Below are positions 1 to 64,000 of a stretch of DNA of 64,000 bases, one piece after another. Each line of letters starts with the position of its first letter. Position 1 is the first letter of the stretch. The stretch is from contig CM120645.1 of NCBI GenBank assembly GCA_051362555.1, positions 1,364,001-1,428,000 of the forward strand, in the 5' to 3' direction. The stretch is from Lingula anatina. Lineage: Eukaryota; Animalia; Brachiopoda. The translations under genes were made by a program, and so were the position numbers. The notes below the pieces were generated by a model. That model did not search any database. It saw only the letters and a program-made list of their open reading frames with translations, and was not told the origin of the DNA.

Positions 1-726
1 TTGGTTTGACTGGTTTAATATGAGCAATCATGTGCCATACAAACACACGCACACACAAACATGCACGCACACATTAGATGGTAGACAAATCTATTACATG
101 TCATAGATTGTAGTGATTAATAGGGAAATTAAGAAATGTCTAGATCTTGTAACCTTGGTCATTACATAAACAACAAGTATTCAACAAGTTGGAACAGATA
201 ATAAAGTATTATGCTATACAATTGGCTATACAATGCTTTCTTTGAGGAATATTTTCAACATCTCTGTCAGACAAGGTTCTGTGATGTTTTCTGCCAGAAT
301 GTCCTGGTTCTGCTGCAGAACTGAAATAATAAATAAGTTATATTTTTTTAAAAAATCTGTTTCTTCTAAATGCTTCACATTTGTAAATAAATTAAGTAGT
401 TCTTGGTTTTTTCTTTTTTTTAACAAATGCCTTCGTGCTTCTTCATCTCTTTGTTCTCAATCAACTGTTCTTCTTTAAATGCTAAACATTTTTCAAGAAC
501 TTAAAATGGACTCATTTAAATTTGACAGCATAGAAAACAAAATGTCAACAATAAAATACAAACCACACATTTTGCAGACAAATATTTACCTGTTGTCCAT
601 GATGGGGGAAAAATTAACTCTCCGTCAATTTCTTCACCAGATTTTTCTCGTGGCACTTTTGCTGGTCTCCTGGTGTGGTTGAAGGCTGGTCTATCACCTC
701 CCCAAAAAAGAGAGCCCCTCACTTAC

Positions 727-1009
727 ACAGTAGGGGCACACCAGGTACTTGTCTATGGGTAATTTAGTAAAGGCATTGTTACGTATGGAGCCAGAATATT
801 CTAAGCCCCTTCATCCTGCTGATATCCACTGGTATGTCAGATAGCTGGTTGTTATCCAGGTACAACTCCTCTAGGTTAGTCAAGCCACACAGTGCTATGG
901 GGAATGTAGTGAAGGCATTGTCAGATAGTTCCAACACTGTGAGGTGTGGGAGGTTGGATATGGACTGTGGTAAAGAAGATAACCCGTCCCATGCTGCAGA
1001 TACATGTAC
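727..1009 (-). pseudogene. LRR-encoding exon (typical LRR, ROCO/MFHAS1-like), frameshifted
   Basis: Manual translation LSSLPQSISNLPHLTVLELSDNAFTTFPIALCGLTNLEELYLDNNQLSDIPVDISRMKGLRIFWL, then a stop/frameshift into RNNAFTKLPI. Minus-strand tttttag acceptor and GTAAGT donor flank it. Confidence 0.8.
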
Positions 1010-3334
1010 CTAAAAAGTAAAACAAGTTTGACAGTCTATTTTCCTCTGATGACAGGTACTTTATCTTACAATAACCAAGTCATAACTCAATTGTTGTTTT
1101 TGTCTTTGTCTGAAAAAAAAAGGGTAGAAAAAGAGTGCCATGCACTTCATTTGTTTGAATTAATCAGTTATACACAACAATATTGTATATGGTAATTTTT
1201 TGCCAACAAGTCCACCAATAATTTTTTTCCATGTGGTTTCACTTGACAAGTATTACTGCATCTTTAGATGGTGACAAACTGGAATATTTAATAATAATAA
1301 TAATATTACATATATAAAACTGTTTATGTGACAGTAGTACAATGACAAAAGGCATGTGAACATTTACATGCATGTACTCTGGTAAATCTCGTATTTCAAG
1401 CATTTGAACTCAATGTAAATTTTGTTCAGTAGGCAGTAACTCTATTACCTTATGTAGATTTAATGTGCATTTGGACAAAACATGGGCTATGTGAATAAAA
1501 AATAGGAATACTGTAGACTGATGAAAAGTTGTAAGAATGGGGTATATAAAGGAAACTGTCTTAAAAAATTCTCAAATTAATGTTATAAATTAAAATAATT
1601 AATTTCACTTGCATCGCAAAAGTCTGTGATGAGAATTTTGGGTGGTTATTGTACTCAGAGCAAATTAATGAACTAAAATGGACACAATCTTAAAACTTTT
1701 TTTTACATAAAATGAAACTTAAGCAATATTTCTAATTAAAATGTATTTAAGAACTAAGTTTACATGAAATGAAATTTAGGCAATATATCAGTTCATACAT
1801 GACATAACTTCAGTCTGTTAGTTCTGGATATCTATTAAGATAGGTGAAGCTAGACACCAGCTATTACCAACATTTCTGCTGCTGGAGGTCCTGAGTACCT
1901 GAAATATGAAACAATATAAAATATAAATATAAAACAAACATGGCTATATCAAACTTAAGCTAGACAGTTTTTTTACATTTAGCAGAAACTGGGCCATATT
2001 GTTGAAATTTTTGGAATTGTCAAAAAGTTGTATTTGTTTGTTAGTCTTGAAGTTATGAAAATAATAGTGATTTCTTGACAATGTTTTTTTCTCAGAATGC
2101 TTCCTGCCCCAGTGGCAAGATAGTATGCATTAGAAAGCCAGCCAATCAAAATTGCCATTTAAAATTATAACTTAAGATATAATTACAAGATTAAGAGGCA
2201 CAACCTGAGTGCTAATGATCAAATAAGTAAGTGAATATATAATTAACAGAAATTACCAAGTTAAAAACTTTACTTTTAGTGTTTTTAAAACTAAGCTTCC
2301 TAAATGAGCACTTCCCAAATTGAGAAGACAATTGTAAAATAAGGATCCAATAGTTGCCTATACTTCCTACATCACAGTGTTAAACTCATTGAATAGAATT
2401 GATATAATACATAAAGGTATTATTGCTATGAAGTGTGTTTTTACCTTCAGGAACTTGTACAAATGTCTCAGTTGCCTCTTCTGACAAATCAACCCACTGT
2501 GACTTGAGTTCAGCATCTCTGACATGTCAAATAAATAGAGCACATTCAGAAAAGTTGATCCCTGGACTAACTGATCTGATCAATTGGTTGGGTATGTTAA
2601 TTGTTAGAAGCCAATGTCCAAATATTCAGATACAAGGCCCTTGTCTATTTTCGTGTGCCAAAAAGACAGATGCCTATGACTTACTTTAATATCAAAATCT
2701 TTGAAAGAATTATTCATGTCAACCCTATTAAATATTAAGATTATAAGATTATATTGTGCACTGGTTCATAAATCAACATGTTTGTTGTTGATGTCGTAGA
2801 AGTTCAATGTTAAAAACGAGGCCTGTATATCTGGGTACATCAAAATGCATTCTGGGAGTTTTCTAGGCCCTCTGCCCATCCCAACAGATCAAGCCGTTAC
2901 ACCTGCAAATTTCCTTAATTAAGTTATCTGTACATCACTGGAAATATCTACGTATTGTTCTCTTGACAGAAGCTATTAAATGCTTAATACACCATATGTT
3001 GGAGAAGATATTAATAATTAGCATTTATAATCAGTTCTGTAATATTTGGCCCTAATGATGAAAACTTCTATAACTGCTGCACCAACACTTCCATTTGCCT
3101 CATAGTATCTCTTCTACTGCATCCCCAGTAAAGTTTGCTTTGAACAGCATGTTAAAGCCGATATTAGAATCTTAGAATTTTTATAATATTCAGCAATTAT
3201 TAATGTTATAGTAAATAATCCATTATGATTATGGACTGAGCAGAATAGGCAATTTTGATCGCTGTGACATCAACATTACATTCTAGCAATACAAAATATT
3301 GTAACCAAGAACAAAAAATCCCTACAAATCTTAC

Positions 3335-4271
3335 CTCATCCTCTGTAACACTTCTTATTTCCTTGCAAGGTATTTGATTTTCCCTGTCTGTATTTCCAAG
3401 TTCTTCTCCAGTTTCTTATCAGCATCTTTCATCAACTCTAATTCTCTCTCTGGAATGGTATTTTAATGTTTTTAAATATTAAACTATGTTATGCATCTGT
3501 TCACAGTCTGTGGGAAGTTTTACTAAAATTATCCATATTCTCTCACTGATTCTAAAAGTTTCCCTTTATTCAAACTTGAAAAGGTCTTTTTTAAATCAAA
3601 CTGGGCATTTTTCAGAAAATGTGAACACCTGTCATTTTCAGTAGTTATAATTATTGTCATTTTTTTTTGTTTCACAGTGTTTCCATCACAAAATACTAGT
3701 GGGTCTGAGATTAGAATTTTGCCGGGAAATGGAGGGACTCAAAGCTAAAAAATATGTCCACTGAAGCAAGGCAAATATAAAGGCAGATGAAGAAAAGTTT
3801 ACTGCCATTGATGTATTTGTGGGACAAAATGTTGGCAAAGTCACTCAGTTTCATCTTGGTTCACTCATCCTTTTAAGAAAGGAGGGGGGGGGGGGTGCCT
3901 TGGAAAGTAAGCGGGATATGTCAATGTGCAGAAAATTTAACTTAAAGTTTGTGGCAAGGAAATCATAGGAGTTTGCAAAAAAAAAATGGTATTGCTGCTA
4001 ATTATAATTTGCTGCTAATTTTACTAAGGATTAAACATCAAAACTTAATTTTTAATTATCAAATAAAAAAAAATTCAGACTAACTCAAGTTCTGGTTTTC
4101 TATCATGGTCTCCACCAGCTGCTCCTGGAGTTGTGTCAATTGTGACTCATAGATGGCAACACTGTCATCAGGGACTGAAGCTGTTTTTGTGCTCTCGTCC
4201 ATCTTCTTGGATTTGTAGTCAGAGTCACTGGTTTCTTCTGTCACTGAGGACATGCATTCTGTTGGCTCCTG
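3335..4271 (-). pseudogene. Two coiled-coil exons (4085-4271, 3335-3449), reminiscent of the invertebrate GRAMD4 N-terminus
   Basis: AG/GT-bounded, phase-1 compatible exons reading ...DDSVAIYESQLTQLQEQLVETMIENQNL/KRELELMKDADKKLEKNLEIQ. There is an in-frame stop late in the second exon and a probable upstream exon with a GTAAG donor near 5091. The GRAMD4 resemblance is from memory only. Confidence 0.5.
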
Positions 4272-5609
4272 CTGAAAATAATGTTACATGTGCATAAAAG
4301 TTTAACAGTTTTATTTTTCACTTTAAATTACCAAGATTCACTAGTGGAAGTTCATCAAATATTGTAACTTTTCTGTGAACAACTTAAAAACAAATTTATA
4401 ATTACAAAACTGACTACAGTCTAGTTAAAGATTATGAATACTGGCAGTACATGGTCACTGAATGACTTAAATATTCTGAAAACATAACATAAAGATCATT
4501 TGTACAAAAAAACACACCAGGATGTCAACATTTTTCTAAAGCTACCTCATCAATATCAAAACTGTAGGTCATTTTGGCCTCCTCTTCTTTGTACATGAGG
4601 CATGCAGTAAAATATAATATTTAATAGTAATATAGTAGTAATATATAAGCAAAACACATAAATAATTAAATAACACGATTACACATATATACTGTTCAAT
4701 CACAAAAGTATACACTGATGTCAAGTCAATGAAGTTCTTAAAAATAACGCGATACTAAAGGGGGGGGGGGGGGTAAATACAAAGACAGTCTGATTTTATC
4801 GACAAACTGTAACCTAAGAAAAAAGTTTGAGCAAGGATGTTTACAGGACCCCCTCATCCTTTAATACATATTTTATCGTCATGAAAATGTTCATGTTCCT
4901 GCATCTTTTATTTGAGGAAGAGCGTTTATCTTCAGATTTCACAATATACACTGTACAGGTACATGTTTATTATCCGCCCACTCAATGAATCTTAATCCGC
5001 ACTGGTTGACCTACAAAGCAAGCTACCTCAGATATCTATCCACCGATGTAACACTGTAAAATTCAAACTAAAACTGTCTCTGTAAAACTTACCTTCCTGA
5101 AGGGAAAACGTTGTCCATTTGTCATGGTATGCACCCTTGCCGTCATCAATCGCATGTTTCGGTCGGCATCGCTTTGTTTTCGTTCGTGGTTTTGGAGACA
5201 GTCGATAGATGGCGAACAATAGCAAGTGGTACCATTTGCGCAGTTGGATTTTAATGTAGTTTAACATTGGCGGATTTAGAAGGGGTGTCGGGGGTGAGGG
5301 TGGGGGTCCTAACCCAACACTTCGATTTCTGGTCCCCTCGTGAAATTGAAATTTTGACTAGCTGAATCAAAGCTCTAAACCGGAGTATCTTGAATCCGCC
5401 CGTGTAAAAGTATGTACAGGTACATGTAGTTCGATAACAATCTTGTATATTTAATTAATATGAACATTAACACACATCGTTTACTTAAAATCCGGTAACT
5501 ACATCAATAAAGAGTATTTTTGTCCATTTTGTCCATCTGGGATTTTTAGATTATCTACACTCGATATTAAGTTTGAGGTATAAAGGAAAGGTATGGCATG
5601 AGATGTGTT

Positions 5610-6025
5610 GCAATATTCAATTAATATATGTTTCATTACATTTAAAATTTTTCCATTCAATGTTTCTCTTTTTTTTTTTTTTTTTTTTGTTCAATCTTGT
5701 TTTATTTTTTATGCAAAAAATTGCTTCATGTAATGTTGTTTCTCATGCAATATTATTTTTCATACAATGTTGTTTCATTTTTTCATGCAATAAAATTTTA
5801 TTTCAATTCAATTTTGTTTCGTTTTTTATGAAATATTTTTTTATTCAAATTTGTTTGCAAATTTTCATGCAATATTCTTTTTTTTTTTTTCATGCAATGT
5901 TGTTTCAAATTTTTATGCAATAATTTTTTTCATTCAATATTGTTTATAATTTTTATGCAAAGTTTTTCATTCAATTTTGTTTCATTTTTTATGCAATAAT
6001 TTTTTTCATACAATGTTGTTTTGTT
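5610..6025. repeat. Degenerate AT-rich minisatellite
   Basis: Repeated ttttcattcaat(g/t)ttgtttc / ttttatgcaa units. Confidence 0.75.
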
Positions 6026-8051
6026 TTGATACAGTGTATGTTTACTACCGATAGATTGTGCTTCGTTCTATGCATGCCAGTAATAGGACATTCAGAGTAC
6101 AATGTCTTTCTAGCGTCAACTTTCACTTTGACACTATTTCACGCCCTATCAAACTAAATTGCATAACTTAAATATATCACATTTACCATCTCGCCCACTC
6201 TTCAACATCAATTAACGAAATAAAATGACAAACGCAATATGTAGGTTATCTGGTATTAGGCCAGTTAAGGCCGCTTTTATTTTTTCCAAATCCAAAATGA
6301 GATGTATTAAATTTTATTTCAACAAATTGGGAATGTGTTCAAAATTGTAATCGTCCAGCGTTATTGACGTAATGAATATTTTCCTTTTGATTGTGAAACC
6401 AAACAATTACCCCAATCCTTTCCATTTCCGTCCAATAAAAAATGAAATTTCCGTAGTACTGGTAGTTGCTTCCTAACAAAATTATGCTTGAACTTACTTA
6501 CTATCGAAATTTTAGTTAACCGAATTTCAATTATATTCTGCTAATTTCCGACTAACAAAACGATTACCGTAACCTTTTGCTTTACAACATGACAAATTTA
6601 CAACAGTTACAACATTAGTCATTCACAACGTTTAAGAATAGCCACCGCGGATTCTAGAACTTAAGCCCAGATTACATTAACTGCCTTCCGTACGGCATAA
6701 ACCTTTTAGCTTGAAGATCGATACGTTGGCGGTGCAGTTGCGCCCTTACAGTTTTTCACCCGTGGTCGGAATAATAAAAACAGTAATTAAAATTCATGCC
6801 AGCAAATAACACATTTTAAACATCTTTACTGTGGAGGTACAAGGCAGCCAACATCCTAAAAGACAAGATGCTTGTAGATAGAGAGAGACTGTTGTTATCC
6901 GCCCTAAACCACCAAAGGTGGAAAGGAACCAGTCCAACAACAGGTTTCACCATTATCACCATCACGGCAAGTCCACCGCACAATGTCCTTGCGAGAGATG
7001 TGCAATGCCAACTACGATAATGTAATTTCAAAAAAATTGTCAAAAAATTTAACTTGACAAAATTGTAGAGCCCATGGTGACTGTGAAACCGCACGATTTC
7101 GCCCAGACGCCGAAAGAAAAGTGATCACGGGCATGTGCAGTATGTGTGTAACGTGCGGACATCGCATGGCAATTTATAATCTACGCAAACAAAATCAAGT
7201 TGTTAATAACTTAGCGTTAATCACTTAGAAAAAAAAGAAGTGGTATGCTTCTTTGTATGTGTTCTAAAATCGTAGGGGTGAGGGGGGCCTGCACCGACAA
7301 CGTATCAATCTTCAAGGAAACAGTGCAGAAGGCGTTCAAAAACTGCACTGAGACTGAAAGGGCTTCGTGTCCTTATTTTTTAGCCGAAAAATGATTTTAC
7401 TTGACCTCAAGGTCATGTCGGAAAAAAGGCACGGCTCTCGCGCGTTATGTAAAATTTTTGCCGTAGCCATTTATGATGTCAAAAAATTGGAAAATTGGTT
7501 ACCAATGTGGCTAACTAATCCAAGATTTATATAAATATTCTCCTATTATAAATTATGCTTAATTCAAATAAAATAATGTAATCGAGATACCCTGAAATGT
7601 ACCTTACACCAATCATCAAATAATCGATTAATCATAAATCCTTACACAATGTTCAGTGGATGATGCAATTCATGAATACAATTTGTTCAGTTTCTGAAAT
7701 AAAATTGAAGAGAATGCATAATTACATGTACATGAAATTAATGCATTGCCTTTTGCAAATTATCAAACTCTAAGTCGTCTAATTTTATTTATCAAATTGA
7801 TAACAAATTACTTAATTATGAAGAAAATCATGCTATATAGTTTACAAACATCTCACAAAGATCAATTTACATTTATAATACCAAACATACACTACTAGTA
7901 CAAGACCTGTGACTGTTTTAGCAGTGAATCAAAAAGAGAACCAAAGCTAATCCTTTACTCTCTACCAGGACCACAAATTGATATTTCACTACAAATTCAC
8001 GGATCTTTCTCTTGCCAATTCTATACACTTATCTGTACTGTCAAGCAAGAC

Positions 8052-8600
8052 CAGGCCTAACCAACTACCAGACTCGGCACCTAAGGATCCTGAATTAACC
8101 GGTTTATCGGACCACACTACCCGTTTTCAAGGTGTGTGTCAGATCGCATTTCGGAGTATCAGTCAGAACACCGACAGGATGAGCCCACGCTCGGCTGTCA
8201 CCTTGATTGGATAGTAAACGATTGTCGTATTTAATCGCTATATGATTTTAAAACCGGGTGCATAAATTTGAAAGCCACCTAGATGAACCTTAGACTGCCA
8301 CATTAATCTAATACAATGCAAAAAAGCCCTATCAAAAGTGGTTAAAACATTCAAATCGAATGTCGTAAAGTCCCCATATACCCCCATAGAGACAATGAAA
8401 TAGAGTACTCTAAAGTAAGAGTACAGTTTAAGGTTGTTCAGCCGAGCGTGGATGAGCCTGCAGTCGTCCTACAAAATTTGTTCTGGAGTATGATACTCCG
8501 AAATGCGATCTGACACACACCTTGAAAACGGGTAGTGTGGTCCGATAAACCGGTTAATTCAGGATCCATAGGTGCCGAGTCTGGTAGTTGGTTAGGCCTG
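8052..8600. mobile_element. MITE with ~110-bp TIRs and a 5-bp TSD (hAT5-like)
   Basis: CAGGCCTAACCAACTACCAGAC... at 8052-8161 is the near-perfect reverse complement of 8491-8600. AAGAC lies on both flanks. Confidence 0.9.
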
Positions 8601-9108
8601 AAGACTCTATGTAGGGACATTGCTATGGCCTCTTGTATAAAGCTCTCGTCTGCTGCATGCACGAATACAGAATAAAGCGTCATGATAACCCAAACTAAAG
8701 AGCACTCAAAAACCCCGCAATACTCCACCGCCAAATTCGGATCACTTCTCAATATTAATTAATCAAATAAAGAGCCTCCACCAAAAGCTAACCGCTTCTA
8801 AGTTGGCTCATTTATGACTTGTACTAAACAGTTTATCAAAGTGGGCCCAGAACTTTTTGAGTTAGGCTGTTAACTTGAAAACAAACCAAGGGCAAAACGA
8901 AAACTTGTTGCGAGGGTCATGACGTCCACATAACTATTTCAGAATAATTTTGCTGAATCGTAAAACTGTAACTGTTTTTTTAAACTTAATAATAATTAAA
9001 AACGATAAATTACAAAACAAAAATGAAAAATCTTAGATATCCGTCTATAGATTGATAAGTCAAAGTAGTGCCCAATCCTATATCATTCTTTTATAATCTA
9101 ACCCCTTG

Positions 9109-9682
9109 TTAGAAATCCCACACCGCTGCCACCAGCGCCATTAACATCAAAAGTGTAACGTTACCGACATGACTGTTTCCTTGGCTCTGCTTCGGGGTTG
9201 ACAGCGTGGTCCCTCCGTAAAATGGCGGTACGGAGGTGTGGATCGTGGCGTTCTTCATGCAGGCAGAGAACGATCCTGAGCGTATACCCACTGGTCCTCC
9301 GGAAATCTTCAACTGCACGTTTTGTAGAGCGTTTTCCATCCATGCTTGTACTTGGTCGAACATGTTGCGACCTTCCTCGTAGTCGGCTAGTCTCATGCGA
9401 AGAGTGACCATTGTTTCAAGGACAAAGATGATGGACGTGTTATCCGCGCCGTGTTTCTGACCACAGTAGCGAACACTTGCCTGCACAGCTCTCAGCATAG
9501 ATACCAGGCCACCATCATGTATGATATCTCCACAGCCATCTCTAGGAGTTGGAACCCAGCCACACGGTTCAAAATGTAAGAGAACGAGTGACCGCACTAC
9601 CGTGAAATTGTACAGAAGGGGGCGGCAGCCCTGGGCATCAGGAACAAAACCAGGGGGGCACACTTGCTGCTGATCTACAGGC
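9109..9682 (-). CDS. Probable terminal exon of a Cys-containing membrane- or GPI-anchored protein
   Basis: 207-aa open frame with higher GC than its flanks. Acceptor tcttcattccag near 9683, VCPPGFVPDAQGCRPL motif and hydrophobic C-terminus LLMLMALVAAVWDF. No upstream exons found. Confidence 0.45.
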
Positions 9683-9721
9683 TGGAATGAAGACACGTGT
9701 GAAGATGTACATTGTATATAT

Positions 9722-10274
9722 ATATATGTCAAAGGCCCAGACCAAAACCAAATCTAGTCCTATGCCTAAAAAGCCCACACCCCGTGTTTATCACGCCCTG
9801 GCAGTGCCCATTCTTTATGGTGTCTTTGTATTGTTAACAGCATAATGGGCAAGTTAAATGACAAAGTTAATTGCCCATGCTGCCAGTTTGTTTAAATGGC
9901 ATATGCAGGGGATGTCTTAGATCAAGGCACATATTATGATACTTATAGGTATGGCAAATGAGATATACCTGGATTTCATTACCTGTGATTTGTAAAATAC
10001 ATCTGAGGATGATACTTTTAAAGATGTTCAATGTTTAAAGAAAAGACATGTAGATTGATTTAGTAACATTTACTAAAGAAACCTAAGACATCCCCTGCAC
10101 ATGCCATACCAACAAACTGGCAGCTTGGCCAATAAACTTGGTCAATTAAAATCCCCATTATGCTGTTAACAATGCAAATACACCATAAAGAATGGGCCCA
10201 GCCAAGGCGTAATAAACATGGGGTCTGGGCTTTTCAGGCATAGGACAAGATTTGGTCCGTGCCTTTGACATATA
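9722..10274. mobile_element. MITE with ~200-bp imperfect TIRs
   Basis: tatatgtcaaaggc...gatgtcttag (9722-9920) is inversely repeated as ctaagacatc...gcctttgacatata (10083-10274). Confidence 0.8.
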
Positions 10275-11215
10275 CAGATACAAGGTTTTACGCCATATGG
10301 CTCAGGGAGGCATTTAACATTCATAAAGTCGAGAAAAAAAACTTCTGACAATAATTACATCAGAATATTAACATGACAAATGAGGGAAAGAATAAATGAA
10401 GTAATAATTTACAATCTTTTATCTAAATGCAATTTCAATCATCATCCGCATTATTTATGACTATTGCAGTTCTTTTTCTCACCCTAGTAATGACGTCATC
10501 ATTCTGTTCCTTGTCTTGGTCTCCCAGGTACAATAGGGCGCGGAGAGAGAGACCGAAATGTCTTTCCGGTTGCGGTGTGAAATTCTGATCTGAATATAAC
10601 ATTAAAATTAGTAAATTAATTAGTGAATTAATAAGCTCGGCAAACAACGTGTTCTTCAACCGGCCTGGTTGTTGTAGTTTACACAACTAGATTTATTTGC
10701 TTTAGAACCGCGTTAAGATTGAAATATCGTACCAATTGGATCGAGTCAATCTCGCTAAAATGCATTCAGTGTAATCATCCTTATTGTCTGACATGCCTCC
10801 TTGAGTAGCAATTTAATTAGTTAATTACTCCCTAGCAAATCAAAAAGGTGCGTGAGACATTAAAGCCCCTTTTTAAATAAAAAATCTGCCATTTTTGATG
10901 TGCAAAAATATGCTCACATTTACATGTAGCTTAGAAACTGATTGGTTACTTCATACACAAGTCCACCCTCTTCCTGGTGGGCACTCCTAATAACACCATG
11001 TAATCTAGTTTTAACAGATTACTGGCTTCGAAACAAAGGACATTAAAATTTGAACTGCAAGGTGTGAAGCATTATCTGAACAACTTGTACAACTTGGCTT
11101 CCCCTGTCTGAATTTTATCAAACAATGGCTTCCTCTGATTGAGTTAATACAACAACATGAATGTAAGTTTTAAAAGTACTAATTACACTTTTTCTATACA
11201 CTATGGTTCCTGACA

Positions 11216-11515
11216 ATGTCTAACAACCCTAATGTATTGTCCTATAATGAACAAGGGTTATTAAAATACGATGGGAATGTTATAGAAGGCACCAACATTG
11301 TAGATTTGATGAATGATCTTTTCGTGTCACGTAAAAAGTATATGCCAGCGGGGCTTTCTGTCTTTCTTCAGGGTTTGAAACGTCTAAATGTACCTTTAAA
11401 TACTATTGCGAACATAAAGCGACGGCACCAGATTGCGGATGGAGACACTTCCTCTGCCAAAAGTCAGACAGGTTCTGGGAATTTTCTAAAGTTGGCACCA
11501 TTCAACATATATTGA
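11216..11515 (+). CDS. Conserved Polinton hypothetical protein, C-terminal part
   Basis: Motif YNEQG..KYDG..IEGTNIVDL..D....K..P.G...FL..L...NVP...IAN, which I recognise from Polinton accessory ORFs. AATAAA at 11562. Confidence 0.7.
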   Translation: MSNNPNVLSYNEQGLLKYDGNVIEGTNIVDLMNDLFVSRKKYMPAGLSVFLQGLKRLNVPLNTIANIKRRHQIADGDTSSAKSQTGSGNFLKLAPFNIY

Positions 11516-11572
11516 AGCAACACACACTGTTGTACATGTAAATCATTCTTTATTTTAATTGAATAAACGTAT

Positions 11573-12100
11573 CTAATACATGAATCCTAAAGATTTTTTT
11601 GATTTACAAGTTTGACAATTCGTATTTACAAAGCTGGGTATAATGCAACGCGTATTAACATAATCATGCACTAACATATCATTAAATTGTTTATCAGTTG
11701 TAAAACTTTTAAGTATTTGTGCTAAAGGTTTCCCACGAGAACGGTTCATTAAATAATATATACAGTATTGACCACACACTTTAGTGTAAATGCTCTGTAG
11801 TGCTCTAGAATTACACGTCCATGCAGTTGTAGAGTTTTCATCTAGAAAACGTTCGAACATTTCATCATAATAATCAGGGGGTTGCCCGTAAGAGTCAAAA
11901 AATTCTCCAACCCCATTTTCGTTGAAGTGAAAAGCGACCCAATGTCTGCCAGGACCCGTATGTTTATCTGTATTTGACACAAAACAGGCAGGAAATATCT
12001 GAATTTTCTTAGGCAACGTGTCAGATGCGTATACTCCTTGAAAACAGGCACTCGTAAAAGGATCAGAGTTTAGTATGCAGTCCAATTGTCGAGTATCCAT
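11573..12100 (-). CDS. Adenain-like cysteine (capsid maturation) protease
   Basis: FQGVYASD, NTD...GRHWVAF (His), FFDSYG (Asp), LQS...VCGQYC (Gln/Cys). Intact. Confidence 0.92.
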   Translation of the reverse strand: MDTRQLDCILNSDPFTSACFQGVYASDTLPKKIQIFPACFVSNTDKHTGPGRHWVAFHFNENGVGEFFDSYGQPPDYYDEMFERFLDENSTTAWTCNSRALQSIYTKVCGQYCIYYLMNRSRGKPLAQILKSFTTDKQFNDMLVHDYVNTRCIIPSFVNTNCQTCKSKKSLGFMY

Positions 12101-13407
12101 CAATACTCAATGTAAACACTGCGACGTTGATCAATCTTTATAACAGAATCAAATTCTGCCAAAACAACCAAGACGCTGTTGTTGGTGGCTTTATCAAATT
12201 CTAGATTAATGTTGAGTGTACCTTGTCTTGTTGGTGAAATATAGTTTTCAAAGTTTTTGTCTGCTGTCAGATCGAAGCCAAAAAGCGTGTTTCCGTACAG
12301 GTAATCAAGTCTAGACACATCTATATCACTCTCGCCACCAGCAGCGCCAACTGACAAAAGAAGGTCGTAATAAGCTCTTATATAGTTCAAACCTTCGTTG
12401 ACGGAAAAATCAAAATTATAAGGCTTGAATGGAATTTGCTCCCCTGCCACCGTTAATCGCAAATGCTTTAAATCATTATGGTTAAATAAGAAAGGGCTTT
12501 TGTCATAGACTCCCGAAAAGGCATCATCGTCAACAATTCCAAAAATGATACGTTTCGGCATAGTCCCGATGTAAATATTATCAAGATTAGCATTTCTGAC
12601 TCCGTTAGGCAAATTTATAACCTTTACTTCTTTTCTTGTAAGAGGATAGCAGGCTACATGTTTGGTCAATATACTGTCATGGGCCGATTTCAGCCGATCG
12701 GATACTTTGACTCTCCTCACAAAAAGAGAGATGTTGTTGATCAAAAATTTTTCATTTTTGTCTTTGGTTTCTGACATCAAACAGAATGCATCGGGTGTTC
12801 TTCTTAGCCTGATTCGCACGTCCACGTTGTTCAAAAGTAGTTTTTCTTGATTTGCCAAATCGATTTTCAGTCGACCATACATCTCCACTTTCCTACTACG
12901 CTGAAACCAAAAGTCGCGATCTTGTAACCCCTTGTTTCCAGGGTCGCCACTAACATTTGTACTGTTCATTTGACCGGCAGTGTCTTTATACCACATTTCG
13001 CTAGTAAGCCATGTATCCTTTGCACTTTTTCCGTAGTACAATAGGTTTTCAAGGTAGGCTCGGTAAGCATAATTTTGACCAAGGGTTATCAAATTGTCGT
13101 TAAGCTCAACGTCCACTGATGCAAATAATGAGTGAAGCGTGTTGTTCACGACCGATGTGTTTTGACCAATGTCTAAACTGCTCAAGTCAGCCTTACTGAG
13201 CTGTCCCTCTACATACAAGTTAATTTGAGTGGGGTCGATATATTCGTCAAGTGTGCCTTTGATGACAAACTCAAAGACACTGCTGACCTGTGACACAGCA
13301 GTCGTCGGTCGAATTTCCTCATCTACAGTGCTTTCAATATCCGTTTGATAATGATCCCTAATATTGGTAAATAAATCAAGTTCTGTTTTTACAATTGGGT
13401 CGTTCAT
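12100..13407 (-). CDS. Double jelly-roll major capsid protein (PY/hexon-like)
   Basis: 435 aa with Polinton MCP motifs ELDLF, NNTLHSLF, YAYRAYLENLLYY, Q.KLLLN.VD.RIRL, P.RIIFG.V...AFSG....PF.F and G.TLFGFDLT.D. Confidence 0.92.
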   Translation of the reverse strand: MNDPIVKTELDLFTNIRDHYQTDIESTVDEEIRPTTAVSQVSSVFEFVIKGTLDEYIDPTQINLYVEGQLSKADLSSLDIGQNTSVVNNTLHSLFASVDVELNDNLITLGQNYAYRAYLENLLYYGKSAKDTWLTSEMWYKDTAGQMNSTNVSGDPGNKGLQDRDFWFQRSRKVEMYGRLKIDLANQEKLLLNNVDVRIRLRRTPDAFCLMSETKDKNEKFLINNISLFVRRVKVSDRLKSAHDSILTKHVACYPLTRKEVKVINLPNGVRNANLDNIYIGTMPKRIIFGIVDDDAFSGVYDKSPFLFNHNDLKHLRLTVAGEQIPFKPYNFDFSVNEGLNYIRAYYDLLLSVGAAGGESDIDVSRLDYLYGNTLFGFDLTADKNFENYISPTRQGTLNINLEFDKATNNSVLVVLAEFDSVIKIDQRRSVYIEY

Positions 13408-13409
13408 GT

Positions 13410-13763
13410 CTAAAAATTTGTATCTCGTGTCTTGACTGCAGGTGACCGATGTGTCTTGCGAACTTTTGGACTTTTGACCACTTGAGGTGATCTGTTCTTC
13501 TTTATAGTCATGGAGTTTAAAGCTTTTCTTATGACGTCACCATCCACGTACAGGTCAGGTGCACCTCTCTTTTTAGGTTTTCTTTTCACAGCCATGTTCT
13601 TTTTTAAAGCAACAGTTTTATGCACTTGCAATATTTCAGCACGTCGAGGTGGATGTAACCTACCACCACCCCGTTGAATCCTTGTACCATGGAACTTGTG
13701 TATAGAGCCACCACCCGCCTGTGTCTCGTATCTTTTAACTAGGGCTTGATAAACAGGATCCAT
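13410..13763 (-). CDS. Basic virion core-like protein with Gly-Gly protease sites
   Basis: Y..QAGGG...F.G...QRGGG N-terminus followed by a K/R-rich tail. Lies between the minor and major capsid genes. Confidence 0.7.
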   Translation of the reverse strand: MDPVYQALVKRYETQAGGGSIHKFHGTRIQRGGGRLHPPRRAEILQVHKTVALKKNMAVKRKPKKRGAPDLYVDGDVIRKALNSMTIKKNRSPQVVKSPKVRKTHRSPAVKTRDTNF

Positions 13764-13765
13764 TG

Positions 13766-14497
13766 TTACAGTAAACTTTTTCGGCGAAAATGTAACGTCG
13801 CAATCGTCTTCCCACTATCGAAATGCACAAGTTCACCCGTGTCGCGACATATATCTATTCGAATGGTATCGATGTGATGTTGATTCAAAGGGATGTAAAT
13901 AGGCGAATCAAATGTTTTGGTAACAACTTCCTCACGTTTACCATTGACACCAACGATCTTCAGTAAATTTGCAGACGCATCCCCCACCAACTGATTTTGT
14001 ATGATATCCGCGTATACATATAGCGAATTAAAGCCTAGAGTCATGTTGGGAGGGTTAGGAGCTATCACGTCTGAAGTTACCCTCGTGTCCGTTACCCAAC
14101 CTAACATCTTTCCTACATCACCGGTAAAATTGATACTTGCACCGGAACGTAAATGAACTGTAACTCGTCTCGATATAATATTATATCCTAGTGTGATGTT
14201 TGTTTTTCCAACAGTTGATAGGTCATCGTGGATTGTAGTTATGAGGTCATTGATGGTTCGATAGTATCCAGCAGGGATAGACAATGTATTTGTCGTCAGT
14301 CCATCATAATACATCAGAGCACTATCTTTTAGATTTTTCCATGTTTTTGGATATTGAAGTTCCACTAAGGCAACTTCGTAGTCACCATCTAAATATAAGG
14401 TTGACGACAACTTTGTTTGAAATGACTCAGCTTTATTCTTTGGAAAATACTTAAAGCTGCTGTTAGAAGGTAAGATAACATGAAAAGACGAGGCCAT
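13766..14497 (-). CDS. Single jelly-roll minor capsid protein (PX/penton-like)
   Basis: F.V.LPSNSS..YFP.N....F.TKL...L.L.G.YEVAL.E..YP..W, LYVY.DII..Q.VGD....LL, Y.PL and TLHFR motifs. Confidence 0.9.
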   Translation of the reverse strand: MASSFHVILPSNSSFKYFPKNKAESFQTKLSSTLYLDGDYEVALVELQYPKTWKNLKDSALMYYDGLTTNTLSIPAGYYRTINDLITTIHDDLSTVGKTNITLGYNIISRRVTVHLRSGASINFTGDVGKMLGWVTDTRVTSDVIAPNPPNMTLGFNSLYVYADIIQNQLVGDASANLLKIVGVNGKREEVVTKTFDSPIYIPLNQHHIDTIRIDICRDTGELVHFDSGKTIATLHFRRKSLL

Positions 14498-14534
14498 CGC
14501 TTCAACTGGAGCTCCGGGGAAAACAAAATATCAT

Positions 14535-15543
14535 TTATACCGTTTTAACATCTGCTGCCTTGATCCAACTGTTAAATTTTTCTGGATAACCTCGCCATTT
14601 TACAAAATGTTCCCTCGATTTACCCTTGCCTCTTGATTTTAAAATTTTTTCGACTATGTACACATCGTCTTTCTTCACAACACGAATCATTTCAGGTTCG
14701 TAGAAGACACCCTCTATCTCTTCTTCTTCGTAATCTTCCACCTTGTAGACGGGCGGTGACCTGTTTAAACGCTGCGTTATTGTAAACAACTCCTGTGTCC
14801 AACCCTGCTCGTAGCCTTTGGCAAATGGAGTTCTATACTTGCTCAACCTAACAGTGTCTCCAGTGTTGAATTTAAACTTTGCTTTTTTGAATATTGTATC
14901 CCCGTAAAGGTTTTTCCATACCAACTCTGAGTTGTTTTCTTTCGACGCTTCTGTTGGTGACATACCAATGCTCCTGTGTTTAGCTGCATTGTATCCCTTC
15001 AAAAGTTGGTCAAGTGCGTATAAATATGTAAGTGTATTGTTGGCGGTGAAATATTTGTACATGCGAGATTTTAACGTTCTGTTAAACCTTTCAACTATCG
15101 AACTTTTTCGTTCCGACTTTGTTGTGAAAAAGGCTATTCCTTGTTCCTTCAGGTATGCCTGAAATTTTTTATTTGTAAATTCTGTTCCTGCATCGGTTTG
15201 TAAAATTGCCGGTTTTCGGCCTTCTGCTAAAATATTATTAAACGCTTCCAACACACTATCAGCAGTTTTTGATTTGATGGCCACAGCCCATGCGTACTTT
15301 GAAAAAACATCAATCACAGTTAACAAAAATTTCATTCCTTTATTGTATTTTGATAATTTGCTGAGGTCAGCTAAATCTGCTTGCCATTGCTGATCTGTAC
15401 GACCAACAACAACACGATTGGTATGGAATCTTTTTCTGACGTTAGCGTGTAGAGTATATGTATCTTGTTTCGTCAAGAACTCTTCGATTTGCATACGGGT
15501 AATCTTCTTTTTAGCTTTTCTCGCCGCTTCATATAATTTCAAT
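14535..15543 (-). CDS. Polinton retroviral-like DDE integrase with C-terminal chromodomain, N-terminally truncated
   Basis: YTLH, WQADLAD, LQTDAGTEF, VERFNRTLK motifs and chromodomain YIVEKIL...VKWRGYPEKFNSWI. The first ~24 aa of the called ORF are the antisense of a host LRR exon. Confidence 0.92.
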
Positions 15544-15544
15544 A

Positions 15545-16025
15545 TAACAAAGACTATGACAGATGTCCGGATGTCTGTGAAGCCGTGCGTGAACTGAGCC
15601 AAGGTGTGATACACACCACCAAGCTAAAGGACTTCTCATTCCGTGACAATGGCTTGGGTCAGTACCACGGTATCACCAGTCCACTGATAGCATTGATAAA
15701 ATCTCTCAGTACAGTGTCAGAGCAGACTGGAATGGAGATTGGCATGTCCTGGAATGACCTGGGCAGTGTTGACCTCCGCAGTGACATGGACATAGAAGGC
15801 GTATTTAGCTTTGCCTCTTTTGGGTTAATGTCAGAGCCGACTGGAATGAAGATTAACATGTCCTGTAATAACCTGGGTAGAGTTGAGCGCCTCAGTGACC
15901 TGATAGAAGCCATTGTCAGTTCTTACCAGCATGTATCATCTTGGGATCTTTGGGGTAATGGCCTTAAAGAGAGTCTCCCGCAGCCAGACGACAGCCTTAG
16001 ATACAAAGTGTTGCTATATCTGTGA
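15545..16025 (+). pseudogene. 3' part of an NLR-type LRR-like terminal exon (paralog of 59030-59734)
   Basis: DVCEAVRELSQGVIHTTKLKDFSFRDNGLGQYHGITSPLIALIKSL aligns with DVYQAVLELSYGVKHTTKLKYFSINRNQLGRYHGITSPLTALVRSL. Confidence 0.8.
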
Positions 16026-16070
16026 CAGTAAGGGCGAGGAGGACTAGTTACTTTGATATCAAAGACTGGG

Positions 16071-16280
16071 TTCCCATAGATTTAGATCGATCTATACGGA
16101 TCGACCTTACTCCCTGGGGGTTCACCCTAAATTGCTGTCAGGTTCAAAGCGCCGGGGGGCACTAAAGTTGATTACCTCCTTACAGCTTTTAGTAGGCGGG
16201 GCAGACAAATAAGCCGGTCAGGCTGACAACAATCTAGTGAGATTCTCCACGGGGATAGATCGAACTAAAAACCATGGGAA
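16071..16280. mobile_element. Small MITE-like element
   Basis: ttcccatagatttagatcgatctat and atagatcgaactaaaaaccatgggaa form imperfect inverted ends. Confidence 0.55.
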
Positions 16281-18120
16281 TGCACCCAAAATACCTATAA
16301 ACTGAAACATGAAAATGTGTGTTATTCCTAGCTGACATATACCAATTATGTTTATTTCATGATGTAATTGCTATAGTACGGTTTTGATTTTTAATCACCA
16401 AGTAATGCTTAGCCATGCCTCTGTCGATCAGTTTTTCAGTATTCAATATAATATGAAATGTTACCTATACACTAATAGTGTGGAAATATGAAGAGGAATC
16501 AGCTGGATTGTTACATTGTATCTTATTGTCAGCCCTTAACAACTACTGGTAAAGTGCATCCCAAATCTTTATGAAAAATGTAAAACTTGATACATTTGTA
16601 AATAATTGATACATTGTTTTTCCTTTCAATATCAAACTACAGTACATATTACAGTGGGCCATAACATGTCAAGACACATGTTGGTTATTATATTTATATT
16701 TTGTTTTGACTAATTTATATTATAGCCTTATTTACATATGCAATTATGTGCTGGGTGTAGTAATTTATTTCATCTAATAATTTGTTTCCCTTTTCAAACA
16801 CATTTATTTACGTTAAATACACACGTAGGTGGTTGCGTAAATATTGTGTTAGAAAATGTACATGTATATCGACGAATATAGGTGCGTTTTTATCAAAGAA
16901 ATAGGTAGCTTATTTGTTAACTTGACATACAGCTAATCATGAAATTTAATTGTCTTTGTGAAAAAAAGTGTAAATCTGTATATCACTATGTGTGTGCAAG
17001 TTGGATGGGTGAAATATATATAGTTATAGTACCTGTTTTTTGTACATTTAAAATAAAACGTCATGCATTTGACAGATTATGTAGGTTCATTATTTTGAAA
17101 TTTGGTTTATAATTAGCTGTTTTCACACATTAAAGTTTTCTTGAAGATAATGATAAGTTAAAAGTAGGCGTTTTTTAAACGGTTATAATCTGCAAATTTC
17201 TGATTATTGCTTATACAGGTATCAGACTTGAAAATGATTACAGTTTATTTTTAATCAATTTTGAAAATTGAAGTTTTGTGGGACAAAACCTAGTTGTGAT
17301 GAAGATTAAAGTAAGAAGTCTTATAATAATTCCCTATTTTTCCCTAGGAAGGTCATCTGGTTAACACCTGTATTATTGTTCTTTTTATAATTCCTAAACT
17401 ATTAATCCAAACTAAACTACATGTATTAATGGTCCCACGCGTTGTATAAGTGATTTGAAGAAAAATAAATTGTGAGTTGTTCACATTTTAGACAGTAAAT
17501 TTTGTTATTGAGTAATTTTTTTTTATTTTGCTGTAAAATTAACTAAGTTACACTATTTTTTCTTGGTAATATTTTTAAATATTTTTAATATATTTAAAAA
17601 TACTTGAATTCAGTTTAAAGACAAACAGCAACTGCAGTATGGTGTGGTTTTTATATGTGATTTTTTTACCGCCCATCATTATCATTTGTAGTATGTAAAT
17701 CTAAAATAAAAGTGATTTAATAAGTAACCAGTACAGTCCGAACTGGGGGTAGTAAATGTTTTAATAATGTATCAATGCAGACAGACCTGGAAATGATAGA
17801 TGATATAAAAAAGCATCAATGCCCTCAAACCTGGGAGTGATAAATGATTTAATATTGTAACATAATCACAAATTTTGACGCCCACTGATTGGTCGGGAGC
17901 GTCACACACAGATTAATATCAGCTTATATTGAGCTTCCAGTTAGTAAATATATAGGTTTGGGTGGATCGGTTTCAATTTTTTATGAAAAAGGATGGGCAC
18001 TGGGGGCCGTTTGCATCTCAGTCGAGTGGAGTGACGGTGTATGTGGTTTGATAGAAAAAAGTCGAATCACTGGTATCCACCGTGGACTTGTACGTCTCCA
18101 AATCTCGACAAAGGGACTAG

Positions 18121-18151
<31 letters not shown>

Positions 18152-18365
18152 TCAAAGTACTAGTACCGCGGACTGAGAACGTTGCACCTGACTTGCCAGT
18201 ATTGAACCCAAACTTTTGTAATACTACTCCTGTTTGTGTCTGGTCCCACTGTGAACCCCCTCTGCCAGTGAAACAGCTCCTCTAGATGGCTGTGGGTCTT
18301 GTTCAGAGTGGGGTCCCTCATAGTGCTCTGTAGTGTGAACTGAATGATATCTGCACTGTTCTGAA

Positions 18366-18442
18366 ATATAATATAATATAATATAATATAATATAATATA
18401 ATATAATATAATATAATATAATATAATATAATATAATATAAT
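18366..18442. repeat. (TAATA)n microsatellite
   Basis: Direct reading. Confidence 0.95.
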
Positions 18443-18481
18443 GTTGCTCTTGCAAAATAATGAATGCAATGTTTGACGTTG

Positions 18482-19065
18482 TAACATTTATCTTCAATGC
18501 TAAATCAAAGAAAGCAATGTGAGAAGCCTATTTTGCAATTTTATTCATGTACCCGTGAATTGTAATTATTGTAATTATTACATCATTGGTAACATAGCAT
18601 TTGTGCTAATGAATAGGAACATAGTCAGTGAACACTGAATGTTCTGCTTTTATCCAAAACACGTTCATAAAAACAGTGATTTTAAAATAATATTTTTTAC
18701 TGAGACAATTAAACAATGTTATGAAGCATTAATTCTGTTTTATCTTACTTTCTAACATTTATCTTCAATGCTAAATCAAAGAAAGAAATGTGAGAAGCCT
18801 ATTATGCATTTTCATTCATGTACCCGCGAATTGTAATAATTGCAATTATTACATCATTGGTAACGTAACACTTGTGCTAATGAAAACGAACATAGTCAGT
18901 GAACACTGAATGTTCTTCTTTTATCCAATACACGCACGTTCATAAAGACAGTCATTTTAAAATCCTCATATTTTTTAGTGAGACAAAGAATTTTACGAAG
19001 TAGTCTTTTATCTAATCAATATCATTAACAATGTGCATTGTTATGAAGCATTCTGTTTTATCTTA
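18482..19065. repeat. Tandem duplication of a ~270-bp unit
   Basis: taacatttatcttcaatgctaaatcaaagaaag starts at both ~18482 and ~18752 and continues colinearly. Confidence 0.85.
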
Positions 19066-21084
19066 TCAGTATTATTAGCAATGTGTTTGATATAATGATT
19101 TTCAAGTCTTGGCAAGTTCAACATCCGTGTCGTCCATACTGACAATGATTTTGTTTATGCTATTATCTGGGGTTGAATTAATGTTTCCAAATTTCTTTAA
19201 GTATCGTCAATATAATCTTAAATGGACCCCTGATGACACTTATGTCAGTCATTTGAGAATAAAACGTGATTAATCGACATAACGCATGAAAATAAATAAA
19301 TAAATTAATTAATAAGAAAGAATTACCCACAAAGTTTTTTTTATAGATTAACTGTGTACTGATCTTTATATACCAACAAATAACAGTAGAACTGGCCACG
19401 TTCACAACTCATTGACCGGTTACAGGTGGTTTCTGTTTGTTGGACCGTTAGAGTTATGTCCAACTTCCCTCCAGCAAACTCAAGTGACTTGCTAATAGAT
19501 CATTTGTCCGACCTAAATGTCCTAAACTCGACGTTTAAAAAAATCTCACTTTCTGTGCTCTTCTCTTTGTGTCACACAGACGTTATTTCCGGGCGCTCAC
19601 CACACAGAAAAAAAAACAACTCATACCCACAGTTTAAACCCTAAGGCTGCTAAGGCTAGACAGTCGTCAGCATACAGGTCTTTCATATATGTCATACATG
19701 TAGCGCTGTCATACGCATAAAAATTAAAATTCTATTTTTTTTTTTGTTTGGTGATATAAAGAACATGGTGGGTATTAAATAGATAACACCCGGCTTCAGT
19801 CCCTTCAATCTGATTCATAGTCAATGCGTCATCAATATTCACCGCAATATTTATTCAGATTAGAGCCTGTGTTAGAGGTCAGCACCCATGTGATCATTCG
19901 CCATAATATAAGGAGCTTCTGTGCACATTCTCATCATTTGGAGGTGACGTCGAGATGCTGTACACATGCCGAATATTACTGGTAGTCATCGATAACTGAA
20001 ACGTTTGCAAAGAACAGATCAAAGTGAACATCGCTTGCTGCAAAAACAATGGTAGCGAATATTTTGCGATAAAAGCAATGCTTTTTTTTTTTTTTTTTTT
20101 TTTTTTTGGAAATAAGGAGCTCCAGTACCAGATAACTACGTGAGACGAAAAAAATTTTTAGAACTCATGATGTCAACAACATTACCTGACAACATTTGAG
20201 AGACGCCATTTGTTACTACATTAGAAGAAAATCTTAACGCAGCTTAATGAATGTCACTTTTGAAGACTTAAAATGTATAAGGACCAGTCTTCTTGATGGA
20301 AAACTCTGACAAAACGTCATTGTGCAAGAACTCACTGGGCATGGAATACCAATGATGTATTTTATCTGCTGAGTGTAGAAGACTTCCTTAATGAACTTTT
20401 CTGAAGAAATACCGTAAAATACCGCAGATAGATTGATGTTTTAGAGGTACAGTTTGAGGCTTACTACTTGCAAACTCTCTCTCTCCTACTACTATACCTC
20501 TTTCTCAGTCTTGTTCGTGTAAACAACATGGTAAATTTAAAGTTAAATGCTTCCTATGTGCTTTTTTTCAACCAATAATAAGATTGAAAATTAGATGTTT
20601 CCTCCCTCATCCCCTTCTCTCTCTACTTTATTTTTCCTCCTCCCCCTCTCCCTCTCCTCTCTCTTCCAGTCTCTCCCTCTTGATATATTAGGGGTACAGC
20701 ATGAGTCTGTCCTCCTAACTACTATCACAATACCCCCTTCTCTATTTCAACACACATTACATTTGGTAAGTGCCTTAATTGAGATATCAACTGCTTATGA
20801 AAGGGTTCAAAGAAAAAGGGCGGGGTTCTTTTCAAGATGGAGAAAAATGACCTCTGTCACCATACAAATTTAAATAAACGATCTGTTTTGTGTAATATTC
20901 CTAAAATATTTTTTGATATATAAAGTGCTAAGAATGGCATCTTTTTTTCTAATCTTTAGTGTGTAAATTTTGAAGAAAAATAAAGACAGAACTAATTAGG
21001 CTTAAAGCTGACACCAACATGAATTACATTTTATTACTGCTTAAGTCGCTTATAACATGCTCCCTGTTAATACACCCTGGACTT

Positions 21085-21715
21085 TGGTCCTGATTATTAA
21101 TAACATCGCCTGATTTTGCTGCGTGACAATTTTGAAGTAAAAGATAACTTATTAAACCAAGTGCCACTGTGTACAACTAAATTGATAGCAGAAGTAGAGT
21201 TTTGCAGAACTTAAGTCCTGGTTATTGACAACATCACCTGGTTCTGCTACGTGACAATTATATTAGTAAAAGATAACTTATTAAACTATGTGCCACTGTG
21301 TACAACTTCACTGACAGCAGAGGTAGAGTGAGGCAGTCAGCGAGTTGGGCTGTGCGGTGCACCCACTTCACTCATTGTCTATGTTTATGAGATTTCAACC
21401 AAACCAAATATAAATGATAACACTGTTCTGAATTGTCTTGGTTGTTTTTGTTTGTTAGTTTGCGTTTATGTATGATGGACACCCGAGTGTCCGTATGTCG
21501 ATTTCAAGGTTAATAATTGTTTCGCTATTGTCTTCCCCTCCATCTTGATTCAATGTTAAGTTCATCATATCATTATATCAATTAAGCGGACACTCTACTT
21601 CTGCTATCAATGCAATTGTGCACAGCTACACTTAGTTTTATAAGTTATTTATTACTGATACTTCAAAACTGCCAGTCAGCAAAATCAGGTGATGTTTTTA
21701 ATATTCAGGACCTAA
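21085..21715. repeat. ~120-bp unit: two direct copies and one inverted copy, with a relative at ~34925-35040
   Basis: cctg.ttatt.a.aacatc.cctg.tt.tgct...gatagcagaagtagagt at ~21089 and ~21217. Reverse complement at ~21591-21712. Confidence 0.7.
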
Positions 21716-22712
21716 GATCGCACGTAAGTACCAAGGTTAATAACTGTTTTGCTATTGTCATTTAATTCCCACTTGTGAAATAGTCCCTTTCAGCTTGATC
21801 CACTGTAAAGTTTACCATGTCATTTTATCAATTACAACAGAAAAACACTTTTTTGTTTTATAAATGATATCATGTACTAACCCTTTTGTTAAGCCAAAGA
21901 AACGCAAGCCAACCTCTACAACGCAATGAAGCTAACACCTACCCTTCAGATACTGTTTAAACAAACGTATAGCCAAGTATAATATAAATATACCTATAGA
22001 TCAATGAAATGAAAAGAAATACGTTTCCTTAAACTAGTAAATTTACATAAATATTGATTTAATAGTTGGTAGGATATCCCATCACTTCCGATATTCATGG
22101 TCATTTATGAAGCATTGTGCTACATTTAGCATTACGTAATGTTTGTTAGGTGTAGATTGTATCATCGTTCGTGGAAAAAAGGCGACATTGCAAAAAACAC
22201 AGCTCTGGGCAATCAACAGGCAAATCATCAACGGTACTAAAGGAGCTCATTGTAAATTATAATTTGCAAATGGAGCATAAAGTGCGGACAGAATCTACGT
22301 GGGGTCAAAGTTTTTCTAACATTTTCTTATATCTGGGTGCACATATTGGTCAGTTTTTATTGATGAAACAGGCTGTTACTATGAAACATTTGAAAAATAG
22401 TTGACGGTTAATCTACTTCGTGAAATCTTATTATGCGCTTTTGAACACTAAGAAGGCTGACGTTAAACCTTTAAAGGATTATAATTTGTACGACAACCCA
22501 TATCGTAATTAACTACGTGTTTTTTTATGGGGGGAGGGGAGGTTGCACACACAAATAAATATATATTACTATTCTAATTCGCTTATGCCTAAACGTATAT
22601 AAATTATTTATCGTCTAATAACTCTCAACGAACAAAACCACTTTATCTTCAAACAATAAATTATTTATTTATAAATAGGAATGAATCAATGTGCGTCTGC
22701 CTGTGTACAGAC

Positions 22713-23669
22713 ACCAGCGGGCAAATTATGTTGTTTTAACGTTGAAACAACGTTGAACCATAACGTTGATAAGACGTTGGATAAACGTTGGATTTGAAAG
22801 TTGAATCAACGTCAGATAACAACATTGTATCAACCCCAATTGTTAGACAACATTCTTGCGTGAAAAGACTTTAAAATGACCTGAAATGTTTTTATTTTTG
22901 GTACAAAACACAGGTACACAATTGTAACGTACACTGTAAAAACATCCAAGCGCCCGCTTTTTCTGATTTTTTTCAATGCATTTAGCTCCTACATGTAAGC
23001 ATGTTTTGCACCGAAGCATGGTACACCCTTTTAGCCTGGATGTGTTTAGCATTAGGATGGCTTAATATATGTAGGGTATATATAATATAATATAATATAA
23101 TATAATATAATATAATATAATATATTATATTATATTATATTATATTATATTATAATATAAGATAATATAATATTATATTATATTATATTATATTATATTA
23201 TATTATATTATAATATAATATAATATAATATAATATAATATATGTAGGGTATATATGCAGCGACTTAATCATCCCAGTGTTAGCTGACCTTGCAAGGAAG
23301 TTTATTGGAATGTATTTCTGAATAACAAGTTAATAAAATTCACTAGTTCACTAAAGACACAAAACAACTGTCACTTTTACTTTAAAACACTTTAAATGTT
23401 TTGATAAAGTTAGTTACAGTATTGATAAACAAAGTATTATGTTTTCAATAATTAATATTTTAGATTACAATCCATGTCTTGCATCACGACTGCCAAACAA
23501 CAACGTTGAGTCAATGACCAAAATACAACGTTTAGTCAACGTCACATTATGACGGTGTTTTGACGTGGCTGGATCAACGTTGATTTTACGTTGAATTTAG
23601 GTAGATCAACGGCAATTCAACGTATCAACCTGTTTTCAACGTTGATTCAACGTCACTATGCCTGCTGGG
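22713..23669 (+). mobile_element. CACTA/EnSpm-like non-autonomous element, copy 1
   Basis: (C)CCAGCGGGCA...TGCCTGCTGGG termini, subterminal AACGTTGA repeats and an internal TAATA/TATTA microsatellite. Confidence 0.8.
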
Positions 23670-24056
23670 TAGTGTGCTGTCTGAGACGATCTAATATTAC
23701 ATACGTGTACATACGTTTGTTCCGTCACCAGTTAAGCTACTCTTACAACCATTCGTGTGTGCTTCTACGAGCGGTTTGCGTGAAAAAAAAAAATGGCCAA
23801 GTAGTAAGATACACGCACGTGGAACGTACTGTTTTTGGTGGACGCAAACACGACGCAAAGCACGCAGCCCGAAAACTGGCCGGCCAGTTTTTCGCTACGA
23901 CCTGTCTGCGACAAATAGAACGCCTGGAGCACGCTCGTAACACGCAAGACAAAAGTACTTAGTAAATGCTCTGGGCGTGCGTGTAACGCAGGAAAAGCAT
24001 GCAGAAATTCCGGGGTATTTTACCTCAAAGACGTATACTTACGACGCAAGAGACTC

Positions 24057-24307
24057 CCCAGCGGGCAAATTATGTTGTTTTAACGTTGAAACAACGTTGA
24101 ACCATAACGTTGAGTAGACATTGGATAAACGTTGGATTTGAAAGTTGTGTCAACCTCAGATAACAACGTTGTATCAACGTCAGAAAACAATGTTATATCA
24201 ACCGAACCCAGCGGGAAATTAGCCTGGATGTGTTTAGCAGTAGGACATGTTTGATGGCTAATTATATGTAGTGTAGAAATGTATGGCCGTTAAGTTAAAA
24301 TTTCCAA

Positions 24308-24370
<63 letters not shown>

Positions 24371-24837
24371 AAGTCACAGTCACCTCAACCTGTCTATCTA
24401 TAACAGGTTACCAAGAACTGTTAACTCCATCACATTTACAGCAACTTATTCATCCTAGTGTTAGCTGACCTTGCAAGTATTTCAGTTTATTGGAATGTAT
24501 TTCTGAATAACAAGTTAAGAAAATTCACTACTTAACTAAAGACACAAAACAACTGTCACTTTTACTTTAAACCCCTTTTGTTATTATATTGATAAATTTA
24601 GTTACAGTATTGATAATTAAAGTATCATGTTTTCAATAATTAATATTTTAAATTACAATCCATACCTGCAAGGTTGTGTCATTGACCAAAATACAACGTT
24701 GAGTCAACGTCACATTATGACGGTGTTTCGACGTGGCTGGATCAACGATGATTTAACTTTGAATTTAGGTAGATCAACGGCAATTCAACGTATCAACCTG
24801 TTTTCAACGTTGATCCAACGCAACTATGCCTGCTGGG
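24057..24837 (+). mobile_element. CACTA/EnSpm-like non-autonomous element, copy 2
   Basis: CCCAGCGGGCA...TGCCTGCTGGG, 2-bp TSD TC, internal (TA)n at ~24312-24368. Confidence 0.85.
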
Positions 24838-24872
24838 TCGTACGTTCAACTTGCTTTCAATGTACGTGTTAA

Positions 24873-27334
24873 AGGACAATGTTCATGTAAAAATCCATTT
24901 CTCGAATTTTGAAGATACAGCACTCAATCTATACACTAGAGGTATGTTTTAATCGATCCCCGCCATTTAAAAATTATAAAAAAATCTATTAGTAGAAAAA
25001 AAAGCGTTTTAGTAAACCTCACCTCAATATGCAAAAATGAAGCAACAGATCTGGGTCACGTGGTACTGTGACGACAATCACGATAAAGGTCTATGAGACT
25101 CAACTGAGCTGCATGGTGCATACTGTACAGACGGAGAAGTTAAGGAAAGTTGTGTTGAACGGAGTTGAGGAATTTTCGTTATGCCTCGGTGTGTTGCCGT
25201 GGGATTCAGCAAAATTGCAGCTCTCGTTGACAATCTTTCTTTGTCTGTGACGGTCTTCCGTGACTTACTAACTTCGGTGACAATAGTTGCGATGCTCTAG
25301 ATCATGGTCACCTCAGGTGGTTTAGATCATATCAAGAGCTGGTAGTCTTTCAGATTAACTGTCATCAGTTGGCAAACTTACTGATTGCTGATGCATTTCA
25401 AATGCATTGTAGTTGACCAAAAGCTCGTTTACAACAAACCTGTTAATTATGCACCTCTGCAATTCCCAAGCCAGGTAATAACAGGTATGAAACTCGTCTT
25501 GGTGGGCTTTCATATTTTTCAATATATCTCATTTATTTCATGGGGTTATTTTATTGGTATTTGTAAATGACGTTAAATATCAATACTTAAACAATTAAGT
25601 TCAAACACGGTCGCGAACATTAATAAAAGAAATTGCTCTCAGGGTATCTTGAAGCTTCCGTGGAAGAAAACGTGTTGAGGAAAAACAGGAAAAAGAGCGT
25701 TATATTAAAGAAAAAATGGGAACTGCTATAATAAAATGGTTCGTTATCCTAATTAGTTTATGCTTTGAGGATTTGTTTCTGAAGATTATTTCATCTGAAA
25801 TATTAAATAATTTAAAAGATTGATCATTTTATAACTTGAAACGCAAATTCTGCGTCAGTACGCATTTTTTTTTTTTGCAAATTTGTAAGCTTATAACACC
25901 GTGCTATAAAGATCTACTCAAGAAAAAAATTTGCTTGGGTGAAATTGAGTACGGAATGAACTGGAGACACTTGGCTTGTCATTAAGTTTACACGAAAATA
26001 TGTCAGGTAACTTTATACTGTCTTTGAAAGAGTAAAGATTGAAAGATAATTTTAGACAAACTTTGACGGGGGAAATACCTACAAAGAGTAATGGGCTATT
26101 TCGCCAACATCTTGTTGAAAATTTTACACTGCAATTCTATTCAAATAAGCTAAGGAACTAATTGCCAAATTAATACTTTCATCACATAACAGGGGGGTAA
26201 CCAGACCTGCAAAAATTGTACGCACATATTTAAAAAGATTACAAGCACATACAGCAAAATGTAGACTTACGCAAAACATGAACGACAGCGTAATCACAGC
26301 AAATGTACCTCATATAGTAGCTTAATTTCCATTAATAATAAAATCATCATTTAAGTCAAAAATATTCTTGCGATTTAATAACTTTTTTAATTTACCCAGA
26401 ACGGTATATTTATTTTAAAGGCGGTTAACTGAAATATAGTTTTATGATTTGTTTGTGAAAATTGCCCATGTCACCCTGTTAGTTTGGAGGTCTAAGCTGG
26501 ATCAAGTCCGTGTTAAAATTCCTATGAAGTTGTGCAGGAAAAATTCTTCCTTTCTTTCTCTAGCTCCTCGATAAACCTGGTGTTCAGATTTTATCTAGTA
26601 CCCCCAGGTCTACGGGAGCTGCGCTTTGTAACTAACGCACAGGTAGATTTTTACCTGAGATAACTGGAGTAAAGCTTAGATAGAGAGTGCGTTCGATACA
26701 AGCAAGACAAATTGAATGCCATTTAACCCTCTAATTAAGAGGTAAAGGAAGTTCCAGTTAGATGGATGATTAAGATAGGACTTGTCAAGGTAACGGGCAT
26801 TGTTTACCTCAGTTTAATAAAAGTATGCAAGACGGAGTGTCAGCGGTTTAATAAAATAAATTAAATTTCACAAATAACATGGACCTCATATGCAATAATC
26901 AACATTTCCCTTAACTCATTCAAATGCAGTGTTTAATACAACTTGGGATAACCATCATGAAATGCTTGTTAAAGAAATGACTAGACGGGAAATGGTTTTA
27001 CACAGCTTCACGAGGATTTAGACCCCTCGGGTAAGAGATTTGAATGAGTATAAACTTTTATCAGAAGCCAGAGAAGTCATCTTACAGGTAGACAATGCAG
27101 CTCAGTTTGACAGCTAAGCACGCTCTGTTCTCCAGTGGCTCGATTGTCGTCATTGGACCACGTGACCTCGTAGCTCATTAACTCCCAGGCCGAGCAAATA
27201 GGACGTTTTTTAAAGCCAAAAATTTACAAAATGAGCTTTTAATTTGTGTATTTGGATTAAGATATCGTTAGTTGGGCATGTTTTCTGAAGAATATGTTCC
27301 GTTCAGGCCATTCTGACGGCATGAAGCAAACCCT
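24873..27334 (+). mobile_element. Kolobok-like non-autonomous DNA transposon, unit 1
   Basis: TTAA|AGGACAATGTTCATG...CATGAAGCAAACCCT|TTAA. Subterminal inverted GGTCACGTGGT...TGACGACAATC motifs. Confidence 0.75.
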
Positions 27335-27338
27335 TTAA

Positions 27339-29800
27339 AGGACAATGTTCATGTAAAAATCCATTTCTCGAATTTTGAAGATACAGCACTCAATCTATAC
27401 ACTAGAGGTATGTTTTAATCGATCCCCGCCATTTAAAAATTATAAAAAAATCTATTAGTAGAAAAAAAAGCGTTTTAGTAAACCTCACCTCAATATGCAA
27501 AAATGAAGCAACAGATCTGGGTCACGTGGTACTGTGACGACAATCACGATAAAGGTCTATGAGACTCAACTGAGCTGCATGGTGCATACTGTACAGACGG
27601 AGAAGTTAAGGAAAGTTGTGTTGAACGGAGTTGAGGAATTTTCGTTATGCCTCGGTGTGTTGCCGTGGGATTCAGCAAAATTGCAGCTCTCGTTGACAAT
27701 CTTTCTTTGTCTGTGACGGTCTTCCGTGACTTACTAACTTCGGTGACAATAGTTGCGATGCTCTAGATCATGGTCACCTCAGGTGGTTTAGATCATATCA
27801 AGAGCTGGTAGTCTTTCAGATTAACTGTCATCAGTTGGCAAACTTACTGATTGCTGATGCATTTCAAATGCATTGTAGTTGACCAAAAGCTCGTTTACAA
27901 CAAACCTGTTAATTATGCACCTCTGCAATTCCCAAGCCAGGTAATAACAGGTATGAAACTCGTCTTGGTGGGCTTTCATATTTTTCAATATATCTCATTT
28001 ATTTCATGGGGTTATTTTATTGGTATTTGTAAATGACGTTAAATATCAATACTTAAACAATTAAGTTCAAACACGGTCGCGAACATTAATAAAAGAAATT
28101 GCTCTCAGGGTATCTTGAAGCTTCCGTGGAAGAAAACGTGTTGAGGAAAAACAGGAAAAAGAGCGTTATATTAAAGAAAAAATGGGAACTGCTATAATAA
28201 AATGGTTCGTTATCCTAATTAGTTTATGCTTTGAGGATTTGTTTCTGAAGATTATTTCATCTGAAATATTAAATAATTTAAAAGATTGATCATTTTATAA
28301 CTTGAAACGCAAATTCTGCGTCAGTACGCATTTTTTTTTTTTGCAAATTTGTAAGCTTATAACACCGTGCTATAAAGATCTACTCAAGAAAAAAATTTGC
28401 TTGGGTGAAATTGAGTACGGAATGAACTGGAGACACTTGGCTTGTCATTAAGTTTACACGAAAATATGTCAGGTAACTTTATACTGTCTTTGAAAGAGTA
28501 AAGATTGAAAGATAATTTTAGACAAACTTTGACGGGGGAAATACCTACAAAGAGTAATGGGCTATTTCGCCAACATCTTGTTGAAAATTTTACACTGCAA
28601 TTCTATTCAAATAAGCTAAGGAACTAATTGCCAAATTAATACTTTCATCACATAACAGGGGGGTAACCAGACCTGCAAAAATTGTACGCACATATTTAAA
28701 AAGATTACAAGCACATACAGCAAAATGTAGACTTACGCAAAACATGAACGACAGCGTAATCACAGCAAATGTACCTCATATAGTAGCTTAATTTCCATTA
28801 ATAATAAAATCATCATTTAAGTCAAAAATATTCTTGCGATTTAATAACTTTTTTAATTTACCCAGAACGGTATATTTATTTTAAAGGCGGTTAACTGAAA
28901 TATAGTTTTATGATTTGTTTGTGAAAATTGCCCATGTCACCCTGTTAGTTTGGAGGTCTAAGCTGGATCAAGTCCGTGTTAAAATTCCTATGAAGTTGTG
29001 CAGGAAAAATTCTTCCTTTCTTTCTCTAGCTCCTCGATAAACCTGGTGTTCAGATTTTATCTAGTACCCCCAGGTCTACGGGAGCTGCGCTTTGTAACTA
29101 ACGCACAGGTAGATTTTTACCTGAGATAACTGGAGTAAAGCTTAGATAGAGAGTGCGTTCGATACAAGCAAGACAAATTGAATGCCATTTAACCCTCTAA
29201 TTAAGAGGTAAAGGAAGTTCCAGTTAGATGGATGATTAAGATAGGACTTGTCAAGGTAACGGGCATTGTTTACCTCAGTTTAATAAAAGTATGCAAGACG
29301 GAGTGTCAGCGGTTTAATAAAATAAATTAAATTTCACAAATAACATGGACCTCATATGCAATAATCAACATTTCCCTTAACTCATTCAAATGCAGTGTTT
29401 AATACAACTTGGGATAACCATCATGAAATGCTTGTTAAAGAAATGACTAGACGGGAAATGGTTTTACACAGCTTCACGAGGATTTAGACCCCTCGGGTAA
29501 GAGATTTGAATGAGTATAAACTTTTATCAGAAGCCAGAGAAGTCATCTTACAGGTAGACAATGCAGCTCAGTTTGACAGCTAAGCACGCTCTGTTCTCCA
29601 GTGGCTCGATTGTCGTCATTGGACCACGTGACCTCGTAGCTCATTAACTCCCAGGCCGAGCAAATAGGACGTTTTTTAAAGCCAAAAATTTACAAAATGA
29701 GCTTTTAATTTGTGTATTTGGATTAAGATATCGTTAGTTGGGCATGTTTTCTGAAGAATATGTTCCGTTCAGGCCATTCTGACGGCATGAAGCAAACCCT
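27339..29800 (+). mobile_element. Kolobok-like element, unit 2 (apparently identical tandem copy)
   Basis: Same sequence at offset 2466, with identical ORFs at 25068/27534 and 25385/27851. The units share the TTAA at 27335-27338. Confidence 0.8.
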
Positions 29801-29842
29801 TTAACGAAAAGGTGGGTGAGCGCACTTCCTCCGTGCGTTTAT

Positions 29843-32800
29843 CCAAGGAGTTATAACAGAAGGAGATTACACGCAAGCCTTTCTTTTGTCCGATGTCTGT
29901 TACGGTGGGCGGAGCTAGCTACGGGGGGCCTCCGGTCTCAAGGTTTCGTCTGCGTCGCTCTCCTCAGCTTGGAGATAAATTTCATATGCGTTATTTCGCG
30001 TTAGAATTCGAGATCAGTAATGTCAAAGCGCTGCTGTATGCTGACGATTTTTTTCACAGGTAATTATTTGGACGATGTGCTGGAAGGGAACGATATCATA
30101 GAAAGCGATTATAAGGTGGTGACTGAGGATGGTCGCCATGAGCTTTTTTAAGTCGGTGATAGATGGCTTTTTTATGGCACAACCCGGTGAAAAATCACCA
30201 AGGAGAAGTCAAAAGAAAACGTCCCAACTGTGGTTTGTGAAAATGACATTCAAGTGAACGTCTGTCCTCACTGCCAAAGGACATAATATTAATACATTAA
30301 CGTTTGGACCCTCCTGCCCTTAGGTCCCATAAACATATACATTGTGACAGTGCCTACGCTTTGTGTCTGGTTTTAAATTTCTTAAAGTATTTTTTCTCTC
30401 ACTCGGTATAATTTTAATATTATAATGCATTTAATTAAAATTTTAATCCAAGGTTGAGGCAATGCCACGACACGTCAGTTTACTGAATACTCGTTATAAA
30501 TTTCTTTATCTTGGAAATTTCCCTTTTTTTCAGGATTATTTGACACGTACTAACACTGTTCATATTTGTCGGTAAACAAGTGCACAGTGCTATACATTAA
30601 GAATAATTTTTATTCATTCATAAATATATTTATGTACAAAACATATCAGAAATTTTAGTATTCACTGAGCTCTTTAAAGTGAAACAAATAAAGATGAGAA
30701 TATTGAATTTCAAACTATTATTTACTATATTAACTTAAAATATCTTTTAAGTCAACTCTATACTCAAGCACTCTATACTCTATACTCATGAAAGTAGCAT
30801 CTGTGAGTGAAACCATTTTATTATATCAATAGAAGAACAAAAACAAAAATTTTACACATAAGCAGTAATAAATGAAGTCATAAGAATGATTAAGTTGCTA
30901 CAGTTTTCCAGTTTTATGCAGTCTATGATGGCATTTTTTTCAACCGTGCAAATAGAAATAATTATATTCTTTTTTATCTGACTTGCTGATACCAGTCTGT
31001 GCCAGATACTATTCCACTTACAGGCCAGCAAGGTCTGAGAATCTAATGGGCCGAATGAAAAAAAAATCCTAGAAGATAAAGTGGTTAATTCTTACAAATA
31101 GGATAAAAAACATGGGATTTTCAAAAGGTTATTATAGATCAAGACAACACTTAGTAAGAACATTTATAAAATGTAACAGCTGAAAAAATTAACTGGTAAG
31201 TAAGCAGTAAGTGACTGCTTTAAAGAAATTTCACAGAAACAGAAATTTCACTGGCAATCAGGTAGACTGTTATACCATGGCACTCAACAATTTATATATA
31301 GGTTTTGAATTTTTTTCCACGTAACAGTAACATAAAATTTATGTCCACTTTTGCAATGTATAGAGTCAGTTAGGTGACTGAAAATATTTTAAAATGTCAT
31401 AAAGGAGCACTATTAATTTAATGCAATCTCTGTTGGCCAGTCTTATCCAGTTTCTTCTCCAAAAAGGACAACTCAAGTGAGAATTTCTTCAGGGCCTTTT
31501 CTTCTGCCTTGCTAATGCCATGCCACTCAGAAAAGAGAGAAACCTGTAGGTTAGAAAAAAAACCATAATAATAGCATTATGAACTAATTGTATCCATGTA
31601 GACATTATGGAATTACGCAGTGAAGTTTAATGTGTCTTGTTATGACTTGACTGAAATAATGTTCACCACATAAATGAACAATTTACAACTAAATTTATAT
31701 AGAACATCAAGATTCATGATCACAAGCTAATAACCCCAAGAAACTGAAAGAAATTGTACTTATTACAAGAAATTATTTAAATCCGCCCTGGTTCCTACTC
31801 TTCTGACAGGACAAAAAGGGGATTTCAGAGAGGCTGGTTGCTAAAAGGAAAATGCCCAAGGTTGTTGTATTTTGAAAAAAAAAATTAAAAAGGGTACTGT
31901 TGTTAGTGAATGTTTAATGCATCTTAGGCATTATGACAAAAGTAACTTACCCCAGACACACTGACCTCCTTTTTTCATTGACATATTTTAATTTTTTCCA
32001 GCCTGACCATAATTCATATATTCAATGCAGCCTTCTCCCACATCTATAATAGAAAAAAAAACTTGAGTAGTGTTAAGATATGCATGTCAAATTCATTATC
32101 AATTTTGAGAGAATTTCTGTTTCAACACTACAAGATGAAATATTTAATTTCAAGTAATGAATAAACCTTAATAGAGTTCTATTCTTTTGCAACCACCAAG
32201 GCAAAGCTTCTTTCTTAAAATGAACTGAAACATCCAAGCTTGCCACCTAACATGCCAAAGTAGTGAAGTATAATTTAAGTAGAGAAGCAAGTACCCCTTA
32301 ATTATAGAGGTGTCTTACACAATAAGGTGTGTCTTACACACCTTGACTCAAAGAGAGATGTGTAGTGAGATAACAGGTTAAGTAATTGGTGGAGCCTAGG
32401 TGAACTTAAAACCTTAAGACTTTAAATTAAGAAGCACCAGGATTCATGTGTGTTCTTTTTTCAAAGGTTTAATATGAATTAAAACATACATATGTAAAAA
32501 GAAGACTAAATAAGTTAAAAATAACTATACCAAAGACACTGTGAAGTCAAACTTCCTGTTAGACCGCCATGATGGAAAATGCTGGGTGGAGGCAAAATTT
32601 TCCAGTCAAAAAAACTGAGCACTTTACTTTAACAACAAAGTTACCACTCCAAAGCCACCCACCATGGTGAGAAGAAAAATGATGACCAACTGTCATGATA
32701 AGTCTTTTTAGATTTAAACATGAAAAAGGTAAAGGCCAAAATGGTACATTTACCCATAACACTAGAGTAAAAAATTGGTATTCTGAACAAATCAGGTTAT

Positions 32801-33731
32801 TTTTTTCAAGAAATATTGGAGCAGTATCCATGCAATATATACCACGCCACGACCAAGATGTTCAAGAATCTAAACACACCAAATTTTTTTATAATCTTGC
32901 ATTTGAAAAGTACAAAAAGCGGTAAGGCTTTTGGCCGTAACAAGCGTAACACTTTTTGATCGGAACTCATGAAAATTGTCAATTGTCGTATCCAAGCTAG
33001 ACCACATGTAAAATCGCATAAAAAAACAATACTGCTCAAGCAAGTGTGTTGCACACATAAAAATTAGTTAAATTTTATGACTGTCATGTGACACAAGTTT
33101 CAAAAAGTAGGAGGAAAATGTCTTTTGGAGTAATTTTTTTTCGAAATATTAACAAGATGGCGGCTTAAGCATCTGCTTGTTATTCGGCTACTGAAAGTGC
33201 ACCTAAGTTTTATTCTTTGCTATTGCCACAAATTACTTAACAATTGCAACTGTATAAAGACCAAACTTTCTTCATCTGATACTATATTTATAGGCACTTG
33301 TTATGAGTGGGAAATATTTTTCGTGCAATATTTATTCTCCACACACCACCTCGCGAGATCAACGTGTAGCTGGACACTTACACAGTGAGACCCTACGACA
33401 TAAAAGTTGCAATTTATCTTCATATTTCGTGTAGTTATGCATTTAAAAGCACTTACCTGTTTTTTTGAAAACCTTGTCCAACGTAATATCATATAAATTC
33501 TGTATTTCTCTCATTTTTTAGAAACTTGGGACTCCGTTTCTGTTTCTGTCCTCAAAAATCAACAGACGAAGGCACAGATACTAACAAACGAGATTTAAAC
33601 GAGAGCAACAATTAAGCGTAACAGAGATAGGCATCCATTGTTCTCTGGGTTCTATTCATTCCGACCAATGAGAGACCGTAATACGGGCTCCGCCCCCACG
33701 CGTGTAATCTCCTTCTGTTATAACTCCTTGG
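29843..33731. mobile_element. 3.9-kb non-autonomous DNA transposon with 32-bp perfect TIRs and a 5-bp TSD (hAT5-like)
   Basis: CCAAGGAGTTATAACAGAAGGAGATTACACGC is inverted at both ends. TTTAT lies on both flanks. Confidence 0.88.
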
Positions 33732-35329
33732 TTTATCTTACTTCCAAAGTGCGTGGCGAGTACTACTATCGTACTTATGAAGTGCGTCACACTGAGACGA
33801 CGCATGTGACCAGCACGATAAAAGTGCGTCACAAGTACTTGCTTAGGTGCATCGTGCGCCTATATCAAAGCTGATACGAACAGTCTGCTTTCAGTTCAAA
33901 GTCGATGGCGCATCCTTCTTGGAATTGCCGATTTTGGAAGACAAAACAGTGAATGATAAAGAGACTCGGTTCTCCCTTTTATACTATTTTGATTATCCGT
34001 GCGTTCCACCAATTTGACGCACGAGTGTCGTGCTTAACACTCCCGTGCTCATTACGTTTCTCTTACGTTTCTCTTATTTAGTAAGTACGATTTCTGAAAA
34101 CACTTACGATTATCTCACTCACTGTGTGCGACACAAGTACAGATCGTGCGTGCGCCTTACTTCTTCCAACTTCCACGTTTAGAGCACGACACACCTACTC
34201 ATGAAGTACATACTACTTACTACTTAATTTTCATCCTGCGACAACGCTACGCCTGACAAGAACTCCGAGGACGTACGATCTCTTAGCACGCACGACGGGT
34301 TGTAAGAGAGGCTTTAGATCTCCCTCATAGCCCAATTCCAATTCCGGTACAATTCGTACTTAGACAAATCTGATAATTTTACAACGCAGAGAAAACCTTA
34401 TTAATATTTATATAATGGTTTTATACAAAAAATGTTATTTGGAATAAGCTGGAATGTCCGTACAGCAGCGTAGCTTGACTTCGAATGGTCGTTTCCCTTG
34501 TATTCCTCGCGTGATCTGTTCACCTTTTGAATACAGCGCCCCCTGTACCTCCTAATGACCTTCCTTCTAAGACACGTCATCGTCGACCCGTTAAACGACA
34601 ATTAATACATTAATTCGCCCTAAACTATGAAATACCTGTGAAATAGAAAATTATGCTGTGTATGCATTAATTGTGGCATAATTCAAGTCTCAGACAGAAG
34701 GAAACAGAAATATGCTAAAAAAAAAAGATGAACATAGATTAGTTGTCCCCCTGCAAGAATCTAGAATATCACTGTCTGTTACTGATATCACATGATCTCT
34801 GCTAGTACAACCTAGCCCTGGTTGGTTTACAACTTAACCTAATTTTGTTGCCTCGACCAGGTGACAATTTCCAAGAACTGTAGATAACCTATATTAAACT
34901 AGTACAGCTTAGACTTTAGATCCGCCCTGGTTGTTGACAACATCACCTGATTTTACTGTGTCGATTGGTAACAGTTTTGAAATTATACATAACTTATTAA
35001 ACTGGTGGGTGCGCAACTGCCTTGATAGTAGCTGATTGAGTGTGTCAGCCGACGAGCTGGGGGTGGTGGGGGGGGGGTTGACTGAGCCCACTTAGGTCCC
35101 TTGGTGCAAAAAATTGGCATTTCATTCAATTAAAAGATAAATAATAAATTATATTATGTAAGCAGCACTTCAGCTACAATGTAGCTGCCATAAGCCCCCA
35201 TTCTTTGTTCCCTTTGAATATAAACATTTCAGCCTTTACTGCTAAATTAAGTTTTGAACAATGGGTTTAAATACGTTTACTAAAATCCCGTTCACTCTGA
35301 GCGGCGTCCTTTCTGCGTCCTTCGTGCGA

Positions 35330-38300
35330 CCAAAGAGTTATAACAGGAGGAGATTACACGCAAGCCTCTCTATTGTCCGATGTCTGTTACGGTGGGCGGA
35401 GCTAGCTACGGGGGGCCTCCTGTCTCAAGTTCTCGTCTGCGTCGCTCTCCTCAGCTTGGAGATTGATTTCATGTGCGTTATATCGCATTAGAATTCGTGA
35501 TCAGTGGTTTCAAAACGGCGCTGTATGCTGACGATTTTATTCAGAGGTGATTATTTGAACAGTGTGCAGGGAGGGAATGATATCATAGAAAGAGGTGATA
35601 GGATGGTGACCGAGGACGGTCGCCATGAGTTTGATTTTCTATCGATGATACAAGGCTTTTTATTCCACACCCTAGAGATAAATCACTTATAAGTCGATAG
35701 AAAACGTCCCAACTGGCTTGTGAAAGTGACATTCCTCTCTGCCAAACGATATTATATTAAAACATAAAAGTTTGGACACTCCAGCCCTAAACATATAGAT
35801 TGTGACAGCGCCTATGCTTTGTGACCTTGGTTTATAATTTCTTAATTTTAAGTATTTTTCCCTCAGTAGGGCCTATAAATTTTAATATTATAATGCATTA
35901 AAGTGAAGTTCTAAACACTGAGTCGAGGCAATACAATACATGTGATAGTTTTCTGAATACAAGTTCAAAATTTATTTATTTTGGAAACTTTATTTCAGGA
36001 TAACACATACTAACACTGTTTATATTTGTCTGTGAACAAGTGACTGCAGATACAAACATAGTGCTTATCATTAATAATAATTTTTATTCATACATAAATT
36101 TATTTATGTACAAATCGATCAGAAAAATTAATATTAACTGAGCTCTTAAAAATGAGACATGAATGAAGATGAGAATACAAATTTCAATTTCTATTTACCA
36201 TATCAACTTTTTAAGTCAACTCTGTACTAAAGTTTAGTGATAGTAAGATATGTGCATAAAACCACATTTTACTGTATCAATAGATGAACAAAACCAAAAT
36301 TTTACACATAAGCAGTCATTAATAACTACACAAGTAAGATTAAGTTGCTTCAGTTTTATGCAGTATAAGTTTGCTTTTTTCAGTTTTGCAGATAAAAATA
36401 ATTATATTCTTCTACATCTGACTTGATTATTTCAGTCTGTGTCACATACTTTTCCAACTCACAGGCCAGCAAGGTCTAAGAATCTTATAGGCCGAACGAA
36501 AACAAATCAAAGAAGATAAACCGGCTTCTTATTACAAAGAGGATAAAAAATTACAGTGGGATTTTCAAAAGGTCATTATAGATCAAGACAACATTTAGAA
36601 TGAACATTTATAAAATAAATTGGAGTACATGTTACAGCTGAAAAAATTAACTTGGCTAGTAAGTGACTGCTTTTAGGGAAATTTTAGTGAAACAGTCCGA
36701 ATTTTGCAGAGAATCGGTAACATTTTATTATTAAGAAATATAGATATCTAGGTTTTGGGTTTTTTTTCCACATGACAGTAACAAATTTATGTCCACTTTT
36801 GAAATGTATAGAGTCTGTGAGGTGATTGGGAATCATTACAAATGTCACGAAGAAGCACTATAAATTTAATGATATTTCAAACAGTCTCTGTTGGCCAGTC
36901 TTGTCCAGGTCTTCTCCAAAAAGGACAGCTCGAGTTATATTATTTTCCTCAGGGCCTTTTCTTCTACCTTGCTTATGGCATGCCAGAAATAAGGGAAACC
37001 AGTATGTTAGAAAAAAATATAATAATAGCATTATGAACTATAAGTATCCAAGTATAAATTATGTAATGAAGCAATGAAGTTTAATGTGTCATTGTTGTTA
37101 TGACTTGACTGAAATAATGTTTACCACATTAATGTACAATTTACAACTAAATAAAAAAAGGCTTCTTGATTACAGGCTCATAATCCCACGAAATTGAAAG
37201 AGTTTGTACTGATTACAAGAAATTAGATATCATTCATATCAAAATTATTTAAATCTGCCCCGGCTTGGACATAATAAGATTCCTTTTTATGTCCAAGGCC
37301 CTGGTTACCACTCTTCTGACAGGACACAAAGGCCATTTCAGAAAGGCCAGTCCCAAGGTTGTTGTTTATTTGAAAATGGTGAAAAATTAGTGAAAGTTAG
37401 TGAATGTTTAATGCATTGTAGGCTTACCTCAGACACACTGAACTTCTTTTGTCACTGATATTTTAATTCTTCCCAGCCTTACCATGATTCATATTCAATG
37501 CAGCCTTCTCTCATATCTATAATAGAAATAAAAACTTGAGTAAAGTGTTTAGTAAGAATGTCTGAATCATTATTAATTATGAGAGAATTTCTGTTTTGAC
37601 ATTGCAAGACGAAATGTTTAATTTCAAGTAATGAATAAGCCATAACAGAGCTGAATACTTTTGTCATCACCGAGGCAAAGCTTCTTTCATAAAATGAACT
37701 TATACATCCAAGCTTGCCACCTAACATGCCAAAGTAATATAGTATAACTACAGTACGGAAGCAAGTACCCCTTAATTATAGAGATGTATTACACACCTTG
37801 ACTCAGAAGATGTGAAGATGTGTAGAGTGTAGTGAGATAACAGGTAAAGTAATTGGTGGAGCCTAGGTGAACTTAAAACATTGTGACTTTAATTTAAGAC
37901 GCACTGGGGTTCATATAAGTATTTTCAAAGATTTAATTTTATTTAAAACACATGTAAAAAGGGAAGTTTATAACCATAGCAAAGACTTAAAGCCAAGCTT
38001 CCTGTTAAACCGCCATGATGGAAATGCTAGGCAGGGGCCAAACCTTTCCAGTCAAAATAATTGAGCACCTTACTTTTACAACAAAGCTACCACTCCAAAG
38101 CCACCTGCCACGGTGAGAAGAAAAACGATGACCAACTGTCATCTTAATTTCTTAAAATTTTAAGCACAAAGAAATTAAAGGCAAAAATGGTGCATTTAAC
38201 CATAAAACTAAGGTGATAATTTGGCACTCTGAACAAAAAGGGTTATTTTTTTCAAGAAATATTGAAGCAATATCCATGCAATATATACCAAGCCGCGACC

Positions 38301-38424
38301 AACATGTTCAAGTACCCAAACACACCAAAATCTTTCATAATCACGCTTTTGAAAGGTGCAAACAACTTTTAGGAGTTTGGCCGTAACAAGCGTAACAGTT
38401 TTTGATCTGGACTCGTGAAAATTG
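35330..38424. mobile_element. Diverged, right-truncated second copy of the 29843-33731 element
   Basis: Starts ccaaagagttataacaggaggagattacacgc and is colinear with 29843-~32980. It ends where a Penelope-like fragment begins. Confidence 0.85.
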
Positions 38425-38425
38425 G

Positions 38426-38518
38426 CCTGGTGAGCCTGGAAGTTTAAGTATCGGTTGGTGTGAGTGGCCTACCTGTAGCCTTTCGAATGACCGCCACTCT
38501 CATGTGTGATTAATGAAT

Positions 38519-38554
<36 letters not shown>

Positions 38555-38757
38555 AATAGACTTGTTTTCCTCCAGCTCTCTGGTGAAATTAATGTTATGG
38601 TTTTGACTGCTGATAAAGTCAGAGAGGGCAGTTACAGCCTGTAAGTGATTCATGTGGCAAACGGTGAACGTGTCATGTACATATCCCAACCAAAGAAGTG
38701 GAGGAGTGGGCATGGACCCAAATGCGCTTCACCAAAGTTCTCCATATATAACATTGG
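38426..38757 (-). mobile_element. Penelope-like reverse transcriptase fragment (degenerate)
   Basis: PPLLWLGYVHDTF (W.RYVDD-like), INFTRELEENKSI and YR*ATHTNRYLNFQAH motifs. Interrupted by a homopolymer run. Confidence 0.75.
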
Positions 38758-39205
38758 TTAAAAATATTGTCCTACCTCCAGTATCATGTGCTTTTATTTA
38801 TAAATAATCACATCACAGGCGAAAATTGTTATAAATGATGATTTTCATGTACCCCCTCAAATCCGACGTTTCACTGTGATTTTCACAGGGGTAAATAAAT
38901 GTCCATTAAATTGAAAAGACGCCACCAAATGTCACCAAATTTACACACATTTAGCATTAGGGTGTCCTCGTTAAAGGCATTGTGTCTTATAGCGTCTGTG
39001 CCTACCGCGTACTGTAATTATCGTTTCTTTCTCTTTTTCATTTGCTGTATACTATCTTTTGACATTTAAAATTGTGTAAGTTCATTTGTTAAAAAATGAA
39101 GCGTATTGACAATTTGATATAATTAAACCCACATAAACTGATAGAATTCCCATTTACCATTACACTCCAGATAAGGCAAAGAGAAATGTAGAAGTGAAAG
39201 ATACT

Positions 39206-39689
39206 ATGGCAACAACCCTAGGGACAAACGGCTGCTCCGAATGGGATAATTTGTGCATTTTGATTTCTAATTATGCCCTGGTGGCTTTGCAAGATGTTCT
39301 TCACAAAGAGCTTCAGACAGTGTATCCCGAACTATTTGACCCAAACACGGGGTTGCTGAAGAAAGTGCTAGGTGATAAAACTGTCAGGGACAAACTCTTT
39401 GGATTGCCACCAAGGGTATTAAACCAACACCAGCGAAACCAGCTGTATCCTGGTGGGAATCCCTCCACATCAGTAACTGTTGGTGACTTAGACCTCACAC
39501 TGATTGTGCTTTTGCTAAGGAACATCACCTCGTTTAGGGCACATTTCTCAGGTCTCAAGTCCAATCTGCTGTCTCTCTTTAGTAAATTCACCAGTGGGGA
39601 TTATGAACTTGATGTTACCTTACTAGATTACGTACAGAACATTGTAAACCTTAGATTGGCACATGATCAATCTTTTGAAGTCATTAAAG
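39206..39689 (+). CDS. NLR-like gene exon 1: DZIP3-type HEPN-like domain (internally shortened)
   Basis: N...L......AL..VL, Q...LYP and DLDLTLIVLLLRNI motifs. Acceptor ctccag at 39170, ATG at 39206, phase-1 donor AAAG|gtatgt. Confidence 0.75.
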
Positions 39690-39906
39690 GTATGTATTCA
39701 ATGCTTTTATATGTTTCCCTGAAATCAGGTTTACAATAAATTGCCTTTATGGTTCACATTTGTCTAAAAGGAACGTGTTTTAATTAATTTCCATTATTCC
39801 TCTTGTGATTGGATGAGTAGTTAGTAATGACAGTGTCATCAGCGACATATAGCTGCAAAAAATCCTTTTTAAATATCTTACATCTTGAGACCTCATTCTT
39901 TTACAG

Positions 39907-39975
39907 GAATTCAAGAAAAGGTTCAGATGATTTGTGACTGGGTTCAAGATACGCCCACACTAGAAGAAAATCCAG
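39907..39975 (+). CDS. NLR-like gene exon 2 (linker)
   Basis: ttttacag|...CCAG|gtagg, 69 nt, phase 1-1, open frame GIQEKVQMICDWVQDTPTLEENP. Confidence 0.7.
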
Positions 39976-40544
39976 GTAGGCTAATGTGTATAGTTCAGAA
40001 AAAGTTAGAGAACAACCGCCATCTAAGATACAAAGCTTTGAACCATGCATACTGTTATTAAAACAATTCTAAGAATGACAGTTCTAAGTCAAGTTAATCT
40101 TTCTGTATTGGATGAAATTTCTACTCCCACTGTGTTACAATAAAAAATTGCAGTTGCGAAAAGTGATGATTATGATTATTTGAGGGAAGGGGGTGAAATA
40201 TCTAAAGACATTGGGTAAAATTGTTTGGCTTCCCAAATACCAGGGCCTATATCCGGGTGAAAACTGAAGCTCTGATGGATAGATAGCATGCTACACGGTA
40301 TATTGCTTTATTGAGAATAATATCATGGTTAATCCCCAAAAATTCTACGCACAGTGCATTCGTGCGTAACCTGGTTACGCCCTTGCGCTTTGCGATCATT
40401 CACGTGAATCAATGTAAAGCTGGCAATTCATATGAAAGGGTTTTTCTTTGTATGCAAATTGCCATGGTCAGGGTAAGTATGTCGATACAAGTACGTGTAT
40501 TGTGTACAGCAAAACACATTGATCATATGTTAATTCTGACCGGA

Positions 40545-40690
40545 TGACCCTGTGTTTAGAATGTCCGCCTCCGGATCTGGAGGACGTGGGTTCGACCCCG
40601 TCAAGGGACATGCCAGCCCTCCCCAGGGAGGTGAGAGCGACAACTTAGAGTGTGCAATAGGGCCAAAATGACCAGGCTTCCTTTGACTTG
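40545..40690 (+). mobile_element. tRNA-derived SINE-like head
   Basis: B-box-like GGTTCGACCCC at ~40589, preceded by a stem cctccggatctggagg. No complete cloverleaf. Confidence 0.45.
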
Positions 40691-41536
40691 TGTTTTAAAT
40701 AAAATATATATGTATGATTTTAACCCTCGGATCATGCAGCAATACAGCCAAGGGAAAAATAGATATCTTTTTAAAAATGATATTGTAACAAAAGTAGTAA
40801 TAACACAGTACAAGAAGATCATATAAATCAAAGTGCAGTTTTGTGTACTACGCAAAAAGTGCATTCACCGTGGTAGGCTCTCAAATGGAGTGACCTCCCC
40901 CCTCCCTCCCGCCTTTGCATACAGTTATCATTTTCGGAGTGGTTATACCACAAAATATACATGTTATATACCAAAGAACATTTTAACCATTTTCTTTTTA
41001 AAGTGGTTTAAGAATGCAATATGTGTTTTCTGCATAATAGTACGTCATTTACAACTCGAATTAAATATTTATGGAATATGCAAGAAAACTACACAGCCCC
41101 TTTGGCATTTCAAATAATGACCTTGACACTGGGGTGTGTGTGTGAAATAATCAATCTGTTGTTTAACTTTTGATCACATTGTAAATTTGCACGCAATTCT
41201 CTCTTTCATAGTTGTACAGGATTTGCAATTCCACACTGGAGAATTTGATTGCAGTTTAGCAGAGTCCAGAATATGTGATGATCGTCATGTTATCATATCA
41301 TAATTATATCCATTTAAACGGTGTATATACAAGGGGTACGAAAGTAATGGTTTGATAGCAGTAAAATGATCGACAAGTTAAATTTTTTTCATATTGAAGA
41401 ATACACAATGGCAAACCATTTTAAATAACAAATTACCAGTTATCGGTGTGTGTGAACTGAAAACGTTACGTGGCGTTGGCATGTGGAGTTTGTGCATGTA
41501 TTGATGCTATTTCAACAGAATAATTTTCTTTTGCAG

Positions 41537-41574
41537 GCAAAAAACAAAAAAGTAAACCAGATACCACCTATCAG
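41537..41574 (+). CDS. NLR-like gene exon 3 (38-nt linker)
   Basis: ttttgcag|GC...TATCAG|gtacg. Converts phase 1 to phase 0, which is what exon 4 requires. Reads GKKQKSKPDTTYQ. Confidence 0.65.
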
Positions 41575-42601
41575 GTACGCTCAGAACTTTATTCCTTTAC
41601 TGTGTTCTCAGCACTTATGTCTAAATGATAATGTTAAACATTATGTACGTTAGAACTCTCCTCGTCGTTTTGCCCACTTTTCCAAGATCATATACTAGCA
41701 TGTTGATGATAAGTCCGTATGTACTAGTGTATTGGACCCTATGCATTTGGACGTGTGCTATATTGCATTGCAGAAGTTCAATCAATGTTATTCTAAAACT
41801 TATTTATATTAAGACCGGTCATGTATTTTTGTTGATTTACCCAATTTTTTCATTTGTGTTGTACTGTGATTAAGCTTATATTGACATATCTTATTGAGCT
41901 TTTCAAATTATCTTGAAGATAATAACTTATATTTTACCTTATCCCACCAGTCTACTATTGCTTTCTGACTTTTTTCATCTCAAGTAAGGGCACATTAAGC
42001 AGGTATAATAATATAATAATAATAATAATGAAAATATAAAATTTCATATGCAGCCTTTTATTTTTAATTCATTAACCGATTTTCAGGCACCTGCAATTAG
42101 TCCAACTGCTTGCAGTAGTAAAAACTTTCTGCATTAAATACATGAGTCAAATACGGCGTCTTCCCTGGGACCCCGGGAGGGTGGTGGTGGTGGGGGGGGG
42201 GGGTATCCACAGAGGCTCCTGTATACTTGTGCTAGTAATTCATGATGAGTACAGGGACGGATAAAGCAAAATGTTTCAGTTTCAGTTCAGTGAGGTTTAT
42301 TATTCAACTTTTTATGTTAAATCACCTACCTATATTGTTGTAATTAGCATTTGTGTGGCAATGTTTTATTTAACTTTTATTTGGTTTTGATATACGGTGT
42401 ACATTATACATGTTTCCACTGAAATATATCTTATTTAGATTTTCATAATAAATGTTGCCTGTCCCTATACTTTTCCAACATTATTTGAAATAAAAACACG
42501 GCGCGAGCAAGATAATGCCTTTCATTTCAGTTGAAGGTTGCATTTTGCCTCTTATATTACCTAGCTAAATATAAAACCTTGGATGTGTTATCTATTTTAA
42601 G

Positions 42602-44249
42602 GTGCCTAAAACGAGTCCTGCAGAGTCAAAAAACAAGCAACTAGCCGAATTCTACATCCGTCACTTGAGCGAGATACAGCGTCTTCCGTGGGACCCCGAC
42701 GACACCGAGCACTTAGATGACGTGTATGTTAACCTGCAGTGGGTAAGAGAGGAAAGGAGACCTGAAGGTGCCAATTTTGTTCCAATCCAGAGCTACACTT
42801 CAATGTTTAAAGATACCAAACAAGGAAAAATGCCAAAAAGAATATTGGTCAAAGGAGAAGCAGGCACCGGCAAAACCACATTTACACAAAAGATGGCAAC
42901 AGACTGGGCAAATGATACACTGGGTTTAAAAGAATGTGATGAAGTATTTTCAAACTTTAAATACCTTTTAATTTTGAATCTGCGTAGGATTCTGCCTCAT
43001 CAGACACTGAAGGAAGCAATGGAAATGCAAATTCCTTGTTTTGCAGAAAGGAAAGCAGTGATAAATGAAGTCATGCAGGCCCTAGACTATGACAGTGACC
43101 ATGTTCTATTGGTCTTTGATGGCTATGATGAATATGATATCAACACTTCCAAAGAAATCACAGACATCATTCACCGCAGACGATACCAGGATGTATGCAC
43201 CATCATCACAACACGTCCTTGGAAGGCAGAACGACTAATGAACCCACGAATAATAGACGGTTTGTATGATATCATTGGGCTGACATTGGACAACATTGCT
43301 GAATATATTTCTAAATTCTTTGATGATCAAAAGACATATGACAAGTACCTGAAACTGACGTCAGGCCAGAGATCCTGTTCTAGGAGTCCGGGTGTTTTGA
43401 AGTCAATAGGGAAGGGTCTTGTAGGCTACATAGTAGAAAATGAGCTGATGTCTCTGGTGAAGATCCCAATACATCTACTGTTCATCTGTCTCATGTGGCA
43501 AGATAAAAAAAGCGATGCCCAGACAGATTCATTGCCAACTTCATATACACTACTATACAAGAAAATAATACAGTTGCTTTTAAGACAAAGATATAACATT
43601 AGGAAACAGGATGAAATGGGAGAATCTGCTCGTTTTAGAAAATTTGAAGAACAAACCTTTATCAGCCTTGGAAAACTGGCTTACGACGGGCTGGTGAAAC
43701 CAGATAGGGGTCTCATATATGATGAAAAGGACCTGCAGACAATCCCTAATGTCAGCGAATTGTACAGATCAGGTCTCCTCAGCATATCAAAGGTACACCA
43801 CAACCTCGATATTAAATGTGAAGTGACATTTCTGCACAGAACCTTTCAAGAGTTTTTTGCTGCAAAATACCTGGCGTGGACTTTAGATACAGACAACAGC
43901 GTTTTAGATATGTTTTTGGAAAGTTTAGACACCCTTGACAAGCTCTATGACATGGACTTAGTGCTGCTATTTTTGTGTGGGCTCTCTTACAGTGCAACTA
44001 CAGTAGTTTTAAACTGGGCTACACACGTGGCACGGAAGACAATACCTGCATATTCTTTCCCAAAACAAGATTTTTCAGAGAGTCAACTCACATTGGGGTT
44101 CGTCATCTGGTGTTTTGGACTCTGCGAAGAACACTGCTGTGTCTACCTTCCCCGGGGAAAACACTTTTACCCTGAGCTAACCTCCTGGTCTGAGAAACTT
44201 ACAAAGTTTGTACAACTCCGGAAAGAAGGGGCATCCGTTTTAGTTCCAG
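42602..44249 (+). CDS. NLR-like gene exon 4: NACHT NTPase with winged-helix/HD2
   Basis: LDDVYVNL, Walker A GEAGTGKTT, Walker B LLVFDGYDE, IITTRP, KIPIHLLFICLMW, LGKLAYDGL, FLHRTFQEFFAAKYL. Acceptor ttttaag and phase-1 donor CCAG|gtatgt. Confidence 0.93.
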
Positions 44250-46885
44250 GTATGTTTAATACCAATAATGATTAAAGGTGCACGTCCATTTTTATAATTC
44301 TTGTCTCCAAACATCTGTTTAATGGATTGAAAACACGCTTTTATTGTGAGGAAGTGGCGCAATTACGAAATTCAATTGCTGTTTATGCCGAACATTTGAT
44401 ATACCTCGACATTGTTTAATAGTATATTAATCAGGCGGCTAATTATCATAATTAACGAGGGTAGTGCTCGTTTCGGTGAAATCTGGATGTACAAAGAAGC
44501 TGACCCAGCATATTAAAGCCGCTCATCCAGGTACTTATAAATTTCGGCCCTACAGGGGGTATCCAAAGCTGACAATCACCCAATGATCATTCATTGTAGA
44601 AAGTTTCATACTTTTATCAACTTTCGCACAATTCTGGTAATTGTTCTCTAAGCTTCAGATTCAACACCCATCAGGTTTTTGTTTTCTAAATTTCTATAAA
44701 TGGCACATTAATTTGATAATTGACGAGTAGGCATTCGTGGAATAAAAAAAACCTGAAGACAAAAGGAGCTAACTCTCATTTTTCAAAAAGTGGTTTCTAA
44801 ACCACAGAAGGTCACCGCTTTATTTTCAACATTGAAAGTGGAAGCAACCCAATATGATAATCCTCCTTCATCCTCCAGAAAAATAATGCTATGTAATCCT
44901 TAGTCTTCTTTCTATTGTATTTCATCCAATCAGTGGCTTCAAATCCGCCACACACACCTTCATCGATGGTAGGTGTCAGCCAAGTAGTGGAGACTCAGCA
45001 TCTGAGTCCATCATCAACAGAAGAGGAAATTACACAGACTATATGTACAGAGTCTACTGCTATCAGTGTTGATGTGGGACCCAGAGCAGGTACAGATTTA
45101 TAATGCGTGTTTGTGTGTAAAAAGGTACAGTGTACAATAAGGTACCAAAGGCTGATTATAAGATGGATCAAATTACTCGCATTTAACAATAAGATTCAGA
45201 ACTGGAAGAACTTTGATTTGTGCATATTTTACTTGACAACCTGGTTTTAATTATTGCTTTGATTTCAGCTTTGGGTCACAGAACAGAAAAGTACATAGTT
45301 TTAACCAAAGACCAGTATCTTTGAAAATCTATTTAATTTTTTTAATTTTAAATTATCTGTGACACTGGTAAAGTGTAAATGTTGGTTGTTCTACTTATAC
45401 ATGTATATATTACTAATGTAATTGTCAATCACATTTCCTCTGGTTCGCGGCATTCCTATGGACCACTGTTCCTTAGGATTAGTAGTCCTAATGGGACCTG
45501 TATTCCTGTCATAAATATGGATAGGACTTCTATTCCTGGCGGACCTGCATTCCGTTTACATTAGTCAGCGAAATGGAGGTCTGCCCTTATTTTATGTCCG
45601 TCCTTTTATATCACTACGAGGTAAAGGCCAGTGACGTGACTAGTATGCCTTAGTGAGCATATATAATTACTCCGTAAAATCGTCGGTTTGCCAGTTGTCT
45701 CTATGCCAGTCTCTCTGGCGTAGGGGTTAGGCAGTACAACAATGTACACCTTGAACAGAATCTTAGAGTAATCTGAAGGGAGTTCGAATCCCTTTAAGAC
45801 TGAGTTTGCGCTTTTAGAATTTGCGTGATTTTTATGTCTTTGTCATGTTTGCTGGTCATTTTACTTTGCTACGTCAGATGGTTTTGACTGGTTACATATG
45901 TCACGCGCTTTCTTGCACTTCTATAAATACGCTCATTTTCTTATACCATACCCTCACTTGACTTTGGACATGTAAGGGACGAACAGCACCCGTACTAGAC
46001 CCAACATAGATGTTATATTTTAATACCTTCAAGAGGGCACACATCCGATAGGCACAACACCGACACAGAAAGAGTAATTCGAAGAACTAGCAAGTCGAAT
46101 TATAAAGTAAGCTTTCAATTACAGTTAATTTTCATGATGTTCAAAATACAAATCATTTCCAATATTAGCTTACACACAGACATTCATTCCCAGTAATGTA
46201 AGTCCGTCAGACCTATGCTCCCGGAATAAGTGTCCGGGGGACTACAATCTCTGGTATTTAAGGTCCGGGGGACTACAATTTAAGGGATTTTAGGTCTGGG
46301 GGACCACTCCCTCTAGGATTTTGGGTCCGAGGACAAATACTTATTATTGCTTTTCTCAGTCAAACTTTACTTACAGAAGAAAGGTTCTGTCATTAATTTT
46401 AATTTATTAATATATATAATAGTGTAATAATCATTTCCGATTGAACATGGCAAGCTATTTTATAAAGTAAATAAGAGGAAAGTGAAAGCGTCTCGGATGA
46501 AGGACAATGCAGTTCTGGTGATGGTCATGATGATCAACTTTGGCGAATAGTCGTAAGGGACGGAGAGGAAGTAGAGAAAGTTTTGGAAACACTTCATGCA
46601 TCCCCCATTGGTAAATATTTATTTTAATTATTGATTAAAAATATCAGTTACCACAAAATCAAATTCTTTGTTTTTTATCGTTTATTCCTGACACTGAAAA
46701 TATTTAAGTGTGTATCAAAAGCGATTACTTTCAATTACTTTGTTTAAAATTTAGGTGGTCATGAAGGTTGGGGCAAAACTCTTGTCAAAGTTGAGAAAAG
46801 TTTTTTTTTGGCCCAACATAGTTGACGATATTAAAAAATTCCTCTAAAAATGTGACATATGTCAACGAGTGAACAAACAAACAAA

Positions 46886-46917
<32 letters not shown>

Positions 46918-48841
46918 AAAAAAAAAAAAAAAAACGGCTGTCCACCGCTTAACCCCATAGCCGTGCATAAGCCTGAGGCGTGGAGGATGGTAAACAAGAC
47001 ATACCTATTCATCTAATAATCTAGTCATTTTTATCAGTAACATTGATATAGAAAAAATCATATTTTTATCACTATACCTTTTAAAGATATAAATCTTAAG
47101 ATTTGGAAATCAGATGTCTTTAATTTTGCAGTTATTTAAACAATTAAATTCTACAAATTTAGAGTTAAATCAAAAATGAAATATTGTTTTTTTAATTTTT
47201 ATAGATTGGCATTGAACCCATGCCTCAGACCAAAACGGGCAATGCATATGCATGCACTGTTATGTGCTATTATAGCAAACTGGCCCAGGCACGCGCATTG
47301 CCCAGTAAGGAGGCGACAGGTGTGGCCAGTTTTCTTTTGGAACTGTTTTTACGTAAGTGTCGCATTTTAGGCATATTAAGATTGATTCATAAACATCGAT
47401 TGATTGCACCATTATATGTGTAAGTTATTGATTTATATAATTAACTAAAATAATACTTACTTCATGTCATATGTCATTATAAAGTAATATATCCGCAAAA
47501 TCTCATACAGAGTGAGTTGTTAACTGAACAATCATGATCAAGTGTTTTTTTTTCGGCTTAGGATTTCCCAAGGAAATGTGAACTGACCAGGGAAGGGAGT
47601 TTAACAACAATTGGTTACATTCCATAACCACATCCCTCAAAATTAAACACAAGAGAACCACAGCTTACCATCCTCAATGCAATGGTCCCACTGGTATGTT
47701 TTATTGATATTCTTTAATAAACACATTTTATACATGTTTGTAATGCCATATATTGTCACTTATTTTAGCCCACAATTTAGGTAAGGGTTAGATTGGCCAT
47801 TTTATATAATACAGGTACATACTTTATCATGCCTTCTATACAAGTTTTCAGTTTGGTGAGATGAGTGAATGTTCTTCTATAACATTTATGTATTGGATGA
47901 ATTTTATGATTTATCCTTTTTTCCAGAACGTTTTAACCAAACCATGAAGGACATGCTGTTAAAGTATACCAGGATGATCACCACTGGGACGAAGTTTTGG
48001 GGGATGTTGTCTTTGCGTATAATACGTCCATCCATGCATCGACTCGGTTTTCCCCTTTTTATCTGATGTTTGGGAGATAAAGAGGAATTTTTAATTTTCT
48101 TCACCATAAATATTGAATTATTTGGCGTTTTGTTAAAGATTATATCCACATATTTTTTTCAATGATGTAAGTAATATTGAACAGTGTCGTCTTTTTATTA
48201 TAGGTTATCTCGGATGGATATAATAAATAAAATTTAAGGAAAGGGTAACTGTACATAGAATTAAAATTTATTTTGGCTCTAGAGAACCTGAGCTACCAAC
48301 AACAGATGTGTGCATAAGTGATGGAGAAGAGGGTAAGGAAGTGCCAGGGCCAAGTGGCATAAATGTGCCGACTGTTTCTGATTGTCAAAAAGAAGTGGAA
48401 AACCCAGCAGGCATAGTTGCGTTGGATCAATGTTGAAAACAGGTTGATACGTTGAATTGCCGTTGATCTACCTAAATTCAAAGTAAAACAACGTTGATCC
48501 AGCCACGTCGAAACACCGTCATAATGTGACGTTGACTCAACGTTGTATTTTGGTCAATGACACAACCTTGCAGTTATGGATTATGATTTAAAATATTAAT
48601 TATTGAAAACGTGATACTTTGTTAATCAATACTGTAACTAAATTTATCAATATAATAACAAAATGGTTTTAAAGTAAAATTGATAGTTGTTTTATGTCTT
48701 TAGTTAACTAGTGAATTTTCTTAACTTGTTATTCAGAAATACATTCCAATAAACTTAATTCCTTGCAAGGTCAGCTAGGATGAATAAGTTGCTGTAAATG
48801 TGATGGAGTTCGATAGACAGGGTGAGGTGACTGTGACTTTG

Positions 48842-48911
<70 letters not shown>

Positions 48912-48916
<5 letters not shown>

Positions 48917-50167
48917 GTAAAAACGTTTTTTCCTGTTCGAGTAATATTATATATAAATAAAAGAAAAAAAGAACAAAAGAACAGCAACTATTTTTGCCCC
49001 GACCGGTTTCTTTCTTTCTTCAGGGGGTTTTGTTTATTTGTTACTAGGTGATGTCATAAAGGCTAAAATGTGACGTCTGTAACAATGGGTGTTTAATTGT
49101 TACTTTTACCAATGCTTTTATCTATTCAATGTAGGTTTATACTTATTAATGAATAGATTTTCTTTCATTTCCATTTCTGTTTGGGTTGTTTCCCTAGTGA
49201 ATTTATAAAATGGGAATACCGTGAAGTCCTTGTTTTTGTTCATAGGGCATTCCCTAATATGCCCACTCACAGACGTGCACTGATATTTAGGTTGTCTTAT
49301 TTGTTGTCTGTGAACGGTCATTCTATGTCGGAGAGTGTCTCCAGTTTGTCCTATATAGTTCTCACCGCATCCACTGCAAGTTAAAACATAAATTAAACTT
49401 GAGCTAGTGCAGGTGAATGGGTGTTTAATTCTAAAAGTAAGTCCATTTTTAAATGTTAGATGGCTCCCCTCTTTAATTAGTGGGCAGGTGCCACACCTGG
49501 GTACCTCACATTTCTGTACTCGTATTGTTGAGGTTTCCACATTTGTCCTGGAATTGTTCTCAAATTTTGCTTTTGTTAAAATTTGCTTTAATGATGGACT
49601 TTGTCTCTTACTCTTTATAATCTGCATTTCGGTTAGTATCTCATTCATTTTGTCATCTTGTTTTACCAAAGGTAAGTTTCCAAATATGACATTGTGTACT
49701 TCCGGATTTTTTGGATTATATGTTGATATGTATGGTATGGCTTTCTTTTTAATTTTGTCTTTGGTGGTCCTCAGGTCGTTCTTCGGTATCTGTTTTGCCT
49801 TTTTAATCCCATTTTGTATCAGTTGTCTTGGGTATTGTCTCCTTAATAGGAATCCTTCCAGCTCTTTGAGCCTTTGTTTTAATATGGTTTCATTTGAGAC
49901 AATTGTGCATAGTCTTCGAGCTAGATTGTATGGTATGTTGTGCTTAATGTGTCTGGGATGACACGAGTTAAAAGGGAGATATTGTTTTGTGTCTGTTGTT
50001 TTGTAATACACATCTGTCTCATTGGTAAAAGTAACAATTAAACACCCATTGTTACAGACGTCACATTTTAGCCTTTATGATATCACCTAGTAACAAATAA
50101 ACAAAACCCCCTGAAGAGAGAAAGAAACCGTTCAGGGCAAAAAAAGTTGCTGTTCTTTTGTTCTTTT

Positions 50168-50170
<3 letters not shown>
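48912..50170 (-). mobile_element. 5'-truncated Penelope-like (Neptune-type) retroelement with an inverted pseudo-LTR
   Basis: Flanked on both sides by (TA)n. 48970-49114 is inverted at 50021-50165. Confidence 0.85.
49118..50011 (-). CDS. PLE RT C-terminus, Zn-finger linker and GIY-YIG endonuclease
   Basis: YYKTTDTKQYLPFNSCHP, KCEVPRCGTC, LIYVLTCSGCGENYIGQT, RMTVHR, E..FI.KY...LN. Confidence 0.9.
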   Translation of the reverse strand: MYYKTTDTKQYLPFNSCHPRHIKHNIPYNLARRLCTIVSNETILKQRLKELEGFLLRRQYPRQLIQNGIKKAKQIPKNDLRTTKDKIKKKAIPYISTYNPKNPEVHNVIFGNLPLVKQDDKMNEILTEMQIIKSKRQSPSLKQILTKAKFENNSRTNVETSTIRVQKCEVPRCGTCPLIKEGSHLTFKNGLTFRIKHPFTCTSSSLIYVLTCSGCGENYIGQTGDTLRHRMTVHRQQIRQPKYQCTSVSGHIRECPMNKNKDFTVFPFYKFTRETTQTEMEMKENLFINKYKPTLNR

Positions 50171-50232
<62 letters not shown>

Positions 50233-50999
50233 TTGGAAATTTTAACTTAAAGGGATAATAACTCTTTGTTTTGGCCAAAAAATGAATTTTCCTGGAGTAA
50301 ACAGCAATTTCCCCATACTTAATTATGGTTAATGAATCCATTTTTACATTTAAAGTTAGTCCCTGTGTTTTTTTTTTGTAAAAAGTTTGGCTTTTTGTTA
50401 AAATCTCTTAAGAGATTATAACTGAGTAGAGCTATCGATGGAGGTCACGTGATCTGAAGACAAGCTCAGACATCAGAATAATAGCTATAACTGCCGTTTT
50501 TTGAGTTGTTCACAATGTTTTTATTGTGAAATATAGCTATCACACGAAGAGTTATTATCCCCTAATTTCCCGCTGGGTGGGATTGATATAACATTGTTAT
50601 CTGAGGTTGACACAACTTTCAAATCCAACGTTTATCCAATGTGTTCTCAACGTTATTGTTCAACGTTGTTTCAACGTTAAAACAACATAATTTGCTCGCT
50701 GGGAAAAAGGGGTGGACACTATGAACAAGACAGTGGGAGAGGCAGCACTGAAAATATAAGAAAGGCACAACAAGAGCAAAAAAAAAGAAAAAAAAAAAAG
50801 AGATATGATGCTCGCCATTCTACAAATGAGGTAATACATTTCAGTGAGTGATCACTGCGTTTATTTTCTTTTTAATATATGTATATACATTACCAATAAA
50901 ACTTTTCTTTCACATATTACGACCGTTATAAGTACACCGTTTGCCTGAGGTTATGTATGCTTATTTTTTGCTCAATTTCCATTTTTATAAATTTTAATT

Positions 51000-51717
51000 C
51001 ATCATCATCATTTATCATCATTTAGAGCCTATAGTGTTCCACTGTTGGACAAAGGCCTCAGCATCCTTTTTCCATTGTTTCCTATCCTGAGCCTCAGATT
51101 TCCAGTTTGGCCAAGGTTTCTTCTTCTAAGACTTCCAGTAGTCATCTAATTCATCCCTCCATCGTTTGACCGGCCTTCCTCTTTTTCTTTGTCCATACCT
51201 TGGGGTCCACTCTGTAAGCCTGATTGTCCACCTACTGTCCTTCATTCTTTTGACATGTCCTGCCCACCTCCATTTCATTTCTTTAACTGTGAGCAGTACG
51301 TAACCATGCATTCGTTTTCCGCTCTCTTGGACTGATGTTCAACATAATCCTTTCCACCTTTCTCTGAGCTACTTGTAGCTTGTGTTCCATGGAGGCATCC
51401 AGTGTCCAGGTCTCTGAACCATAGGTGATTGCCGGCAGCACACAAGCATTGAACACTTTCTTTTTCAGGCAGGTAGGAAGGTTGCTCTTGAAGATGTCAT
51501 TGTGCTTCCCATATGCTGCCCATCCTGCTTTTATCCTTCGTTGGATTTCTTTCTCCAGTGTTCGGTCACTAAGGCTGAACCGTTGCCCAAGTTATATATA
51601 CTCCTCTACTGCTTCTATCTCTTTGGTGTTGACCTTCACTGTGCAAGGGGTGGTTAGTGGTCCAAACATCACCTTTGTCTTGCTGGTGTTCATCTTTAGC
51701 CCACTTTTTGCGCTTTT
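51000..51717 (-). mobile_element. RTE-clade LINE 3' fragment
   Basis: GLKMNTSKTKVM, TYGSETWTL, KWRWAGHVKR..D.RW, R.RGRP..RW.D motifs. (TGA)n tail and aattttaatt on both flanks. Confidence 0.88.
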
Positions 51718-52666
51718 AATTTTAATTAAATTATTATCAATTATGTCAAAAAGGCTTATCATAATTAAATCTATTACACAGGTTTTTACCTTAGGTACAA
51801 AGGTTCTAAAACACAATCTAAGAAGATCAGACAGAAAAGGTGGAAAGCAGGAAGATCCCTGGCTAGGGCCTTATGTAATAAAAGGAATATCACAAACTGG
51901 AGCGTACATCTTGCAAATAGAAGGAGGATGCACCCTTTAAGGTGCAGTCAGCGGCTCGAATTTGAAAATTTATCTGACAAATGAATGGGCCTACTTAAAT
52001 GAAAATAAATTTATAACAACTTCTTATTTGTGTTATTTTTCAGTATTAATTTTTGTTTTTTCATTCAGTTTGTGAACATCAAAATAATAAAGGTAACGGC
52101 AAAGGTCACTTTAATACATATATATTATTATTAATTATATGTAACATATATTTAAGTGCGAGATAAAAGTCAAATCGGACATAATGTCCTCGTATATATC
52201 AGGAAAACAGGTCCCATCCGGACTTGCATTCCTTGCAATGGGACTTACATTCCTTGTAAACTGATGTCCCACGGACGTTAATTCCTAGTAACGTATGTTC
52301 TAGGACATCCGTTCCTAGAAAAGCTAGACCAAGGATTTGCATTCCCAGGACTTGCATTACTAGGACTACAATTCCGTTCACACCGGGCAAGTTACAATAT
52401 ATTCCTCGTCTACAGACGACGGTCGTAAAGGTGTTGGTCAACTTGGCAAGATTGTGTTGAAATACTGCCAAAGTGCTGTCGGGCTAATAGTTACACTGCC
52501 GGTGGCCCATTAAAGGTTCACGGATGCTAGTCTTAATTCGACTTGTATGGTTTTTCATTTTTGGACATTTTTCACAATAGCGTTTTTCACTGTGGAAAAG
52601 CTCAGCTTAGTAGCTATAATGAGCCATTAACGATTGTATTTATTTATTTTTGTTTTGTTTTTGTAG

Positions 52667-54051
52667 ATGCCATTGAAACGGCTTGCTATTCATTTCCACG
52701 GAAACCTGGGGTTATGACCGTTTTCCCAGCATACAAAGCAAATGGACAGCATCCACCATTCATTGCAGTGCTAGTGAGCATAGAATTCTGTGAAGATAAG
52801 ATGGCAGAACATGATGGATTTGCTGTTAATTACTATTCATGGGACCTGCCAGATATGGAAGCCCAGAAGGCCTTCTTTTCAAAAGCAGCTGAAGACAACC
52901 CGATTCCACCCAGAACATCTATTGAAATTGGACAGGCCATACAAAAGTCTTCAGAACATCTTTTTAAAAACCACAGAAATCTGACAATAATTTCGGCATC
53001 TCCTGTTAAAGCGCAAGGAGGTGAAATAACATGTAAACCATGTATAGTATTATATTGTCGCGCAAAAGGTGTGGTCCCATTGGGTGATTCCCTGTTTCCA
53101 AAGTTAATTGAAGGTATTCCAGTAGATGTACGCGAAGGATTTGTTTCCTTGTCCATGCATAATAGTAGCCCACAAACCCCACAAAATGTGCACTTTGGCC
53201 AAAATACTACATTTTACTGTAACCCATTGAGGATGGGATGCAGTGTTGGACTGACAAAATCGAGTTTTACGGGTACCTTGGGAATGTTCGTACAACATGA
53301 GGGGACACCATGTTTCCTCACATGCTCCCATGTATTAGGCATCCCACCACCTGCCATAGAGGCTGAGGTCTGCCAACCGTCTGATGCAGATGTAAGGACA
53401 AACAACTACAACAAGCAAGATATTGCATCTAAAGCCAAAAGCAAAGTGTGTGGTGTAGTCAAAAAAGTTTACTTTGACAATTTTGAATATAATGGTAAAG
53501 AATATGGCATTGATGCAGCTCTTATCGAAGTCAAGCATAGAGATATCCATGCTGTACCAGCAGGGTTAACGCCTGAAACATTGCAAAATCTTAATCTTAG
53601 TGAAGATGAATTGTCCTTTAACAATGCGGAATGCATTGAACCAATGAACAATGAAACCAATACAGTTTTAAGCCCCAATGTAGTTGTGTACAAATGTGGT
53701 AGGACTGGTCTCACCCGTGGTTGTGTCAGTTTTGAAGGAGGCACTGCTTTCCAAACAAAAACTATAAAATTTAAGAAGGAGCAACCAGGTGGTACATTTA
53801 CATATCTTGAAAAAGAATTTCGAAATGTGGTCGAGGTGCGTGGTGTTGACTGCGTGTTTTCTGACGAGGGAGACTCTGGCGCTGCAGTATTCCTGTTAAA
53901 GGGACCAGATAGACATAAAAGCCCTCATCCAGTGGGAATGGTGGTGGCAAAGACCTCTTATCATTCTACTTTGATGTCACCCATTTGGCCAATTTTTGAA
54001 TGTTTTAACATCAAACTGGCAAGAATAGAGGAGGGAATGGAATGTGAGTGA
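52667..54051 (+). CDS. Terminal exon: Nal1-like trypsin-fold serine protease
   Basis: N-domain CIVLYCRAKG.VP.G...FP..IEG.PVDVREG, then GTLG.FV, FLTCSHV (His), GIDAALI (Asp), VYKCGRTGLTRG and FSDEGDSGA (Ser). A long polypyrimidine tract and tgtag give a phase-1 acceptor. Confidence 0.85.
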
Positions 54052-54199
54052 CATGGTTGAACCATAAAACAACATGGTAAAATGTGTAGACCATACCATA
54101 ATTATGGTTAAATTTAGACTTTATTTAATACTCATATTACCAATAATGATGTAGTTTTTGGCAGCAATACGTACATATAGACTTCGTTGACATAAAATT

Positions 54200-54502
54200 C
54201 TGAAAAGAAAAACGAGTTTTGTCAGAAGGTATATTTTTAAAAACGTTGTTTTATTGAAATGAAAAAAGTGAAAGTGATATATCTTAAAATAGTTCAATGG
54301 ATTATAAATTGAGGTGCCTGAAATTGGTTGATAACTGTGTTCAGCATGATGTCCCTTGTTAGTGGTGAGATTTATAAGTGACATACATGCGTACATAAAT
54401 ATAATAGACGAAGGCAACTTCACTGTGATGAGAACAGTAAGTGTTGCTTGGAATTGGTTTTATCCTATTTTTATTGCACTATTATATATACATGTATGCT
54501 AG

Positions 54503-54544
<42 letters not shown>

Positions 54545-56530
54545 ATTTAACAAAAATGTTAATCCAGTGTGTAAATGAGCATGCATACTGATGGATGAAT
54601 TATGGGTATTTAAATAGAGGCTTTAACTCGACTAATGGTAAAACAAGTTTTGTCAGAAGGTTTCTAAGTTATTTTAATGTGGTGAAAAAGTGAAACAACT
54701 AAAATTGATTCAATGGATTATCGAAAATGAGGTATATGAAATGTGCAGTTGATTACTGCAATTCGGCATGATATCCACTTTGGGGTTTAGAAGTGACAGT
54801 TCATGTAACATTGGCTGTCTTAAATCCGTATTTTTTCATTTCATTCATATGTGCTTTTTTATCAGTTATATCCGTTTTTTAAGTACATTAATCCTTAAAT
54901 AGTATTGTTCAAACGCACCCACATGTATAAAGGATAACGTATTATTCGCGGAAATTTAACCTTATTTACAATGTATAATCATACTGAAAGTCAGTCTATG
55001 TTCGGGTCTATTTACTGAGCTTGATTTGAGGGAATATACTACCTGCATATTGTGTGAATTATACGCAGTATGTGCCTCCTTTATTACATGTATGGGAAGA
55101 TACTGGGCTTAAACCTTAAACAGGTAAAAAGTAAATGTATTTACATACACTGTATATAAATATGAAACTGCAAGTCGATATTTTTATTTTATTTTATCTT
55201 ATAATATTAATATGTTTTTATTATCATTAGTCACAAAATATGGTTTATATCTTAAAACGTTTGACATAATTCATACCTGTATATACAATATTTTGGTAGG
55301 GGAAAGGCGGCGTGTAGTCCTAGGAAAGAAAGTCTGGGTTCCCATATGATAAGTAAAGGTTAGTTGTTAGTTGGGGGTATTGGAGTTAGAATAATTGGAC
55401 AAATGTCACCTGTACAAAGTAACGGGAAACGGACTACGGTTCCTAACGAACTTATCTTATTTTTATTGCTCTATCATACATACTTGTATGCTATCATCAT
55501 CATCATCATCATTATTATTATTATTATTATTATTCACAAAAATGTTAATCCAGCGTGTAAATGAGCATGCATACTGATGGATGAATTATGGGTATTTAAA
55601 TAGAGGCTTTAACTCGACTAATGGTAAAACAAGTTTTGTCAGAAGGTTTCCAAGTTGCTTTAATGTGGTGAAAAAGTGAAACAACTAAAAATGATTCAAT
55701 GGATTATCGAAAATGAGGTATATGAAATGTGCAGTCGATTACTGCAATTCGGCATGATATCCACTTTGGGGTTTAGAAGTGACAGTTCATGTAACATTGG
55801 CTGTCTTAGATCCGTATTTTTTTCATTTCATGCATATGTGCTTTTTTATCAGTTATATCCGTTTTTTAAGTGCATCAATCCTTAAATAGTATTGTTCAAA
55901 CGCACCCACATGTATAAAGGATAACGTATTATTCGCGGAAATTTAACCTTATTTACAATGTATAATCATACTAAAAGTCAGTCTATTTTCGGGTCTATTT
56001 ACTGAGCCTAACTTGAGGGATAATACTACCTGCATATTGTGTGAATCATACTCAGTCTGTGCCTCTTTTATTACCTGTATGGAACGATATTGGGCTACTT
56101 TAAACAGGTAAAAAGTAAATGTATTTACATACACTTTATATAAATATGAAATAGCATGTCGATATTGATATTTTTATTATATCTTATAATTTCAATATGT
56201 TTTTTTTTAATTCAACCATGATCAGAAGTTTGTATATATCTTATAAGTTTGACATTTATCTTACCTGTTCATACAACATTTTGCCAAGGGAAGGGCAGCA
56301 TAAGGATACAGATGATGTAATTAATATACGAGGGCACCTTAACTGTGATATGTACAGGAAATGTTGTTTGGGATTGGTTTTAACTTTTTTCATTACTCTA
56401 TCTTATTTACATGCCTTTTATTATTATTATTGTTATATTTAAAAAAACATTAACACGGTGTTTAAATGAACATATGAATTATGATGAATTATGAATATTT
56501 TAATGAAGGCTTAAACTCGACCAATGGCAG
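54200..56530. repeat. ~1-kb tandem duplication with degenerate partial copies on both sides
   Basis: aaaatgttaatccag.gtgtaaatgagcatgc at ~54553 and ~55538, each preceded by (ATT)n. Related pieces at ~54210 and ~56420. Confidence 0.85.
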
Positions 56531-57775
56531 TGTGTGAAAATTTTAGTGTGTTGGTAAAAAAAATGTACGGTAAAGAAGTTCTATATTACTTTGCGTGTCA
56601 GAACTATTTAGATTAAATATGGTTTCTTAAGAATATGTGTTAGCCAAAATCAGACTGAAGTGAGCGTATATTTTTATTTCAAAAAAGTTGTTGATGTCAT
56701 ACTATTATGTATATCTACCTGTATGTACACTTTTCGCTTCCAGGTAAGTAATTGTCACTGTGCTGATGATGTATTGAGCACAGGCTATGGAGTGAAAGTG
56801 CCTTTTTGGTTTCTTAGCGATTTTTATTACATGAGCTCGTATCGATAAAAAAATTAACGGCAAATAGTATTTGTTAAGATTTGACCACCAGTAACGTGAA
56901 AATTAACACTTAATTTCAGTGGCCCCTTATTTAATAATACCATTTTTAAATATGTTATCAAAATCTTAGGCACCAGATCCTTATTTAATCTTTGTCAATC
57001 ACTCACAAATTTTGGCGATATTATCTGCAGCTGTTATGGAGTTATTCACTGCACCAATTGTTATTTCACCCGATTTTGAACATTGAGGTTTTTGTTACAA
57101 ACTTAAGTGTACACGAATACTATCACAATGAAGAATTACATGTATAATCTCACAACTCTTATTTAGAACTTGTATTCACCTATGTGTGTTTGTTCTTATC
57201 AGTGTTGTCATTAACCCAAGAGTTGTTGTTTTCACATATCTGTTTAGTATCTGTACTATTGTGCTTTAATATTCCTATATTATAAATCTTTATTAGGTTT
57301 GAACATTGACGTTTTCGAATATATCAAATCGCATAATTCTTTAAGGATCTAATGTTGTCTTATTTTTGCTTTTTATTTTTTATTCATTTTAGAAAAAAAC
57401 GTTTATTGAATGATAGGAATGTTTTAGTGACTGCTTAAACTTGATACACAGCAGAACATTAAATTTTAGTATGTTAATGAAATATATTGTGAAATAAATT
57501 TTATGTGGCTTTATGTGTTTGTACTGGATATATTGATTTGGAAACTCCATCAGTTCCCAATTACGAGGGATTGCTATTTTGACGCTTTCTGGCTATTAAC
57601 ATGCATTAAATGTTTCTTTTAAAAAGAGAAAAGTAAAATAAAATTAAGTGATTCTGTCAATAGCAATAAACACTTATTTTTAGCGTGTTACACGTAATTA
57701 TCATTATTGTACCCATGTATGTCCATGCTCAGAGGAAATGGACATTTCTTCCACAGAGTATCCAACACAACTATA

Positions 57776-58937
57776 AACTAGACTGCAACTGGCTAAAGCC
57801 AGTGGCGGAGGATTCCCCTGCAAAATAGGTGTGGAAATGCTCTTACAAGGTCATGTGAAGGTCATGGGTTAAATTTGACCCCATTTTCTGAAAGGGCATG
57901 TGCGAATTGTGGGGGGGGGGGTCAACAAAACATCACTTTAGCCCACTTCAATATTTCTCCATGAAATAGCCAAATGATCTTGAAAATATGGGGCAAGGTC
58001 AAATCTGACATTTGATTTGGGGGTTTTGGGTATATGTGTGGGGTAGTTTACTAAGCATGCTTTGACCAAAAACCAGTGTTTCATGGAGAAATTGAGAAAG
58101 TCACTATTTCTTTGAAATAATTAATATTTAAAAATCTATATTAAAAAATCTAATCAGTCAAGTGTCAATATTATTAGCGACTGCACTGGCTAGATATCTG
58201 GGGCAACTTTTTACATCATCTTTGTGGCTCTGTGACATCTGGTTTACCCCCTGCCGAATGCCAACCACTTAGAGCATATCGTGCAATAAGTTGACCTTGA
58301 CCTGACCTACTTTTCTTAAAATTAGGTCATATGATATAGAATCATTGTGTGACCTCAACTTTGAAAGGATTTGTCAAAATGTTGAAAATTCTAGGAGATA
58401 TTGCATTTTGAAATTTGCAAAATTTTCACTTTAAAAGGCTTTGTGACCTTGAAAATTAGGTCAAGGTAAAAAAAAATGGATGGACCGGAATAACTTTTCA
58501 TAGGCTATCAGTATGAATTTTTTCAGAATTTTAGAAAGAAATTTTTTGACGAAAAATAATAATAACTAGACTGCAACTGGCTAAAGCCAGTGGCGGAGGA
58601 TTCCCCTGCAGAATAGGTGTGGAAATGCTTTTACAAGGTCATGTGAAGGTCATGGGTTAAATTTGACCCCATATTCTGAAAGAGCATGTGCGAATTGGGG
58701 GGGGGGTCAACAAAACATCACTTTTAGCCCACTTCAATATTTCTCCATGAAATAGCCAAATGACCTTGAAAATGAGGGTCAAGGTCAAATTTGACATTTG
58801 ATTTGGGGTTTTTGGGTATATGTTTGGGACAGTTTACTATAGCATGCTTTGACCAAAAACCAGTGTTTCATGGAGAAACTGCCAATCTCAAGATTTCTGC
58901 AATGTCATAAATATTTAAAAATCTATATTAAAAAAAG
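57776..58937 (+). repeat. Unclassified tandem element (~790-bp unit plus a partial copy), rich in TGACCTTGA
   Basis: aactagactgcaactggctaaagccagtggcggaggattcccctgc at ~57776 and ~58564. Confidence 0.85.
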
Positions 58938-59029
58938 TAGTTAAGCAGTCGCTACCAAAGTATGGCTAACCTTAGATAAATATATAGGGCATCATTTGCC
59001 ACTATGATTGAGGCTCTGGGCCTGAGAAA

Positions 59030-59734
59030 TTGGGATATCTGCACCTCTCACAAGCATGTGTTAATTATAACATCCCTATCCTCCAACAGATGGTGTCCTT
59101 GAAGTACATTAACATACTACCGGAATGTGTGGTATCACCGAAAGTTCCACCTATACTGGGAAAACTGCCTGGTATACGTCACGATTTGATTTGTATAAAT
59201 CTTTACTCATATCTCGGTGTTGAGGGTGTAAAACTTCTGTCGAGTAATCTTCATCATGTACCAGTATTGGAAGAACTGGTGCTGGAACGGGTATTCAAGA
59301 AAGGAATCATTTTTAGTTCTCACTTGCAGGGACTTAGTGCAAATATGTTCGAATACTATAAAATTGATGCGATAGAAGATGATAAAGACGTGTATCAAGC
59401 TGTACTTGAACTGAGCTATGGTGTCAAACACACCACCAAATTGAAATACTTCTCAATCAACCGCAATCAGTTGGGTCGGTACCATGGTATCACCAGTCCA
59501 CTCACAGCGTTAGTACGGTCCCTCAGAACAGTGTCCAAAAAGACCAGAATGAGGATTGGAATGAGAGATAATGACCTTGGCAGAGTTGACCGCCTCAATG
59601 AGCTAATAAAGAGCATTAAGAGCACCTTCAAGTATGTTTGCAGTTGGGGCATAACGTTTAATGGTATTACATATGATGACCTACTAGTACAGATGTCCGA
59701 CTTCGACAAATGTGCAGTGGGTGCTGATTGGTGA
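59030..59734 (+). pseudogene. NLR-type LRR-like terminal exon, open for 234 aa but damaged at its 5' end
   Basis: LGVEGVKLLSSNLHHVPVLEELVL, LKYFSINRNQLG, MRDNDLG and ITFNGI repeats. In-frame stops immediately upstream and a repeat insertion. Confidence 0.7.
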
Positions 59735-59737
59735 TTA

Positions 59738-60055
59738 CCCGCAAGAAAACGCAGTAGATACTCCAGCGCAGTAGACTACTGCAATCATACCGCAAACCTC
59801 AGTAGACAACTGCAATCATACTGCAAACATGCTTCAAATCTGCTTCGATTTGGGAGCTAATTAGCATATTTGAAACATGCTTCTATCATGCTGCTAATCT
59901 ACTGCGTTAATGCTCCTCTCTGTACAAACCTTTGTACTTTTTGGAGTAGAATTGCAGTAGGCTATGCTGCATTTCTACTGCAAATATGCTCCACACCACT
60001 ACTGCGTTAATGCTTTTTTGCTACTTCGATACTGCATTTTCGCATTTCTCGCGGG
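59738..60055. mobile_element. CACTA-like MITE
   Basis: TA|CCCGCAAGAAA...TTTCTCGCGGG|TA with gcagta/tactgc subterminal repeats. Confidence 0.8.
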
Positions 60056-60597
60056 TAGAATAGAACTTAATGACCTTCTTCTTCTCGAATTGTCTTTATT
60101 TATCAATTATTAAGCACGCATGACTGAAATTGAATAAAAGGTATATTATCACGTACAAGTATCCAGAAATAATAGCCTTATATAATAACCTTGATACAGT
60201 AATACCTTGACCTGTATTAACGTTTAGTGTTCTTTCCTCATAAGTCTGATTATTAATCAATTATTATGCAGGCATGTCTAAAGTAAATTAAAATATGTAT
60301 AATCACATCCTGAAATAATTGTCTTATGTAATAACCTTGATAATACCTTGACCTGTATTAACGTTTGGTGTTCTTTCCTGATAGGATCAGTCAGAGGGTG
60401 GCAAGGTGGGGCCAACAGATTTCAACCAAATTTAGTGTACGGTTACACACATAGAAGAAGGCAATAACCCTTAAAGAAATCATTAGATTTAGCAATAATC
60501 TTCTCATTTATCCTCGCCTTTGGGCTATTTAAAACAGTTAATTAAGATATTTTCTTCATCTTTTGGTGTGTTGCATTTCTTATAGGGTTAGTTTATG

Positions 60598-60600
60598 TTT

Positions 60601-60651
<51 letters not shown>

Positions 60652-60682
60652 TTGATTTATGTTTTTATTTATTTATTTATTT
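60598..60682. repeat. (TTTA)n microsatellite
   Basis: Direct reading. Confidence 0.9.
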
Positions 60683-61140
60683 TTGAAAAAGAAAGAATGA
60701 AAGAGAAATAGAAAAAGAGCACTAGCGAAAAAAATTAGCTAATTGTCTTGGTATACATGAACAAGGTAATCAGTGATTTTCTGATGCTGAAGGGCCACCA
60801 CGTAGAGGTTGTATTTCAAAATTCCCAGTGATTTCTGGGATTACGTATATTATTTAGACCATGGGTGCTATCATCATTTTTAATTTTCCAACTGAGCATA
60901 ATCGTGGATGTTTCATTCCTGCATATAAGTCAAAGTTTAATGAAAGTTAAAAACTTGATATAAACATCATGACTCAACTCCCCATATTACATCCTTGATA
61001 CAACTATATACACATTTATTCTAACTGAATATTGCAGAGTCGAAACTACACTGACACAAGCCAGCTTATTTAAAATATTTTTTTAAAAATAAAATTTTTG
61101 ATTTGCGCAATGAATTTCCTCGTGTGAGAGTTGTGGAATA

Positions 61141-61383
61141 AGGGTTCATTCCCATTGAAACTAAAGGTCTGCGTAGAATGATCCAGCTCCGCGGGATCTC
61201 TTGCTGAATGCAATCAGTTGAACACGCCTCCACTTGTTTCCAATAATCACCAGCTTTTCTGTATTCTATTCAACAGAAGGAGGTGTGTTAATCTGCTGAT
61301 TTGATAGCATTCAACCAGAGTCCCTGCGGAGTTGAATCGATCTAAGTAGACTGATACATGTAGTTTCTATAGGATTGAACCCT
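61141..61383. mobile_element. Small palindromic MITE
   Basis: agggttcattcccattgaaacta and tagtttctataggattgaaccct form imperfect inverted arms that extend inward. Confidence 0.65.
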
Positions 61384-62832
61384 GAGAAACCCCTTTGTTT
61401 CCCGGCAAGTACGTGCAAAAAGATAATAATCTATACCCATGTAGAGTTGTCGACCTACTGTTGACAGTAAGATACTGCTCTCACTGCGGTTACTTAATAA
61501 CATGACTTTATTACTAACAGAACTCTACCGACCACCGTCTAATGGATATTACAGCTTCCATACACAGCACCACTGCTGTATACACATATAGTATACATAC
61601 ACTTACAGCCAGACGGTTGTGTTTCCAACCACAACGGGTTTCAAATTAAATGATGTATTCATTGATAACATATCCAACTAATTAAATACTATATCATATA
61701 TTCAAGGGTGCAAGCGGCAGTACAGTACCAGGTACATGTAGTCGCAGTAAGCACGGCAGGTATCTAAATGAGCAGTAATCCTCTGCTAGCAATAATTGTC
61801 ACAGAGAAGTGCCCCTATTCCATACTGACTACGAATTCCACGAACTGCCACGAATCGGTAATTTTTAGAAATCAAGAGAAATCGTGGAATTTTGCTTATT
61901 TTTGGCAGAAATCTTGTCCCCGCTCGGGCTTCATTTCCAAAATTTATGTTCAACATATAGCAACCATAGTATTTGCCCTAGAACTGAAATATGGACATCA
62001 CCTAGTGATAAATAGAAGACAAGTTCGAATTTTTTTGTGCCGAGTTCAGGATCTCTCAAGTATTGCAAGAACTGATTGAGGATAAAAAGAATCAGAGCTT
62101 AAATAATCCATCACAATTAAACAAAGAACCCTGGGATCTATCAAGTAAGAGACGCGACGGCGCCTCTTAGGATGCTTTAGCGCAAGTACTCGTGACCCTT
62201 GCCCCGTCTCTTAAAGCTAAGTAAAATTTCAGTAGTGTCATATAGGTATATGTTTTATTTTAATAGCATAAGTAATGGCCACATTAAAAAAGGATGGGGG
62301 TTGACTGGAGAAAAATAGCAGTGGGAATAAAGCTGGTTGGACATATGCGACTCGTTGTTTGCCTCTACTCGATAGACGAACAGAATATTGAACCTTACGC
62401 AGTGTGTAATGACAGAGAGATCTCTGTAATTGCCCTCAGTTGTTTACTTCTGAAAACCACTAGAGCAAACAGTGAAATTTAGTACAATTGAGAACTATGA
62501 TTTAGCTAGTCAAAATTCTAATTTCAAGAGGGGGATATTGGTGTGACATATTTTTCAGACAGCTGTAATAGGTGTCGGTGTACAGTGGTAATAGCTAGTC
62601 CACTATAAGTGCAACATACAAGTCTCAAAGCTGGCTGGAAACCCTTTAAAACTTTTAGTTGTTTGTTTGTTTACATTGTATATAATGGAGTACTATCTTG
62701 AGTTTAAATAACTATGAATATTCTTATTTTTATCATTACTAATACTATCCGACTGTGCTATTATGTCAATGTATTTATACAACTCTTCATGGATTGCCAA
62801 ATCATTTAATTAGAGATCATTATAATTCCATA

Positions 62833-62839
<7 letters not shown>

Positions 62840-62902
<63 letters not shown>

Positions 62903-62905
62903 TAT
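62840..62905. repeat. (TA)n microsatellite
   Basis: Direct reading. Confidence 0.95.
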
Positions 62906-64000
62906 GAAGGGATTTTTAAGTCTTTTTTTTACTTTATTTTCGTGTTATGTACGATTCACCTTCCTTTTCGAAGAATTCACCGCACATGACAAAACATGGT
63001 TTCTAATTGGATCACCAAGATCAACAGGTTGTCAGCTTGTTATCGACTTGTTAAGGGGTAAATTAGCTGTCTGGCGGGAGAAGTGCGCACGGTACCCGTG
63101 GGTGACGTGCTACGAAATCATTAGTGCTATATATGTATGGTGATAACAAGTTTTCTGTGAAGAAAAATGTCGGAAATATCTCAAACTTTTGACGCGTGTT
63201 TACCTACTACTTGTACAGCGGTCGTGCTTGTGTGGATAATGATCTACGAAAAATAAGTTTGAGTTTCGAAACAGAAATGTCGGCAACATTTCTGCAGTAA
63301 TTCTTATGAATATTGATTGGAAACGTGCAAATTCAGCTCCATCAACCACTTTACCATTTTCGACACCTGCAAAATTTAATTCTAAGTCAGCAACATTGTA
63401 GAATACAATCAGTTGTTATTAAGATATATGCCTTTTTTATTTTTGATCTGACAATATTTATACAGTAATGATCACTGTCACCTCCATCAATTAAAGAATC
63501 TTAAAACAAAAACTTAAGAAACCCCACCAAAGTAACGAATTATGAAACAAAATCTCCCAATTTAAATGTATACTAATACTCTCAAAAATTTGCATATGCA
63601 TCTTAATTCGAAAATTCAAATTAATTACAATTAAATCGAGGACCCAAAATATAGATCCTAGATTTAATCTACGATAATGTATACTAAGTCAGCTCTGACG
63701 AGTCTTGTACATGACATGAGGTTCATTTTGTGAGTTCTGCAAATACATTTTAGTTTGTTTTTTTACTTATCATCAAGATGCTCTTTATCGACGACTTGTG
63801 TGAAGTTGAAATACTGGGATTTTCACATTACATGATAAATATGTATTTGAACTCACAAAACAAAACCACTGGAATTTAAAGTAAAAAAATTGAAATAGAA
63901 ATGTAGATAACATTTAATTATTGATTATATATTGACGTTATGATGGTTTATGGTATCTGACCACAACTGTTTTCATCTTTTGTTTTATGTTTGATCCATA

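Follow-up and report, generated by a model that had tools for sequence, protein, structure and literature searches.

A candidate gene joining a NACHT ATPase core to a NAL1-like serine protease in the brachiopod Lingula anatina

Analysis of a 64,000-nucleotide stretch of Lingula anatina contig CM120645.1 (hereafter the window, to which all coordinates refer) points to a plus-strand gene, with exons spread over 39206..54051, in which a NACHT core and a serine protease are likely to be spliced into one protein. The best gene model probably consists of six exons that encode 1,259 amino acids and comprise a truncated HEPN domain, a CARD-less NACHT module, a Ser/Thr-rich linker and a Nal1-like protease. 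Fusion of a serine protease onto a STAND core is an established arrangement in bacteria; in agreement with the novelty claimed in the first-pass annotation, our literature search found no animal case, and public annotation gives no functional name. The architecture suggested there, in which a Nal1-like protease follows NACHT where LRRs would be expected, gains support from the match of the protease to the NAL1 fold and from an annotated L. anatina paralog of the same layout (XP_013389014.1, LOC106157810, RefSeq; hereafter P0001), which consists of CARD-NACHT, linker and protease and is named 'uncharacterized protein'.

All six exons lie on the plus strand. Exon 1 (39206..39689) contains the start codon and a truncated DZIP3-type HEPN domain, and is followed by two small spacer exons with AG/GT ends, namely exon 2 (39907..39975, 69 nt, phase 1/1), which resembles a P0003 spacer in the alignment, and exon 3 (41537..41574, 38 nt, phase 1/0), which is of the KPDT type. 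Exon 4 (42602..44249) encodes the CARD-less NACHT module (NBD-HD1-WHD-HD2) and ends in a phase-1 donor, exon 5 (44934..45089, 156 nt, phase 1/1) encodes a 52-aa Ser/Thr-rich linker, and exon 6 (52667..54051) encodes the protease module (461 codons plus the stop). Exons 1-4 and 6 had been joined previously, and we verified their AG/GT ends, their phases (1,1,0,1) and the open frame of the join (3624 nt, 1207 aa, without internal stop). However, the direct splice from NACHT to protease across 8.4 kb is probably wrong: exon 5 sits between them and matches the P0001 linker at 76-78%, and given this conservation, the direct join was rejected as the main form. Of the HEPN-NACHT-protease parts originally assigned, the NACHT, the protease, the exons and the frame thus stand, whereas the HEPN domain is cut short by a deletion of 47 aa. 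Besides this deletion and the linker exon, the loss of the CARD and an LRR relic downstream on the same strand (59012-59734) had been overlooked.

The exon 5 linker is 78% identical to P0001 residues 637-687 and shares 41-51% identity with the spacers that precede the CARD in P0005 and P0003; in canonical paralogs, linkers of this type stand upstream of CARD-NACHT. Paralog reads show a small exon like exon 3 between the linker exon and the NACHT exon, and 6 paralog reads (run X9) depart from the reference at the 3' end of exon 5. Between the window gene and P0001, which share the NACHT end point, identity is 77% at the NACHT end, 76% in the linker and 85% in the protease, the two genes differing at the start (CARD in P0001, truncated HEPN in the window gene). 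The shared layout therefore predates a divergence of about 20% of amino acids, through which both copies stayed open.

The HEPN domain of exon 1 matches Pfam HEPN_DZIP3 (E 1.1e-13) at model positions 2-65 of 144 only, compared with 2-144 in P0003. The alignment shows that a 47-aa block present in the P0003 domain is deleted from the window gene. In P0003 this block carries the R-x-H-type (R-x4-6-H) motif, which marks active HEPN nucleases, and because of its deletion an active nuclease was rejected. The truncated HEPN is thus unlikely to be an active effector and is likely to be a passive remnant. With the CARD deleted and the HEPN partial, the window gene has neither a death fold nor a full HEPN to serve as an N-terminal effector; the loss of the CARD is not in itself decay, because expressed paralogs also have CARD-less NACHT exons.

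The NACHT domain of exon 4 (Pfam NACHT, E 1.1e-17) retains the intact motifs reported at first pass, namely the Walker A Lys (42872) and the Walker B Asp residues (43118 and 43127), as well as the sensor-1 Arg (43214) and the WHD His (43835). Its predicted structure (pLDDT 79.8, below 50 in the last ~30 residues) has NLRC4 as the best Foldseek match (E 6.8e-20), a likeness to NLRC4/NOD2-type animal NLRs. The module is 55-64% identical to those of the canonical, LRR-bearing Lingula NLRs (P0002-P0005), with which the window gene also shares spacer exons. Unlike these and other canonical animal NLRs, the window gene has a linker and protease in place of the LRRs, no CARD and a truncated HEPN; a C-terminal LRR sensor is absent from both the six-exon model and P0001.

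The protease module opens with an N-terminal extension of about 80 residues, after which come a NAL1-type N-domain and a trypsin-fold domain, the latter two separated in the predicted structure (pLDDT 88, pTM 0.89) by a low-confidence loop (residues 168-177). NAL1 chains rank first for this model (Foldseek E 1.9e-15; VIA-align Z 24.3), with rice NAL1 aligned over 306 residues at an rmsd of 4.7 within model residues 80-454. A profile of the protease family likewise matches NAL1 structures (E 8e-12), whereas a single-sequence PDB search with the protease gave no match. The module thus resembles rice NAL1 (PDB 8HAU, 8PMI, 7Y77) in its N-domain, trypsin-fold domain and H/D/S triad, but differs in its low identity (18-19%), the N-terminal addition and the NACHT fusion. 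The triad is intact, as first described (His 53329, Asp 53512 and Ser 53875, that is, H221, D282 and S403 of the exon), and is invariant in 31 of 31 aligned sequences; a dead-decoy protease was rejected on account of its retention. In Pfam, the window protease domain has no match at all, and only 4 of 153 relatives reach the Nal1_C cut-off (26.1 bits). Nal1-type proteases are characterized by a trimer/hexamer cage on which activity depends and by ATP bound to the N-domain. Lys133 is invariant among aligned protease relatives and, as a lead only, might correspond to NAL1 Lys139. A two-copy complex prediction for the protease scored 0.00, gave no verdict and is not counted as evidence.

The animal protease family is large and unnamed, with 599 matches at E up to 0.001, of which 150 were listed; 153 relatives were scanned against Pfam for domain architecture. 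Among the matches listed, a STAND NTPase is present in 4 of the 153 relatives (Lingula, Mercenaria and two Saccostrea), two of the NACHT and two of the nSTAND3 type. Other partners among the 153 are ankyrins (13), Roc-COR, DED, PARP14-like, HSP70-like, LRR, Ig and NHL (one each), and also CARD. A second profile search limited to long proteins found no further STAND fusion. The search for other NACHT-Nal1 architectures proposed at first pass yielded annotated separate fusions to NACHT or similar STAND cores in clams and oysters (Mercenaria, Saccostrea) besides Lingula. In particular, Mercenaria P0060 (LOC123526246, 'uncharacterized protein') resembles the six-exon model in combining NACHT with a C-terminal Nal1-like protease, but contains DUF4559 and an LRR-like region (recognized by eye, without a Pfam match); its NACHT shares just 23% identity with that of the window gene, and its protease, which has Glu in the acid position, is of separate derivation. 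Proteins in which an HEPN-like domain (DUF4559) is combined with the protease but NACHT is missing are found in Mercenaria and Mya (P0132, P0153). A FastTree phylogeny covered 111 rows and an IQ-TREE phylogeny a chosen subset of 28; on these 28, the AU test rejects a single clade for the NACHT-fused proteases of Lingula and Mercenaria (p 5.5e-36). The residue at which the protease exon starts is identical in the Roc-COR fusion P0020 and in the lone P0028, as expected of a shuffled phase-1 exon. Judging from these comparisons, the protease moves between lophotrochozoan proteins as a C-terminal module and has been joined to STAND cores more than once. Because Pfam mostly misses this family, NLR surveys would score such genes as NACHT-only.

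Animal NLRs signal via death-fold adaptors and caspases, and NLRC4 is seeded by NAIP. With somewhat less than even confidence, we propose that, in the six-exon protein, the intact NACHT core is tethered through the Ser/Thr-rich linker to an intact NAL1-like protease, so that NACHT oligomerization would cluster the protease and switch it on, and the activated protease would cut a downstream target without a separate caspase. One candidate target is GSDME, which is reported to occur in brachiopods (PMC11508797). Since the LRR sensor is absent, we propose the role of an executor, most likely seeded by activated LRR-bearing paralogs in the manner of NLRC4. Rice NAL1 must form a hexamer to align its triad for activity (PMC12012508), and in bacterial Avs2 STAND tetramerization activates the fused trypsin (bioRxiv 10.64898/2026.08.25.746987); these two precedents give the idea of clustering-driven activation a basis. 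Several points tell against this reading. Sensor-less Avs2-trypsin is active without ligand (bioRxiv 10.64898/2026.08.25.746987), so that an LRR-less form needs another brake; a C-terminal protease would lie at the rim of the NLR wheel rather than at its hub; the 3-fold NAL1 assembly is at odds with the 8- to 11-fold NLR rings; and only a minor part of the family (4 of 153 scanned relatives) is fused to a STAND core.

In its predicted combination of a STAND NTPase with a trypsin-fold protease in one chain, the window gene resembles bacterial Avs2-trypsin(-MBL) and trypsin-NACHT/nSTAND proteins. However, its protease is C-terminal and of the NAL1 type, whereas that of Avs2-trypsin is N-terminal and accompanied by a C-terminal TPR sensor, with an MBL substrate in the system. 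No repeat sensor was found in the window gene, and with the domain order reversed as well, membership in Avs1/Avs2 was rejected. A feature search with P0001 retrieved mostly bacterial trypsin, trypsin-NACHT and nSTAND3 clusters, all with scores <0.9 and to be taken as leads only.

A broader and more doubtful possibility is that lophotrochozoans possess an undescribed caspase-independent immune protease system, in which a NAL1-like protease active only when clustered has been exon-shuffled onto many modules (NACHT, nSTAND3, Roc-COR, ankyrin, DED, CARD, PARP14-like). The window gene would then be a one-chain inflammasome executor, the animal counterpart of Avs-trypsin, arisen at least three times (brachiopod, clam, oyster). 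Such proteins, if active, would provide a new, testable output for invertebrate NLRs, those of farmed bivalves among them, and would give the NAL1-like proteases of animals a role for which none had been proposed before.

Alternatively, the protease might act as a sensor or brake that holds NACHT closed until cleavage, self-cleavage or binding by a pathogen protease inhibitor releases it, a reading that we consider unlikely. The protease does occupy the position of the LRR sensor, the N-terminal CARD of P0001 could carry the output, and P0060 keeps its LRR-like region with the protease at the far C-terminus, as in plant integrated domains. The likeness of the protease core to alpha-lytic protease (Z 20.8) is also compatible with a sensor, the loop at 168-177 being a possible self-cleavage site in the model. 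On the other hand, no N-terminal output is evident in the window gene, which is without a CARD and has half a HEPN; most family members are without a NACHT that the protease could regulate; and 99 of 111 near-full-length domains retain the H/D/S triad (another 9 have Glu as the acid), which argues against a dead decoy. Plant integrated domains are mostly effector baits. Plant NLRs with integrated domains resemble the window gene in the addition of a foreign domain to an NLR scaffold by gene fusion, but differ from it in that here the catalytic triad is kept and the LRR lost.

It is also quite unlikely, in our estimate, that the main transcripts lack the NACHT-protease join altogether, with exons 3-4 skipped as a phase 1/1 cassette (leaving HEPN-linker-protease), with termination at 44275, or with splicing to the LRR relic. 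All such joins are open: skipping of NACHT (exons 1-2-5-6) gives 697 aa, read-through of the exon 4 donor reaches a stop at 44275 beside an ATTAAA at 44271, and in-frame joins to the relic, where a weak AAG acceptor (59055) matches the phase of both the NACHT and the linker donor, give 972 and 1024 aa. The linker-type exon upstream of NACHT in expressed paralogs and the NACHT-less DUF4559-protease proteins of Mercenaria and Mya fit these forms as well. Against them, P0001 is annotated as NACHT-linker-protease and stays conserved as far as the donor; the sequence at 44249 makes a good donor (CAG/GTATGT) and lies 684 nt from the linker acceptor; and the LRR relic, immediately preceded by a stop, has weak acceptors only. 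RNA was examined in four runs, sampled at 6%, 6%, 25% and 30% of each, from other individuals and unspecified tissues. In these runs, no read at least 99% alike to the locus was found, and exons 2 and 3 had zero depth. The junction from NACHT to protease, for which spanning reads had been suggested as a check, did not appear in them, as no joint leaves 44249, with the protease exon outside the coverage and 82 loose ends unlisted.

Retention of the open frames was assessed by neutral simulation. With half of the amino-acid changes relative to P0001, 2% of runs remained stop-free in the NACHT exon and 20% in the protease exon, compared with 0.07% and 5% with all changes; both large exons would stay stop-free by drift in about 0.4% of runs on this branch alone (the product of two simulated values). 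A young silent chimera from NLR-array turnover, making no working protein, is improbable, for although the deleted HEPN core and CARD, the relic exons at 42087 and 59012, the transposon-filled intron and the lack of 99%-alike reads in the four runs are in its favor, six open exons keep every catalytic motif at those neutral odds, P0001, which repeats the layout, has stayed open too, and the runs come from other animals and unspecified tissues.

The fusion itself might have originated when a tandem NLR array was rearranged, a NACHT exon being cut after HD2 and placed before a family spacer exon and a phase-1 protease exon, with the LRR end left as a relic. The intron between linker and protease (45090..52666, 7.6 kb) contains broken gypsy-like, Penelope-like and LINE-like pieces; as first noted, these transposons are dead, with stops and frameshifts in three-frame translations (the Penelope-like GIY-YIG domain matches Pfam at E 7e-6). 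Used in phase 1, each of the 6 other strong acceptors in this intron opens 45 codons at most. The LRR relic (59012..59734, plus strand) corresponds to the 3' portion of the LRR region of an NLR, with 240 open codons, and is 43-47% identical to the C-terminal (LRR) regions of P0002 and P0003; Pfam gave no significant LRR match over 59012-59734. Finally, a plus-strand relic at 42087..42177 duplicates, in broken form, the 5' end of a CARD-less NACHT exon; P0001-P0004 match it by tblastn at 42118-42177, and in paralog reads it is joined to the NACHT body.

The combination of a NACHT NTPase with a Nal1-like protease is, judging from sequence comparison, a real, conserved and recurrent architecture, and the gene model at this locus can be corrected to encode a predicted fused product. 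The five exons of the first-pass annotation (39206-39689, 39907-39975, 41537-41574, 42602-44249 with the NACHT domain, and 52667-54051 with the protease) are present, have AG/GT ends and join into a stop-free frame of 3624 nt and 1207 aa. The direct splice from NACHT to protease proposed there is not the best model: a further linker exon (44934-45089, phase 1/1, flanked by introns of 684 and 7577 nt) is located between the two. It encodes a Ser/Thr-rich linker present in P0001 (the annotated Lingula anatina paralog LOC106157810; architecture CARD-NACHT-linker-protease), where this linker follows the same NACHT end residue that is found at the window's donor. Because the P0001 linker is thus encoded in the window, the best model comprises six exons (3780 nt, 1259 aa). 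The two copies are 77% identical in the NACHT, 76% in the linker and 85% in the protease, and the best 5 of the 19 long relatives of the window's NACHT are L. anatina proteins, which probably places the source of the window in Lingula or close to it. Compared with P0003, a canonical LRR-bearing paralog, the gene lacks the CARD and a 47-aa HEPN block, its Pfam HEPN match spanning model positions 2-65 of 144 only. Downstream on the same strand, 59012-59734 preserves the 3' part of the LRR region of an NLR, with 43-47% identity to paralogs.

The NACHT exon matches Pfam NACHT with E 1.1e-17, and its predicted structure (pLDDT 79.8) is nearest to NLRC4, NOD2 and NLRP3. As previously claimed, the Walker A Lys, the Walker B Asp and the protease triad (His 53329, Asp 53512, Ser 53875) are in place; the sensor-1 Arg and WHD His are also present. 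A PDB search with the single protease sequence returned no match, and a profile of 31 family members retrieved rice NAL1 with E 8e-12 (next match E 0.075). NAL1 is also the top Foldseek match of the protease model (pLDDT 88), which over residues 80-454 aligns to NAL1 with Z 24.3 and rmsd 4.7 (306 residues aligned); the core alone gives Z 20.8 against alpha-lytic protease. The 'Nal1-like' label is therefore backed by both fold and profile, although Pfam gives no match for the window's domain itself. Several family members, including P0097, P0127 and P0073, show weak Pfam matches to peptidase S64, one above the cut-off; S64 is the family of yeast Ssy5, and these matches suggest a relationship between NAL1, Ssy5 and the animal family.

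A full scan with the protease family yielded 599 proteins (E <=0.001). Pfam partners were sought in 153 proteins (150 matches listed of the 599 plus those from another search). The majority of these 153 have no recognized N-terminal partner. NACHT is found in two (P0001 and P0060 of the bivalve Mercenaria), nSTAND3 in two (P0056 and P0064, both of Saccostrea), ankyrin in 13 and DUF4559 in three, P0060 among them, with single cases of Roc-COR, DED, weak CARD, PARP14-like, HSP70-like, LRR, Ig and NHL. Among 111 near-full-length domains, the protease is nearly always C-terminal (tail >120 residues in five) and the H/D/S triad is kept in 99. All members with an organism name, among those looked up or named by the searches, are from brachiopods or bivalves (6 of the 20 looked up are nameless). 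The module starts at the identical residue in two further Lingula proteins, P0020, behind Roc-COR, and P0028, where it stands alone, as expected for a shuffled phase-1 exon. P0020 (LOC106167508), in which the protease exon is joined to a Roc-COR GTPase module and shares 57-60% identity with that of the window, is a second NTPase-protease fusion within the genus.

In the trees, the window's protease clusters with P0020 and P0028 of Lingula, and the Mercenaria and Saccostrea fusions cluster with non-STAND bivalve members. A single clade for the NACHT fusions of Lingula and Mercenaria was rejected by an AU test on 28 hand-chosen rows of 111 (p-AU 5.5e-36), and their NACHT domains share only 23% identity. 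Given these results, at least three origins of STAND-protease fusions are likely, the one in Saccostrea being counted from its placement in the trees and from an NTPase that belongs to a different family. The window's locus likely originated by rearrangement among tandemly arrayed NLR genes: a NACHT exon truncated after HD2 would have ended up before one of the family's spacer exons, a protease exon of phase 1 that brings its own stop would have become the final exon, and the LRR end would have decayed into the relic at 59 kb. Two further traces are consistent with such turnover: the start of a NACHT exon, surviving as a relic at 42087, and a second LRR-end relic at 15537-16022 (plus strand). 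The latter is 59-62% identical to the canonical NLRs P0002/P0003 and carries a 38-aa insert that both lack.

We tentatively favor the possibility that NACHT oligomerization clusters and activates the tethered predicted protease. Seeding would most likely come from activated LRR-bearing paralogs, and the flexible tail plus linker (~80 residues; tail pLDDT <50) would allow the proteases to come together and become active. The rice NAL1 trimer is inactive and a hexamer is needed to align the triad (PMC12012508), and in bacterial Avs2-trypsin STAND tetramerization assembles and activates the fused protease, which is active without ligand once the sensor region is removed (bioRxiv 10.64898/2026.08.25.746987). 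The proposed working is alike in Avs2-trypsin, but the window's gene is not a member of that system, from which it differs in the order of its domains, in the sensor and in the type of protease; likewise, it is NLR-derived but departs from canonical animal NLRs in LRR and effector. The weak points are that the sensor-less NACHT has no evident brake and the protease no known substrate, that the protease would occupy the ring rim, and that NAL1 and NLR ring symmetries differ. Somewhat unlikely is the alternative that the protease module takes the place of the sensor and serves there as a brake or bait.

The fused transcript is predicted indirectly, from the annotated paralog and the open frames in both copies. 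That most transcripts do not carry NACHT and protease together appears unlikely. Other isoforms have open frames too: one of 697 aa that runs HEPN-linker-protease, one in which the NACHT exon is read through to a stop at 44275 beside an ATTAAA, and forms of 972 or 1024 aa joined to the LRR relic at 59055, where the AAG acceptor is weak. Four RNA runs, sampled at 6-30% each over 38560-46000 (the protease exon lies outside), gave no reads at >=99% identity, 0, 1, 24 and 18 reads at 95-99%, zero depth in exons 2 and 3, and no joints leaving the NACHT donor at 44249, with 82 loose ends left out. Paralog reads confirm the 3' boundary of the linker exon and show that CARD-less NACHT forms are expressed in paralogs, where the linker-type exon is normally placed upstream of NACHT: six reads of run X9 pass from a linker-type exon through a small exon to a CARD-less NACHT exon, and the CARD-less start is crossed by 3+1 reads in run X7 and 4+3 in X9. 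A silent chimera is quite improbable: in 1500 neutral simulations with no indels and half of the observed amino acid changes, NACHT stayed stop-free in 2% and the protease in 20%. At 40540-40600, about 7,200 X1 reads align in part (90-95%) and continue into other sequence; they probably stem from an abundant transcript, repeat-derived or tRNA-like, that is encoded elsewhere.

An immune-gene survey of Lingula has reportedly been published, and the fusion proteins are already in RefSeq, labelled 'uncharacterized'. Literature searches, mainly of open-access main texts, turned up no paper on an animal protein that fuses NACHT to a serine protease, or on NAL1-like proteases as a family in animals; domain tables in supplements could list the architecture. 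PMC8195603 names trypsin effectors in bacterial systems only, at each of the 12 inspected places out of 13, the metazoan NLR survey PMC11508797, which includes Lingula, lacks the words 'protease', 'peptidase' and 'trypsin', PMC12642450 lacks 'Nal1', and PMC12915138 has no match for relevant terms.

Several other features are located in the window. Adjoining an LRR relic, 11183-15623 encodes an integrase with a chromodomain (Pfam rve E 5e-14), a weakly matched adenovirus-type protease (E 0.05) and two ORFs without a Pfam match (478 and 254 aa); we take it to be a Polinton/Maverick-like fragment. An open stretch at 9112-9753 (minus strand) encodes 214 aa that have a hydrophobic C-terminus and match no Pfam family significantly. 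The exact tandem duplication at 24869-29804 (~2.47 kb, 100% identity), either very recent or an assembly artefact, is followed by a degenerate repeat (75%) at 29827-38424. Downstream of the protease stop, 54052-56500 contains one ATTAAA and zero AATAAA, and closely behind the stop lies a tandem duplicate of ~850 bp (54460-56299; 90% identity) with a third partial copy.
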